Made by a program: the position numbers and the translations under genes
Shown here: piece by piece, positions 1 through 64,000 of the stretch
How positions within the stretch are numbered: position 1 is the first letter of the stretch
Layout of the letters: each line of letters begins with the position of its first letter
Source of the DNA: Thermoanaerobaculia bacterium
Lineage (GTDB): Bacteria; Acidobacteriota; Thermoanaerobaculia; UBA5066
NCBI GenBank assembly: GCA_963816185.1
Contig: CAWFJJ010000025.1
Coordinates: 128,001-192,000, forward strand
DNA: 64,000 nucleotides
Direction of reading: 5' to 3'
The notes under the pieces: model-generated
Told to the model about the DNA's origin: nothing
Database searches by the model: none
What the model saw: only the letters and a program-made list of their open reading frames with translations

Positions 1-539
1 TTGCCGGATTGGTCGTGGGGAAGCCGGAAGCTGATCTCGAGGCGCGCACCGACGGGCTGAGGTTCGCTCGTCGCGGTGAAGAATCCCGACGAGGAGATAT
101 CGGTGACGCGGCCCTCGGTCGGGTGTCCGTCGCGCCAGATCGCGACAGGCGCCTCGACTTTCACGCGCGGCGCGGCGCGCTCGAGAAGGGTCACGAGCCG
201 TCGGACTTCGGCGAGCACTTCTTCGGGTGCGGCGCTTCCTGGGAAGACGTGGCCCGCCCCCGCGTTCCGGGCTACTTCGGCGCGGTCCGGCGGCGCCAGG
301 ACGAGAAGCGGGACGTCTCGCGCGGCCGGAGCGGCGCGCACCGCCCGGACGGTCTCGAGGGCACCCTCGGGATCCAGCTCGAGGTCGACGATGACGAGGG
401 AAGGACGGTGGGCGGCGACGGCGCGCACGGTCTCCTCCGCGGTGGCGACATCCAGGAGCTTCCAGTCGCTTCGCCGGAGCCAGGTCGGCCCCTCGGGGAG
501 GCGTCTCCGCGCGCCTTCGAGAAGAAGAATCGTCGGCAT
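1..539 (-). CDS. Receiver-like domain + PilZ domain protein (3' end runs off window)
   Basis: Own translation of minus strand from ATG at 539: MPTILLLEG...PSLVIVDLELD...RAAPRVKVEAPV...GRVTDISSSGFF; carries PilZ RxxxR and DxSxxG motifs after a degenerate receiver fold. Not in the ORF track as such. Confidence 0.75.
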   Translation of the reverse strand, partial: MPTILLLEGARRRLPEGPTWLRRSDWKLLDVATAEETVRAVAAHRPSLVIVDLELDPEGALETVRAVRAAPAARDVPLLVLAPPDRAEVARNAGAGHVFPGSAAPEEVLAEVRRLVTLLERAAPRVKVEAPVAIWRDGHPTEGRVTDISSSGFFTATSEPQPVGARLEISFRLPHDQSG

Positions 540-582
540 GAGCAAATTCGAGAGCGAGTCTCTCTTGCGAGTGTACCCGTTT

Positions 583-2460
583 TCACCAGGTCAGATTGAA
601 GCCGCCGGCGAACGTGCGCCGCGGCAGGGGGACCGAGGCGACCTCCTCGTACCGGACGTTGCCGAGATTCTCGCCGTCCACGAAGAACTCGAGGATGCGC
701 CCCTGGAAGGCCTGCCACGAGAGGCGCCCCGACAGGAGCCAGACGCCGTCCGCAAGACTCGGGCGGGAGAAGTACGACAGGCGCGAGGTGACCGAGAGTG
801 CGAGCGGAAGGGCGATGCCCGCGAGGAGGTCCCACTTCGCGTGGAGCGGGTCGAGCACGTACTTGCCCTCCGTCGCTCCGTCGGCCGCCGCCGACAGGCT
901 CGCAAGATCGACGAACGTGTACGCGGCCTGGACACGAAGCTGCGTCAGAAAGCCGGGCCGCCCCCGGGTCCAGTCGGCTGACGCCTCGACGCCGTCCGTC
1001 ACGACGTCCCGCACGTTCCGCGCGCGCCAGGGCTCGTCGGAGGACGTGCGCACGAAGTCGATCAAGTCAGTCGCGTGCCGGTGAAAGTAAGCGGCATCGA
1101 ATGTGGCCGCTCCGAGCGTGAGGGCGGCTCCGGCCTCGACGTGCCATGCCTTCTCGGGCCTCAGGTTCGCGTTGCCGACGTTCTGCGGGTCGACGTAATA
1201 GAGCTCCGTGAACGACGGGATACGGAAGCTCGACCCGAACGACGTGCGAAGGGTGATGGGTGCGGCGACGTCCCAGGCGACCCCCGCGTACGGGGAAAGG
1301 CGCGAGCCGAAACCCTGGTAGTCATCGGCGCGCAGGCCCGCGTGCACGCCGGCCGTCGAGGACGCGGCCGGGTCCCAGGCGCGCGCGAACTCGGCGAAGA
1401 GCGCGCCGTGATCGCGGCCATGGTTCCCGAGGTTTGTGGACGAGATCGACTCGCGCCCCGCTTCCACGCCGAACGCGAACGAGCCGCCGAGGAGCGCATG
1501 GCGCGCGGCCGTGCGCAGGACGGAGGTGACCGTGTCGTGGAGGTTCTCGTAGAACGACGGGTCGCTCCGATCGAGGACGAAGTCGTCGTGGTGCGCGCGC
1601 ACGGACGCCGAGGGCGTCAGCGTCCAGCCGCCGAGAGCGAGCGTCGAGGAGAGCCCCGCGGTGCGCGTGCGCGTCGACTCCTGCTGGTTCGGAAAGGCCG
1701 TTCCGTAGAACGCGTAGGCGCCGAAGTTCCGGTTCGCATAGCCGAGGCCCAGCGTCACGGGTCCAGCGCCCGTGTTCCAGCGGCCGGAAACGCGCAGGAG
1801 GCCGGAGGCGGACTCCGTGTCGTCGCGGAAACCGGAGTTCTCGGTCCGGTGCCAGTCGACCGCCGCCGAAAAAGCCTCGCTCATGCGGACCGCGGCGCGG
1901 GCGCCGCCCGTGTCGAGAGAGTTGCTGCCGTGGGCATAGCGGGTCTCGATCTCCATGTTCGATCGCCCGAGGTCTGCTCCGCGCGTCACGATGTTCACGA
2001 CCCCGCCGACCGCGTTCGAGCCCCACAGCGCGGAACCGCCGCCCGCGAGGACCTCGATCCGCTCGACGGCGCCGAGGGGCACGTCGAAATCGGCGGAGAG
2101 GTGGCCGCTCTGGGCATCGGTCATGGGCTGGCCGTCCACGAGGAGAAGCGTGCCGTTGAAGTCCGAGCCCCGGATCCCGACGTCGGCCTGCGTCCCGTCG
2201 AGGCCACGCCTCCTGACGTCGAGCCCGAGAATCGTCTGGAGCACGTCGGGAAGCGTGCGGACTCCCGGCATCGCGGCGATCTCCTCCCGAGTCACGATCC
2301 GGACGGTGGCGGAAGCGGGCGGGACGTCGAGGCGCGTCGCGACGACCGCCACCTCCTGCTTGACGCGTTCAGGGGAGCCCTCCTCCGGGGGCGCCTCTTG
2401 ACCGAAAAGCGGTCGCGAAACGAGCGCCGCGGCGAGCGCAACGCCGGCGACGATTCTCAT
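583..2460 (-). CDS. TonB-dependent outer-membrane receptor (BtuB/CirA-like)
   Basis: Signal peptide, plug motifs (GIRGS, LLLVDGQP, VERIEVLAGGGSALWGSNAVGGVVNI), NLRPE, ENL, C-terminal aromatic residue (FNLTW). Confidence 0.92.
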   Translation of the reverse strand: MRIVAGVALAAALVSRPLFGQEAPPEEGSPERVKQEVAVVATRLDVPPASATVRIVTREEIAAMPGVRTLPDVLQTILGLDVRRRGLDGTQADVGIRGSDFNGTLLLVDGQPMTDAQSGHLSADFDVPLGAVERIEVLAGGGSALWGSNAVGGVVNIVTRGADLGRSNMEIETRYAHGSNSLDTGGARAAVRMSEAFSAAVDWHRTENSGFRDDTESASGLLRVSGRWNTGAGPVTLGLGYANRNFGAYAFYGTAFPNQQESTRTRTAGLSSTLALGGWTLTPSASVRAHHDDFVLDRSDPSFYENLHDTVTSVLRTAARHALLGGSFAFGVEAGRESISSTNLGNHGRDHGALFAEFARAWDPAASSTAGVHAGLRADDYQGFGSRLSPYAGVAWDVAAPITLRTSFGSSFRIPSFTELYYVDPQNVGNANLRPEKAWHVEAGAALTLGAATFDAAYFHRHATDLIDFVRTSSDEPWRARNVRDVVTDGVEASADWTRGRPGFLTQLRVQAAYTFVDLASLSAAADGATEGKYVLDPLHAKWDLLAGIALPLALSVTSRLSYFSRPSLADGVWLLSGRLSWQAFQGRILEFFVDGENLGNVRYEEVASVPLPRRTFAGGFNLTW

Positions 2461-2504
2461 GGGCGGGAGGATAGCGGATGACTCCGGGGTTAAAGTGGGG
2501 ACGG

Positions 2505-3647
2505 ATGGATACCCTCACTCACGGCCTGGCCGGAGCCCTCCTCGCCCGCGCTCTGCCATCCACGGGGGACGAAACGCTCGACCGCACGCTCGCGCGGCGC
2601 GAGGCCTGGGTCGGCTTCGTGGCGGCGATGTTCCCGGACCTGGACGTCTTCGTGTCGCCGTTCTCCGCCGAGTTCTACATCACGCAGCACCGCGCGTTCA
2701 CCCACTCGTTCGTGACTCTTCCGATATGGGTCGTCCTCCTCACGGCGGTCGCCTCGATCCGTCTCTCGCCTGCGCTCGGCCCCCCCGGCACGCCCGGCCG
2801 GCGCACGGCGGTCCGGCGCCTGGGCGTCGTCGTCGCGCTCGCTCTCGCCTCGCACATTCTTCTCGACTGGATCACGTCGTGGGGCACGATGTTCCTGTCA
2901 CCGATTTCGTCGGCGCGCTTCGCGCTCGACTGGACTTTCATCCTGGACGCGGCCCTGACCGGGCTGCTGGTCCTCGGCCTCGTAGGGGTCCGCGCCGTCT
3001 CGAGGCGCTCGTTCCCGCGATCGCGAGTCGCGGCACGTGCGGGTCTCGTCGCGGTGACCCTCTATGTCGGTTTCTGTGGCATCCGCCATGGAGAGGCCGT
3101 GCGGCTCGGCGAGGCGCTCGCGCCCCGAGCCACGGAGCGCGCCGCGATTCCCCAGCCGGGATCTCCGGATCGATGGCTCCTCCTTTCGGACGACGGGCCC
3201 ACCGTGACCGCGACGTTCGTGGATCTCGGCAAGCGGGGCCGGGAGCTCGCGCGGCCTAAGGAAGCCGACGTGCTCGCGCGCACGGGATTTCGCGGTGGTG
3301 CCCTGAACCTCTTCCGCAATCTCGCGGGCGTCTACCGGTCGCGCGACGATCTCGCGCCGCGAGTCATCGAGAAGGCGAACGGTCCGTTCGCGAGGCTCAC
3401 GCTCGAGAACGGCATCGCCGGCGTGTTCGGCCGCTTCGCGCGATTCCCCGCCGCGCGCGAGAAGGTGCGGGGCGAATCCGTGGAGGTCCTGCTTCGGGAC
3501 GTGCGCTTCGGCTACCTGTCGAAGGAAGTCGACCCGTTCACGTACATCGTCCGGTATTCCCTCGGAGGCCGGGTTCTGTCCGCGGGATTCCCGTCGTCGC
3601 GCTGGAGCCACGAGGCCGCGCCGCGCGCCGTCGGCGCCGCGCACTAG
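2505..3647 (+). CDS. Inner-membrane metal-dependent hydrolase (YdjM/YbcI-like)
   Basis: MDTLTHGLAG...PDLD...HRAFTHS...SHILLDWITSWG motifs and TM segments. Confidence 0.85.
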   Translation: MDTLTHGLAGALLARALPSTGDETLDRTLARREAWVGFVAAMFPDLDVFVSPFSAEFYITQHRAFTHSFVTLPIWVVLLTAVASIRLSPALGPPGTPGRRTAVRRLGVVVALALASHILLDWITSWGTMFLSPISSARFALDWTFILDAALTGLLVLGLVGVRAVSRRSFPRSRVAARAGLVAVTLYVGFCGIRHGEAVRLGEALAPRATERAAIPQPGSPDRWLLLSDDGPTVTATFVDLGKRGRELARPKEADVLARTGFRGGALNLFRNLAGVYRSRDDLAPRVIEKANGPFARLTLENGIAGVFGRFARFPAAREKVRGESVEVLLRDVRFGYLSKEVDPFTYIVRYSLGGRVLSAGFPSSRWSHEAAPRAVGAAH

Positions 3648-3666
3648 GAGGCCATTCCTGGCCCGC

Positions 3667-4428
3667 ATGCCGGTTCTCTTCGTCGGCCACGGCTCGCCGA
3701 TGAACGCAATCGAGGACAACGAGTGGAGCCGCGGGTTTTCGTCCCTCGCGCCGCTCGTGCCATCGCCCGTCGCGATCCTTGCGGTGTCGGCGCACTGGGA
3801 ATCGGACGGCACGTTCACGACCCTGGACGACCCGCCGGCTACGATCCACGACTTCGGCGGGTTCCCGCCTGAGCTCTACGCGATGCGCTATCCGGCTCCC
3901 GGTGACCCTGCTCTCGCCGCGCACGCCGCCGGCCTCACGGGCGGCTCGCCGGCGGACGGCCGCGGCCTCGACCACGGGACGTGGTCCGTCCTCCACCCGA
4001 TGTTCCCGGCCGCGAACGTGCCCGTCGTTCAGCTCTCGTTGGACGTCCGGGCGACGGCCGGCGAGCACCTCGCGCGCGGCCGCGCGCTCGCGCCGCTTCG
4101 CGACGAGGGCGTGCTTCTCCTCGCGAGCGGGAACCTGACTCACGACCTGAGAGATGCCTTCTCACGCATGCGCCGCGGCGATCCCACGACGCCCGACTGG
4201 GCCGCGCGCTTCGATACGGACGTCGCGCGGGCGCTCGAGACGCGCGACGACGCATGGCTCGTCCATGCCCTCGAGACGCCCGACGGCCGCCGCGCGCACC
4301 CGACGGCGGAGCACTGGCTCCCGATCCTCTACGCCGCCGGCGCCGCGAACGCGCGCGACAGGGTGAGTTTTCCGATCACGGGGTTCGACCTCGGATCGCT
4401 CTCGATGCGGGCGGTGTTGTTCGGGTGA
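3667..4428 (+). CDS. ygiD: Extradiol ring-cleavage dioxygenase (LigB/4,5-DOPA dioxygenase family)
   Basis: FVGHGSPMNA, SAHW, TIHDFGGFP, GLDHGTW, SGNLTH, AHPTAEH motifs. Confidence 0.9.
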   Translation: MPVLFVGHGSPMNAIEDNEWSRGFSSLAPLVPSPVAILAVSAHWESDGTFTTLDDPPATIHDFGGFPPELYAMRYPAPGDPALAAHAAGLTGGSPADGRGLDHGTWSVLHPMFPAANVPVVQLSLDVRATAGEHLARGRALAPLRDEGVLLLASGNLTHDLRDAFSRMRRGDPTTPDWAARFDTDVARALETRDDAWLVHALETPDGRRAHPTAEHWLPILYAAGAANARDRVSFPITGFDLGSLSMRAVLFG

Positions 4429-4446
4429 GCCCGCGCCTTCAAGCTG

Positions 4447-5046
4447 CTACGCCGCCCCGTGGACCGCGATCTCGACCTTCGGCGGGTGCTCGAGAACGCG
4501 GGCCTCGACGTCGAGGAGCTCCTCGAGCCGTTTCGTTGCCGCCTCTTCGCCCGCGTGGGCGATCGCGAGGTCGAGGTAAATCGGGCCGTGCCTCTTCTCG
4601 GCCTCGGCGAGCTCCTCGTAGAGCTTCGCGAGGCGCGCGTCTCTCAGGTGGCCGAGAAGGCGCTCGAACCTCTCGCAGCTGCGCGCCTCGATGAGCGCGG
4701 CGACGAGCAGGAGGTCCAGGCCTTTCTCGGGCTCGCGCTCCTTCCGGCACGCGGCGCGGAGCTCGGCCACGTAGAAATTGCGCCGCGTCGTGAGCATCGG
4801 CGCGCCGAGTCGGCGCGCTTCGCGCGAGACCTTGCGGAAATGGCGCAGCTCCTCGGCCGCGAGCGCCGAAAGCCGGTCGACGAGAGCCGGGCTCCGCGGG
4901 TACGTTCCGACGAGCGAAAGAGCCTGCACCGAAGCCTGCAGCTCGCAGACGGCGTGATCGGCGACGAGTGCGGGCAGGTTCTCCACGGCCGTGACGCGCG
5001 CCGCCCACGACTCGGGAGTCCTCGACCTCAGGCGGATCGGAATCAC
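4447..5046 (-). CDS. miaE: tRNA 2-methylthio-N6-isopentenyladenosine hydroxylase MiaE-like (ferritin-like diiron)
   Basis: C-terminal part of ORF 4447..6420: DHAVCE, EELRHF, LIEARSCERF, EAEKRH; GTG start at 5046 overlaps the upstream stop. Confidence 0.8.
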   Translation of the reverse strand: MIPIRLRSRTPESWAARVTAVENLPALVADHAVCELQASVQALSLVGTYPRSPALVDRLSALAAEELRHFRKVSREARRLGAPMLTTRRNFYVAELRAACRKEREPEKGLDLLLVAALIEARSCERFERLLGHLRDARLAKLYEELAEAEKRHGPIYLDLAIAHAGEEAATKRLEELLDVEARVLEHPPKVEIAVHGAA

Positions 5047-6089
5047 AGAACGGGCGCGGAGGCGGAGTCCGAGGAGGCGTGGAGCGTGGCTGCCGCCGGA
5101 GCCGGGGATGACGCTCCTGTTTCCTTCGAACGCCTGAGATAAGCGGAAGCCGCGCCGAGGTGCCCCGCACGCGTCAGGATCCGGAGCACGACCACGAGCT
5201 GCTGGCCGGCGAAGATCAGAAAGAAATCGCCGGTCTGCCTGCCGTCCCAGACGGGGCCGAGGAACAGCCACACGAGGAGAGGCAAGACGCCGAGAGCGCC
5301 GAAAAGAACCTCGAGCGCCAGCGTGCGGACGGGCCGCCCGAGGACGAACCCGAGGCCGCGCATCAGGGCGGTCAGGGGGTTCGGGACTCCCTGACCCAGG
5401 GCCGCCCGCGCGTAGAGGACGACGAGCCGGATGTATCCCGCCACGAGCAGGAATGCGCCGAGCCGGAGAAGGAGGAGCCCGGTCGCCTCCCACTCGTAGC
5501 GCAGCTCGTCGGTCTCGTAGAGCGTGCCCGCCGCCGCGTAGACGAAGCGGTATGCGGCCAGGATGCCGGCGAGCGAAAGCGCTCCGAGGAGGACGGACGG
5601 GACCGCAAAACGTGCGGCGTCCGCCCCGAACGCTGCGAGGCTCGTGCGCTCGCGCTCGGCGCCGAAACGCCCGGCAAGACCGCCGGAGAAGAGGGCCGCC
5701 AGAAACGCCGTGAGCGCGCCAAAGCCCACGGCCGAGCCCGAAAGCCCGGACGTGCGGAAGAAACCCGAGAGGGGCGTCGGCCGCCCCGAAGCGCGTCGCT
5801 CCTGGCGTTCGCCCGTCACGGCCTCGTCCCATTTCGAGAGATCGCCGAGGACGTCGGGGCGCGTGCGCGAAAAAGACGCGAAGAAAGCGTGGAGGTCCGC
5901 GTTGCCGGCGGCGAGCCGCTCGGCCCACGGGCTCTTGTCGAGCGTCTGCCGGAGCGCGGACGTCAGCGGGTGCGTGAAGGCGAAGGCGAGCGCCGCATTC
6001 AGGACGAGGAAGAGAAGGAGCGACTTCCACGTCTCGAGGGCCGAGGCGAGACCGCGTGTCGCGAGGACGAGGACGGAATCGCGCCTCAT
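5043..6089 (-). CDS. Multi-pass membrane protein of unknown function
   Basis: C-terminal part of ORF 5043..7874 from ATG 6089 (MRRDSVLVL...), about 5 hydrophobic helices; coupled to the M1 peptidase stop. Confidence 0.7.
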   Translation of the reverse strand: MRRDSVLVLATRGLASALETWKSLLLFLVLNAALAFAFTHPLTSALRQTLDKSPWAERLAAGNADLHAFFASFSRTRPDVLGDLSKWDEAVTGERQERRASGRPTPLSGFFRTSGLSGSAVGFGALTAFLAALFSGGLAGRFGAERERTSLAAFGADAARFAVPSVLLGALSLAGILAAYRFVYAAAGTLYETDELRYEWEATGLLLLRLGAFLLVAGYIRLVVLYARAALGQGVPNPLTALMRGLGFVLGRPVRTLALEVLFGALGVLPLLVWLFLGPVWDGRQTGDFFLIFAGQQLVVVLRILTRAGHLGAASAYLRRSKETGASSPAPAAATLHASSDSASAPVL

Positions 6090-8107
6090 GCAACCCCCGC
6101 GAACCCCAGCATCGCAAAAAGCTCGAGGACGTTCTGCGCCCAGAAGCGCAGGCGAGCGGTCCAGCGGCGCGACGCGGCGGGCGCTTCCTCCGTGAGGCGT
6201 CCATTGTTGAGCGGGTTGGAATCGAGTAGGCACTTGCCGTCCGGATCGATCTCCACAGACAGGAGCTTCGGGCCCGTGGCGCGGTAGCGGATCCAGCGCG
6301 AGTCTGAGATCCACGGGCGGCGAACCCGCGTGCCGTCGGCGAAGCGCAGCTCGACGTCGACCGGCCACGACGCCTCGCCGAGCCGCTGGGCCACGGCGAT
6401 CGATTCCCAGCCGCCTGCATCGTCCTTCGGAATCACGAGCTTCCGCGCGTCGCCTTCGCCCGTATACCCCGTCAGAGGCCGCGCGCGGCGTGTGGAGGCC
6501 GACGTCACGGCGTAATCGACGGAACCCGCCGTGCTCCAGATCCCCGCGATCGCGCCGGCCGCCGCCTCGCCCGCGACCTCGCGAACGACCGCCAGAAAGT
6601 CCGCCGACGTCGGATGCCTGAAGGCCCAGCGGGTCGCGTACGTCTTCATGACATTCGTCCATGTCTTTTCGCCGAACGTGCGCTCGGCGGAGGCGAGGAG
6701 GAGGGCCGTGCGGCTGTAGGCGTTGACGCGCACGGCGTCGCCGTCGAGCTGGCGGAAGGACGGCACGTCCATCGCGTCCGACCGCGAAGCCTGGGCCCAG
6801 CGGCCGTAGCGCTCGCTCATCGCGAGCAGGGGCGGCACGGGCACGGAGGGGAACGCGACGGGGAGACCGAAAAAGCGCACGACGAGTGACGGGGCGCCGA
6901 ACGCGGCCATCTCCGTCCGGGCGGTCGCGTAGGTGTTGAAGCCCTCGTCGAGAGGCGCCTCCTCGAACTCGTTCGAGGCGAGCATTCCGTAGAAGACCTG
7001 ATGGCCGAACTCGTGAATCGTGACGCCTTCGGGCGAATGCGCGGCCGCGGGCGCGAGCCAGCGGGCGCCGCCCACGAAGAGCGTCGGGTACTCCATCCCC
7101 TCTGTGTGGCTGCCCCACGGCGGGTCCACGACAGTGACCAGCGGATAGGGATAGGGGACGTACCACGTGCCGTAATCCATGAGGGCGGCCTTGACGGCCT
7201 TGAGGTACCGGTCCCGCACGCGGCGGTGGTCGGGCTGCAGGAGGAGGAGGATGTCGACGTTGGGAAGGCCCGGCGCGCTGAACGTGTCGCGCACGACCTC
7301 GAAGCGCGGACAGGCCGTGAACGCGAAATCGTGCACGTCTTCCGCCGTGAAGCGCACGCGTACGAGGTCGCCCGGAATTTCGGTCTCCTCCTTGAGGACG
7401 CCCGTCGCGCCGACCCGGCCCTTGACGGCCTTCGGCAGCGTGAGCGTCACGTCGTAGTCGCCAAAGTCTGCGAAGAACTCGGTTGCGGCGTGAAACTGGT
7501 GCGCGTTCCATCCCTCGTCGGTGGCGACGCCCAGCTTCGGAAACCACTGCGCGCCGAGAAGGTAGTCGTCCTTCCAGCCCGTGCGCGCCACGGCGCGCGG
7601 AAACCGTCCCTCCCAGTCCACGCGGAAAGTGACCATCTCGCCGGGGCCGACCGGCCGCGGCAGCGCGACCGAGACGAGCGTCCGGTCTTCGGGATTGCCG
7701 TCGTCCGGAGAGAGGTACTGCAGCGACGGCGTCAGGTCGGTGCCGTCCTCGAGGGCGATGCGGTGGATCTCGGAAAAGCCCCACCGGCCCGCCTCCAGCC
7801 TGCGCACACCCCGATCGTTCCTTCCGCCGCCGCGCGTCTGCTCGGTGAGCCATGTGGAGCGGTCGTTCTTCCACGCGTTCAGGTAGAGGTGGAGCCGGAG
7901 GTCTTCGAACGAGAACTTCGTGCGGTTCGTGAAGCGCACGGTTTCCCTGCCTGTGATGGCGTGATCGGCATTGACCTGAGCCTCGATCGTGTAGGAGGCG
8001 ACCGGGGGAACGCGCGGACCACCTTCGGCGCGGGCCGATGCGAGGATCGCGACCGTCGCGAGGAGAGCGGAGGGGAGAGGCTTCCTCCGCGGGCGCAGGC
8101 TCGTCAC
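6086..8107 (-). CDS. M1 family zinc aminopeptidase, exported
   Basis: GMEYPT and HEFGH-x18-E (HEFGHQVF...LDEGFNTY) motifs; N-terminal signal peptide; start uncertain (8107 or 8164). Confidence 0.88.
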   Translation of the reverse strand: MTSLRPRRKPLPSALLATVAILASARAEGGPRVPPVASYTIEAQVNADHAITGRETVRFTNRTKFSFEDLRLHLYLNAWKNDRSTWLTEQTRGGGRNDRGVRRLEAGRWGFSEIHRIALEDGTDLTPSLQYLSPDDGNPEDRTLVSVALPRPVGPGEMVTFRVDWEGRFPRAVARTGWKDDYLLGAQWFPKLGVATDEGWNAHQFHAATEFFADFGDYDVTLTLPKAVKGRVGATGVLKEETEIPGDLVRVRFTAEDVHDFAFTACPRFEVVRDTFSAPGLPNVDILLLLQPDHRRVRDRYLKAVKAALMDYGTWYVPYPYPLVTVVDPPWGSHTEGMEYPTLFVGGARWLAPAAAHSPEGVTIHEFGHQVFYGMLASNEFEEAPLDEGFNTYATARTEMAAFGAPSLVVRFFGLPVAFPSVPVPPLLAMSERYGRWAQASRSDAMDVPSFRQLDGDAVRVNAYSRTALLLASAERTFGEKTWTNVMKTYATRWAFRHPTSADFLAVVREVAGEAAAGAIAGIWSTAGSVDYAVTSASTRRARPLTGYTGEGDARKLVIPKDDAGGWESIAVAQRLGEASWPVDVELRFADGTRVRRPWISDSRWIRYRATGPKLLSVEIDPDGKCLLDSNPLNNGRLTEEAPAASRRWTARLRFWAQNVLELFAMLGFAGVA

Positions 8108-8122
8108 GAGCGCGGATGCTAG

Positions 8123-11829
<3,707 letters not shown>

Positions 11830-11869
11830 GCGTATCGTCGAGGTTATCCTTCGCGGGACAGGAGGGTCG

Positions 11870-12085
11870 ATGGACATTCCGATGAAGGTCTACGTGACCT
11901 GCCCGCTCGCGGAGCTCAAACAGGTGCCCGGGATGCTCATCTCCGTCTCGCCGCACGGCTTCTACGAGATCAACCTGAACTACGGCTCGAACACGCACCT
12001 CATCCTGGTGCCGATCGAGGGGACCACGCTGACCGCGCAGGAGCCCGTCCTCAGCCCGGCGCCGAGCTTCGAGGTCGAGCGCTGA
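11870..12085 (+). CDS. Small hypothetical protein (71 aa, beta-rich)
   Basis: AGGAGG RBS upstream, high-GC3 codon usage, non-shadow amino-acid composition. Confidence 0.75.
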   Translation: MDIPMKVYVTCPLAELKQVPGMLISVSPHGFYEINLNYGSNTHLILVPIEGTTLTAQEPVLSPAPSFEVER

Positions 12086-13778
12086 CCGCGGCGAGGAGCA
12101 CGAGCCCGAGCAATCCGATGAGAAGGCCGTCGCGGACTCCGGGCGGGCGGTACGAGAAGGCGACTCGATGCGTGCCTGCAGGAAGCCGCACCCCGCGAAA
12201 GCAGACATCTGCGCGGAGCACGAGATCCGTCACTCCGTCGACCGTGACCTCCCACCCTCTCGAATAGGCGTCGAAGAAGACGAGAACGGATTTTGACGCG
12301 GTGCGCGTCAGAAACGTGACCCGCGAGGGCCTCCTCTCGACGAGCGTCACCGAAGTCGTGTCGGGCGCCTCGGAAGCGGTCCACGCCGGTCCCTCCTCGA
12401 GGATCGCGGTCCGCGACGGATCGAACGAAGGGCTCAGAAGGAGGCCGAGGGCGCGCTCCGAAGGGACGACTACCGTTTGGCGGACGAGGATCGCCCGCGG
12501 GAAAGGCTCCGGCGTCCGAACGACACGCGCTTCGGGAATCGGCGGCGCCTCCGTGTCCTCGTCGAAGTCCCCGGCCCCGCGGAGAACGATCCGGGACGCC
12601 CCCGCGAGCTGCGCGATTCGAAGGCCGCGGCTCTCGATCGCCTCCTCGGTCCGCGCGAGCGGAGGACCCGCCCCCTGGACCGACTCGAGCGAGAAGCGGC
12701 CGCCGGCGGCGTTGGCGAGCTCGTCGTATTTCCGAATCACGGTGACCCGTTCCGAGTCGGGCAGGAGGTGAACGGGCGCGGGAAGGCCGAAGGACCAGAA
12801 GCGGCGCGGAAAGCCCAGCGGATCGGGCGGGATTCGGGCCAGGTGCCGGGCGAGGAGAGGCCGCGCGCGATACGTTTGTTCGGGCACCGTCGGCGCGGCC
12901 CGCACGGTATGGGCGCCTAGGTCCACGGTAAGGAGCGCCACGGCGCCCCAGGCGAGAGCCCGGCCGCGCCGGAGCGAGGCCTCGAGCGCGGACAGGGCCA
13001 GCGCGGATCCGAAGGCAAGCGCGAGGCCGAAGCAGGACAGAAAACGGACGGGCGCGCGGAACCCTCGGAGCAGAGGCCACGAGGAGAAGAACCGGTAGGG
13101 ACCCGCATCGCCGAAGGCGAACGCGAAGCCGACCAGCGCGGCGGCGGAAAGGGCGAGGAAGAAGGGACGCGGGAACCCCGACGTGCGGCGGAAGAAAAGG
13201 GCGATGCCGACGAGAAAGAGCACGTCGGTGGCGATGCCCGGATAGCTCGCCGGCTCGGGCCAGCGCGAGAGACCATCGACGGGCAGCAAGACCTGGTCGA
13301 GCTCGGCGACCGGCATGGCCCCTACGTTTCGGGCGTCGAGCGGAAGGCCGCCGAATCGGGACGTCTCCGGAAAAGCGAGGGCCGTCGGGAGCAAGGACGG
13401 AGCGCCGAGAGCGGCCGCCAGAGCGGTTGCGACCCCGAGCTCGGCGAGGAATCGACGCCGGTTGCGCGCCTCCCAGAACAGCGCGGCGGCGCACGCCAGG
13501 AGAGTCGGAGCCGCTCCGAGAAGGCTGTGGGGGCGCGCCGCGAGAAGAGCGAGACCGCCCGACGCGGCGGTGAGCACGATCCCCGCACGATACCGTTCGG
13601 CGGCGATGAGGGCAATGCCGAGGAGGAGGAAGGGGAGAAGCGCCACGACGGCCACCGCGTTCGGCCAGATCACGCTTTGAAGAGTCCGAGCCGAGAGCCG
13701 CGAGGACGGCCGCGAAGAAGAAGGACGCGCGGAGGACCTCTCCGGCTCCCGATGCGGAACGCGGGATCCGCGGGGCAA
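12051..13778 (-). CDS. YfhO-family (GT-C-like) membrane protein
   Basis: Many TM helices, RAPVRF, C-terminal DAYSRGWEVTVDG...RADVCFRGVRLPAGTHRVAFSYRP typical of YfhO; start uncertain. Confidence 0.75.
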   Translation of the reverse strand: MPRGSRVPHREPERSSARPSSSRPSSRLSARTLQSVIWPNAVAVVALLPFLLLGIALIAAERYRAGIVLTAASGGLALLAARPHSLLGAAPTLLACAAALFWEARNRRRFLAELGVATALAAALGAPSLLPTALAFPETSRFGGLPLDARNVGAMPVAELDQVLLPVDGLSRWPEPASYPGIATDVLFLVGIALFFRRTSGFPRPFFLALSAAALVGFAFAFGDAGPYRFFSSWPLLRGFRAPVRFLSCFGLALAFGSALALSALEASLRRGRALAWGAVALLTVDLGAHTVRAAPTVPEQTYRARPLLARHLARIPPDPLGFPRRFWSFGLPAPVHLLPDSERVTVIRKYDELANAAGGRFSLESVQGAGPPLARTEEAIESRGLRIAQLAGASRIVLRGAGDFDEDTEAPPIPEARVVRTPEPFPRAILVRQTVVVPSERALGLLLSPSFDPSRTAILEEGPAWTASEAPDTTSVTLVERRPSRVTFLTRTASKSVLVFFDAYSRGWEVTVDGVTDLVLRADVCFRGVRLPAGTHRVAFSYRPPGVRDGLLIGLLGLVLLAAVSARPRSSAPG

Positions 13779-13787
13779 CAGGCGCGC

Positions 13788-16034
13788 TCAGGACGCCGCG
13801 TCCACGTCGCGCTCGCCTCCCTCGAACGCCTCGGCGCCGCGCCTCTCGAACGCCTCCATCGCCTTCAGCACGCGGCGGCGCGCGTCCTCCACGAAAACGG
13901 CTTGCGAGTCCACGGGCGTCTCGCCCGCGGCGGGCCTGAGGCGCTCGTAGGTTCCGTCTCCGTTCAGGCGGCGCGCGCGCACGTTGTCCTTCAGCATCGT
14001 GTCGAGCACGTCGACGACCTGCTGCGCAAGCGCGGGCTCCTCCACGGGAAAAGCCGTCTCGACTCGGCGGAAGAAGTTGCGCGGCATCCAGTCGGCCGAG
14101 GAGAGCCAGACCTTGCGGTCGCCGCCGTTCTCGAAGACGAAAGCCCGGCTGTGCTCGAGAAACCGGCCTACGATGGAGCGCACGCGAATCGTCTCCGAGA
14201 CGCCCGGAATGCCGGGCTTCAGGCAGCAGATGCCGCGGACGAGGAGATCGACGCTCACGCCGGCTTGCGAGGCCTCGTACAGCGCCGCGATGACGGGCGG
14301 ATCGACGAGCGCGTTCATCTTCGCCCGGATGCCCGACGGGCGGCCGGCGCGCGCGTGGGCCGTCTCCCGCGCGATCCACTCGAGGGCGGTGCGGTGCATA
14401 TCCTTGGGCGCCGCCACGAGACGCGCATAGCTCGTCTTCCCGGCGAAGCCCGTCAGCGCGTTGAAGAGGCGCGTCGCATCCTCGCCGAAATCCGGGCGGC
14501 AGGTCATGAGGCCGAAATCCGTGTAGATGCGCGCCGTCGTCTCGTTGTAGTTGCCGGTGCCGAGGTGCACGTAGCGCCGGATCTCATCCTTCTCGCGGCG
14601 GACGACGAGCGCGACCTTGCAGTGCGTCTTCAGGCCGACGACGCCGTAGACGACGTGGACACCCGCCTCCTCGAGCGACTTGGCCCACTCGATGTTCTTC
14701 TCCTCGTCGAAGCGCGCCTTCAGCTCCACGAGGACCGCGACCTGCTTGCCGTTCTCGGCCGCGCGGATGAGCGCGGGGAGTATCGCCGAATCCGCGTTCG
14801 TGCGGTACAGGGTCATCTTGATCGCGAGCGTCTTCGAGTCAGTGGACGCGCGCTCGATCATCTCGACGACGGGCGAAAACGAGTCGTACGGGTGGTGGAG
14901 GAGGATGTCGCCCGCGCGGATCGCCCCGAAGACCGAGGTGTCGGGCTGGTTGAAGACGGCGGGCACGGAAGGCGAGAAGGGCGGGTCCTTCAGCTCGCGC
15001 CGGTCGAGACGCGTGAGCGACATGAGGTCGCCGGCGCCGAGCGGCCCGTCCAGCTCGTAGACCTCGTTCTCGGTGATTTCGAGCTGCTTCTGGAGGAGCT
15101 TTCGCACGCGCTTGGGCGTCTTCGGGGCGACCTCGAGGCGCACGACCGCGCCGAAGCGGCGACGCCTCACCTCCTGCTCGATCGTGGCGAGAAGGTCGGA
15201 GGCTTCGTCCTCCTGGATCTCGATGTCGGCGTCGCGCGTCACGCGAAACAGGTGCGAGGAGACGATCTCGAGACCGGAAAACAGCTCCGCGAGGTTCGCC
15301 TGGATGAGCGACTCGAGAAGCAGGTACTCGGCTTTCTCGGGCTTGACCTTCTTTTTGCCCTCGATGAGCTCGCGGAGCGGGAGGAGGCGCGGCATGGCCT
15401 GGGGCACCTTGACGCGCGCGAACTTCGTCTCGCCCGTCTCGGCGTTCTTCACCTCGACCGCGAGGTTCAAAGAGAGATTCGAGAGGAACGGGAACGGATG
15501 CCCGGGATCCACGGCGAGCGGCGTGAGGACCGGGAGGACGTTGCGACGGAAATGCGCGCTCGCCACCTCCCTCTGCGCATCGGTAAGGTCCGCCCAGGTC
15601 AGGATCGAGATGCCGGCGGCCGCGAGCTTCGGCAGGAGATCGTTTACGAGGCAGGAAATCTGCCTCGCTTCCATTCCCTGGACCGCGACGCGCACGCGCG
15701 CGAGGGCGTCGGCCGGCAGCAGGCCGTCGTCCGACGGCTCGACGATCTCCGAGGAGAGCTTGTCGAGGAGACCCGAGACGCGAATCATGAAGAACTCGTC
15801 GAGGTTCGTCTCACTGATCGCGAGGAACTTCAGGCGTTCCAGGAGCGGCCAGCGCTCGTCGTGAGCCTCCTCGATCACGCGCTCGTTGAAGGCGAGCCAG
15901 GAAAGCTCCCGGTTCAGCAGCGGGGGCGCGGGCGAAGGCTCGGCTGCCGGCGCGGGCTCCGGCGGGACCAGCTCGTCCTGCACGAGCTGGAGCGGGCGCC
16001 TTTTCCTGGGTCTCAGTTCGTCGCGGCGAAACAT
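13788..16034 (-). CDS. ppk1: Polyphosphate kinase 1
   Basis: NRELSWLAFNERV, NLDEFFMIRV, DPGHPFP, LLHHPYDSF, KARFDEE, GTGNYN, RFLEHSR, SSADWMPRN; start 16034 or 16100. Confidence 0.97.
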   Translation of the reverse strand: MFRRDELRPRKRRPLQLVQDELVPPEPAPAAEPSPAPPLLNRELSWLAFNERVIEEAHDERWPLLERLKFLAISETNLDEFFMIRVSGLLDKLSSEIVEPSDDGLLPADALARVRVAVQGMEARQISCLVNDLLPKLAAAGISILTWADLTDAQREVASAHFRRNVLPVLTPLAVDPGHPFPFLSNLSLNLAVEVKNAETGETKFARVKVPQAMPRLLPLRELIEGKKKVKPEKAEYLLLESLIQANLAELFSGLEIVSSHLFRVTRDADIEIQEDEASDLLATIEQEVRRRRFGAVVRLEVAPKTPKRVRKLLQKQLEITENEVYELDGPLGAGDLMSLTRLDRRELKDPPFSPSVPAVFNQPDTSVFGAIRAGDILLHHPYDSFSPVVEMIERASTDSKTLAIKMTLYRTNADSAILPALIRAAENGKQVAVLVELKARFDEEKNIEWAKSLEEAGVHVVYGVVGLKTHCKVALVVRREKDEIRRYVHLGTGNYNETTARIYTDFGLMTCRPDFGEDATRLFNALTGFAGKTSYARLVAAPKDMHRTALEWIARETAHARAGRPSGIRAKMNALVDPPVIAALYEASQAGVSVDLLVRGICCLKPGIPGVSETIRVRSIVGRFLEHSRAFVFENGGDRKVWLSSADWMPRNFFRRVETAFPVEEPALAQQVVDVLDTMLKDNVRARRLNGDGTYERLRPAAGETPVDSQAVFVEDARRRVLKAMEAFERRGAEAFEGGERDVDAAS

Positions 16035-16139
16035 GGCTGCTCCGGGGGGCCGAGAGAATACCGCGGCCGGGGTTCGCGTGCGCGCGGGCCGGCCTTTCAT
16101 GTCGCTTTATCTATTTGATATTAAACGACTTAATAAACT

Positions 16140-17414
16140 TTATGGGCGCGGTCGGTGCTCCGGGCGGAGGAGATCGAGGGCCGTTTTGACCGGCGTGAAC
16201 GTTTCCTTCGGCACCTCGACGAAGACCGTTTCCCAGAACGCCATCGCGCCGTTCCACAGGCCCGGCCGCTCGAGAGCGAACAGCGTCCGCCCCTCGTGCG
16301 TCTTCTTCGCGATGAAGACGGCGCGTTCGTCCACGAAACGTGAGAGGTCGAACGGTCGGCCGAACCCGTCGCGCAGCGAGCAGGCGAGGTCCACGGGGTT
16401 GAAATGCGTCGCCGCGCTCCAGATCGCCGCCTGAGAGGGATTCGCGAGATCCACCTGAGCCGACTCCACGATCTGGCGTGTTTCTCTTCCGGGCGCCTTG
16501 ACCCAGAACGGTCCGCCGCCGGGCTCTGCCTCGTTGCGGACGACGCCGCAAACGCGGAGCGGTCGGTCCCGGGGGCTCGTACGCTCGATGCGCACGAGAA
16601 GGCCGCTGAGGAGCCGCTTCCACAGGAGGGTCGGCGCGCGGAGGTCGTCGGGCACGACGTTGTCTATGTTCTTCACGAGAACGACATCGCCTCCCGACTC
16701 CGCGAGATTCTTCAGGAGAGCGCCGTGCCCTCCCGGCCGGAAGAGAAGGCGCCCCTCCGAGTCCCGGAACAGGCGGCTCTCTTCGTCGATCGCGACGGTG
16801 TCGGTGGAAGGCGCCTGCTCCGAGTACCGGACCTCGAATCGCGCCCCCGTTTCCCGTTCCAGGCAGGGCCGCGCCTTCTCGAGGACGGCCTCGAAGGCGC
16901 CGCGGTGCCCGGGCGGGACGGTGACGTGGATGCGGCAGACGTCCGCGGCGTCCCGCACCGTGCCGGCCGCTTCGACGAGGTGCTCCTCGAACGGCGTCCG
17001 GAAGACCCCGCCGTACCGATGGAACGGAAGAAGCCCCTTCGGGAGGGCCGCGAGCACCGGAAGATCGCCGGCGTCGAACGCGAAGGTCGACGCGTTCTCG
17101 CAAAAGCGGCGTACGTCGGGGTGATCGGGACCCCCGGACCTCAGGAACTCGAACATGCGGCTCGCGGCTCCGGACGCGGGCACGAATTTCGAGAGCCGGC
17201 TCGCACGCGCCGCCTCGTCGGCGAGCGCGAGCAGCTCGGCATGTTCGCCCTCGTCGATCCGCAGGACGCCGTCGCCGGCCGTGCAGGGGCGCAGGAGCTT
17301 CACGGCGGGCGGCGGGTCACGGAGAAGTGCCGCCTGCCGTTCCACCTCCGAAACCGTCAGGCCCTGCGCCTCGATCCGGGCGCGGTCCTCGGAGGAGAAA
17401 TCGTCCGCTTTCAT
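16140..17414 (-). CDS. DUF4301 family protein (nucleotidyltransferase-like)
   Basis: KFVPASGAASRMF, LPKGLLPFH, FRPGGHGALLKNL, KNIDNV, GGGPFW, THFNPVDL, LERPGLWNGAM. Confidence 0.88.
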   Translation of the reverse strand: MKADDFSSEDRARIEAQGLTVSEVERQAALLRDPPPAVKLLRPCTAGDGVLRIDEGEHAELLALADEAARASRLSKFVPASGAASRMFEFLRSGGPDHPDVRRFCENASTFAFDAGDLPVLAALPKGLLPFHRYGGVFRTPFEEHLVEAAGTVRDAADVCRIHVTVPPGHRGAFEAVLEKARPCLERETGARFEVRYSEQAPSTDTVAIDEESRLFRDSEGRLLFRPGGHGALLKNLAESGGDVVLVKNIDNVVPDDLRAPTLLWKRLLSGLLVRIERTSPRDRPLRVCGVVRNEAEPGGGPFWVKAPGRETRQIVESAQVDLANPSQAAIWSAATHFNPVDLACSLRDGFGRPFDLSRFVDERAVFIAKKTHEGRTLFALERPGLWNGAMAFWETVFVEVPKETFTPVKTALDLLRPEHRPRP

Positions 17415-17424
17415 TCGCGCGCGA

Positions 17425-18321
17425 TCAGCCCTGTGCGGCCTTCCACGCGGCGTAGTACGTCTCGACCTCGTCCTCGAAACCGCCGTGCGCGGGCTGCCAG
17501 CCGAGGCGCGCGACGGCCTTCCGTGACTCCACGTGCTGGTCGAGCGCGAGGGCGTCGGCGAAGCCGCCCATCTTCTTGCGGGCGTCTTCGACCGGGATCC
17601 AGCGAATCTCGCCCTCGAACCCGGCGGCACGCGCGGCGGCCGTCACGAGACGGCGAACGGGCGCGCGGGAGCGGTCGGTCACGTTGAAGATCTCACCGGA
17701 GAGCCCGCTCGCGGCGGCGCGCAGGTACGCGTCGGCGCAGTCGTCCGCGTGCACGGTCGCCCAGCGGTTGTGGCCGTCGCCCACGGCCTCGATCGCCCCG
17801 GCCGCGGCTCCGGCGAACCAGGTCGCGGTAAGGCTCCCGCCGTAACCGTACACGCAGCCGGGGCGCATGACGATCCCTTTGATGCCTGCCGCCGAGAGGA
17901 CGCGCTTCTCGGTCTCCACGCGCGGCATGCTCATCGGGAGCGGCGCGAGAGGCGTCGTCTCGTCGGCGACGCCGCCGTCGGTCGAGCCGTAAACCCAGAC
18001 TCCGCTCGTGTAGAGGAGAGCCTTCGGAGCGGCGCCCCGATTTGCGAGCGCGAGGAGGGCCTCGACGGCGGCGCGGTCGGCGGCCCAAGAATCGCCCTTG
18101 TAATCGAACGCCGCGTGGACGAGAACGGCGGCGTCCTCCGCGCCCTTCCACGAGCCCGGATCCTGCAGCGATCCGATGACGGGCCGGATCTCGTGCCGGT
18201 CGAGGCGGTCGGCGCCTTCCTTCGAGCGCGTCAGCCCCCGGACGTGGTGGCCGGCGCGCCGAAAAGCGTGTGCGATCCTGAATCCGACGTGGCCGGTGGC
18301 TCCGGTGACGAAGACTTTCAT
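17425..18321 (-). CDS. NAD-dependent epimerase/dehydratase (atypical SDR)
   Basis: [11 protein letters not shown] Rossmann motif, [16 protein letters not shown]. Confidence 0.88.
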
Positions 18322-18353
18322 GGCGGCAGATTATCCTTCAGGCGGGAGGCGGT

Positions 18354-18767
18354 TTGAGCGGGAACAGGGACGAGTCAGCGGAAACGCTCGCCGCGATCGC
18401 GAGAGGCATCGGAATCCCCGCGGCGCGGCGGCACATCTTCCTGTGCTGCGACCAGACGAAGCCGAACTGCTCCGAGCGGGACCGCTCGAACGCGGCGTGG
18501 GATTTCCTGAAGGCGCGTCTGAAGGAGCTCGGCCTCTCGACGAGCGGCCGGGTGCAGCGGAACAAGGCGAACTGCCTCAGGATCTGCACCGGCGGCCCCA
18601 TCGCCGTCGTCTATCCCGAGGGGGTTTGGTACCGCGCGTGCGACCCGCCCGTTCTCGAGCGGATCATCCAGGAGCACCTCATCGGCGGGCGGCCCGTCGA
18701 GGAGTATGCGTTCGTGACGCGCGCGCTGACGGGGGGAGAGGAGCCGGAGGGAACGGAAGAGGCGTGA
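18354..18767 (+). CDS. Thioredoxin-like [2Fe-2S] ferredoxin
   Basis: RHIFLCC...C...[18 protein letters not shown]...RIIQEHL.GG pattern. Confidence 0.88.
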
Positions 18768-18821
18768 CGCTACTTCGCAGGCACGAACTTCAGCGTGCCG
18801 TTTTTCGCGCTGTCGCGTGAG

Positions 18822-19358
18822 TCATTTCGCCGGGACAAACTTCATGGCAGTCCCGTTCATGCAGTAGCGCAGGCCCGTCGGCTTCGGGCCGTCGTCGAAG
18901 ACGTGGCCGAGGTGGGCGTCGCAGCGCCGGCACATCACCTCCGTGCGCACGGAGAAGAAGCTCCGGTCCTCCGCCGTCTTCACGGAATTCGGCGTGAGCG
19001 GCTGCCAGAAGCTCGGCCAGCCTGTGCCCGAGTCGAACTTCGTGTCCGAGCTGAAGAGGGGCAGGTCGCAGCACACGCACAGATACGTGCCCTTCGCGTG
19101 GTTGTCCCAGTTCGGGCCCGTGAACGCGCGCTCGGTGCCCTTCTTGCGCGTCACGTAATACTGCTCGGGCGTGAGGAGCTTTTTCCACTCGGCATCCGTC
19201 TTCACGATGCGGTCGGGGAGGCGATCGGGGGCGGCGTCGGGCATCGCGGATCCTTTCTGGGCGGGGCTCTTCTCGGGACCGGCCGAGCCGATCGCGGCGA
19301 GAACGCCCGCGCCCGCGAGGACGGGGAGGGTCAGGGCGAGGAAATCACGTCGTCTCAT
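18822..19358 (-). CDS. msrB: Peptide methionine sulfoxide reductase B with Tat signal
   Basis: MRRRDF twin-arginine signal; [40 protein letters not shown]. Confidence 0.95.
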
Positions 19359-19396
19359 GGTCACCTGACACCTACGAAATGCTCTTTGGGCCTGGA

Positions 19397-20824
19397 TTAT
19401 TCCCTTCCGACCTCGCGCGCCGCCGCGCGGAGATCGTCGAGGGCCATGTGGATGCGGTCCCTGTGCGTCCGGAAATTGAGGATGCACATGCGGAGCGCGA
19501 AGACGTCGCCGAGAAGAGTGCCCGTCAGGAGCACCCTTTGCCGGGCGTTGACGCGCGCCATCAGCTCCCGGTTCACCCGGTTCGCCTCGTCCACGGACGC
19601 GCCCGGGGGCGAGAGGCGGAACGCGAAGAGCGAGAGCTCGGGTTCCGCGACGATCGTCACGTCCGGGATCGAGCGGACCGCGTCGGCCGCCTCTTGCGCG
19701 AGGTCGAGCTTCTCGTCGAGAGCCTTCCGGAATGCCGCGAGGCCGCAGAGCTCGACGGCGAGCCAGACCTCGAGCCCGCGGAAATTGCGCGAGAGCTCCG
19801 GGGAGATCTCGCAGAAGTCCACCGAGTCCGGGTCGACCTGCATTCCGGGCATGTAGTGAGCCGAAACGCTGTGCGAGCGGCGGAGCGCCGCGGGGTCCTT
19901 CACGAGGAGGCTGCCCGTGCCGTAAGGCATGAAGAGGCCCTTGTGCGGGTCGAGGACGATCGAGTCGGAGCGGGCGAGGCCTTTCATGACGGCACGGCCA
20001 CGCTCGGTCAGCGCGAAGAACCCGCCGTACGCCGCGTCCGTGTGCAGCCAGAGATCTTCCCGCCCGGCGAAATCGGCGAGCGCGTCGAGGTCGTCGACGG
20101 CGCCCGTGTTCGTCGTGCCCGCGCTCGCGGCGACGAGGAAAGGCGTGAAGCCCCGGGCGCGGTCCTCGGCGACCTGCCTGGCGACGGCGTCGAGCCGGAA
20201 TCGGAAAGCGCGATCCGAGGGGATCTCGCGCACGTTCGCGGCGGGGAAGCCCGCGAGGAGCGCGGCCTTGCGGATGCAGTGATGGCCCTGGTCGGAGACG
20301 TAGAGCGTGCCTTTGAGGAAATCCTCGGGCAGCTTCTCGTGCCGGGCGGCGACGATCGCCGAGAAGTTCGCGAGAGACCCGCCGGACGTCAGGAACCCGC
20401 CGGCGCTCTCGGGATAGCCGACGGCTCGCGCGAACCAGCGGACCACGTTCGTCTCGAGCTGGACGAGCGCGGGCGCCGGCGCAAAGACGCCCACGTAGCG
20501 GTTCACGCCGGCCGAGATCAGGTCCGCCACGGCCGCGTACGGCTGTCCGCCTCCGGGGATGTACGCGAGGAAGCCCGGCCCCGCGTTGTTGAAGCTCGCG
20601 GGGATCGCCTTCTCGAAGAGCAAGTCGAGAAGAGGTCCCGGCGGCTTTCCCTCCTCCGGCGCCTCCCGTTCGATCAGCGTGCGCGCGAGAGCGGAGGCTC
20701 CGGCGGATCCGTCGGCGGGCTGGCCGGGGAGCGAGCCGATGTGCGCGACGACGCGCCGGACGGCCTCGTCGAGGAGCCGGCGGAGCTCCGCTTCCGAGGG
20801 CTCGAGGGGCAGTTCCGCGCTCAC
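19397..20824 (-). CDS. Group II PLP-dependent decarboxylase (aromatic amino acid decarboxylase-like)
   Basis: [35 protein letters not shown] (PLP lysine). Confidence 0.9.
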
Positions 20825-22146
20825 GATCCGAGGCTCTCGCGCAGGGCGTCGGCCAGGTCCCTCGCGACCGAGTCGACGAGGGCGGCGTCCGCTCCTTCCA
20901 CCATGACGCGGGCGAGGGCCTCGGTGCCGGAATACCGGAGGAGGAGCCGGCCGTTGCCGGCGAGGCGCTCCTCGGCGATGCGGCGCCTCGCCGCAAATCC
21001 GGGGATCGCTTCGAACGGCGTCTTCTCGCGGACCCTGACGTTCCGGAGGACCTGCGGCGTGTGGATGAAGCGCGGCTGCGCTGAGAGCGGGCGGCCCGAC
21101 GCCGCCACGAGGGTCGCGATGTGAAGACCCGTGAGCGTGCCGTCGCCCGTCGTCGTGAGGTCCGCGCGGATGAGATGGCCGGACGGCTCGCCTCCGAGAG
21201 GCACGCCCGACTTCTCCATCTCCTCCACGACGTACCGGTCGCCGACGGCCGCGCGGATGAGGCGGACGCCCCGCTCCCTGAGGACCTGCTCCAATCCCCA
21301 GTTGGACATGACGGTTCCGACGACGGCCTCGGGTTTCCGGCCTTCGCGCTCCAGCTCGAGCGTCCAGAGATAGAGAACGTCGTCGCCGTCGAGGAGCGTT
21401 CCCGCGTCGTCGGCGATGATGATCCGGTCCGCGTCGCCGTCGAGCGCGATGCCGAGGTCGGCGTGCTCGGAGAGGACGGCGTCACGCATCCCCTCGGGGT
21501 GCAGAGCGCCGCAGCCCTCGTTGATGTTCCGGCCGTCCGGTGCGACGTTTCGCGCGACGACCTCGGCGCCTGCGGACCCGAACGCGGCGGGCGCGACCTC
21601 GAAGGCCGCGCCGTGCGCCGCGTCGATCACGACTTTCAGGCCGTCCAGCCGGTGGGGAAGGCTCCGCACGAGATGCGCGACGTATTCCGCTCCGAGCAGG
21701 AGGTCGCGGTGGACTTCGGTTGGCGGCGAGGTGACCGACGCCGCGATGCGGCGCTCGATGTCGATCTCCACGGCATCGGGCAGCTTGCGGCCTTCAGCCG
21801 AGAAAATCTTGATTCCGTTGTCGTTCCAGGGATTGTGCGAGGCCGAGACGACGACACCCGCGTCTGCGTCCGTGAGAGACACGAGATAGGCCACGGCGGG
21901 CGTGGGAACGACGCCCGCGAAGCGCGTCCGGCCCCCGGCTGCCGCGATGCCGCCCGCGAGGGCCCGCACGATCTCGGGCGAGGACGCACGCGTGTCGCAG
22001 CCGACCACGACCGAGATGGGCGGCCCCATTTCGGCATCTACGAGCGCCGCGACGAGCGCGGCGCCGACCCGGGACACGGTTTTGTCGTCGAGGGGTGGCG
22101 ACCCCGCCTCGCCGCGGATCCCGTCCGTGCCAAAAAGTGTGCGCAT
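20821..22146 (-). CDS. glmM: Phosphoglucosamine mutase
   Basis: [34 protein letters not shown]. Confidence 0.96.
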
Positions 22147-22159
22147 TTCCCGCGCGATC

Positions 22160-23044
22160 TTACGTGAGTGCGGCCCGACCCGCTCGGCCGAGCACCGCGA
22201 GAAACCGAACGGTCTCGTCGACATCGTGGACGCGGACGAGGACGGGGCGGGCCCTGGAGGCGGCAGCCGCGACGGCGACCGCCGCGAGAGACTCCGGCAG
22301 GCGGTCGTTCGCGGGTCTGTCCGCGATCGCCCCGAGGAACGCTTTGCGCGAGGCCCCGACCACGAGCGGGACGCCGGGCGGCGCGAGGCGATCCAGAGCG
22401 CCGAGGAGGGCGAAGTTCTGCTCGGGCGTCTTGCCGAATCCGAAACCGGGGTCGAGAAGAATTCTTTGCTCGGAAATACCGGAGGAGATCGCACGGGCAC
22501 GGGCCTTCCCGAGATCCTGCGCCACCTCGAGGGTGACGTTCTGGAAAGAAGATTCTTCGAAGGTGGTCTGGGGGGTTCCGCGGCAGTGATTCAGGATGAC
22601 GGCGGCGCGCGCCAAGGCGATCACAGAGAGCATTTCCTCGGACGCGTCGAGCCCCGTGACGATGTTGACGACGTCCGCCCCCGCATCGAGTGCCGCACGC
22701 GCTACGGAGGCGCGCCGTGTGTCGACGGAGAGGAGAAGAGACGGGAGATTTCTTCGTAGGGAAGAGAGGACGGGGAGGACGCGGCCCTCTTCCTCATTCG
22801 CAGAAATCTCTCTCGCGCCCTCTCCGTATGCGCTGCCCCTGGGGCGCGTGCTCTCTCCTCCGATGTCCAGGATCGCGGCGCCCAGCTCCGCGTACCGCGC
22901 GCCTTCTTCCACGGCCGCTTCCGCGCTCGGGAACCGCCCGCCGTCGCTGAACGAGTCGGGGGTGACGTTCAGGATCGCCATGACGCCCGGGAGAGGGCCG
23001 AAGGTCAGAGTCCTCCCCTGAGCCAGGGGAATCGCAACGCTCAC
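22160..23044 (-). CDS. folP: Dihydropteroate synthase
   Basis: ILNVTPDSFSDGG, DIGGESTRP, SVDT, LLDPGFGFGK, GASRK, RVHDV. Confidence 0.96.
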   Translation of the reverse strand: MSVAIPLAQGRTLTFGPLPGVMAILNVTPDSFSDGGRFPSAEAAVEEGARYAELGAAILDIGGESTRPRGSAYGEGAREISANEEEGRVLPVLSSLRRNLPSLLLSVDTRRASVARAALDAGADVVNIVTGLDASEEMLSVIALARAAVILNHCRGTPQTTFEESSFQNVTLEVAQDLGKARARAISSGISEQRILLDPGFGFGKTPEQNFALLGALDRLAPPGVPLVVGASRKAFLGAIADRPANDRLPESLAAVAVAAAASRARPVLVRVHDVDETVRFLAVLGRAGRAALT

Positions 23045-23082
23045 CGCGCGATTATGTCCGGCCCGTGGAATACACTCGCCGC

Positions 23083-24000
23083 ATGCGGATCGCGGTGCTC
23101 GGGGCAGGCGGGGTCGGGGGCTATTACGGCGGGATTCTCGCGCGCGCCGGCCACGCAGTCGCGCTGCTGGCCCGGAGCGCCCATCTGGACGCGCTGAAAG
23201 CCCGCGGTCTCGAAATCAGGACTCCGGAAGGGCGATTCACCGTCGCGGTCGAGGCCTCCGACGACCCGAGGACGTTCGGAGAGTGCGACGTCGCGATCGT
23301 GGCTGTGAAGACCTACTCGCTCCCTGAAGTCGCGCCGGCGGCGCGCCTTCTCGCTTCTACCGGCGCCGCGATCCTGCCGCTCCTGAACGGCGTTGAAGCG
23401 ATGGACCGGCTCGTCGAGAGCGGCGTGCCTGAGAGTCAGGTCCTTGGTGGCCTGACGCAGGTCAGCGTCCTCAGAGTCGCCCCGGGGATCGTCGAGCGGA
23501 AGAGTCCCTTCCAGAAGGTAACGGTCGGCGAGCGATCGGGCGAACCGTCCGAGCGAGTTCGCCGGATCGTGGAGGCGCTTCAACAGGCCGGCGCCGAGGC
23601 GCGCGTCTCCGAGGACATTCAGGCCGACCTGTGGCGGAAATTCGCGTTCATCACTTCCACGGCGGCGGCCTGCGGGCTGGCGCGCGCGCCCATCGGAGCG
23701 GTGCGCGACGCTCCTTACGGCAGGCTCCTCCTCGAGCGGGCCGTGAACGAGGTGCTGGCCGTGGCCCGCGCCCGCGGACTGCGGCTCGCCGACGACGAGG
23801 CTTCCAAGATCCTCTCCTTCATCGACTCCGTAGGTCCGGCCATCAAGCCCAGCTTCCTCGTCGATCTGGAAAGAGGCGGCCCCACGGAGCTCGACGACCT
23901 CAGCGGAGCCGTCTCACGGCTCGGGCGCGAGGCCGGCGTCGAGACGCCCGTGCACGACACGGCCACGGCGGCTCTTTCGGCTGCCGCAAAAGGCCGCTGA
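23083..24000 (+). CDS. panE: 2-dehydropantoate 2-reductase
   Basis: GAGGVGG, AVK, LNG, LWRKF, SFLVDLERG..TE motifs. Confidence 0.9.
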   Translation: MRIAVLGAGGVGGYYGGILARAGHAVALLARSAHLDALKARGLEIRTPEGRFTVAVEASDDPRTFGECDVAIVAVKTYSLPEVAPAARLLASTGAAILPLLNGVEAMDRLVESGVPESQVLGGLTQVSVLRVAPGIVERKSPFQKVTVGERSGEPSERVRRIVEALQQAGAEARVSEDIQADLWRKFAFITSTAAACGLARAPIGAVRDAPYGRLLLERAVNEVLAVARARGLRLADDEASKILSFIDSVGPAIKPSFLVDLERGGPTELDDLSGAVSRLGREAGVETPVHDTATAALSAAAKGR

Positions 24001-24014
24001 GCACGCCTCTCGCG

Positions 24015-24931
24015 TCACACCGCCTGGATCGGGTTTCTCAGGACGCCGATGCCTTCGATCTCCGACTCGAGCACGTCCCCGGGCTTGAGATATTCCGGCG
24101 GCTTTCGGGCGTGTCCGATGCCCGGCGGCGTGCCCGTCGCGAGGATGTCCCCGGGCTCGAGCGTCAGGCCGAGAGAGAGCTCCGCGAGGAGGCGCGGCAC
24201 CTTGAAATACATCCGGCTCGTGTTGCCGTCCTGCTTCAGGACGCCGTTGACGCGCGAGACGAGGCGCTTGGAAGACCAGTCGAAGCCGTCGCGCGTCACG
24301 ATCCAGGGCCCCATCGGCGCATGCCCGTCCAGGCTCTTGCCCTTCCACCACTGGCCGCCGTGCTTCTTCTGCTGGATGTCGCGGGCGGTCGTGTCGTTGA
24401 GGACGCAGAACCCGAAGACATGGTCCATCGCTTCTTCCTCGGAGAGGTTCTTCCCGCGCCGGCCGACGATGACCGCGAGCTCGACCTCCCAGTCGATCGC
24501 CGTCGACACGCGCGGATCGTAGGGAATCGGGTCGTACGGGCCGTTGACGGCGTTCGTCCCTTTCGTGAAGAAGACGGGATGCTCGGGAAGCGTCTGGCCC
24601 GAGTCCCTCAGCGACTTGCCTTCCTCGAAGTGCTCGGCGTAGTTCCATCCGACGCAGTGGACGTTCCGGCGTGGGACGGGAATCGGCGCCGCGAGATGTA
24701 CGTCGCTCGACGCGCGGCCCGCCGGTCCGCGGAGCCGTCGACGAGTGACTGAACCTCTGCGAGAGATTCCTCCCCGGCCGCGATCAGCGAAAGCATGTCG
24801 ACCGGATCGAACGACAAGGGGACGTTCTTCCGGCTCGCTTCCGCTCCGAGATCGATGACGTGGCCTCCGGGGGAGAGCGCGCCGACGCGGATTCCATTTC
24901 CGGGAGATGGAATGAAGCTGAAGAGTCTCAT
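24015..24931 (-). CDS. Fumarylacetoacetate hydrolase family protein (frameshift near 24720, likely artefact)
   Basis: N-terminus MRLFSF... in one frame; CVGWNYAEH, PVFFTK, DWEVEL, NDTTARD, GKSLD, TGTP in another. Confidence 0.85.
24870..24931. repeat. Copy 1 of a 62-bp direct repeat (5' end of the FAH gene)
   Basis: 59/62 identical to 25592-25653. Confidence 0.9.
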
Positions 24932-25278
24932 GGCATCAGCATCCCACGAACCCACCTCACGAGCGTGAAGAGGGCGCCCGCGACATACAACGCCCCGAAA
25001 ATCGTCTTGTTGTGGCGGGCCAGCAACTCGGGGAGGTAGATGTCGAAGTTGGCGCGGCGCTCGTGGGTGTAGCGCGCCGCGACGTCGGTGAGGGGGCACC
25101 GCCACGCGTTGACGAGGAGCACGAGGACCTCGAGAGCGACTAGCGCGATCAGGAAAGCGGCCCGCCCGTACTCGGAGCGGGCAGCCTCGACCGGGATCCC
25201 GAGAATGCAGGCGACGAAGAAAGCCCAGACGACGGTGTGGATCGTCTTGATCGTTCTGAGCGGCGCCGGAGCCGACAT
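24928..25278 (-). CDS. Small 3-TM membrane protein (DUF2784-like)
   Basis: HT...WRCPLT..A...NFDIYLP pattern, three hydrophobic helices. Confidence 0.75.
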   Translation of the reverse strand: MSAPAPLRTIKTIHTVVWAFFVACILGIPVEAARSEYGRAAFLIALVALEVLVLLVNAWRCPLTDVAARYTHERRANFDIYLPELLARHNKTIFGALYVAGALFTLVRWVRGMLMP

Positions 25279-25288
25279 GTGAGCCGAT

Positions 25289-25582
25289 CTACGGAGCTCC
25301 TTCCACGATGCGGATCTCGCGCTCGGCGGCGTCCTTCAGCACGGCGACCGCAGCCTGATAGGCCGGGCTCTCGTACGTCGCGATCGCCTGCGCGACGCTG
25401 TCGAACTCGATCACGACCGTCCGTTGATTTGTGCCGCCCTCGTACGTCCGGGCCGCGATTCCCCGTGCGAGGAACCGGCCTCCTCCCGCCTCGATGGCGG
25501 GGAGCCCGAGCTTCGCGTACTGGTCGAGACGGGCGAGATCGGAGACGGAGCGGTACGACGCGATCCAGTATCCCTTCCCCAT
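25289..25582 (-). CDS. DUF1330 family protein
   Basis: GYWI...GGRFLARG...EG...RTVVIEFDS..A...YESPAYQ...R..RIVEG. Confidence 0.88.
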   Translation of the reverse strand: MGKGYWIASYRSVSDLARLDQYAKLGLPAIEAGGGRFLARGIAARTYEGGTNQRTVVIEFDSVAQAIATYESPAYQAAVAVLKDAAEREIRIVEGAP

Positions 25583-25591
25583 CGGAGCCTC

Positions 25592-25653
25592 GGGGAGAGC
25601 GCGCCGACGCGGATTCCATTTCCAGGAGATGGAATAAAGCTGAAGAGTCGCAT
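25592..25653. repeat. Copy 2 of the 62-bp direct repeat (orphan FAH 5' fragment)
   Basis: Encodes the same MRLFSFIPSPGNGIRVGALS peptide on the minus strand, then diverges. Confidence 0.9.
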
Positions 25654-25729
25654 CACGACCTATCATCTCGCAGTTGAAAAGAGAGTTGGCCCCGGTGTGA
25701 GCTCGCGCGCGGGAAGCTCTTGTGGGCTC

Positions 25730-26710
25730 CTACGCGAACATCGCGTCGCCGAGGCGTTTGAGCATCGGGACACCGCGGATCTCCGTCTCGTACAGCGGCA
25801 CGATGGCGCGGACGCTGCCGTCGAACTTCTGCCAGACGGTTTTCATGTGCTCGTCCTGCATGGCGACACGGTTCTTCACAAAGTCGGCCGCTTCGGCGCC
25901 GACGGAGGCCTTGTCGATCAGCATGTTGACGAGGACGCCGCCCACGGGGATGCCGAAATCGTGGAACCACTGGATGAAGCGGGTGATGACGGCGATCGGC
26001 AGCGCCTCGGGCAGCGTCACGAAGAAAAACGAGGTCTTCTGGGGGTCTGTGAGAAGCACGCGGCCGTGCTCCATCCGGTCGCGGAAGGAGAGGAGGTACG
26101 TCATCAGCGGGTCCTCCTCCTTCTTCTTCGTGAAGGAGAGCAGCTCGCGGAGGGTCTTCGCCTCTTCGCGGCTCTTGAGCATCTTGTTGACCCAGAGAGA
26201 GTAGACCTTGGACATACCGAGCAGGCGCCGGGCGTTGGCGGTGGGCGCGGTATCGAAGACGTAGACGTCGTACTCGTCCTTGAACATGAGGTCGATCATG
26301 TTCTCGAACATCGCCGACTCCTCGAAGGCGGGGTTCATGGTCGCCGACTCCACGAAGTCCTCGGCCTTCGTCGAGATGTCGGCGAACTTGAGGAACCATT
26401 TGATCTTCTCGCGGATCTCGACCTTCGAGCGCTCGATCGTCTCCTTCGTCTCGATCTCGTACGCCCACAGGTTCGGAGCGCCGTCGACCGGCGTGTGCTT
26501 TCCGAGCACGTTCTGGCCCAGGAGGCTCGAGAGACTGTGGACGGGGTTCGTCGAGGCCAGCATCGTCCGGCGCCCGAGCTGCGCGTTGTGGAGGGCGGTG
26601 GCGGCCGCGAAGACTGTCTTGCCGACGCCCCCCTTGCCGCCGAAGAAGATGTACTTCAGGCCGGCGTGGTCCTTGATGTAGGCGCTCATGGAGGTCTGGA
26701 TCTCAGGCAT
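25730..26710 (-). CDS. ArsA/Get3(TRC40)-family ATPase, single domain, degenerate switch I (STNP)
   Basis: GGKGGVGKT deviant Walker A, STNPVHSL, DTAPT, VLVN; RBS GGAGAG before ATG 26710. Confidence 0.9.
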   Translation of the reverse strand: MPEIQTSMSAYIKDHAGLKYIFFGGKGGVGKTVFAAATALHNAQLGRRTMLASTNPVHSLSSLLGQNVLGKHTPVDGAPNLWAYEIETKETIERSKVEIREKIKWFLKFADISTKAEDFVESATMNPAFEESAMFENMIDLMFKDEYDVYVFDTAPTANARRLLGMSKVYSLWVNKMLKSREEAKTLRELLSFTKKKEEDPLMTYLLSFRDRMEHGRVLLTDPQKTSFFFVTLPEALPIAVITRFIQWFHDFGIPVGGVLVNMLIDKASVGAEAADFVKNRVAMQDEHMKTVWQKFDGSVRAIVPLYETEIRGVPMLKRLGDAMFA

Positions 26711-26734
26711 GGCGGTTCTCTCCACGTCCCGGCT

Positions 26735-27721
26735 TCAGCCGAGCTTTCCGTTGCCGTACATGATCCCGGCGAGCTTCTCGATCATCCCGAGGCCCGTCAC
26801 GTCGCGCTCGAGCTCCGGGACGTAGGCGAGGACGTCTTTTCCGAACGTCGTCCTGATGTGTCCGAGGTACTTGTCCTGCATCTGGATCCGGTTGCGCAGA
26901 TAGTCGGGGATGTTCTGGTCGATCAGCTCGTGGGGGATGACGCGGTTGACGACGTAGCCGCCGATCGGGACGTCGAACTGGGCGAAGAGCTTCGCGGCTT
27001 TTTCCGTGTCCACGATGATCATGTCCTCCGGCGTCACGACGAAGAAGAACGCCGTCTTGTCCTTGTCCGTGAGGATCTTGGAGGACGCGTTGATCCGCCC
27101 CTTGATGTAGACGAGCTCGTTCAGGATCGCGTCCTGCTCGGTCTCCTTCTCGCGCTTGAGGCGGCTGACCATCTCCTCGTACTCGCGCATGTCCTCGCGC
27201 AGCTTCGTCACCTTGTTGATCCACTCGTCGTAGACCTTCGCCATCGAGAGGTAGTAGAGCGCGTGACCGAGCGGGACGAGATCGTAGATGTAGTAGTCGT
27301 AGTTCTCCTGGACGACGACGTCCACCACGGCGTCGAAGATCGCGCTCTCCTCCATGGCCGGCTCGGCGCTCGCGGCCTGGATGTAGCTTTCGATCTCCTC
27401 GGGCACCTTCTCGAGACCGTACATGTCCCGGATCTTCTTGCGGATCTCCTCCTGGTAGGCCTTGATGTGGCTGTCGGCGTCGATCTCCTGCGCCCACAGG
27501 TTCTCCATGATCTTCACCGGGCCCTTGCCGAAGATATCCCTCTGGAAGATGTCGGTGAGCGAGGCCTGGGGGTCGACGGAGAAGACGAGAACCTTCTTGC
27601 CCTGCTTCGCGAGCCAGTAGGCCGTCGCGGCCGAGAACGTCGTCTTTCCCAGGCCGCCCTTGCCGCCGAACATGATGTACCGGCGGCCCGGGTTCTGCTC
27701 GAACACCTCTTTCATCCCCAT
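26735..27721 (-). CDS. ArsA/Get3(TRC40)-family ATPase, single domain
   Basis: GGKGGLGKT, SVDPQASL, EID, DLVPLGH, VVNRV. Confidence 0.9.
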   Translation of the reverse strand: MGMKEVFEQNPGRRYIMFGGKGGLGKTTFSAATAYWLAKQGKKVLVFSVDPQASLTDIFQRDIFGKGPVKIMENLWAQEIDADSHIKAYQEEIRKKIRDMYGLEKVPEEIESYIQAASAEPAMEESAIFDAVVDVVVQENYDYYIYDLVPLGHALYYLSMAKVYDEWINKVTKLREDMREYEEMVSRLKREKETEQDAILNELVYIKGRINASSKILTDKDKTAFFFVVTPEDMIIVDTEKAAKLFAQFDVPIGGYVVNRVIPHELIDQNIPDYLRNRIQMQDKYLGHIRTTFGKDVLAYVPELERDVTGLGMIEKLAGIMYGNGKLG

Positions 27722-27763
27722 GGTGCGTTCTCCTCTTTCTCGACGATCTTTTTCCCGGAGACC

Positions 27764-28051
27764 TCAGAACATCGCGTCGGAAACGTCCTTCTCCCGAAGC
27801 ATCCGGCGCTTCCACGTCGCGATCTGCGGGACGACGTGCGGAAGGAGTCGGAGGCTGTAGTACGGCGGGAGAATGGGGATCCCGAGCAGGTCTCCCATCG
27901 TGATGAGGATGAACAGGTGCTCCATGGAGGCCCGCGTCCGGAGAGCCGCGCGGCTCATGTCGTGCGCGGACATACCGTAAATGGTTTCCTTGAAACCGTG
28001 CCAGAGTCCCTTGAGGCCTCCCGGCCTGACGTATTTCTTCTTCTCGGACAC
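27764..28051 (-). CDS. Small CstA/ArsA-associated protein (cory-CC-star-like, no CC tail), paralog 1
   Basis: GAGGAGG RBS with GTG start; core MEHLFILITMGDLLGIPILPPYYSLRLLP, shared with 28809..29090. Confidence 0.8.
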   Translation of the reverse strand: MSEKKKYVRPGGLKGLWHGFKETIYGMSAHDMSRAALRTRASMEHLFILITMGDLLGIPILPPYYSLRLLPHVVPQIATWKRRMLREKDVSDAMF

Positions 28052-28124
28052 CGTCTCCTCCTCTCGCCGCCCGGGCGCGATTCCGGGCCCGTTCCAAGGT
28101 TAGAGCCCCCGGCGCTCCGGGACG

Positions 28125-28139
28125 CGATGCAGATGCACT
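28125..28139. promoter_or_regulatory. Putative operator CGATGCAGATGCA upstream of the small-protein/ATPase operon
   Basis: 12/13 match to 34350-34362; about 23 bp upstream of a -10-like TAACCT (minus strand, 28097-28102). Confidence 0.5.
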
Positions 28140-28253
28140 AATGAGATTTCGAGGAGATTCGGCCCGAAAAACGGCGAGCGCGCGCTCGAGGTGCCCGTGG
28201 CCCCCGAAGCGCGCGCTCTGGTTTCAGCTCGACGCGGATTCCAGTGCTTCTCT

Positions 28254-28679
28254 CTACTTCTCCTTCACCTTCACCTTTTCCTTGACGATGACCTTTCTCC
28301 CGTTCTCCAACGTGATCACCTTCTGGGTGGTCCAGTGTCCGGGAACGTACTCGACACCGCGATCGACACGCGTGTACTCGGGCGCGACCCAGCGGACTTC
28401 CGCGGCCGGCGGAGCCGCCCAGCGCCCGGTGACCCAGACCCAGCCGGTGGGTCGATGGTCCCAGTAGCCTGCGATCCAGACGTAGCTCGGCGCGGGACGC
28501 GTGCTCTCGACGACCGCCTCCTCGACGGGCGGCGGCGGCTGCTCCTTGACGACCGTGACGGTCACCTCGTCAGGGATCGGCGGTGGCGGCGGCATCGGAA
28601 TCTGGGCCGTCGCGATTCCGGCGCCCAGCATGAGAGCGACACCCAGAGTCGGACCCAAGATGTTCTTACGACACATCAT
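28254..28679 (-). CDS. Secreted WXXGXW (YXWGXW) repeat protein
   Basis: Signal peptide, Pro-rich linker, YVWIAGYW, WVWVTGRW, YVPGHW repeats. Confidence 0.85.
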   Translation of the reverse strand: MMCRKNILGPTLGVALMLGAGIATAQIPMPPPPPIPDEVTVTVVKEQPPPPVEEAVVESTRPAPSYVWIAGYWDHRPTGWVWVTGRWAAPPAAEVRWVAPEYTRVDRGVEYVPGHWTTQKVITLENGRKVIVKEKVKVKEK

Positions 28680-28808
28680 GCTCTCCTTTCGGGGGTTCCG
28701 GACCCCGCGGAGGAGACCGCAATCACGATGCCAGGTGCCGTTGGCTCTTCTTCAAAAAAGGCCGATTCGCGTAAAGAATGCGCCGACCGACAACCATGAA
28801 CCGTGCCT

Positions 28809-29090
28809 TCAAACCCCGTGCAGATGCTGTTCGTGGCTGTCGCCGAACTGCCGCTCGCGCAGCGTGCGCCTCTTCCAGGTCTGAAGGCTGCCGGTGACGT
28901 ACGGGAGGAGGCGCAGGGCGTAATAGGGCGGCATCACCGGCACGCCGAGCATGTCGCCGAACGTGATGAGCATGAAGAGCGATTCCATCGACGCGCGGAT
29001 CTCGAGCGCCTGCTGCGCGTGCTCGTAGCCGAACATCCCGTAGAGGAATTCCCGGAACGCTTTTCCCCGGCCGCCGCGCGTTTCCACCAC
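28809..29090 (-). CDS. Small CstA/ArsA-associated protein, paralog 2
   Basis: GAGGAG RBS; MESLFMLITFGDMLGVPVMPPYYALRLLP..WKRR..RE, paralogous to 27764..28051. Confidence 0.8.
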   Translation of the reverse strand: MVETRGGRGKAFREFLYGMFGYEHAQQALEIRASMESLFMLITFGDMLGVPVMPPYYALRLLPYVTGSLQTWKRRTLRERQFGDSHEQHLHGV

Positions 29091-29197
29091 GTCTCTCCTC
29101 CGCGCCGAGTGTATACACAGGTCCAGTGAGGCTCCCTCACCTCATCACGGCCGTTAGTTATCGAACTGCAGGACCATTTCAATACAGGATTCTTGCG

Positions 29198-31645
29198 ATG
29201 CGGCTCTTAGGGTCTTCGCGTCGTGCCGGGCTTTCTGCTCTCGTCGCCGCGCTCTGCGCCGCCGCCGCGCCTGCCTTCGCGGGCGTGTGGTTCTGGCCTG
29301 TACCTGCGCCCCCGGACGCACTCGTGATCTCCAGTGCGGCGTTGTCGCTGACATCGAGCGGGCTCAATTTGAACATTCCGTACGGCCTCTTCGCGGTCCC
29401 GGGGCGCGGCATGTTTCACCTGGGATTAAGGCAATACGTGCCTGCGCCATGCGCGGACGCGCAGATAGTCGATATCCTCGACTATCAAACGCTCGCCGCC
29501 TGGACCAGCTGCGGCCTCTTGACCCTGTCTGGGCCAGCCGCCAAACCAGCGGGGCCCGGCCTGCCTGTCGGGGCGCAGGTTACGAGCATGCTGAATGGCC
29601 TCGTCGGGACCTCCAACGCGGGCGTCTACTCCTTTGGGTCGCTCGGAAGCGTTCTCACACCATCGAGCGACGGGCTCCCGGCAAACGCGCCGATCCGAAG
29701 CCTGGGTTTCGCGGCAGGGCGAACGTACGTTTCTCTTTCCGGCGGAGGTCTTTACGACAGAATTTCCGGCGGTCTGTGGAAAGACGCCTCCAACGGACTC
29801 CCGGCCGATGAGACGGTAAACGCCATCGGAGGGGCCCCGAGTACGTTCGCCGCAGTTGACGCGCACGGCATCTGGCGACGGATGGGGTACGGAAACTGGC
29901 AGCCCGATTCCGACGGCGCGAACTCTGCTGTGGTGACCTCTTTCGCAGGCTCATTCGCTGCCGCCCGAACCGCAGGAGTCCTGCGCCACGTGGACGGCGC
30001 GTGGATGCCCGAGACATCGGGACTTCCACCGGGCACGGACGCGCGCGTGATCGCCGCGGGCACAAGCGGCAGCCCGTTCTTTTTTGGCGAGAATTTGTTC
30101 TTCGGCACGGGAGGGCAGGGACTCTTCGAGGCGATCGCAACCCCGATGCAACGCGTCCTGCCCGCTCTCGTGGACACGGTCGGTGCAACCGGACAGCAGT
30201 TCCGAACGGAAATCACGATCGGGAATCTCGGTCCTTACGATTCCGTGGATCTATTGGTTTCTCGTCCCCCCGGCCTCACGACCCTACACATTCCGTTACG
30301 CACGGAGCTGAGGGCGCCCGACGCTGTTTCGTGGCTGCGCTCGACGGGACTGGATATCCCCGCGAGTGCCGCGGTGACCAGCCTGACGATCCCTCTTTTG
30401 GGTGGGTACGGAGATGTTCCATCTGGGAGATACATATTCGCCCGCATCTACACGACCGATGCGTCCGGGGGGACGTACGGCGTGATGCTCGAGGCGCCGA
30501 CGGATATCGATGCGGCGGAAGAGGAGGCGAGCGTCTACGGCCTGAGAAGCGCGGCAGGGGTCGAGCGCTCGAACCTCGCCGTATTTCACGTGTCGACCCT
30601 TCGCGGCTCCGACCCGATCACGCTTTCGGTCCAGGTGTTCGCGGCGGACGGAACCCCCGCACCGAACGTCCTCACCCGAACGCTTGCGCCCGGCGAATTC
30701 TTCCAGTGGAACGACGTGCTTCTCCTCGCGGGTCTGCCGCAGGGGTCGTCGGGCTACGCGCGGATCTCAAGGGTCGCGGGCATCGGCGCGTGGACCGGCT
30801 ACGGCGTCATCAACGACGCCGCGACTTCGGACGGCGCTGTGCTTCCGCTCTACCGGCCGGGAGGCCTCGCCGCGGCGCGGCGCCTGCTCGTGCCGGTCGT
30901 CCTCGACACGTACGGCGCGGCCGGGTCGCATTACACGACCGAGCTGACGCTCGCGAACGATTCGGCGCGGCCGTCGACGGCCTCGCTCCTCTATCACGCC
31001 GCTCCGGGCTACGGCGCTCCGCTCGCCGCGCCTGCCGTGTCGCTTCCCGTCGGCGCCGGGCGACAGGTCACACTCCCGGACGTCGTCGCGTTCCTGCGGG
31101 CGCATGGAGTGGCGATCCCGGATCCGCTGGCGGCGGGCTCTCAGGCCGGGACTCTCGAGATCGTCTTTCAAGGCCTCGACGGCGACGACGCGGCGAGAAC
31201 GGTCGCGCTCGCGCGCACGACGACGCCGAACCCGAATCGTGACACGGGAGGCCGCTTCGGCGTCTCGTATTCCGCGATCGCGTGGGGAGGCGGGGCGCGG
31301 CAGACGGCGCTGGTTCCCGCGCTGTCGCAGGACGCGGCGAGCCGCTCGAACCTCGCCGTCGTCAACGCCGGCGGCGGCTCCGAAGGCCCTATCACGCTCT
31401 CCGTCCAGCTCCGGGATGCGGACTCGGGCAGCGACGTGGGAAGCCCGCTCACCGTTTCCCTGAATCCCGGCGAGTGGTTCCAGTGGGACCGGGTGATCGA
31501 GCGCGCCGGCGCCGCGACCTCGAAGGCGATCGCGACCGTTACGCGCATTGCCGGAGACGACACGTTCTTCGCATACGGCGTCGTGAACGACGCGAAGACG
31601 TCCGACGGCAGCTTCATCCGGATGATCCGGCTCGACCCGGAGTAA
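29198..31645 (+). CDS. Large secreted protein: N-terminal beta-propeller-like repeats + two tandem beta-sandwich-like modules
   Basis: Signal peptide (AAPAFA); repeated S(D/N)GLP units; duplicated module ...RSNLAV...L.PGE.FQW...YGV.NDA.TSDG. Confidence 0.8.
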   Translation: MRLLGSSRRAGLSALVAALCAAAAPAFAGVWFWPVPAPPDALVISSAALSLTSSGLNLNIPYGLFAVPGRGMFHLGLRQYVPAPCADAQIVDILDYQTLAAWTSCGLLTLSGPAAKPAGPGLPVGAQVTSMLNGLVGTSNAGVYSFGSLGSVLTPSSDGLPANAPIRSLGFAAGRTYVSLSGGGLYDRISGGLWKDASNGLPADETVNAIGGAPSTFAAVDAHGIWRRMGYGNWQPDSDGANSAVVTSFAGSFAAARTAGVLRHVDGAWMPETSGLPPGTDARVIAAGTSGSPFFFGENLFFGTGGQGLFEAIATPMQRVLPALVDTVGATGQQFRTEITIGNLGPYDSVDLLVSRPPGLTTLHIPLRTELRAPDAVSWLRSTGLDIPASAAVTSLTIPLLGGYGDVPSGRYIFARIYTTDASGGTYGVMLEAPTDIDAAEEEASVYGLRSAAGVERSNLAVFHVSTLRGSDPITLSVQVFAADGTPAPNVLTRTLAPGEFFQWNDVLLLAGLPQGSSGYARISRVAGIGAWTGYGVINDAATSDGAVLPLYRPGGLAAARRLLVPVVLDTYGAAGSHYTTELTLANDSARPSTASLLYHAAPGYGAPLAAPAVSLPVGAGRQVTLPDVVAFLRAHGVAIPDPLAAGSQAGTLEIVFQGLDGDDAARTVALARTTTPNPNRDTGGRFGVSYSAIAWGGGARQTALVPALSQDAASRSNLAVVNAGGGSEGPITLSVQLRDADSGSDVGSPLTVSLNPGEWFQWDRVIERAGAATSKAIATVTRIAGDDTFFAYGVVNDAKTSDGSFIRMIRLDPE

Positions 31646-31728
31646 GCCGCCGGCACGTTCGAGACGCTCTGCTATCGTCTCCGCCCGGCGAGGCGATCGC
31701 CGGGAGGTCCCACCTGTCCACTCCGCTC

Positions 31729-32352
31729 ATGTTCCTGGTCGCGATCGTCATGGTGTGGTTCGCGGCCGGGAGCATCTGGAACGTGCGGAAGGGGAAGGCC
31801 ACGATCCGCTGGATGCAGGGAGGGCTTCATCTCCTCTGCGAAAGGACGACGGTCCGATGGCTCGGGACGACGGCGGTCGAGCTCGCCCTGGTGAAGCCTA
31901 AAGCCCCGTTCGAGGGGGTAACGCTCGTGATCTTCCTCGAGCCGCGGGACGTCCCGTGGCTCTGGGGGTTCTCGAGGAGCCGGGGGCGCCGCGACGCGCT
32001 CATCGTCCGCGGGAAGCTCCGCCGCGCGCCGCACGGCGATCTGGAGGCGCTCGACCGCTCGAGCTTCGCGGGGCGCGACGCGCTGCGCCACATGGCGAAC
32101 GAGCGCTGGTCGGTCCGCGAGGCCGCGGCCGAAGGCATGCGGCCGGTCTACTACAAGGTGGAAGGCACTCTTCCGCTCGCCGACGATCTCCTCGAGCTGG
32201 CCCGCGCCGGAGGCTTGACGGTCCGGCGCCTCTCCGTACGCCGGGCCGAGCCCCACTTGCAGCTCCACATCGACCTGCCCGCCGAGTCCGCTCCCGCCGC
32301 GGACGTGTTCGCGGCGGTGCGGATGATCGGCGATCGCGCGCTGAGGACCTAG
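31729..32352 (+). CDS. Single-TM membrane-anchored protein of unknown function
   Basis: C-terminal part of ORF 31282..32352; N-terminal TM then WNVRKG...LEPRDVPWLW...GRRDAL; GGGAGG RBS nearby; convergent on cstA. Confidence 0.75.
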   Translation: MFLVAIVMVWFAAGSIWNVRKGKATIRWMQGGLHLLCERTTVRWLGTTAVELALVKPKAPFEGVTLVIFLEPRDVPWLWGFSRSRGRRDALIVRGKLRRAPHGDLEALDRSSFAGRDALRHMANERWSVREAAAEGMRPVYYKVEGTLPLADDLLELARAGGLTVRRLSVRRAEPHLQLHIDLPAESAPAADVFAAVRMIGDRALRT

Positions 32353-34268
32353 ACGATCACGGGGGCCGGCTTCACGGCCGCCGGCGTCGCGCTGTACTTC
32401 CGGTAAGCCTTCAGGCCGTCCCACCCGATGAAGAGCGCCGCGATGATCAGGAGAACTGCGAGGACGATCATCGCCCACGCGCCTGCGACCGGCAGCCCGC
32501 TCATCGCCGGGTTCGCCGCGATCGTCACATAGAGGTTGCGCGCCGTGACGGCCGTGGCGAAGAGCGTCGTGACGTACATGAAGAGCATCGGGTAGAGGGC
32601 GAAGCTCGGGTTCCTCTTCTCCGACTTGAGCCAGACGGTCACGACGAGGAGGCTCAGCGCGGCCATGAGCTGGTTCGACGCGCCGAACATCTGCCACAGG
32701 TAGACCCACGTGCCCGTCATGACGAGCGCGAGCGTCAGCAGCATGGAGATGATGCTCGAGACGTGCATGTTGCGCACGAGCGGAATCGCCTCGCCCGCCC
32801 ACTCGGTGAGCGTGACGCGCATGACGCGGAAGACGAGCTGCGTCACCGTCAGGACGATGACGACGAAGGCGCCGAACCCGAGCGCCGTGCCGAAGACCTC
32901 GGGGATCGCCTTGAACGTGCCGGCGTAAATGAGCTTGCCGACGCCCGCCGCGAACCTTCCGCCGCCGCCCCCGACGCCCGCGATCGAGACGGCCACGAGC
33001 GAGAGGAGGGCGAGCGTGTATTCGCCGAACATCGAGCCGCCGCCGACCGGGAGGCCGTCGGTCTCGTACTCGAGCTGCCGCGCCGTCCCGACCGAGCCGA
33101 CGAGCGCGTGCCAGCCGGAGATCGCGCCGCAGGCGATCGTCACGAAGAGCATCGGCCAGAGCGGCTGCCACGCCGTGAACGGCTTGACCGGGGCCGTGAA
33201 GCCGAGGTCCTTGACCGCCGTCAGCGCGAACGCGCCGATGGCCTTGCCGCCCGCGTCCAGAACGCCCGTCAGAGGCGCGACGAGGGCTCCGATCGCCGAG
33301 AGGACGATCGTGATGAGCATGACCCAGAAGCCGATGTAGTTGACGGGCTGGGCGAACCGCCAGATGGGCATGTTCGCGCCGCAGTAGGAGAAGGCGAAGA
33401 GGAAGACCATCCAGAGGAGGTAGTTCGGAAGCGTCCGGATCTGCTGCGTGGCCGCGTCGTACGCTGGGGTCGTCGGCCTCTTGCCGTCGGGCCCCGGAAC
33501 CGGGATGCGCGGGTCGGCGTTCGTGGGATCCTGGAGGGAGAGGATCGGCTGCTTGGCGTTGAGGTTGTCGATGGCCGCGTTCACCGAGACGACCGCCGCG
33601 CCGACCGGCCCCTGGACGAGAGCTCCCTTCGCGTTCTTCGTCTGGCCCCACGGGCCGAGCGCCATGGCCCCGAGCGTCACGGCCACGACGATCACCGTCA
33701 CGAGGATCAGGTTCATCTTCCAGCGATACATCATCTGGCCCGCCAGAAGACCCATGAGCGCCAGCATGATGATGCCGAACGGCACGTCGGGGCGCGCGGA
33801 GAGGATCGCCGCGAGGATTCCGACGAACGCTCCGGCGAGGAGCATCAGGTAGAAGAAGATGAAGATGAAGAGGATCGTCCGGGTGCGCGGCGCGATGAGC
33901 TTGTGCGAGATCGCGCTCAGGCTGTTCCCGTCGTTCCTCACCGAGACCATGATCGCGGAGTAGTCGCTGACCCATCCGATGAAGCTGACCCCGATGACGA
34001 GCCACAGGAGGGACGGGAACCAGCCCCAGATGTTCGCGGCCGTGATGGGGCCGACGATCGGCCCCGCGGCGGCGATGGACTTGAAGTGGTAGCCGTACAG
34101 GACGTTCTTGCTCGTGGGCATGAAGTCCACGCCGTCCATGTACATCGTGGCCGGCGTCGCTTTCTTCGCGTCGGACCTGATGACGTCCCGGTCGATCCGC
34201 CGCGCGTAGAAGTTGTAGGCCAGGTAGATGACGACCGTCGCGATCACGACGATCCACAACGTGTTCAT
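32349..34268 (-). CDS. cstA: Carbon starvation protein A family transporter (peptide/pyruvate:H+ symporter family)
   Basis: TPA...DGVDF.PT...LYGYHFKSIAAAGPIVGP, LFVTIACGAISGWH, W.MFGASNQL; many TMs; AAGGAG RBS. Confidence 0.92.
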   Translation of the reverse strand: MNTLWIVVIATVVIYLAYNFYARRIDRDVIRSDAKKATPATMYMDGVDFMPTSKNVLYGYHFKSIAAAGPIVGPITAANIWGWFPSLLWLVIGVSFIGWVSDYSAIMVSVRNDGNSLSAISHKLIAPRTRTILFIFIFFYLMLLAGAFVGILAAILSARPDVPFGIIMLALMGLLAGQMMYRWKMNLILVTVIVVAVTLGAMALGPWGQTKNAKGALVQGPVGAAVVSVNAAIDNLNAKQPILSLQDPTNADPRIPVPGPDGKRPTTPAYDAATQQIRTLPNYLLWMVFLFAFSYCGANMPIWRFAQPVNYIGFWVMLITIVLSAIGALVAPLTGVLDAGGKAIGAFALTAVKDLGFTAPVKPFTAWQPLWPMLFVTIACGAISGWHALVGSVGTARQLEYETDGLPVGGGSMFGEYTLALLSLVAVSIAGVGGGGGRFAAGVGKLIYAGTFKAIPEVFGTALGFGAFVVIVLTVTQLVFRVMRVTLTEWAGEAIPLVRNMHVSSIISMLLTLALVMTGTWVYLWQMFGASNQLMAALSLLVVTVWLKSEKRNPSFALYPMLFMYVTTLFATAVTARNLYVTIAANPAMSGLPVAGAWAMIVLAVLLIIAALFIGWDGLKAYRKYSATPAAVKPAPVIV

Positions 34269-34349
34269 CGGTGGGCTCCTTTCACGGGCGTGTCCCGTTG
34301 GCGCGCAGAGGTACCCCTTCAGCATAGGTCGGAGCGCAGCCTTCGCCGT

Positions 34350-34364
34350 CGATGCAAATGCATC
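34350..34364. promoter_or_regulatory. Palindromic putative operator GATGCAAATGCATC upstream of cstA
   Basis: Perfect 6-bp inverted repeat, about 24 bp upstream of a -10-like TATGCT (minus strand, 34321-34326). Confidence 0.55.
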
Positions 34365-34496
34365 ATCGGCCGGGGGCGAGAAGAAATTTCTTAGAAGAGG
34401 TAGGACGAGCTCGGGCGCCGTCGAAGCAACGGCCGGCGGCCCAGCCCTATTACCATTCGCAGAGATTCTTCAGGGCCACCGTCGCGCGCGTGACGC

Positions 34497-36417
<1,921 letters not shown>

Positions 36418-36421
<4 letters not shown>

Positions 36422-37026
36422 CTTGTGCCCTCGCCTCTCATACGCCGAATGCCGGGACGCGGTTCATCGGCACGGGCGCGGCGGTCCGCGGTGGACTCGA
36501 ACGGCGCCTCCCCTTCGGTTCTGACCTGAGCGATGAACGGAAAGTTCCCGCCCTCGCCCATGTATTCCATACCATAGCCCACGAGCACGCCTTCCTCCGC
36601 CGGGAACAGGACGTAATCCGCGCGGAGCGCGCTTTTCCTCTCCTGGGGATGATCCACCACGCAGGCGAAACGGATGGAACGGGGCTTTTCTTCCCGCAGC
36701 TGATTCAGCAGCCACGTCTCGACGACCCCGCTCCGGATCACGTCCTTGAGCACGATGAGGTGGGTGTCCGCAACGTCGAAAGGCGCCAGGAAGTGATAGT
36801 TGACGACCTTCTCGCTGTCGCCGTCGCGGAGCACGTCGATGTACTCGCAGTGGACGGGCCGTGGCACGGCGCGGGCGAGGTCGGCGACGAAGAACCCCGC
36901 GCCCTTCAGGATCGCGATGAGGACGATGTCGCCCTCGGGATAGTCGTGACCGATCCTCCGGCCGACGTCCACGACGCGCCGGGCGATGTCTTGCGGGCCG
37001 TACAGCTCGTCGGTGACAAGTGCCAC
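36418..37026 (-). CDS. hpt: Hypoxanthine phosphoribosyltransferase-like protein (degenerate PRPP loop)
   Basis: [25 protein letters not shown]; tilS-hpt-ftsH synteny; PRPP loop reads [11 protein letters not shown]. Confidence 0.75.
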
Positions 37027-37070
37027 AGACGTGTAAGTCTAGCAGGGGAGGCCGATGCGAAAGGGGAGGC

Positions 37071-38577
37071 TCAGGGCCGGGAGTACTCGTCGATCACGCG
37101 AGAGATCGCCCGCCTGCAGACCGGACAGAAGCCGCCCGGATCGCGCGTGAACATGATGCAGTCGGCCGAGGGCCGGTAGAGGCCTTTCGCCTCGTACGAG
37201 GCGCCCTCGAAGGCTCCGACCTTGCCGGACCACGTCATCGTGGACAGGAGCTTCGAATCCAGGGCCATCTGCCGGCGGAAGAGGTCGTCGAGCGCGGAGG
37301 GCGGAGCGCCGGAAGCGATGAGCTTCTTCCGCTCGGCCTGGAATCCGCGGGTCTGCTTTTCGAAGGCTTCTTTCTCCCACGGGGTCGGCAACGGCGTTCC
37401 CTTCCCGACGAGGTCGGCCCACTTCAGCGCCTTCGGGTCATGCAGGGCGGTCACGTTCGGCTCCCACGGCTCCGGCTTCTCGCCGCCGGTCTCATACGCC
37501 ACGTCCGATCCGTAGTACTCGTCCGCGAGGCCCGCGAAGTGGTGGCCGAACTCGTGCACGAAGACGTACTCGGAGAAGCCCGTGTCCACGGACGCGGTGG
37601 CCTGGAAGTTGTAGATTCCGCCGCCGCCGTAACGTGCGTCGTTCACGAGAATCTCGAGGAAGTCGTACGGCGCGGCCGAGGCGGCCTCGCGAAGCGCGCG
37701 GTCGTCGTACGTGAGCATGTAGCGCTCCGAGCCGAAGATGCCGTATTGAACGGACAGCGGCGTTCTCCGGAAGATCTTCGAGTCGGGTCTCAGGACGCCG
37801 CTCTCGGAATCGGGCAGGTCGAGCGCGCGCACGTTGAAGTCGGCCTTGCGGCTCTTGAACGGCTCGTACGTGAAGAGGATGTCCACGAGGCGCTTCACGT
37901 CGGCGTGGAACTTCGGCAGGTCCTTTTCGGCATAGCCCTCGCCGAGGAGGAGGAGATCCAGCTTCGCGGCGGCCGGCCCGTTCTCGAAGACCGTCCAGAC
38001 CTTTCCCATCGGCGCCCGCGACGCGGGATTCACCTCGGGCCCTGCGGGATCGATCACGGTAGAGAACAGCTCGTGGAAGACGTTCGCCTTGTCGCGGCGC
38101 TGGAGGACGATCCGGACCTTCTCCCTCGGCCATGGAAGCCGCAGCGATTCGGGAAACGTCCGGGCCGCCCTCTTCGCCTCCTCCGTCTGCTCCCACTCGC
38201 TGAACATCGACGAATAGCCGCGCGAGAAGAGGACGCGATTCGTCCGTGCGTCCCGGACCTCGAACAGATTGCTGCCGAGGTTCGTCTCGTCGAGGAGGCG
38301 GGTCCGGCTGCCCGGCCAGGGGCCGTCGTCGACGACGCGATCGAGCGCCACCACCTCGCCCTTCGGGCCGCCCGTGTGGAAGAGATCCACGCGCATCGTG
38401 CGGCCTGTGAAGCGGGCGTCGAAGGCGCTCGGAGAAGAAATTTCTGCTGAAGAGGGGGAAGAGAAGAGCAGAAGAGGAAGAAGAAGAGAGATCTCTTTGA
38501 ATAGGAAGAGGGGGGGAGTGCAGCCGCAGCGAGGATGAGGGGGCGGCGCAGCTTGGTGGGAGCATGCGGAGGTTCAT
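37071..38577 (-). CDS. M64 family (IgA peptidase-like) metallopeptidase; signal-peptide region frameshifted
   Basis: RVDLFHTG, LLGEGY, YGGGG, HEFGHHFAGLADEY, EPNVT, YRPSADCIM, FCPVC; in-frame signal-like stretch upstream of 38396 lacks a start codon. Confidence 0.85.
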
Positions 38578-39578
38578 GATGGCTCGATCGTAGTCCTGAG
38601 TTCGAACTCTCCGCGCGCTGGAACGAACCTAACGGTGCGTGGATCGACCTCGACGCGGCCGCCCGCGAATTCCTCGCCGAAGGTCCTGTCACCTTTCTCG
38701 ATGCGGCTCAGGACCTTCTTCACCTGCGCCTTCCCCGGGACCCGGCCGCTCGCGCCGGCCGCACTTACGAGCAACCGACCGGCCTCTTCGAGCGAGAGCC
38801 GTGCGAAAAAGGATCGGGGCCAAATACCCTTCGACGAGATCTTCTTCTCGGCCAACGCCTCGTCGAGCCGGCGGTCGAGCGCGTCCAGCCTCTCCCCCCA
38901 TTTCGCTCCGGCGCGCGCCAGCCGCGCAGCTCTGCCGGGGTCCTTTCGCTCCATTTCCGGAAGCACCCTGCGGCGGATGCGATTCCGCGCGAAACCCTCG
39001 TTCTCGTTCGTCTCGTCCTCGCGAAAGGGACGCGTCTCTCCGCGAGGAACTCGCGCAGCTCGGCCCGCGAAAAGGGGAGGAGCGGACGGACGATGCCGTC
39101 GGCCCGGTGCGAGCGGATGCCTCCGCGCCCGCGGCCGAGTCTCCGCTCGAGATGGAGCAGGACGGTCTCGGCCTGGTCGTCACGCGTGTGACCGGTCAGG
39201 ACGAGAGCGCCGCCGAGGCTTTTGGAGAATGCGAGGAGCGCCGCGTACCGCAGGCGGCGGGCCGCAGCCTCGAGGCTCTCGCCCTTCCTCGCCCGGACGG
39301 GACGTCCACGGAATGAAGCGTGAAGCGCAGGGAAGCGTCGCGGCGAGGCGTGCGCAGAACCGCGCGTCCTCGTCGCCGGCCGCGCCCCTGAGGCCGTGCG
39401 CGACGTGAGCGGACGTCACGGCGACACCGCGCGGAGACGCCCATGCGACCGCGAGGAGGAGAAGCGCCGTGGAGTCGCTCCCGCCCGAATGCGCCACGAC
39501 GAGCGTGTTGGCGCCTGCGAAAAGGCGCGTTTCCTCGACGTGTCGAAAGAAGCGGTCCGGCAATGAAACAGAGCTCAA
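38574..39578 (-). CDS. tilS: tRNA(Ile)-lysidine synthetase (multiple frameshifts)
   Basis: VAHSGGSDS, HVAHGLRG, EAAARRLRY, GHTRDDQAET, RPLL, EDETN, RNRIR motifs spread over different frames. Confidence 0.85.
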
Positions 39579-39668
39579 CGCGACGAACGTTAGCGCGAAT
39601 CTTTCTTTCGGAGCGGCCGGCGCTTGCGGAGAACTTTCGAAGGGGATAGAGTAAGGAGGGAGGTAAGG

Positions 39669-39914
39669 ATGCCGACCGCGACGCTGACATCCAAGGGTCA
39701 GGTCACGCTTCCGAAGGCCGTCCGGGAGGCTCTCCAGGTGCGCACCGGCGATCGCCTCGACTTCACGCCTGCGCCGGACGGCGCGTTCCGGGTCGAGGTA
39801 CGGCGGGAGAACGCCAGGAGCCTCGCGGGGATACTGCGCCGGAAGGGCCGCCGGCCCGTCTCGGTTCGCGGGATGGACCTTGCCATCGAGCGACTCCATC
39901 GTTCGGGCCGCTGA
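39669..39914 (+). CDS. AbrB/MazE-family antitoxin (VapB-type)
   Basis: MPTATLTSKGQVTLPKAVREAL...GDRLDF; GTAAGGA direct repeat over the RBS/start. Confidence 0.9.
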   Translation: MPTATLTSKGQVTLPKAVREALQVRTGDRLDFTPAPDGAFRVEVRRENARSLAGILRRKGRRPVSVRGMDLAIERLHRSGR

Positions 39915-39916
39915 AC

Positions 39917-40315
39917 GTGCGCGGAATAGACACGAACGTCCTGGTGAGGTTCTGTCAGCGCGGGACGATACCGAGCAGTTCCGACGGGTGCAGGAATTCC
40001 TCGAAGCGCGCTTCGCGGAAGCGGATCCGGTCCTCGTAAACGTAATCGTCCTCTGTGAGACGGTATGGGTCCTGCGCGTCGGCCTATCGCATCCCCCGGC
40101 ACGAGATCGCGGCCGCGCTGGGCCGGTTACTCGGCGCTTCCGGACTGGTGATCGAGGATCGCGATCAGGTCGCCGTAGCACTCGACGCCTATCGGCGAGG
40201 TCCCGGCGATTTCGCCGACTATCTCGTCGGCGAGCGCAACCGCGCGGCCGGCTGTGTCTCGACGGCCACACTGGACCGGCGGTTGAAGTCAGCCTCTACG
40301 TTCGAGCTCGTCTGA
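39917..40315 (+). pseudogene. vapC: PIN-domain VapC toxin, two apparent frameshifts
   Basis: GTG-RGIDTNVLVRF; V.CETVWVL; GDFADYL...TLDRRL in three frames. Confidence 0.75.
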
Positions 40316-40376
40316 CGCGCGAGCTCGCTGCGCTATCATTTGCGCCTCACCCGGGTCCCCGGGCGCGCCTTTTCGG

Positions 40377-40453
40377 GGCGGCGTAGCTCAGATGGCCAGA
40401 GCAGGGGTCTCATAAGCCCTTTGTCGGCGGTTCGATTCCGCCCGCCGCCACCA
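40377..40453 (+). tRNA. tRNA with CAT anticodon, most likely elongator tRNA-Met
   Basis: Cloverleaf: GGCGGCG/CGCCGCC acceptor, TAGCTCAG D-arm, CTCATAA loop, GGTTCGATTCC T-arm, encoded CCA; G1-C72 paired, so not initiator. Confidence 0.93.
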
Positions 40454-40483
40454 TTCAATCCGATGCCGCCTTATGATTCCCCC

Positions 40484-40720
40484 ATGCGGCGGCGAGAGGG
40501 AGAAGAAGACGACTCGCCTTACATCTTCTGTGAGCAGTGCGACCAGATGTTCGAGCGCGTGTTCATCCAGCAGTGTTCGTTCTGCTCCAAGGATTTCTGC
40601 CGGAACTGCGCGGTCCGCTCGGGAAACGCGGCGTTCTGCAGCAAGGCCTGCGCGAAGGCGTGGTTCTTCGCCGAGGCCGACGAGGACGAGGCAGAAGAAG
40701 AGAAGAAGGAGAAGACGTAG
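40484..40720 (+). CDS. Small 8-Cys zinc-binding protein
   Basis: CEQC, CSFC, CRNC, CSKAC and an acidic tail. Confidence 0.7.
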   Translation: MRRREGEEDDSPYIFCEQCDQMFERVFIQQCSFCSKDFCRNCAVRSGNAAFCSKACAKAWFFAEADEDEAEEEKKEKT

Positions 40721-41284
40721 ATCCGCGCTTTCCTCGCCGTTTCCGTTGGCGATCCGGCTCTCGACGCGTCCCTCGCCGCGCGTGGATTCCGCCTTCCCGA
40801 AAGCGAGCTCCGGCGGGTGCCGGCCGCCCAACGCCACCTGACCCTTCGCTTTTTCGACGAGCTTCCCGAGGATCGCGTGGAGGACGTCCGCGCGCGCGGC
40901 GGGCGCGGCGGCTGCGGGCGTGTCGCCCTTCGACCTCGAGCTGGAGGGCGTCGGCTGCTTTCCGCCGCGCGGCCCGGCGAAGGTCGTCTGGGTCGGCTGC
41001 GGCGCGGGACGCGAGGCGCTCGTCGCGCTTGCCGAGGCGCTTTCCCGTGCGCTCGCGAGCCGGGGGTTTCCGGGCGACCCGCGGCCGTTCTCCCCGCACC
41101 TCACCCTGGCGCGCGCGCGGAACCGGCGCGGCTCCTCGGCGGTCGCGGCGGCCGTGCACAGGAGCGCAGCCGTCGAGGGGCCGCTCGGCCGCGTTCGGGT
41201 CGACCGGCTTCTCCTCGTTCAGTCGACGCTCGGCTCGGGACCGCCCCGACACGACGTCCTCGGGACGTTTCCGCTGGCGGGTAA
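40721..41284 (+). CDS. thpR: RNA 2',3'-cyclic phosphodiesterase (2H family; frameshifted)
   Basis: IRAFLAV..., two HLTL motifs (in different frames), G.FP...VVW.G, F.PH, QSTL; start codon not intact. Confidence 0.75.
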   Translation: MRAFLAVSVGDPALDASLAARGFRLPESELRRVPAAQRHLTLRFFDELPEDRVEDVRARGGRGGCGRVALRPRAGGRRLLSAARPGEGRLGRLRRGTRGARRACRGAFPCAREPGVSGRPAAVLPAPHPGARAEPARLLGGRGGRAQERSRRGAARPRSGRPASPRSVDARLGTAPTRRPRDVSAGG

Positions 41285-41336
41285 CTCGTCCCCGGATGGT
41301 TGCGCGAAGGCTCGCTCAGAGGGTAAACCACTCGCC

Positions 41337-41819
41337 ATGGACCTCCGCGCGCATCTCCTCGCGATCCTCGATCGCGCCTACGACGTCACGTCGTGGCACG
41401 GCCCGAACCTGAAAGGCTCGCTACGGGGCGTCTCGCCGGCCGTCGCTTTTTTCCGGCCGGGGCCGAAGCGACACTCGATCTACGACCTCGTGCTCCATGC
41501 CGCCTACTGGAAGTACACGGTCCGGCGCCGGCTCACCGGCGAGAAGCGCGGATCGTTCGCGCTCGAGGGCTCGAACTTCTTCCCCGCGCCGCGGCGGTCC
41601 ACCGCGAAAGAGGTCGCCGCCGCGAAGCTCCTGCTCGAGCGCGAGCACCGGGATCTGCGCGCCGTCGTCGAGGAGCTGCCCGAGGCTGCGTTCGAGTCGC
41701 GCCTCGGGCGCCGGACGGCGGAGGCCATGATCTCGGGCGTCGCGGCGCACGACCTCTACCACGCGGGCCAGATCCAGCTCCTGAAGAGACTTACGCGGAA
41801 AGGCGGAGAGACGATCTGA
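41337..41819 (+). CDS. DinB family protein
   Basis: WHGP...HSIYDLVLHAAYW...HDLYHAGQI. Confidence 0.85.
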   Translation: MDLRAHLLAILDRAYDVTSWHGPNLKGSLRGVSPAVAFFRPGPKRHSIYDLVLHAAYWKYTVRRRLTGEKRGSFALEGSNFFPAPRRSTAKEVAAAKLLLEREHRDLRAVVEELPEAAFESRLGRRTAEAMISGVAAHDLYHAGQIQLLKRLTRKGGETI

Positions 41820-41843
41820 ACGGGCTGGGGCTGAAGAGCGCGC

Positions 41844-42362
41844 TCAGCGCGCGACGGCCGCGCTCCGGCCCTCGTACGCGCGCTCGAGCGCCGCGATGTC
41901 GAGCTTCTTCATCGGGAAGAGCGCCGTCATCACGCGCGAGACCTTCTCGGGATCCGGGTCGGCGACCATGTCGCGCAGCGCCTTCGGCACGACCTGCCAG
42001 GACACGCCGAACGTGTCCTTCAGCCAGCCGCACTGCTGGGCCGCCGGGTCTCCGCCCGCCGTGAGCTTCTCCCAGTACTGGTCGATCTCCTTCTGCGTCT
42101 TGCAGAAGACCTGCAGCGAGATCGCTTCGTTGAACCGGAACTGCGGACCCCCGTTCAACGCCGTGAACGGCTCGCCGTCGAGCTCGAACTCGACGGTCAG
42201 GACGGACCCGGGCGGCCTCTGGTGGATCTCGCGCCCCGCCTCCGTGTAGTGCGAAATTTTGCGAACTTTCGAGTTCGGAAAGATCGACGTGTAGAACGCG
42301 ACGGCCTGCTCCGCCTCGCCGTTGAACCACAGGCACGGGGCGATCTTGCGGTCGTTGAACAT
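41844..42362 (-). CDS. VOC family protein (PhnB/3-demethylubiquinone-9 MT-like)
   Basis: PCLWFNGEAE.A..FY, FTALNGGP.F.FNEAIS, CGWLKD.FGVSWQ, MKKLDI. Confidence 0.9.
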   Translation of the reverse strand: MFNDRKIAPCLWFNGEAEQAVAFYTSIFPNSKVRKISHYTEAGREIHQRPPGSVLTVEFELDGEPFTALNGGPQFRFNEAISLQVFCKTQKEIDQYWEKLTAGGDPAAQQCGWLKDTFGVSWQVVPKALRDMVADPDPEKVSRVMTALFPMKKLDIAALERAYEGRSAAVAR

Positions 42363-42436
42363 GAGCGCCTCCCGCGTCTTCGCACGCAGGTTGCGTGCCG
42401 GTAAGAATTTCGAATCCGTCGCTGCTAGAGTCGCCG

Positions 42437-42553
42437 TCTGCGCGTTCTTGGATCGCGTCGGGAGGCGGGCGCCTCCAGGTCGAGACCGGCGGCCTCTGCG
42501 CGTTCTTGTATCGCGCCGGGAGGCGGGCGTCTCCGGCGTCGTGACTCGCGGCC
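42437..42553. repeat. Two-copy ~58-bp tandem repeat with internal GGAGGCG/CG(C/T)CTCC hairpin
   Basis: Units start at 42437 and 42495 (tctgcgcgttcttg..tcgcg.cgggaggcgggcg.ctcc). Confidence 0.8.
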
Positions 42554-42563
42554 GGTCTAGGCG

Positions 42564-43748
42564 TCAGCCCGCCCGAACCGCCCAGCGCAGCTTGGCGGCG
42601 GAAGAGCGGGGATTCGCGCGTCTCTCCTCGGGCTGCGCACGGACGACCGTGTCGGAGACGCGCGCGTAGAGCCCGGTCCCGAGGCCGGCTTTGAACGCCT
42701 TCTTCACACGGCGGTCCTCGCCCGAGTGGAATGTCAGGATCGCGACGCGCCCGCCCGGCGCGAGGCAATGCGGCAGGTCGCGGAGGAACGCCTCGAGCGC
42801 CGTGAGCTCGTCGTTGACGAGGATGCGGATCGCCTGAAAGGTCCGCTGGAGGGAAGATTTCTTTGCTTCGGACGCGTCGCGATTCGTTCGTCCCTCGTAG
42901 GCGGACTCAACGGCAGTCGCAACGTCCGTAGTTCGCAGAAGATTTCTTAGAAGGTGAATAGGGCCTTGGTGCCCGGCTCGCGTTTCGCCTGCTGACTCGC
43001 CGGTTCGGGTCAGGTCCGAATTGCCTAGAAGGTGAACGGGCTTTTCGCCGCGGCGCGCTTCGATCGTCTCGTGAAGCGCGGCCGCAATGCCTGCCGCTTC
43101 TGGTTCGTCCCCATACCTTCTAAGAAGATCTTCTATTTCTCCCCTCTTCATCTTCATCAGTAGTGCGCTCGCCGGCACGCCACGCTGCGGGTTCATCCTG
43201 AGGTCCAGCGGGACGTCGTGCTTCCACGAGAAGCCGCGGCTCGGGTCGTCGAGCTGCATGGAAGAGACGCCGAGGTCGGCGAGGATGAGGTCGGCGCCGC
43301 GCGCGAGGGCTTGCTCCGCGAGCAGCTTCCGGAGCCCTGCATGGTTCCTCCTCACGACGGTCACCGCGTTCGCGTCGCCGAGCGATTCTGCGAGCGCCGT
43401 CAATCTCGCTTCGGACTTCGGCACCTCGATCGGGTCCACGTCCAATGCGAGGAGCCTGCCGCCGGGCAGAATCCTTCTCAGGATCTCCGACGCGTGGCCG
43501 CCGTACCCGAGTGTCGCGTCCACGGCGACGTCGCCGGGCGCTGGCGCGAGCGCCTCGAGGACCTCGGCGACGAGGACACTCACGTGGCTTCCTGCCGGCG
43601 TCTTGCCGGAGGCGAGGACCTTCTCGCGTTCCTCCGGGAAACGAGCGGGATCGCGCTCCTTGTACTTCTCCTCGAAGCGCCGCGGATGCGTGCCGCGGTA
43701 GCGCGGACGCCGCGGCTTCCTCCCCGCGTCCTTCGCTCCGTTCGTCAC
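42564..43748 (-). CDS. rsmH: 16S rRNA m4C1402 methyltransferase RsmH (N-extended type)
   Basis: DATLGYGGH, DLGVSSMQLD..RGFS, LDLRM, FQAIRI.VN.EL, FHSGEDR.VK, NPRSSAAKLR; N-terminal RY.GTHPR.FEEKYKE. Confidence 0.92.
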   Translation of the reverse strand: MTNGAKDAGRKPRRPRYRGTHPRRFEEKYKERDPARFPEEREKVLASGKTPAGSHVSVLVAEVLEALAPAPGDVAVDATLGYGGHASEILRRILPGGRLLALDVDPIEVPKSEARLTALAESLGDANAVTVVRRNHAGLRKLLAEQALARGADLILADLGVSSMQLDDPSRGFSWKHDVPLDLRMNPQRGVPASALLMKMKRGEIEDLLRRYGDEPEAAGIAAALHETIEARRGEKPVHLLGNSDLTRTGESAGETRAGHQGPIHLLRNLLRTTDVATAVESAYEGRTNRDASEAKKSSLQRTFQAIRILVNDELTALEAFLRDLPHCLAPGGRVAILTFHSGEDRRVKKAFKAGLGTGLYARVSDTVVRAQPEERRANPRSSAAKLRWAVRAG

Positions 43749-45502
43749 CGCGGCAGGGGGAGCGCCTTCCCGACCGCCTGCGGCAGCGTGACGCCGAGCC
43801 ACCGACCCACGGTCGGCGCGAGATCGTAGGGAGTCGACGGGGCGTCCGAGGAGCCGGCCTTCACGCCCGCGCCCCAGAAGATGAGCGGCACGTGGATGTC
43901 GTATTCGTATTGCGACCCGTGCATCGAGCCGCGCCCCGGGTTGTACGACATCTGGACCCCCCGGCGCGGGACGAGGATGACGTCCCCCGAGCGCTGTGCG
44001 TCGAAGTCGTTCCTCACGAAAGGGAGAGCGGGGGTCTCGCGCCACGATGCAACCTGTGACGTGAGGAGGACGTCCTCGACTTCCGCCCCCCAGACCAGCT
44101 TCACGAGGCCGGGCAGGACGCGGTCGACGTCGGCCTTCGTCACGAAGCGACCGGCCGCTCCGCAGGCGCCGGCCACGCTCTTGGCGGGGAGCGCGGCCCG
44201 GTCGTAGAAGAGGTCCCAGCCGTCCATGCCGAAGACCGGCCTCACGCCGGCGTCGAGGCAGAGCGTCTCGTCGAGCATCCGGTTCAGCCGCTCCTTGAAG
44301 TTGTCGAGCGTCGCCTTGCCGACATCGATCCGGCCGCCCGAGGCGGTCTTGTCGATCGCCTTCGCGACCTCGGGCATGACCGGGAAGCCGTGATCCGCCG
44401 AGAGCGCGACGAGAAAAGTGCCCTTCGGATAGCTCGCCTCGAGCGCGTCGAGCAGGCGGCCGATCTGCACGTCGAGGCGCCGAAGCGTGTCCAGCTCCTC
44501 CTCGGACTCGTTGCCGTAGTCGTGCGAGACGGGATCGTGACCGGAGAAGGAAAGGCACAGGAGGTCGGGCGCGTCGCCGCGGCCGAGCGCCAGCGCCGGG
44601 TCGCTCAGGAGGTCGACCGCGAGGTCGGCCGTGAGCTCGTCCACGAGCGGACTCCGGTAGATGCCTCCGAAGTAGCCCGGTGCGTCTCCCGTCGGCAACA
44701 CGCCGAACCGCGAAAGGTCGTGATCGAATCCGAGTCCGAGCGCGGGGTACTGGTAGCGCTGGACGATCGAGGCGGGAACGGGGGTTGGAAGCGATTTCGT
44801 TCCGGGAGAAGCTGCGGGCTCCGGCCACTTCTTCCAAACGAGACCGAAACGGCCCGGGAGCATGGTTCCGGCTTTCGTTTCGTTGAATCTCTTGACGGCA
44901 AGGCGGACGGCGGAAGGCGGGTCGTACGCCGCGGACGACGTGAAGCGGCCCGTCTCCTTGTCGTACCAGTAGACCGAATGGGCTCGTTCCCGGCCGGCCA
45001 GGAAGATGGCGCCGCGGTCCTTCGCCGACAGGGAGACGACGCGCGCGCCTTTCTTCGTCTCCACGAGGATGTCGCCGAGCGTCGAAACGCGCAGATTCAA
45101 AGGACCCGGAATCACGCGGGCCGTCCCGGCCGGAGCGGCCGGATCACGCTGGTCGGTGCAATAGACGGCGTGGAGCAAGCCGTTCTCGCCGATCTCGAAC
45201 CAGCTGTTCGCGACGATGCCCGTCACCCGCGGCGGCGCGCCGGTGGCGAGGGAGGCGTGGCCCGGCCCGGTCTCCGTGTTCAGGTGCTGGTAGCGCGCGG
45301 CGCGCTCGACGTAACCCTGGTCGAGAAGCCGCTTCAGGCCCGCGACGAACCAGGGCCGGTAACCTTCGAGGCGCGAGAAGCCGAGCCCGTCCACAGAGAT
45401 CACGACGGCAAGCCTTGGCGCAGGAGCCGGTGCCGGAGGGGCGGCGAGGGCGAAGACGGGAAGAAGGACGAGGCCCCGCAGGGCGCGCGAGCGTCGAATC
45501 AT
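43745..45502 (-). CDS. Alkaline phosphatase superfamily protein (PafA-like)
   Basis: Signal peptide, ISVDG, TETGPGHA (Thr nucleophile), KDR, D..SH, SADHG, HGS.Y.YD.HVP. Confidence 0.88.
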   Translation of the reverse strand: MIRRSRALRGLVLLPVFALAAPPAPAPAPRLAVVISVDGLGFSRLEGYRPWFVAGLKRLLDQGYVERAARYQHLNTETGPGHASLATGAPPRVTGIVANSWFEIGENGLLHAVYCTDQRDPAAPAGTARVIPGPLNLRVSTLGDILVETKKGARVVSLSAKDRGAIFLAGRERAHSVYWYDKETGRFTSSAAYDPPSAVRLAVKRFNETKAGTMLPGRFGLVWKKWPEPAASPGTKSLPTPVPASIVQRYQYPALGLGFDHDLSRFGVLPTGDAPGYFGGIYRSPLVDELTADLAVDLLSDPALALGRGDAPDLLCLSFSGHDPVSHDYGNESEEELDTLRRLDVQIGRLLDALEASYPKGTFLVALSADHGFPVMPEVAKAIDKTASGGRIDVGKATLDNFKERLNRMLDETLCLDAGVRPVFGMDGWDLFYDRAALPAKSVAGACGAAGRFVTKADVDRVLPGLVKLVWGAEVEDVLLTSQVASWRETPALPFVRNDFDAQRSGDVILVPRRGVQMSYNPGRGSMHGSQYEYDIHVPLIFWGAGVKAGSSDAPSTPYDLAPTVGRWLGVTLPQAVGKALPLPR

Positions 45503-46200
45503 GCTCCTATCCTGCCACGTCGGTCCCAGCCGAAAGCCATGCGCACGCCCGAGACCGCGAGACCGAGGACGAGAGGCACGGCGACGAGGACGAGAGCGAC
45601 GTTCACGCTCTTCCAGGGCGTCCACTGCATGTAGTGCACGCGGTACGTGAAGTCGATCCAGTCGTTGAGAGCGCCCGTCTGCGCGATCTCGCCCGTCAGG
45701 CGGTCGATCGTGACGGTCTTGCCGCCGGAGAAGAAGAGATCCAGAGAAGAATTCTTAGAAAGGGTAAGAACGGAAGGCTGCGCGCGGTGAGAGGGGCCGA
45801 CCTTCACCAGTTCGCCGTAGCGGGCCGCGTGCGCGGAGGCGCGGACGGCGGCCAATCCCCATTCAGAAGAAATCCTCTCTTCTCCCTCCCCGAGAATTCC
45901 TCCCGTCTCTGCATCGACCGCGACGCCTTTCCCGTCCTTCCTCCCGAACCACGCGCCTCGCCCGTCCGGCCGAAGCGCGAACCGCGGCACGCACCCCTTC
46001 TCGAAGCGGTCGCCGGCCGCGGCCTGCGCCAAAGGCACCGTGAAACGCGAGAGGTCCGAGGAGCCGCGCACGGGCGCCTGCAGGGCTTCATACGCCTCGG
46101 CATAGCGGTGCTTCACGTGAAACAGAAGGCCCGTCGCCGTCCAGAGGACGAGCGGGAGGACGAGCGAGAGGCCGAGAAAGCGGTGAAAACGTCGCGTCAT
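45499..46200 (-). CDS. PepSY-associated TM domain protein
   Basis: RRFHRFLG...WTATG, VDAETG, IDRLTG, F.Y.VHY, LAVSG. Confidence 0.8.
   Translation of the reverse strand: MTRRFHRFLGLSLVLPLVLWTATGLLFHVKHRYAEAYEALQAPVRGSSDLSRFTVPLAQAAAGDRFEKGCVPRFALRPDGRGAWFGRKDGKGVAVDAETGGILGEGEERISSEWGLAAVRASAHAARYGELVKVGPSHRAQPSVLTLSKNSSLDLFFSGGKTVTIDRLTGEIAQTGALNDWIDFTYRVHYMQWTPWKSVNVALVLVAVPLVLGLAVSGVRMAFGWDRRGRIGA
46109..46124. other. parS-like site (15/16)
   Basis: TGCTTCACGTGAAACA vs consensus TGTTTCACGTGAAACA, inside the PepSY gene. Confidence 0.45.
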
Positions 46201-46224
46201 AGGGCTCAGCATGCCTCGCGGGTG

Positions 46225-46252
46225 CGTCAAGCTGCCGTGAAATCGGCGTGAA
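46225..46252 (-). promoter_or_regulatory. PHO-box-like triple direct repeat (11-bp period)
   Basis: CGT(C/G)AA at 46225, 46236, 46247 between the divergent phosphatase and Pi-transport operons. Confidence 0.55.
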
Positions 46253-46277
46253 GCGGCTCTGATACTCTGCGGAGGCT

Positions 46278-46901
46278 GTGATCAAGCTTTTCCCGCGCGA
46301 GGAGAGCTTTCTCCCGCAATTCGTGCGCGCCGCCGAGATCATCCTCGAGGCCGCGAACGCCCTCGACCAGCTCGCGGCGGACTTCACCGAGGTGGAGCTC
46401 AAGGTCGCGCGGATCAAGCACCTGGAGCACGAGGGCGATCAGGTCGCGCACCAGACGTTCGGTCTTCTCTCGCGCACGTGGATCACGCCCATCGACCGCG
46501 AGGACATCCACACGCTCGTCAAGGCCCTCGACGACGTGCTCGACCATCTCGACGCCGCGGCCGCGCGCCTCGTCCTTTACAAGATCCCCGCCCCGACGCC
46601 GGCTCTGAAGTCGGCCACCGCGCTTCTCGTGCAGTCGGCCGAGGCGATCTGCCGCGCAGCGGGCCTCCTCGGCGACCTCAAGAACTCCGCGAAGATCCTG
46701 GAGATCTGCGTGGAGATCAATCGCCTCGAGAACGAAGCCGACACCCTGAACCGGATCTCCATCGGAAAACTCTTCGAGACGGAAAAGGATCCGATCGCGC
46801 TCATGAAGTGGAAGGAGATCTACGAGGTTCTCGAAGAGGCCACGGACCGCTGCGAGGACGTCGCGAACGTTTTCGAGCAGATCGTTCTGAAGTCCTCCTG
46901 A
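46278..46901 (+). CDS. DUF47 / PhoU-like phosphate transport regulator
   Basis: LEHEGD, ITPIDREDI, LDDVLD, LENEAD, LE.ATDRCEDVA. Confidence 0.92.
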   Translation: MIKLFPREESFLPQFVRAAEIILEAANALDQLAADFTEVELKVARIKHLEHEGDQVAHQTFGLLSRTWITPIDREDIHTLVKALDDVLDHLDAAAARLVLYKIPAPTPALKSATALLVQSAEAICRAAGLLGDLKNSAKILEICVEINRLENEADTLNRISIGKLFETEKDPIALMKWKEIYEVLEEATDRCEDVANVFEQIVLKSS

Positions 46902-46917
46902 GCCTCGCGCCCCGCCG

Positions 46918-47904
46918 ATGACCTTCGTTCTCTTCGTCGTGTTCGTGGCGCTCGCTTTCGATTTCAGCAACGGCTTCCACGACGCGGCGAACTCCATCGC
47001 GACCGTGGTCGGCACGCGGGTCCTGACGCCGAAGAAAGCGGTCATGTGGGCCGCTTTCTTCAATTTCGTGGCGGCCTTCTCCCTCGAGACGCGGGTCGCC
47101 AAGACGATCGGCAAGGACATCGTGAATCCGGCGGTCGTGGATCCTTTTCTCATTTTCGCGGCGCTCGTGGGGGCGATCGTGTGGAACCTCGCGACGTGGT
47201 GGCTGGGTCTCCCGTCCTCCTCCTCGCACGCGCTCATCGGGGGACTCGCCGGCGCGGCCCTCGTGAAGGCGGGGCCGGCCTCTCTCGTGCCGGAAGGCCT
47301 CGTGAAGACGATCGTCTTCATCGTCCTGTCGCCGCTCCTCGGGTTCGTGCTCGGCTTCATCTTCTTCCTCGCTGCCGCCTGGATCTTTCGTAACGCGCGG
47401 CCCGAGCCGCTCGATCGAGGTTTTCGAAAGGTCCAGCTCGTCTCGGCGGCGGCTTTCTCGTTCGGCCACGGGATGAACGACGCCCAGAAGACGATGGGCA
47501 TCATCGCCGTGCTGCTGTTCTCCACGGGTACGCTCAAGACGCTGGAGATTCCCTTCTGGATCGTCCTCATCTGCCACGCGGCGATCGGCCTCGGGACGCT
47601 CTCGGGGGGCTGGCGCATCGTCCGCACGATGGGCATGCGCATCACGGCGCTGAAGCCGATCGGCGGCTCGTGCGCCGAGTTCGCGGGAGCGGTGACGCTC
47701 ATCGGCGCATCGCTCGGGGGGATCCCGGTGTCGACGACGCACACGATCACGGGTGCGATCATGGGAATGGGCTCCGTTCGGCGGTTCTCGGCCGTGCGCT
47801 GGGGCGTCGCACGCTCGATCGTGATCGCCTGGATCCTGACGATCCCGGCGTCCGCCGCCGTATCGGCCGCGGTATGGCTGGGATTGTCGGCGTTCCGGCG
47901 CTGA
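46918..47904 (+). CDS. pit: Inorganic phosphate transporter, PiT family
   Basis: NGFHDAANSIAT, GLPSSSSHALIG, HGMNDAQKTMG, PVSTTH. Confidence 0.94.
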   Translation: MTFVLFVVFVALAFDFSNGFHDAANSIATVVGTRVLTPKKAVMWAAFFNFVAAFSLETRVAKTIGKDIVNPAVVDPFLIFAALVGAIVWNLATWWLGLPSSSSHALIGGLAGAALVKAGPASLVPEGLVKTIVFIVLSPLLGFVLGFIFFLAAAWIFRNARPEPLDRGFRKVQLVSAAAFSFGHGMNDAQKTMGIIAVLLFSTGTLKTLEIPFWIVLICHAAIGLGTLSGGWRIVRTMGMRITALKPIGGSCAEFAGAVTLIGASLGGIPVSTTHTITGAIMGMGSVRRFSAVRWGVARSIVIAWILTIPASAAVSAAVWLGLSAFRR

Positions 47905-47907
47905 CGT

Positions 47908-48522
47908 TCAGCCCTTCGGCCGGCGCCTCAGCAGCTTCCCGAGCGCTGCGTTGACCTTGCTTTCCCGGGGAAGGAACGGCAGCGGCGGGGTCTTTCGCAT
48001 GCCGATCTCTTCCCAGAGAGCCTTGAGGATCGAGCTTTTCGGGAGCGCCTCCACGCCCCGTTCCAGGGCCTGGATCATTTTCAGGCGCTGGCGGCCCGCC
48101 TGCCAGATGCGCACGAGGTTGACGTAGTGCTCGACCCGCGAGGACTCCTTCTGAATCGCGAGCTCGCAGAAGCTCGCGGCTTCCGCGGCACGCGTCGGAG
48201 CCGTGCGCGCGAGGCAGAGGCCGTAGTACGAAAACATGATGCCCGGCGCGCGCCGGCGCGCCTCCGGCGCCACCTCTCCTGAAGACTCACGCGCGGCCTC
48301 GCTCTTCACGTCTCGCTCGCCCGAAAAAATGCGGTAGGCCTCCGTGAGGAGGATGAGGCCGCGTTCGAACCGCTCGTCCCTGGCGGCCTCCACACCGATG
48401 CGCGTGAGCTCCATGGGATCCTTCGTCCCCGCCTCGGCGAGAAGCTCGGCGGGAATCAGGTTTCGTTCGCGCATTTGACAGGCAGTCTCGGGCTTCGCAG
48501 CCGGGTGCGTCAAGCGGGGCAT
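47908..48522 (-). CDS. TPR-like helical hypothetical protein
   Basis: SYYGLCLA...A..FCE.AI...HYVNL..., C-terminal G.R..P.LPFLPR...VN..LGK. Confidence 0.7.
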   Translation of the reverse strand: MPRLTHPAAKPETACQMRERNLIPAELLAEAGTKDPMELTRIGVEAARDERFERGLILLTEAYRIFSGERDVKSEAARESSGEVAPEARRRAPGIMFSYYGLCLARTAPTRAAEAASFCELAIQKESSRVEHYVNLVRIWQAGRQRLKMIQALERGVEALPKSSILKALWEEIGMRKTPPLPFLPRESKVNAALGKLLRRRPKG

Positions 48523-48548
48523 GGCCGGTCCTCGGGTATCGTCTGCGC

Positions 48549-49742
48549 GTGCGGACGCTCCACCTCGTCAAAGGCCGCGACGCGGCGACACGCCGCCGCC
48601 ATCCGTGGCTCTTCTCGGGAGCCGTCGCGCGGCAGGAAGGCGCCTCGCCGGATGGATCCGTCGAAGCGCGGGACGCCTCAGGTGCGTTTCTGGCGCGCGG
48701 GTTCGCATCGCCGGCAGCCTCCATCGTGGCCCGCTTCTGGACGTTCGAAGAGGGCCGGCCGCTCGACGCGGACCTCGTCGCGAAGCGTGTCCGGGAGGCG
48801 GTGGCTCTGAGGGACCTCGTCGTGCCGCCCGAGACGGACGGCTACCGCGTCGTGAACGCGGAAGGCGACTTCCTGCCCGGCCTCGTCGCAGACCGATACG
48901 GCGGAGCCCTCGTCGTCCAGGCGACGACCGAGGGCACGGAGCGAGCCCGTCCTCTCTGGCTGCCTCCGCTCCTCGAGGCGCTCCCCGAAGCGGCGGTCGT
49001 CCAGAAGAACGACCTGCCGTCGCGCGAGGGAGAAGGGCTCTCGCTCGACGACGAGCTTCTCGCCGGAGACACGAGCCCTCGGCGGGCGGCGTTCCGCGAG
49101 CGGGGCCTCGCCTTCGTGGCGGACATCTCCACCGGGCAGAAGACGGGTTTCTTCCTCGACCAGCGCGAGAACCGCTTCCTCGTACGGTCGCTCGCGGCCG
49201 GCCGGAGCGTCCTCAACCTGTTCTCGTATTCGGGCGCGTTCGGCGTCGCCGCCCTCGCAGGCGGCGCGACACGCGTCGTCCACGTCGACGTGTCCCGAGA
49301 CGCGCTCGAGCTCGCGCGCGAGAACCACGTTCTCAACGGACAAGCCGTCGAGGGGCCCGAGGCGCGCGTCGAGACGCGGGAAGCCGACGTCTTCGACGAC
49401 CTCAGGGTCCGCGTCGCCGCGGGCGAGCGCTGGGACTTCATCGTGACGGATCCGCCCGCGTTCGCGAAGCGGAAGGCGGACGTCGACAAGGCGTGCCGCG
49501 GCTACAAGGACGTCAACCGGCTCGCGTTTCAGCTCCTCGCGCCGGGCGGCCTTCTCCTCGCGTGCTCGTGCTCGGGCCGTATCTCGCCCGACCTCTTTCA
49601 GAAAGTGATCTTCGCGGCCGCTCTCGATGCCCGCCGTCCGGCGCGGCTTCTCGAAAGGCGCGGAGCCGGCCCGGACCATCCGGTCTCGATCGACTGCCCG
49701 GAGGGGGATTACCTGAAGGCCTTCCTTCTCGAGGCGCCATGA
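48549..49742 (+). CDS. rlmI: 23S rRNA m5C1962 methyltransferase RlmI-like
   Basis: PUA (HPWLFSG), EGD.LPGL, GQKTGFFLDQR.NR, VLNLFSYSG, DPPAF, CSCS, YLK. Confidence 0.9.
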   Translation: MRTLHLVKGRDAATRRRHPWLFSGAVARQEGASPDGSVEARDASGAFLARGFASPAASIVARFWTFEEGRPLDADLVAKRVREAVALRDLVVPPETDGYRVVNAEGDFLPGLVADRYGGALVVQATTEGTERARPLWLPPLLEALPEAAVVQKNDLPSREGEGLSLDDELLAGDTSPRRAAFRERGLAFVADISTGQKTGFFLDQRENRFLVRSLAAGRSVLNLFSYSGAFGVAALAGGATRVVHVDVSRDALELARENHVLNGQAVEGPEARVETREADVFDDLRVRVAAGERWDFIVTDPPAFAKRKADVDKACRGYKDVNRLAFQLLAPGGLLLACSCSGRISPDLFQKVIFAAALDARRPARLLERRGAGPDHPVSIDCPEGDYLKAFLLEAP

Positions 49743-50950
49743 CGGCTCGTGTCGCGCTCGTCGGCCCTTTCCCGCCTTGGCGCAGCGGGATCGCCGACCA
49801 GGACGCGCGCCTCCTCGCCGCGATGCGGCGGCTGGGCGTCGACCCGCTCGTCATCGGCTTCTCGCGCATGTATCCGAAGTTCCTCTATCCGGGGACGTCG
49901 GACTATTCGGAGGAAGAGAACAAGAGATTTCTTAGAAGGAGAAGAGAAGGATTCGGACGGTAAGAGGCAGCGCTCCGTCGGGCAGGCCATCGCGGTTCCG
50001 CGGCGAGAAGAAGTCTCTTAGAAGGGAAAATCCTCGACGGTCTGAATCCCTACTCGTTCGTGCGGGCGGCCCGCTTTCTTTCCTTCGAAGAAGTCTCTCT
50101 CGTGATCCTTCCCTGGTGGACGTCCTACTTCGCACCGCACGTGTGTCTGCTTCTGTCCACACTCGGCGCCGAGCGGCCCGCCGCCGTGCGACTCCTCCTC
50201 TGCCACAACGTCTTCGACCACGAGTCGCACCCTCTCAAGGACGCCCTCACACGCGCCGTTTTCCGCAGGGCGGATCGCTTCGCCGTGCAGAACGCGCGCA
50301 GCGCGCGCGAGATCTCCGGCGAGCGCCCGGACGCGCCCGTCGCGCTGGTGCCGCACCCGGCCGAGCCGCGCGCCGTCCTGCCCGACCGAGACGCCGCGCG
50401 TGGCCATCTCGGCCTCCCTTTGGACGCGCCCGTCTTCCTCTTCAGCGGCCTCCTCAGGCCGTACAAGGGCTGGGACGTCCTCCTCGACGCGTTCGCGGCG
50501 CTGAGGAAGGAGGTCCCGTCGGCGCTCCTCGTCTTCGCAGGCGAACCCTGGGGCGAGGCGCGCCGTCTCGAGGCGTGGGCCCCGGCAGGCGTTCGCCTCG
50601 AGCTCCGCTACTTGTCCGAGAAAGACCGCGGGCTGTGGTTCGCGGCCGCGGATGCCGTCGTGTGCCCATACCGGCATGCGACGGGCTCCGGCATCGCGGC
50701 CGACGCCCTCGCGTACGGGCGGCCCGTCATCGGGACGACGGTCGAGGGCCTCTCGGATGTCGTCGAGGATGGGCACAGCGGCCTCCTCGTGCCTCCGGGG
50801 GACGCGCCCGCCCTCGCGTGCGCGATGACGCGCTTCGTGCGCGAGGGACTCGGACCGCGCCTCGCGGCGGGCGCGGCACACCTGAGGGCCTCGTTCGGGC
50901 CCGACGCCCATGCCCGGCGCCTGCTCGCGTTGGGCGGCGTGGCTGTCTGA
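49739..50950 (+). pseudogene. Glycosyltransferase family 4, interrupted by an in-frame TAA (49961) inside an AG-rich insert
   Basis: N-part VGPFPPWRSGIA...YPKFLYPG and C-part LNPYS...RPYKG...PYRHATGSG..GRPVI are in the same frame, separated by the stop. Confidence 0.7.
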
Positions 50951-50978
50951 CCGACGGCGGTTGGTAGACTCGCCGCCG

Positions 50979-51788
50979 ATGGGCCAGGTTCGCATGTTTC
51001 GCGACCGCGTCGTCTCGATGGAGCAGACGCAGGAGATCGGCGAGAAGTACATCGGGCTTCTGAGCGCGCTCGCCGTCGAGGCGCTCCCCGGCTACGCGCT
51101 CTCCGCGCACGGCCTCGACCACGAGCGCGACCACTACTGGCTGACTCTGGCAAACGACGCGACAGGCCAGACGCGCCGGCTCGTCTTCACGCGCATGTTC
51201 CTCTCGGACGCGAACCGGCTCCCGGCCGTCGTCGTCGACGCGAACGCGCCCGTGAAAGCTCAGATCGTCGCCTGCATTCGCGAGCAGGCCGCGCGAGCGG
51301 AGATCCTCGTCACGGTCGCGGGGCTCCTCACGGAGGAAGAGCGGCTGGAGCGCGACGAGATCGAGGCTGAATGGCGGAAGAAGCACGAGGCCGAGCTGGC
51401 CGCAAAACGCGCCGAGGAAGAACGCCGCGCGCGCGAGCGCCAAAGGCTCAAGCAACTGGAGGACGCACGGCGCCACGCGCAGCGGGAGCGCGAGCGCCGC
51501 GAGCGAGCCGCGGCGGGACAGAAGCAGCAGCAGCCCGGCGAGGGCGGCGGGCGACGCCGGCGACGCCGTGGGCGCGGCGGAGCCGGAGGCAACGCAGGCG
51601 GGGGCCGCCCTCAGCAGGGACAGCCGGTGGTCGCAGCAGCGGCGCCGCGGCCTCCTCAGCCCGTGAATGCCCCGCCTCCCGAGGCCTCACGTGTCGAACG
51701 GGGAGGCGGCCGGCGGAGGAGACGCCGTGGGCGAGGCCGCAGCCCCGGGGGGCCGAAGACGTCGCCTCCGTCAGGCGGATCGACCTAG
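50979..51788 (+). CDS. Hypothetical protein with coiled coil and Arg/Gly-rich disordered tail
   Basis: Globular N-terminus, E/R/K-rich helix, two [11 protein letters not shown] motifs. Confidence 0.7.
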   Translation: MGQVRMFRDRVVSMEQTQEIGEKYIGLLSALAVEALPGYALSAHGLDHERDHYWLTLANDATGQTRRLVFTRMFLSDANRLPAVVVDANAPVKAQIVACIREQAARAEILVTVAGLLTEEERLERDEIEAEWRKKHEAELAAKRAEEERRARERQRLKQLEDARRHAQRERERRERAAAGQKQQQPGEGGGRRRRRRGRGGAGGNAGGGRPQQGQPVVAAAAPRPPQPVNAPPPEASRVERGGGRRRRRRGRGRSPGGPKTSPPSGGST

Positions 51789-52702
51789 AGCACGTCGCCG
51801 CAATGCGGGCAGAAGACGAAGCCCTGGGTGTTCTCGTGCGCGCACGAAACGTCCTCCTTCGGGCGTTCGGCGCTCGCCGCCTCTTCGAAAGGATGCAGCC
51901 GGACGCGGACGCCGTGCGTGTCGACCGCGAGCAGCTCGAGGCGGCGTCTGACCTTCCCTTCCGGGCCTTTCGCCTCGACGACGAATCCCTCGGGGCGCCG
52001 GCAGCGCTCCTGGAACCACGCGGTCAAGGGGCCGAGGAGCGCGGCCGAGAGACGCCGCGTGACGGCGGGGTGATCGGCGTCGAACGTGCGCAGGAACGCG
52101 CCGTGCGTGTTCGCTCCGAGCTCGAGCTCGGTTGCCCCGAAGCGGAGGGCCTCGGCGAGGAGCGCGCGCCCCAGACGGCCGATCGAGTCGTCGGGTGCCG
52201 CGAGCGCCGCGGGAACGGTCGGAGGCTCCGTCCGAGCGGGTGACGCGGGCGAGGGCGCCGATCCGGCCGCCTGACCCTCGAAGCTCTCGATGAGGTCTTC
52301 GAGAACGGGGTCCGGCGTGACGTGGAGCTCCACCTCGAAGCCCGTCGCGTCGGCGAGATTCTTCAGGAGCACGAGATTACGAGGATCCGAGGTCGCGATT
52401 CGGAGGCGCTTGCCCGAAAGTGCGAACGGAAATGCGCGGAACCGACGCCGCTCCTTCGCGGGAAGGCACTCGACGATGTCCGGGTCGGACGCGACGAGCG
52501 TGGCGCGCGAGACGCCGGGCAGACCGTAGGCCTGCGATAAGGCGGCGATCAGGACCTCCTCGGTGACGGCGCCCGTGGAGAGAAGCGCCCTCTCGATCGT
52601 CCCGCCGTACGTCTTCTGCCACGTCGAAGCACGGCTCAGCCGGCGCACGGTCAGGTCGCCGGCTTCCGCCAGGACGTCTCCGACTCCGAGAGGGACGGCC
52701 AT
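51785..52702 (-). CDS. T2SSE_N/MshEN-like domain protein without ATPase, C-terminal zinc ribbon
   Basis: C-terminal part of ORF 51785..54148 from ATG 52702: G.VL...G...Q...GG....L...G.V.E..L..ALS..YGLP, ATSDP.N, FCPHCG. Confidence 0.7.
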   Translation of the reverse strand: MAVPLGVGDVLAEAGDLTVRRLSRASTWQKTYGGTIERALLSTGAVTEEVLIAALSQAYGLPGVSRATLVASDPDIVECLPAKERRRFRAFPFALSGKRLRIATSDPRNLVLLKNLADATGFEVELHVTPDPVLEDLIESFEGQAAGSAPSPASPARTEPPTVPAALAAPDDSIGRLGRALLAEALRFGATELELGANTHGAFLRTFDADHPAVTRRLSAALLGPLTAWFQERCRRPEGFVVEAKGPEGKVRRRLELLAVDTHGVRVRLHPFEEAASAERPKEDVSCAHENTQGFVFCPHCGDVL

Positions 52703-52812
52703 CTTGTCGTGAGTGCCCTTGCAGGAACCGGGCCGGGGCGGGAGGAGGCCGGCGAGCGAGAAAACGACTTCCGGCGGCGGTTCTGCCGGCGGCAGGTGAC
52801 GAAAACTGTCGC

Positions 52813-54564
52813 TCAGGAAGCCGGAAAATACTCGCGCCAGCGCCGGTCGACGAGCGCGGCAGTGCCGGGATCGGCCTCCACGACTTTCGGCATCCAGGGT
52901 TTCGTTCGGGCGTCCAGGACGACCGGCGGCGCGAAGGCGATGTGGTTTCGGATCACCTCGTGCCGGCCGTGGAGGTCCGCGGCGGGCTCGAATCGCGTGA
53001 AGACGTGCCAGAGGAACGAGCGCTCGTCCTTCGCCGCCGCAGCCGCGTCGTCGGCGAGGACGACGAGCGGCCAGCCGGCGACCGCAGGGTCGTGGGCGAG
53101 GAGCTCTGCGAAGGAGCGGTCGGACGCGAAGGACGGCCCGTCCAGGACGAGCGCGCCGGGACAGAAAACGGCGGCCGTGCGCGCGCCCTCGGGAAGCGTG
53201 CCGCGGAACTCGTGCGGGAGGTCCCGGACCGCCTCCCCGAGGCCGAGGAGGACGCCCTTGCTGCCTTCGTTCACCTTCGGGCCCGTGTAGTCGAGCGTGT
53301 CCATCGCGAGGTTCGAGAACACGAAGAGGTCCGTCTCGAACCGGCAGCGCGCGAGGACGTGGCCGAGGAGGCCGCGGAAGTCGCGCAGGTCGCGCCTCGC
53401 GTCGGTGACGAGCAGGAACTTCGTGAGCGCGAGCTGCCCCTCGCCGAGGATGCGGAAGGCCGAGGTCATCGCCTCGCGGCCGTACCGGTCCTTCACGACC
53501 GCCGCCGCGAGCGAGTGGAAGCCCGTGTCGCCGTAGCTCCGGAGGTCGACGACGGACGGCATCACGAGCGGAAAGAGCGGGGACAGGAGATCCTGCAGCA
53601 TGTCGCCGATGTAGAAGTCCTCCTGGCGGGGCATCCCGACGACCGTCGCCGGGAAGATTGCGTTTCGCCGCCGGTAGATCCGCGCGACCTCGAAGACGGG
53701 ATAGTCGTGCGCGAGCGAGTAATAGCCGTAGTGGTCCCCGAACGGGCCCTCCGCCTTCCGGACTTTCGGCGGCACCGAGCCGGTGAGCGCGAACTCCGCG
53801 TCGGCGACGAGGCGGTGCGGGTGAGACGGGACGCTCGTCATCGGGAGCTTCTTCCCGAGAAGGAGAGAGGCGATGAGGAGCTCGGACAGCCCCTCGGGCA
53901 GCGGCGCGACCGCCGCGAGGATGAGGGCGGGAGGACCACCGAGGAAGACCGTGAGGGGCAGCGCGGACCCCCGCGCCTCGGCCTCGTGGTAGTGGAGCCC
54001 GCCGCCCTTCGCGATCTGCCAGTGGACGCCCGCCGTCCTCGGACCGTGGATCTGCATGCGGTAAACGCCGAGATTCGACTCGCGCCGGACGGGATGTTCC
54101 GTGTAGACGAGTGGCAGCGTCAGGAACGGTCCGGCATCCTCGGGCCATTGCGTGAGGGCGGGGAGGCGCGCGAGATCGGGCGCGTCTTCCACGACGTCCA
54201 GCACGGGTGCGACCGAAACGCGCCTGGTCCCGATGCGCAGCGCGGCGCCGAAGAACGACCGGAACGCCCAGAGTTTCTCTCCCGTCGGCGGGAGGAGCTC
54301 GACCGCGGCGCGCGCCGCTGTCTCGACGAACTCCCGCGGCTTCTTCCCGAACGCGAGATCGAGGCGCTTCTCGGTGCCGAAGAGATTCGTCACGACGGGA
54401 AAGTCGGCGCCCCTCGGGCGCTTGAAGAGGAGTGCCGGACCTCCCGCCTCGATCACCCGGCGGTGGATCTCCGGGATCTCGAGTCGCGGGTCGGCCTCGG
54501 CCTCGATCGTCGCGAGCTGATTCTCGCGGCGCAGGACGTCGAGGAAGGCGCGGAGGTCTCTCAG
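52813..54564 (-). CDS. UbiD-family prFMN-dependent decarboxylase (long MqnL-like type)
   Basis: DLRAFL..L, GGPALLF, NLFGT, NLGVYR.Q, EGPFGDHYGYY, GMPRQED, DTLDYTG; frame open to about 54564, exact start unclear. Confidence 0.88.
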   Translation of the reverse strand: MRDLRAFLDVLRRENQLATIEAEADPRLEIPEIHRRVIEAGGPALLFKRPRGADFPVVTNLFGTEKRLDLAFGKKPREFVETAARAAVELLPPTGEKLWAFRSFFGAALRIGTRRVSVAPVLDVVEDAPDLARLPALTQWPEDAGPFLTLPLVYTEHPVRRESNLGVYRMQIHGPRTAGVHWQIAKGGGLHYHEAEARGSALPLTVFLGGPPALILAAVAPLPEGLSELLIASLLLGKKLPMTSVPSHPHRLVADAEFALTGSVPPKVRKAEGPFGDHYGYYSLAHDYPVFEVARIYRRRNAIFPATVVGMPRQEDFYIGDMLQDLLSPLFPLVMPSVVDLRSYGDTGFHSLAAAVVKDRYGREAMTSAFRILGEGQLALTKFLLVTDARRDLRDFRGLLGHVLARCRFETDLFVFSNLAMDTLDYTGPKVNEGSKGVLLGLGEAVRDLPHEFRGTLPEGARTAAVFCPGALVLDGPSFASDRSFAELLAHDPAVAGWPLVVLADDAAAAAKDERSFLWHVFTRFEPAADLHGRHEVIRNHIAFAPPVVLDARTKPWMPKVVEADPGTAALVDRRWREYFPAS

Positions 54565-55526
54565 GCGAACTTGTCCGTCGCGGCGACGAGGGCGCGGGTG
54601 TTCGGCGGCTCCCAGGCGCTGTGACCAGCGTCGGGCGAGATCACGAAGTCAGCCTCGGGCCACGCGCGGTGCAGGGCCCAGGCGCTGAAGATGGGGCAGA
54701 CGACGTCGTAACGCCCCTGGACGATGACGCCCGGGATATGGCGGATCCTTCCGGCGTCGCGCAGCAGCTGGCCATCGACCTCGAAAAAGCCGCGGTTCAC
54801 GAAGTAATGGGCCTCGATCCGCGCGAAGGCGAGCGCGAACTCGTCCTCCTCGTAGTGCCCGGTGAACGAGGCGTCCGGGAGCAGCTTCGACGTCGCGCCC
54901 TCCCAGCCGCTCCAGACCTTCGCGGCCGCGAGCCGGACGGCGGGGTCTTCGCTCGTGAGCCGCTTGTGGTACGCCGCGACGAGGTCGCCGCGCTCGGCCT
55001 CGGGGATGTGGGCGAGGTAGGGCTCCCAGGCGTCGGGGAAGAGGATCGACGCCCCTTCCTGGTAGAACCAGTCGATCTCCTTCTTGCGGAGGAGAAAGAT
55101 CCCGCGCAGGACGAGCTCCGTCACGCGGTCGGGTTGCTTCTCCGCGTAGGCGAGGGCCAGTGTCGAGCCCCATGAGCCGCCGAAAACCTGCCAGCGCGCG
55201 ATCCCGAGGTGCTCACGGAGCTGCTCGATGTCGGCGACGAGGTCCCACGTCGTGTTCGCCTCGAGGCTCGCGTACGGAGTGCTCTTGCCGGAGCCCCGCT
55301 GGTCGAACATCACGACGCGGTACTTCTCGGGATGGAAGAAGCGGCGGACCTTCGGGTCCGATCCGCCGCCCGGGCCGCCATGGAGGAACACAACGGGCTT
55401 CCCGTTTGGGTTGCCGCTCTCCTCGAAGTGGAGCTCGTGGACGTCCGAGACCCGGAGCCGGTCGGTGCGGTACGGCTCGATCGGGGGGTAAAGCCAGGTG
55501 ACGGGGTCCTTGACCGGATGCGGCAT
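54561..55526 (-). CDS. pip: Proline iminopeptidase
   Basis: HGGPGGG, DQRGSG.S, GGSWG, LRGIF, GRYD.VCP, AGHS. Confidence 0.95.
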   Translation of the reverse strand: MPHPVKDPVTWLYPPIEPYRTDRLRVSDVHELHFEESGNPNGKPVVFLHGGPGGGSDPKVRRFFHPEKYRVVMFDQRGSGKSTPYASLEANTTWDLVADIEQLREHLGIARWQVFGGSWGSTLALAYAEKQPDRVTELVLRGIFLLRKKEIDWFYQEGASILFPDAWEPYLAHIPEAERGDLVAAYHKRLTSEDPAVRLAAAKVWSGWEGATSKLLPDASFTGHYEEDEFALAFARIEAHYFVNRGFFEVDGQLLRDAGRIRHIPGVIVQGRYDVVCPIFSAWALHRAWPEADFVISPDAGHSAWEPPNTRALVAATDKFA

Positions 55527-55571
55527 GCGAACCTCCGAATGCATCCTGCCAGAGTCCGGGGGGTCTGCGCG

Positions 55572-55967
55572 TCAGGGGCGGGGCGCCGGCCCCGCGAGAT
55601 CCGAAAGCGCCGTCCGCCGCAAGCGCTCGAGGAAGTCCTTCCGCACGGGCGCGAGAACGGCGCCCACGGGTCCCGCGACCGGCGGAAAGGCGCGCTCGAG
55701 ATCGTCGCGCTTCTCGAGCGCGAGGGCGACGTCGGCGAGCGTGATGTCCGAGGCCGGCCGGCCGAGGACGAACCCGCCGCTTCGCCCTCGCTTGCTCCTC
55801 AGGAGACCGCGGTCTGCGAGGCGCCCGAGCACCTTGGAGAGGAACGGCGCGGGGACGCCGGCGGCCTGCGCGATCGCGACCACGCCGCGCCCTTTACCCT
55901 GCGGCCCGCGTGGGTCGAGGAGCGGCAGCGCGGCGAAGGCGATCTCCTGGGCGCGCGTGAAGAACAC
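55572..55967 (-). CDS. Rrf2 family transcriptional regulator (no Fe-S cysteines)
   Basis: IA...VP.PFLSKVL..L...GLL.S.RG..GGF.L.RP..DITL. Confidence 0.85.
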   Translation of the reverse strand: MFFTRAQEIAFAALPLLDPRGPQGKGRGVVAIAQAAGVPAPFLSKVLGRLADRGLLRSKRGRSGGFVLGRPASDITLADVALALEKRDDLERAFPPVAGPVGAVLAPVRKDFLERLRRTALSDLAGPAPRP

Positions 55968-55973
55968 CGCGCG

Positions 55974-56363
55974 TCAGCCGCCGGCGAGGTAGCGGTACTG
56001 GGCGAACGTGAGCGGAACGACCGAGAGCCGCCCCATCTTCACGAGCGGCGACTGCGCGAAGAGCTTTTCGGACTTGATCGTCGCGAGCGTGACGGGAGAC
56101 GCGAGCGGCTTTCCGGCCGCGATCACGACGTGCGGGTCGGTCGGGCTCTTCGGGTCCGTGTCGGCGGAGACGACCGTGGCCAGGCCCACCGCGGCCTTCA
56201 CGTCGCCCGTGTGGTAGATCACGAGCCGGTCGCCCTTCTTCGTGGAGAGCATGTGGCGGACCGCGACGGGATTCTTCACGCCGGTCCAGACGGTCTGCTT
56301 CTCCTTCACGAGATCGTCGAACGAGTAGTCGGAGGGTTCGGTCTTGAGCAGGAAGTCAGCCAT
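55974..56363 (-). CDS. EVE domain protein
   Basis: LLKTEP.DYS, WTGVKN, YHTG, PVTL..IK, GRLSVVP. Confidence 0.9.
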   Translation of the reverse strand: MADFLLKTEPSDYSFDDLVKEKQTVWTGVKNPVAVRHMLSTKKGDRLVIYHTGDVKAAVGLATVVSADTDPKSPTDPHVVIAAGKPLASPVTLATIKSEKLFAQSPLVKMGRLSVVPLTFAQYRYLAGG

Positions 56364-56372
56364 CGTCCGACT

Positions 56373-57551
56373 CTAGCCTACCTGCCTCAGGGCGTCCGTG
56401 ATTCTCGTGAACGCCGCGCGTCCGGCCGGAAAGAGACCGCCGAAGAATCCCATCACGAGCGAGAAGACGATGCCCGTCATGAGGAGGGCCGGCGTGAGGC
56501 GGAAGGCGAACACGACCTCCGAGAACGTGGCGAAGTTCGTCGTGCCGGTGACGCCCGAGAGTGCGAGCTTCACGGCGAGGAGGCCGAGGACGCACCCGAG
56601 AGCTCCGCCCAGAAGCGCGAGGCACAGCGACTCGAAGACGAACGACAGCAGCACCGAGATGCGCGAGAACCCGAGCGCGCGCAGCGTCGCGATCTCGCGC
56701 GTGCGCGCGGCAACGGCGGCGTACATCGTGTTCATCGCGCCGAAGCAGGCGCCGATCGCCATGACGATGCCGACGAAGAAGCCCAGGAATTTGATCGGCG
56801 CGGCCGTGGACGTCTGGTCGTCGTAGTACGCACGCTCGACCTTGCCCTCGAGCGCGAGGCGCGGGTCGCCCGCGAGGCCGGCCTGGAACTGGTCGCGCGC
56901 CGCGCGGCCCGCTGTTCGCGCGAGAACGGACGAATACCCCCCGCGCTTGAAGTCCGTGATCATGCCCTCGACGTCGGTCCAGATCTCGCTGTCCGGAGCG
57001 GTGCCGCCGGCGTCGAAGAGGCCCGTGACCGTCCAGCGATAGGCGCCGAACTTGATCGTCTGGCCGGTCGCGCAGTCCTTGAAGCGGCTCGAGACGCTCT
57101 TCGAGACGATGACCTCGGACTTGCCCGGCGTGAACATGCGGCCCTCGACGAGGGTGAGCCCCGGCCGGAGCTTCATGCCTTTTTCGCCGATTCCGCGGAT
57201 CGTGACGTTCGACGATCCGCCGTCCCGCTTCTCGAGGTTCAGGACGATGACGAGCTCCGGGGAAGCCAGCGGCTTTCCGTCCGAGTCCGGCGTGATGCCG
57301 GGAAGGGTCTCGATGAGCGGCACCTGGTCGCGCGAGATGCCGGACTGAAGCTCGGACTGCGCGTTCTGCCTGAGCACGAGGACGTTGTTCTCGGAGCCGG
57401 AGGCCGTGAACACGCGTGTCAGGCCCTCGCCGAGCGCCATCACGCACAGGAAGACCGCCACGACGAGGCCGATGCCGAGCACGGTGAGAGAGGTCGTGAC
57501 CCTTCGCACGAAGAGGTTCCGGACGTTGTACTTCAGCGGGATGCCGAGCAT
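56373..57551 (-). CDS. ABC transporter permease (MacB/FtsX-like)
   Basis: RNL..R..., MNTMY..V..RTREIATLRALGF, GG.FPA.RA. Confidence 0.9.
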   Translation of the reverse strand: MLGIPLKYNVRNLFVRRVTTSLTVLGIGLVVAVFLCVMALGEGLTRVFTASGSENNVLVLRQNAQSELQSGISRDQVPLIETLPGITPDSDGKPLASPELVIVLNLEKRDGGSSNVTIRGIGEKGMKLRPGLTLVEGRMFTPGKSEVIVSKSVSSRFKDCATGQTIKFGAYRWTVTGLFDAGGTAPDSEIWTDVEGMITDFKRGGYSSVLARTAGRAARDQFQAGLAGDPRLALEGKVERAYYDDQTSTAAPIKFLGFFVGIVMAIGACFGAMNTMYAAVAARTREIATLRALGFSRISVLLSFVFESLCLALLGGALGCVLGLLAVKLALSGVTGTTNFATFSEVVFAFRLTPALLMTGIVFSLVMGFFGGLFPAGRAAFTRITDALRQVG

Positions 57552-57564
57552 GTGGTGGCTCCTC

Positions 57565-58722
57565 CTAGGGGACGAGGCGGAGACCGTCCGCGATCGGGCG
57601 CTGGACGGATCGGATGGCGGGCACGAGGCCGGCGAGGATGCCGACGAGGACCGTGACGCCGAACGCGGCGGCGAGGACGCCGGGGTAGATCCTCAGGGCG
57701 GACGCGACGCCCGCGAGGGGCGAGTAGAGGACGAAAGCGCGAAGCGTCGGGAAGAGGCCGAGATAGAGAGCAAGCCCGGCGGTCGAGCCGAGGAGCGCGA
57801 GGAGGCCGCTCTCGCCGAGGAGGAGCCCGAACAGGATGCGCCTCGAAAACCCGATCGCCCTGAGGACGGCGAGCTCGACGACCCTCTCGCGCGTCGCCAG
57901 GGCCATGGTGTTCGCGGCGATGAGGAGGACGACGACCGCGATCACCGCAGTGAGACCGCGGAAGAAGAGCTTCACGTTCCCGAGAAGGGCGAGGTAGTTG
58001 TTTTGGAACTCCTTTTCGGTCTCCGCCCGCACGGGCCAGGGCGAGTTCTCGAAGAGCGCGTTGATGCGCGGGATCAGATCGCGCGCCGCGGCCGCGTCGA
58101 CGCCCTTGAGCCAGATCATCGTGTAGAGCCCCGCGCGGGCGGGGAGCGTCTCGTCGATGACCTTCTGGTCGAAGAAGACGGCGGCCTCGTCGTTGCCGCG
58201 GTAAACGGCTCGGATCGTGAACGTGTAGACGCCGGGCCAGATGTCGCCCGTGAGGGTGATCTTCTGTCCGAGCTTCCAGCCGTACTTCTTCATGAGGAGC
58301 TCGCCGACGAGGAGCCCGCTGCGGTCCGCTCTCCACGCCTCGGCCGAGCCGTCCACGACGCCGTCGGCGTCGAAGACGTCGAAAAAGACGACGGGGTCGA
58401 CCGCGAAACGCTCGAAGACGTGGAACGCGGAAGAGTCGACGTACCGGCCGCCAAACCAGTTGAAAGGCATCGCGGCCTTCACGCCTTCGAGGTGCCGGAT
58501 CTTCTCGAGGTGGGACGCCGGGAGAAAGTTCGTGAACGAGACCTTGTGACGCACGGCGATCCGGAACATTCCGCGCCCCCGCGAGGGGTCCGCGTCGAGC
58601 ATCGCGACGAACGTCCCGAGGAGGCAGATCACGAAGAAGGGGAGAAGGATCGAGCCGATCGTCAGCCCCGAGCGCGTCTTCTTGCGCAGGAGGTTCTTGA
58701 GGACGAGGGGCAGGAAGCGCAT
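57565..58722 (-). CDS. ABC transporter permease (MacB-like), paralog
   Basis: From ATG 58722 MRFLPLVLKNLLRKKTRS; NTM...RER..ELAVLRAIGF. Confidence 0.9.
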   Translation of the reverse strand: MRFLPLVLKNLLRKKTRSGLTIGSILLPFFVICLLGTFVAMLDADPSRGRGMFRIAVRHKVSFTNFLPASHLEKIRHLEGVKAAMPFNWFGGRYVDSSAFHVFERFAVDPVVFFDVFDADGVVDGSAEAWRADRSGLLVGELLMKKYGWKLGQKITLTGDIWPGVYTFTIRAVYRGNDEAAVFFDQKVIDETLPARAGLYTMIWLKGVDAAAARDLIPRINALFENSPWPVRAETEKEFQNNYLALLGNVKLFFRGLTAVIAVVVLLIAANTMALATRERVVELAVLRAIGFSRRILFGLLLGESGLLALLGSTAGLALYLGLFPTLRAFVLYSPLAGVASALRIYPGVLAAAFGVTVLVGILAGLVPAIRSVQRPIADGLRLVP

Positions 58723-59882
58723 CAGCCGACCTGTCTCAGACCCTCGGGAATGGAGCGCTGGGCGGACCGGATCGCCGGCACGAGCCCGGCGAGAAGGCCG
58801 ACGAGAACGGCGACGACGAAGCCCGTGGCGACGACCTCGGGAAAGAGGCGCATGCCCGCCGCGAAGCCGCTCATGGGCGAATAGAGCAACCCTTGCCGGA
58901 AGCCGGGGAAGGCGACGACGAAGAGCCCCACGCCGAGAAAGCCGCCGATGAGGGAGAGCAGGAGGCTTTCGCCGAGGATCAGCCCGAGGATCGTTCCCTT
59001 CGGGAATCCGAGCGTCCTCAGAACGGCGATCTCCGTCACCCGCTCGCGGGCCGTCATCGCCATCGTGTTCCCCGCGATGAGGAGGATGACGCAGACGATG
59101 ATCGTTCCGATGGACGTCACGAGGAGCTTGACGTTGCCGAGCATCGAGATGAATCCGTTCTGCATCTCCTTTTCGGTCTCGGTACGCGTCGGGCGATCGC
59201 TGTTCTCGAACATCGCGTCGATCTGCTTCGGCAGCCGCTCCACGGCCTCGAGGGACGCGGCCTTGATCCAGTACCATCCCACGAAGCCCTTCACGCGCGG
59301 GAGCGCCTCCTCGATCGCCTGGTGATGGAAGTAGACGCCGCTCTCGTCCGGGCCCTTGTAGCTCGCCCGGATCGTGAGGTCGAGATCGACCGGGTAGATG
59401 TCCCCCTTGAGCGTGATCTTCTGGCCGATCCGCCAGCCGTACTTCTTCATGAGGAGCTCGCCCGCCAAGAGGCCGCTCCGGTCTGAAATCCAGTCCTTCT
59501 CGCTGCCCTGGACGATGGACGCCTCGTCGAACACCCGGAGGAGCGCCTCGGGGTCCGACGTCGAGAAGCGCGAGAACACGTTCTCGGGGCGCCGGTCGAT
59601 GTATGAGCCGCCGAACCAGTTCATGCGGACGATTTCCGTCACGCCGGGAAGCTGCTGGATTTTCGGCATGTCGGCCTCGAGGACCCAGTTCGTGAGCGAG
59701 ACCTTGTGCCGCACGATGAGGCGGAACATCCCCTTGCCGCCCGTCGGATCGTGCTCGAGCGTGCGCAGGAGCGTTCCCAGGATGCAGATGACGAGGAGGG
59801 GCAGGAGGATGGACGCGATCGTGAGGAGCGACCGCGTCTTCTTGCGGAGGAGGTTCTTGAAGACGAACGGAAAGAACTTCAT
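58722..59882 (-). CDS. ABC transporter permease (MacB-like), paralog
   Basis: MKFFPFVFKNLLRKKTRS; NTM..RERVTEIAVLRTLGF. Confidence 0.9.
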   Translation of the reverse strand: MKFFPFVFKNLLRKKTRSLLTIASILLPLLVICILGTLLRTLEHDPTGGKGMFRLIVRHKVSLTNWVLEADMPKIQQLPGVTEIVRMNWFGGSYIDRRPENVFSRFSTSDPEALLRVFDEASIVQGSEKDWISDRSGLLAGELLMKKYGWRIGQKITLKGDIYPVDLDLTIRASYKGPDESGVYFHHQAIEEALPRVKGFVGWYWIKAASLEAVERLPKQIDAMFENSDRPTRTETEKEMQNGFISMLGNVKLLVTSIGTIIVCVILLIAGNTMAMTARERVTEIAVLRTLGFPKGTILGLILGESLLLSLIGGFLGVGLFVVAFPGFRQGLLYSPMSGFAAGMRLFPEVVATGFVVAVLVGLLAGLVPAIRSAQRSIPEGLRQVG

Positions 59883-59897
59883 GGGCTCTCCGGGATC

Positions 59898-60644
59898 TCA
59901 GGTCGAGGAGGCCGAGATCGCCGCCGCCATGCCGACGGCCTTCCCGCGCTCGGCGTGGACGTCTTCCTTCAGCACGCCCTTGTCGAGGTGGACGAGGCGG
60001 TGCGCCCGGGACGCGGACTTCGGATCGTGGGTCACCATGACGATCGTCTTCCTGAACTCCGAGTTGAGGCGCTCCATGAGGACGAGGATCTCCTCGCCGC
60101 TCTTCGCGTCGAGGTCGCCGGTCGGCTCGTCGGCCACGAGCACCTTCGGGTCGGTTGCGATCGCGCGCGCGATGGCGACGCGCTGCTCCTGCCCGCCCGA
60201 GAGCTGCCGCGGGTAGTGGTCCGCCCGATCCGTGAGGTTCACGACGGAAAGCGCGAGCTCGACCTGCTTTCTCCGGCGGCCGCGGTTCATGTTCGTGAGA
60301 AGAAGGGGTAGCTCGACGTTCTCGAACGCCGTGAGCACGGGCACGAGATTGTAGAGCTGGAAGATGAAGCCGATGTTCGCGCTTCGCCATTTTGCGAGCG
60401 CGCCCTCGCTCATCGTCGAGACTTCCTTGTCGCCGACGACGATCCGGCCCGAGGTCGGGCGGTCGATGCCCGCGATGAGGTTCAGAAGCGTGGTCTTGCC
60501 CGAGCCCGAGGGGCCCATGAGCGCCAGGAAATCGCCCTCGTCGACCGTGAGCGACAGGTTGTCGAGCACGGTGAGCACCTGGGTGTCGCGGGTGTACTGC
60601 TTCACGAGCGAGTCGATGCGAATGAGGGGCGTATTTGCGCTCAA
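59898..60644 (-). CDS. ABC transporter ATP-binding protein (LolD/MacB-like)
   Basis: GPSGSGKT, LSGGQ, ADEPTG, VTHD. Confidence 0.95.
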   Translation of the reverse strand: MSANTPLIRIDSLVKQYTRDTQVLTVLDNLSLTVDEGDFLALMGPSGSGKTTLLNLIAGIDRPTSGRIVVGDKEVSTMSEGALAKWRSANIGFIFQLYNLVPVLTAFENVELPLLLTNMNRGRRRKQVELALSVVNLTDRADHYPRQLSGGQEQRVAIARAIATDPKVLVADEPTGDLDAKSGEEILVLMERLNSEFRKTIVMVTHDPKSASRAHRLVHLDKGVLKEDVHAERGKAVGMAAAISASST

Positions 60645-60662
60645 TCGGCTCTCCTTCTCCCG

Positions 60663-61868
60663 TCAGTCCTTCTTGACGCGGATCTTCTGCTCGGCGCGCC
60701 AGGCGTGAGAAGCCGTCGCGGCGTCGGCGACGATCTCTTCTCCGCCCGAAAGGCCCGACGTCACCTCCACCTGCGTTCCCGCCGCGGGCCCGAGCGAAAG
60801 CGGCTTGAATGTGGCCTTGTCGTTCGTGACGAGGAGGACGCCCTTCTCGCCGCCCACCTCGACGACCGAGGCCGACGGCACCATCACCTTCGGCTTCGCC
60901 TTCTCGTCGATCTTCGTTTCGGGGTTCAGGAACACCACCCGGCAGGACATCTCGGGAAGGACTCTCTCGTCCTTGTGGAGGAGTTCGATCTTCACTTTGA
61001 CCGAGCCCTTCTGGCGGTCGGCCGTCGGGACGATCTGCCTGAGGCGCGCCTTGTAAGGCTTGTCCGGGTACGCGTCGAGCGCGACCTCGGCCGGCTGCCC
61101 CAGGACGAGCTTGGCGACGTTCTGCTCGTTGATGTCCGCCTCCATCTCGAGCGAGGAGAGGTCCACGATGATCGCGAACGTCGCGCCCGCGGAGCCTGCT
61201 CCGCCGAAGCCCTGCGGCGCGACGGTCTCTCCGAGGAATGCCTTTTTCACGGTCACGACGCCGTCGATCGGTGAGTAGATCTCGGCGTTCTTGATCTGCT
61301 CCTCGTAATAGCGGGCCTGGGCCTCGTCGGACGAAACCTGTGCCTCGAGCGCCTTCACCTGGGAATCCGCCGTGTCGAAGGCTTGCTGCGTTCCGATCTT
61401 CTCCTCGAGGAGCTGGCGGGCGCGCGCGCGGTCGAGGCGCGCATTCGCGAGCTGGGCGAGGGCCTGATCGCGTTGGGCCAGCGCGGAGTTCTTCTGCGCG
61501 ACGAGCTCCTGGGCTTCGAGGCGCGCGACGAGCTCGCCCTTTTTCACGCGCTGACCCTCTTCGAGGTTGATCCAGGCGATGCGGCCGACGGTCTTCGGCG
61601 AGATCTCGGCCTTCGAGCGAGCCACGATGTAGCCCGAGGCCGTGAGGATCGTCGAGGCCTGCGTCGGCGTCACGAGCGCCGCGCGCGTGGTTGTGACCTC
61701 GAGCGGTCGGAACGCGATGCCGCTGCGTGCGCGCGTGAGGAGAAAGGCCGCGACGAGGGCCACGCAGACCGTGGCCACGGCGGGGTAGAGAAAGCGGCGC
61801 GCGCCGGGGCGGTCGTGGCGATCGATCTGCAGAGCGGAAAGATCGGCGGATTTGTTCAGGGGCTCCAT
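60663..61868 (-). CDS. Efflux periplasmic adaptor (MacA-like MFP)
   Basis: N-terminal TM, ASGY, EGQRVKKGE, coiled coil, SPIDG, PTADRQKG, GLSGGE. Confidence 0.92.
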   Translation of the reverse strand: MEPLNKSADLSALQIDRHDRPGARRFLYPAVATVCVALVAAFLLTRARSGIAFRPLEVTTTRAALVTPTQASTILTASGYIVARSKAEISPKTVGRIAWINLEEGQRVKKGELVARLEAQELVAQKNSALAQRDQALAQLANARLDRARARQLLEEKIGTQQAFDTADSQVKALEAQVSSDEAQARYYEEQIKNAEIYSPIDGVVTVKKAFLGETVAPQGFGGAGSAGATFAIIVDLSSLEMEADINEQNVAKLVLGQPAEVALDAYPDKPYKARLRQIVPTADRQKGSVKVKIELLHKDERVLPEMSCRVVFLNPETKIDEKAKPKVMVPSASVVEVGGEKGVLLVTNDKATFKPLSLGPAAGTQVEVTSGLSGGEEIVADAATASHAWRAEQKIRVKKD

Positions 61869-61911
61869 CGGAGGCGACACTTTACCCAATCTCCTTACGA
61901 AGGAGATGAGG

Positions 61912-63366
61912 TCAGGGTTTTCGGGGGGACTCCGCGGCCACGGCGTCCCGAAAGACCTGCAGGAACGTCTGGAGATGGCGCCTTTCGGTGCGGATGTTGC
62001 CGATCGCCACGCGAAGCGTGTACCGGCCCCCGACGAGGGCGTGCGAGATGAACGCACGGCCGTCCGCGTTGATCCGGGCGAGGATCCGCGCATTCGCCGC
62101 GTCGGCGTCACGAGGCGAGAGATCCGGGGACGTCCACCGGAAGGCCACGACCGAGAAGGGCGAAGGCGCTGCGATCTCCACTCCTTTTTCGCGCTCGAGC
62201 ACGCCGCGCAGGGCGCGCGCGAGGACGAGGTGATTGCGGAGGCGGGCTCTCACGCCGGACGCCCCGAAGGCGCGCAACGTCATCCACATCTTGAGGGCGC
62301 GGAACCGGCGGCCGAGCTGCACGCCGTAGTCCATGTATTCGCGCACCGTCTGCCCCTCGGGCGTCTCGAGATAGTTCGGCACGACGGAGAAGGCGAGCCG
62401 CACGCGCTCCATCTGCCGGAAGAAAAGGCCGGTGCACTCGAGCGGCACGAGCATCCACTTGTGCGGATTGAAGATGACCGAGTCCGCACGCTCCCAGCCT
62501 GCGAAGAGAGGCCGCATCTCGGGCAGCACCGCGGCCGAGCCGGCGTACGCCGCGTCCACGTGGAGCCAGATCCGCTCGCGCTCGCAGAGGTCGGCGAGCG
62601 GGAGAAGCGGATCGACGGACGTCACGGTGGTCGTCCCGGCGGTCGCGACGACGGCGACGGGGACACGGCCGGCCGCCCTGTCTTTCGCGATCTCGGCCTC
62701 CAGGACGTTCGCGTCCATCCGGAACTCCGCGTCGACCGGGATCTTCCGCAGCCCTTCGATGCCGAGCCCGAGGACGACGCACGCCTTGTCGATCGAGGAG
62801 TGCGCGAGCTCCGAGCAGTAGACGACGCCTCGTGGGCGGCCGGCGAGGCCCGTCTTGCGGACGTCGGGAAAAGCCTCCTCGCGCGCGGCCGCGAGCGCGA
62901 TGAGCGAAGCCGTCGAGGCCGTGTCGGCGAGCTGACCGTCGAAGCCGCCGGACCCCCAGGGAAGGCCGACGAGGTCGAGCAGCCACCGCACGACACCCTG
63001 CTCGAGCTCCGTGAGGACGGGCGACGTGCGCCAGAGGATGCCGACCTGGTTGTAGCCCGCAGCGAGGAGGTCGCCCACGACCCCGGGAGCGGAACCCGTG
63101 TTCGCGAAGTACGCGAAATACCCGGGATGCTGCCAGTGCGTGAGGTTCGGCTCCACGAGGCGGTCGAGGTCGCGTTCGATCGCCTCCCACGGCTCGGGGT
63201 CTTCCGGCGCCCGGCGCGGCAGCTGTGCGAGGACCTCGCCCGGTCTCGTCCGCGCGAGAACGGGCCGCGTCTCGAGCGTCTCGAAGTAGCGCGCGAGGCG
63301 CTCCACGGCGGCGTGCCCCATCTCGCGGAACGCGTCGGGCGGAAAGTCGCCGAGCGGCTCGTCCAT
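61912..63366 (-). CDS. Aromatic-L-amino-acid decarboxylase-like PLP enzyme
   Basis: THWQHP.YFAYF, SP..TELE, HSSIDK, WLHVDAAYAG, NPHKW, LGRRFRALK. Confidence 0.92.
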   Translation of the reverse strand: MDEPLGDFPPDAFREMGHAAVERLARYFETLETRPVLARTRPGEVLAQLPRRAPEDPEPWEAIERDLDRLVEPNLTHWQHPGYFAYFANTGSAPGVVGDLLAAGYNQVGILWRTSPVLTELEQGVVRWLLDLVGLPWGSGGFDGQLADTASTASLIALAAAREEAFPDVRKTGLAGRPRGVVYCSELAHSSIDKACVVLGLGIEGLRKIPVDAEFRMDANVLEAEIAKDRAAGRVPVAVVATAGTTTVTSVDPLLPLADLCERERIWLHVDAAYAGSAAVLPEMRPLFAGWERADSVIFNPHKWMLVPLECTGLFFRQMERVRLAFSVVPNYLETPEGQTVREYMDYGVQLGRRFRALKMWMTLRAFGASGVRARLRNHLVLARALRGVLEREKGVEIAAPSPFSVVAFRWTSPDLSPRDADAANARILARINADGRAFISHALVGGRYTLRVAIGNIRTERRHLQTFLQVFRDAVAAESPRKP

Positions 63367-63456
63367 CGGGGCGAGTCTACGGGATCAGCGCGAGGCCTCG
63401 ACGCGGACCGTCGCGGCGCCGAACGCAGCGAGGAACGTGCCGGGCTGGTCGAAAAC

Positions 63457-63753
63457 TCAGCTCTTCGGCGCGCGGATGTCCTTCGGGATCTGGAGAGGTC
63501 CGGTCTGGCGCAGGTCTTCCTTGATGATGAGGTCGAGAAACATCTCGCGCACGCCGTCCTTCCCGCGGTCTTTGAAGACGCTGCGGACCTGTCGCGGCTT
63601 GAGCTCGACGCCGGTCATCGCCTTGAGGTACTGGCAGAACACCGTGGCCCGCGACCGAAAAGAGATGACGAGGATGAGAAAGAGGATTCCCGCAAACGCG
63701 AGGAGGATCAGTCCCGTGAACCCCCGCACGTCGAAGAGGGACGACGGGTTCAT
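63457..63753 (-). CDS. Small single-TM hypothetical protein
   Basis: One hydrophobic helix then a soluble ~60-aa tail; normal codon usage. Confidence 0.65.
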   Translation of the reverse strand: MNPSSLFDVRGFTGLILLAFAGILFLILVISFRSRATVFCQYLKAMTGVELKPRQVRSVFKDRGKDGVREMFLDLIIKEDLRQTGPLQIPKDIRAPKS

Positions 63754-63840
63754 ACGCCTTCTTGCCCGGGCCGGCTGGCAGGACGCATCGCGACGCTCTC
63801 CTTACGGGTCAGCATCCATGATACCGCGGGGGCGCGATGT

Positions 63841-64000
63841 CTACTTCCCGTACGTGATCCGGTAGATTGCTCCGGCCTGATCGTCCGAGACGAGAAGCGA
63901 GCCATCGGGCCTGACGAGAACGTCCACAGGCCGTCCCCATGCCTTCTCGCCCTGCAGCCAGCCTTGCGCGAAGGCTTCCTCGGAGACGGGCTTGCCGTCC
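63841..64000 (-). CDS. C-terminus of a PQQ-dependent sugar/sorbosone dehydrogenase family protein (partial)
   Basis: Own translation: FAQGWLQGEKAWGRPVDVLVRPDGSLLVSDDQAGAIYRITYGK*. Confidence 0.8.
   Translation of the reverse strand, partial: DGKPVSEEAFAQGWLQGEKAWGRPVDVLVRPDGSLLVSDDQAGAIYRITYGK

Follow-up and report, generated by a model that had tools for sequence, protein, structure and literature searches.

Permeases of the CstA family have been described in gene clusters with homologues of the ATPase ArsA. Castillo and Saier (2010, Int J Microbiol 2010:187373, PMC2963123) described 26 such associations, 24 of them with a protein of ~90 amino acids, CstX; a protein of ~210 amino acids with a single TMS, CstY, was found in five archaea. 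The ArsA homologues were single-domain proteins of ~330 amino acids, at times two adjacent (their Cluster 15). CstA, CstX, and the ArsA homologues had co-clustered genes and parallel trees, and in the portions of the study drawn on here ars genes are stated to be absent from all such clusters. In the authors' proposal, CstA draws its energy from the ArsA homologue, to which CstX links it. We found no laboratory test of a CstA/Get3-like ATPase cassette in the literature.

The window analyzed here is a 64,000-nucleotide stretch from a Thermoanaerobaculia bacterium. Its span 25730–34364 very probably holds one copy of a cassette of this type, composed of cstA, a cstY-like gene (Y207), cstX-b (Xb), cstX-a (Xa), ATPase2, and ATPase1, here split by two recent insertions. 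All six genes reported by the first-pass annotation are present, but its label of an undescribed system cannot stand, as clusters of cstA, cstX, sometimes cstY, and an arsA homologue already appear in Castillo and Saier 2010 (PMC2963123). The locus shares with those clusters CstA, a CstX of ~90 amino acids, a single-TMS CstY of ~210 amino acids, adjacent single-domain ArsA homologues, and the lack of ars genes. There, CstY is confined to archaea; here, a CstY-like gene, likened by description, occurs in at least five bacterial phyla, always on the opposite strand. Two X paralogs, complementary ATPase motifs, and a CCDC47-like fold are found here and are not mentioned in the portions of the earlier study available to this comparison.

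We surveyed the 80 closest public loci, with counts limited to loci with room for each gene. Gene order was constant: cstA, the opposite-strand 207-amino-acid gene, Xb, Xa, ATPase2, ATPase1. CstA was present in 63 of 66 loci, 76 of 78 had Y207 on the opposite strand, and Xa (77/77), ATPase2 (74/74), and ATPase1 (66/66) were never missing. As labelled, the loci came from Acidobacteriota, Chloroflexota, Alpha-, Beta-, and Gammaproteobacteria, Anaeromyxobacteraceae, and Actinomycetota; the cassette is widespread among soil bacteria. Median identity to the window was 76%–80% for CstA, Xa, ATPase2, and ATPase1 (78%–80% for the ATPases). The identities of the components correlate with one another, but shared descent confounds this. 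The six-gene grouping is far beyond chance, and co-occurrence across these neighborhoods bears out the suggestion that the six genes form one conserved unit. Y207 is not obligatory, since one family of a phylum sample (f27) has two X genes and gave no Y207 match. Cassette genes of close relatives were covered at 90%–99% likeness by metatranscriptomic-library contigs from two studies, which establishes presence in RNA libraries, short of proven transcription.

The span holds two further genes that the first-pass annotation had left out. One (28254–28679, minus strand) lies between Xb and Xa and encodes a 141-amino-acid protein (PF12779, 26.9 bits) that begins with a signal-peptide-like segment and contains a WXXGXW repeat and a Pro-rich stretch. 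The other (29126–31645, plus strand; no Pfam family) lies in the Y207/Xb intergenic region and encodes a secreted-type protein of 839 amino acids, likely starting at 29198, at a signal-peptide-like segment; it has many paralogs in its own genome, with family matches on 11 contigs. Relatives of either gene were found neither in the 80 closest loci nor in two same-genus genomes, in one of which (G154) the Xb–Xa gap is 130 bp. RNA-library contigs skip both genes, passing from 28148 to 28808 and from 29088 to 31653 (2564 bases left out). Both are lineage-specific insertions outside the conserved cassette. At 31653–31728 (no strand), alignment to relatives identified what is left of the ancestral intergenic region between the divergent genes Y207 and Xb; it matches three of the loci (L003–L005) base for base up to the insertion point. 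It retains one half-site (31670–31674) of an inverted repeat of relatives, TAGCA-N10-14-TGCTA, which eight of the 80 loci carry, always at a distance of 33–57 nt upstream of Xb; 1.2 Mb contained no further copy.

ATPase1 (25730–26725, minus strand, 331 amino acids) and ATPase2 (26735–27721, minus strand, 328 amino acids) are each single-domain and share 34% identity. Both match PF02374 (216 and 250 bits) and pass the 135-bit cut-off of TIGR00345 (206 and 235 bits). Their closest relative, judged by sequence, is archaeal Get3: among solved structures, ATPase2 comes nearest to two archaeal chains, 3ug6 (E 2e-62) and 3zq6 (E 2e-60), and the alignments (3ug6/3ug7, 3zq6) run its whole length, through the P-loop, switch regions, and helical subdomain, whereas the match to ArsA (E about 1e-30) covers only the N-terminal part. 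Unlike archaeal Get3, the pair has no CXXC (C-D-F-C of 3ug6 faces I-P-D-Y-L in ATPase2) and no known tail-anchored client. The missing CXXC, the complete lack of Cys (0 counted in both), and the Met richness (5.1% in ATPase1 and 4.0% in ATPase2, above average) had all been noted in the first-pass annotation and are accurate. Its likening of the helical region to the Get3 client groove held in part: the region aligns within the full-length match, but the lid segment reads as charged, not Met-rich.

The switch motifs set the two ATPases apart. In ATPase1, switch I is S-T-N-P-V-H-S-L and switch II D-T-A-P-T-A-N-A, neither of which varies among the 68 true orthologs, so that Asn60 invariably occupies the position of the catalytic Asp. 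ATPase2 keeps this Asp (Asp50, in S-V-D-P-Q-A-S-L); its switch II, D-L-V-P-L-G-H-A, is altered, and here too both motifs are identical in 73 of 73. Because Asn replaces the switch I Asp, ATPase1 should bind ATP without hydrolysis, and it is predicted to be the non-hydrolysing subunit. The invariant, complementary motifs point to an obligate heterodimer of diverged paralogs, whereas archaeal Get3 is a homodimer; a heterodimer had been suggested in the first-pass annotation. BagA and BagB of Mycobacterium tuberculosis are likewise adjacent, diverged Get3/ArsA-fold ATPases, presumably forming a heterodimer. Their gene context differs, and the cassette ATPases match the corresponding models (NF053622, NF053621) weakly, with 37.6–55.7 bits where the cut-offs are 400 and 521.

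Xa (27764–28051, minus strand, 95 amino acids) and Xb (28809–29090, minus strand, 93 amino acids) are paralogs, with 49% identity by alignment and 53%–55% by tblastn. Xa orthologs (n = 46) have 48 invariant columns and a conserved end, ...D-A-M-F; Xb has a conserved tail, ...H-x-H-L-H-G-V. All 120 matches listed for Xb carry the precomputed family PF25952, and its model is a helical hairpin (helices 7–47 and 55–83, pLDDT 70.8). The proposed link to the cory-CC-star family holds only at the superfamily level, with about 57–70 of 80 model positions matched, but Xa and Xb score 34.6 and 39.3 bits against the NF041419 cut-off of 80 and their tails lack the C-terminal Cys-Cys; 75 of 79 Xa sequences have no Cys at all, and the same is true of 78 of 81 for Xb. 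A borderline hydrophobic peak (19-residue hydropathy 1.4–1.6) lies ~27 residues from the C-terminus of CstX, in a stretch containing an invariant Gly-Asp and Pro-Pro.

The CstA-family permease (32349–34325, minus strand, 658 amino acids; true start likely Met20, at about 34268) matches PF02554 at 341.5 bits, in three stretches, and aligns with the genome's canonical CstA (contig C21) over two stretches at 34% and 28% identity. Y207 (31729–32352, plus strand, 207 amino acids, one N-terminal hydrophobic helix) is nested in a listed ORF (31282–32352), and its gene end overlaps that of cstA by 4 bases. Its strand, opposite to that of the other cassette genes, had gone unremarked in the first-pass annotation. 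In the Y207 model (pLDDT 95.8), an N-terminal membrane helix leads into an alpha/beta domain on the cytoplasmic side. The top Foldseek match was 7tm3_4 (E 4e-7, TMq 0.72), followed by 9i78_4 (E 2e-6), 6w6l_7 (E 3e-4), and mycobacterial TtfA 6t84 (E 4e-3), with 9%–13% identity in the fold alignments. We infer that the matched translocon chains, which the Foldseek output leaves unnamed, are CCDC47 of the eukaryotic multipass translocon/PAT complex; 6W6L and 9I78 are described as containing CCDC47 (PMC7505659, PMC12572126). An Atlas features search with Y207 gave a CCDC47 cluster at 0.80, a lead only. The likeness to CCDC47 is one of fold only, since none of 38 Y207 family members matches the CCDC47 Pfam model (PF07946). 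Y207 shares with CCDC47 and TtfA the single membrane helix preceding the alpha/beta domain, and differs in having no lumenal domain, no long C-terminal coiled coil, and no sequence-level match.

We tentatively favor a reading in which the cassette serves CstA as an accessory machine coupled to ATP, a scheme whose protein contacts, substrate, and direction of coupling we infer. ATPase2 and ATPase1 would pair as a Get3-type heterodimer, asymmetric in that only one site hydrolyses ATP, and this dimer would dock from the cytoplasm onto a membrane complex of CstA and the membrane-anchored CstY-like protein. The two hairpin CstX proteins would serve as adaptors, each with its own conserved tail, and ATP binding and hydrolysis would power the permease in the way that ArsA powers ArsB. 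That pump is the model for an ATPase energising a carrier: it shares the Get3/ArsA fold, two non-equivalent halves, and a genetic tie to a secondary-type permease, whereas here the halves are separate genes, metalloid Cys are missing, and the partner is CstA. The constant architecture, strong conservation, complementary motifs, and presence in RNA libraries speak for coupling to CstA, as does family placement: the Get3/ArsA subfamily model is passed by the ATPases, the ArsA equivalogs are not. TtfA, the fourth fold match of Y207, is anchored in the membrane and partners the transporter MmpL3, and may offer a precedent. The same coupling was proposed by Castillo and Saier (2010, PMC2963123). 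Against it, Y207 is not obligatory, and the Y207 gene, which stands on the opposite strand between cstA and the X–ATPase genes in every locus, rules out a single transcript for them.

The greater nearness of the ATPases to archaeal Get3 than to ArsA, together with the CCDC47-like fold, points toward membrane-protein handling and not pumping. The cassette might then be a dedicated biogenesis machine in which the Get3-like pair delivers hydrophobic helices to the membrane and the CCDC47-fold protein chaperones the assembly of CstA with its many helices, with marginally hydrophobic CstX hairpins or CstA segments held in the groove. The full-length Get3 alignment, the three translocon entries matched by the confident Y207 model, the elevated Met content, and the tail-anchor-like position of the CstX peak fit this reading. 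We nevertheless consider it less likely: the lid is charged, the Gly-Asp and Pro-Pro set the CstX stretch apart from a plain transmembrane helix, it would be unusual for a single permease to have five factors of its own, the CCDC47 likeness does not extend beyond the fold, and TtfA, whose fold is related, has its role with a transporter, not in insertion.

Less probable again is a nucleotide-state switch without energy coupling, in which the ATPase pair would sense ATP/ADP and gate a proton-driven CstA via CstX in starvation. ATPase1 is hydrolysis-impaired by motif in all orthologs, as in slow switch ATPases, the superfamily includes MinD/ParA-type switches (a profile search gave weak matches to these families), and by gene arrangement cstA is transcribed separately from the ATPase genes; still, no result separates a switch from energisation, and the conservation of the ATPases fits either. 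That they form an ArsA-type arsenite/antimonite resistance pump, suggested by the family name alone (PF02374, "anion-transporting ATPase"), is extremely improbable, as the first-pass annotation had argued: they score 103 and 107 bits against an ArsA equivalog cut-off of 650 (103–135 bits overall against 650 and 800), are single-domain, can have no metalloid site because both lack Cys, and lie among eight proteins with no ars-family match besides the ArsA/Get3 family itself, in an assembly (94.9% complete) where no ArsB was found and the sole ACR3 sits on another contig, in keeping with the described clusters (PMC2963123).

If the cassette does couple ATP to CstA, it would let these bacteria work against a steeper gradient when importing peptide- or pyruvate-like substrates that are scarce in nutrient-poor soil.

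The 25730–34364 span of the window holds eight genes by our ORF list and family scans, against six annotated at first. On the minus strand lie two adjacent Get3/ArsA-family ATPase paralogs with one PF02374 domain each, ATPase1 (25730–26725; 331 aa) and ATPase2 (26735–27721; 328 aa), together with the small CstX-type paralogs Xa (27764–28051; 95 aa) and Xb (28809–29090; 93 aa), which are separated by the gene for a 141-aa WXXGXW-repeat protein (28254–28679). The plus strand carries an 839-aa protein with a signal-peptide-like start (29126–31645) and the CstY-like, membrane-anchored protein Y207 (Met at 31729, end at 32352; 207 aa). The span is completed by cstA on the minus strand (32349–34325; 658 aa; PF02554 at 341.5 bits), whose end overlaps that of Y207 by 4 bases. 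Flanking genes are all housekeeping, with ftsH, a phosphoribosyltransferase and an M64 peptidase next to one end of the span and DUF1330, FAA hydrolase, panE and folP next to the other. A YbdD/YjiX-type partner (PF04328) had no match in the organism's own genome, and scans of 25500–34600 returned no promoter-like sites and five terminator-like sites, no more than shuffled sequences give. The neighboring ftsH (34391–36421, minus strand) has an apparent frameshift near 34750; the last ∼115 residues of its 676-aa ORF are low-complexity Arg/Ser/Pro, typical FtsH C-terminal sequence resumes in the frame of ORF 34497–36089, and the Pfam M41 match covers only positions 1–157 of 191. The frameshift probably stems from a mistake in assembly or sequencing.

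We surveyed gene neighborhoods using an alignment of Xb relatives as the query and one genome per species. The search gave at least 600 pattern matches, of which 586 were confirmed. The best 80 loci (59%–96% identity to Xb), a sample of the closest subfamily only, were kept, and the eight window proteins were placed on them by tblastn. Six genes had constant order and strands throughout: cstA (+), Y207 (−), Xb (+), Xa (+), ATPase2 (+) and ATPase1 (+), here called the cassette. Counted over loci with enough room for the gene in question, CstA was present in 63 of 66, opposite-strand Y207 in 76 of 78, Xa in 77 of 77, ATPase2 in 74 of 74 and ATPase1 in 66 of 66, and this 80-locus survey rules out a chance juxtaposition. 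The loci were labeled as Acidobacteriota, Chloroflexota, Alpha-, Beta- and Gammaproteobacteria, Anaeromyxobacteraceae and one Actinomycetota. The cassette proteins had median identities to their window counterparts of 76% for CstA, 46% for Y207, 66% for Xb, 80% for Xa, 80% for ATPase2 and 78% for ATPase1; identities co-varied between components (Spearman 0.26–0.93), values that shared descent alone could yield. Because the opposite-strand Y207 separates cstA from Xb, the X–ATPase genes cannot share one transcript with cstA; the divergent Y207/Xb intergenic region is short (median 108 bp across the survey).

Clustering of flanking ORFs in the 80 loci revealed no other universal member. The commonest extra was an ORF without a Pfam family, immediately 5′ of cstA and co-oriented with it (24/80 loci; median 135 aa; for example, the 161-aa L037:2319–2804, plus strand), which is absent from the window and may be a further lineage-specific member. 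A third X copy followed ATPase1 in 14 of 62 loci with room, mostly labeled Chloroflexota; it is more diverged, at 54%–68% identity to Xa (e.g., L024:4311–4532 and L030:12737–12970). Across a phylum sample of 201 genomes, X was found in 10, Y207 in eight and both in five; one family (f27) had two X genes and no Y207 match, and three genomes had a distant Y207-like gene without X. This distribution indicates that the cassette is patchy and Y207 not strictly obligatory.

The first-pass annotation had proposed surveying co-occurrence across genomes, which we found in fixed order in the best 80 loci, and had called the system undescribed, which is wrong because CstA–CstX–ArsA-homolog clusters were reported by Castillo and Saier (2010; PMC2963123). 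The accessible text of that paper describes 26 associations of CstA with ArsA homologs, 24 of them including a ∼90-aa CstX. The ArsA homologs are single-domain proteins of ∼330 aa, sometimes in adjacent pairs, the clusters lack ars genes, and five archaea have a ∼210-aa, single-TMS CstY; the authors proposed that CstA is energized by the ArsA homolog with CstX as linker. The cassette shares the CstA-family permease (63/66 related loci with room), has two proteins of CstX size (95 and 93 aa) and has single-domain ATPases of 331 and 328 aa, likewise without ars genes. Y207 agrees in size and topology with CstY, which is optional and archaeal in the 2010 text. From size and context, not sequence comparison, we infer that the X family is CstX. 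Among the matches listed in our literature search, "CstX" in this sense occurred in the 2010 paper only, and apart from an unrelated soil metaproteome preprint no other work joined CstA with an ArsA-type ATPase; the papers listed included no experimental follow-up of the cst–ArsA-homolog clusters and no experiment on the cassette. The cassette is real, strongly conserved and already known from comparative genomics.

The sole novelty of the window is that its cassette tolerates two inserted genes, one at the promoter region and one between the X genes. Relatives of the 839-aa gene or of the WXXGXW gene were found in none of the 80 loci, and the nearest loci (L003–L005; 89%–96% identity) have Y207–Xb and Xb–Xa gaps of about 90–130 bp. 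Among same-genus genomes, G154 is without both insertions, and G095 has a Y207–Xb gap of ∼100 bp and so is without the 839-aa gene, its Xa being on another contig. In two studies, soil metatranscriptome libraries yielded contigs that match cassette genes at 90%–99% likeness and skip both insertions exactly, passing from 28148 to 28808 and from 29088 to 31653 (2564 bases); stretches of the span left uncovered by these RNA-library contigs are no evidence of silence. The WXXGXW-bearing form was found in a soil DNA run (∼96%). Immediately upstream of Y207, 76 bases retain their alignment to the ancestral intergenic region, which breaks off at 31653, indicating that the 839-aa gene entered the divergent promoter region and now lies between it and Xb. 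An inverted repeat, TAGCA-N10–14-TGCTA, lies 33–57 nt upstream of Xb in eight of the 80 loci (L003, L004, L005, L014, L028, L034, L042 and L052), all close Acidobacteriota relatives; the 1.2 Mb of loci contain no further copy. This repeat, a candidate operator of the divergent Y207/Xb promoter, has lost its second half-site to the insertion in the window (remnant of the intergenic region, 31653–31728).

A strain variant of the locus is present on another contig of the same assembly (C27:1–18662, corresponding to 29084–39558 of the window; 96.4% identical over 8 kb). It begins at the 5′ end of Xb and encodes a CstA and a Y207 that are 99% and 98% identical to those of the window. At the same position, its allele of the 839-aa family shares just 51% protein identity with that of the window, and the gene appears hypervariable or exchangeable. 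Paralogs of the 839-aa protein gave tblastn matches on 11 contigs of the genome (C1, C2, C5, C8, C16, C18, C21, C24, C25, C27 and C28). The protein has an internal repeat in its C-terminal half and no Pfam family, and an Atlas lead pointed to beta-propeller (Vgb lyase/lactonase-like) clusters at 0.89. On C5, an 839-aa paralog (53699–55918) lies ∼1.2 kb from a WXXGXW paralog (57090–57380), divergent as in the window, so the two inserted genes may travel together.

Turning to the ATPases, both passed TIGR00345 (GET3_arsA_TRC40 subfamily) at 206 and 235.4 bits (cut-off 135) and failed the BagA/BagB equivalogs NF053622 and NF053621 (37.6–55.7 bits against cut-offs of 400 and 521); for BagAB, which we take to be Rv3679/Rv3680, a search for literature on mechanism found none. 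They also missed the ArsA equivalog cut-offs (TIGR04291/NF041417), scoring 103.1 and 106.8 bits against 650, and 134.5 and 133.5 against 800. ArsA has two fused domains (∼580 aa) and metalloid-binding Cys, whereas each cassette ATPase covers one half of the ArsA model and those of the window have no Cys at all. Family scans of the eight span proteins found no ars families (the ArsA/Get3 family itself aside), the flanks examined held no arsB/acr3, arsD, arsR or arsC, and the assembly (94.9% complete) has no match to ArsB and a sole ACR3 on another contig, C5. With the ArsA equivalog, Cys and neighbor tests all failed, arsenic resistance can in practice be set aside, as the first-pass annotation had argued; its account of the gene content, Cys-free ATPases and lack of ars genes also stands, since the gene list, family scores, Cys counts, flanks and assembly search for ArsB and ACR3 agree.

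The best solved relatives of ATPase2 are archaeal chains 3ug6 (E 2e-62) and 3zq6 (E 2e-60), matched over the full length, and ArsA chains match over the N-terminal ∼160 residues only (E about 1e-30). The C-D-F-C zinc-site segment of Get3 (3ug6) faces I-P-D-Y-L in ATPase2, and neither cassette ATPase has a CXXC. The lid (TRC40 insert) region is present and aligned in ATPase2, four residues shorter than in 3ug6, and appears charged, not Met-rich; Met content over the two whole proteins is 5.1% and 4.0%. The accessible text of a 2019 survey of Get3-like proteins (PMC6593721) notes some functional Get3 homologs likewise without CXXC and treats bacterial homologs with the TRC40 insert and without CXXC as uncharacterized. 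Cys is absent from 53 of the 72 sequences in the ATPase1 set, four of which are mis-assigned ATPase2 genes from loci without ATPase1, and from 65 of the 73 in the ATPase2 set.

ATPase1 and ATPase2 are 34% identical, and their signature motifs are complementary. ATPase1 has S-T-N-P-V-H-S-L at switch I and D-T-A-P-T-A-N-A at switch II, invariant in 68 of 68 true orthologs; ATPase2 has S-V-D-P-Q-A-S-L and D-L-V-P-L-G-H-A, invariant in 73 of 73. The switch I Asp of Get3 activates the hydrolytic water, and an Asn mutant binds ATP without hydrolysis. Because ATPase1 has Asn at this position, it may be a natural non-hydrolyzing partner. Complex prediction for ATPase1, ATPase2 and two ATP with Xa, run without controls, scored 0.20 and 0.28 against a mark of 0.32, values that count neither for nor against a complex. 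The genome also encodes a third single-domain Get3/ArsA-family gene (C29:144096–145016, plus strand; 298 bits; open frame of 430 aa) and a weakly matching two-domain one (C28:201821–203317, minus strand; open frame of 696 aa), both distant from any CstA or X gene. One ATPase2 ortholog (L025:10572–11609; Casimicrobiaceae) has an in-frame stop, which may reflect either a sequencing error or decay of this copy.

The X family comprises 1262 proteins at E ≤ 1e-3, with PF25952 on 120 of 120 among the matches listed; the Pfam copy that we used, which is without PF25952, assigned no family to Xa or Xb. Both missed the NF041419 (cory-CC-star) cut-off of 80, at 34.6 bits for Xa and 39.3 for Xb. The cory-CC-star name presumably implies a C-terminal Cys-Cys, whereas Xa and Xb have no Cys and end in ...DAMF and ...HLHGV; a search for literature on cory-CC-star found none. 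Both proteins are very conserved (48 invariant columns in Xa), with diverging C-terminal tails (...DAMF in Xa, ...H-x-H-L-H-G-V/L in Xb). The Xb model, of moderate confidence (pLDDT 70.8), is a two-helix hairpin (helices 7–47 and 55–83) whose tip carries an invariant G-D...P-P-Y-Y, and Xb hydropathy peaks at 1.4–1.6, borderline for a membrane helix. Foldseek of this model against the PDB returned one match (E 9.6) and gave no support to a likeness with the Get1 coiled coil.

In the Y207 model (pLDDT 95.8; 38 relatives), an alpha/beta domain follows a long N-terminal helix. Its three Foldseek matches in the PDB at E ≤ 1e-3 are all chains of multipass-translocon entries: 7tm3, 9i78 and 6w6l (TMq 0.72, 0.71 and 0.55). 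TtfA (6t84) came next (E 4e-3). According to the accessible texts, 6W6L and 9I78 include CCDC47, with one transmembrane domain and a cytosolic domain (PMC7505659, PMC12572126), and "archaea" there refers to Oxa1-type insertases, not CCDC47. The Foldseek output names no chains, and we infer that those matched are CCDC47; an Atlas lead to a CCDC47 cluster at 0.80 favors this reading, and the Y207 model has a CCDC47-like fold of one membrane helix plus a cytosolic alpha/beta domain. The CCDC47 sequence model PF07946 matched 0 of 38 family members at E ≤ 10, and Y207 has no Pfam family. A search of 1.84 billion representatives with the Y207 profile gave 551 proteins at E ≤ 1e-3, of which the 150 listed are mostly ∼200–250 aa, with fragments and a small number of longer proteins making up the remainder. 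A cluster look-up of ten distant relatives named one Anaerolineaceae member and no archaeon. A literature search found nothing tying together any two of CCDC47, TtfA, DUF1682 and DUF7990. Against PDB sequences, the family profile matched only TolQ chains (E 7e-4, 22.8 bits; 94 profile positions, 90–183, against TolQ residues 34–129), a likeness that is absent from the fold search and probably spurious.

We tentatively favor a model in which the ATPase pair makes CstA transport ATP-dependent. ATPase1 and ATPase2 would form an asymmetric Get3-type heterodimer, which would dock onto a CstA–Y207 membrane complex via the two X hairpins, these contacts being conjectural, and the docked heterodimer would then render transport ATP-dependent. 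Somewhat unlikely, in our judgment, is the main rival, a dedicated membrane-protein handling system, for which the Get3-like rather than ArsA-like ATPases and the CCDC47-like fold of Y207 speak. We consider it improbable that the cassette is a pure regulatory switch. Less probable again is a stand-alone prokaryotic apparatus that would handle membrane proteins after their translation, combining a Get3-type ATPase with a CCDC47-fold protein, two components that work apart from each other at the eukaryotic ER. Cassettes of this kind could then be the ancestral module behind part of the eukaryotic multipass-protein machinery, and the CstA-like protein would be a client or even the membrane conduit, not a simple nutrient carrier.

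Little is understood about the common permeases of the CstA family. The cassette occurs widely in uncultured soil phyla, shows very strong conservation and is found in soil metatranscriptome libraries; the window contributes a disrupted variant of it. Were CstA driven by the ATPase pair, as in the coupling model that we favor, this would be a second case, after ArsAB, of a Get3/ArsA-fold ATPase making a carrier into a pump. If membrane helices are handled instead, the cassette would be a bacterial Get3-plus-CCDC47-like system, bearing on how ER biogenesis factors originated.
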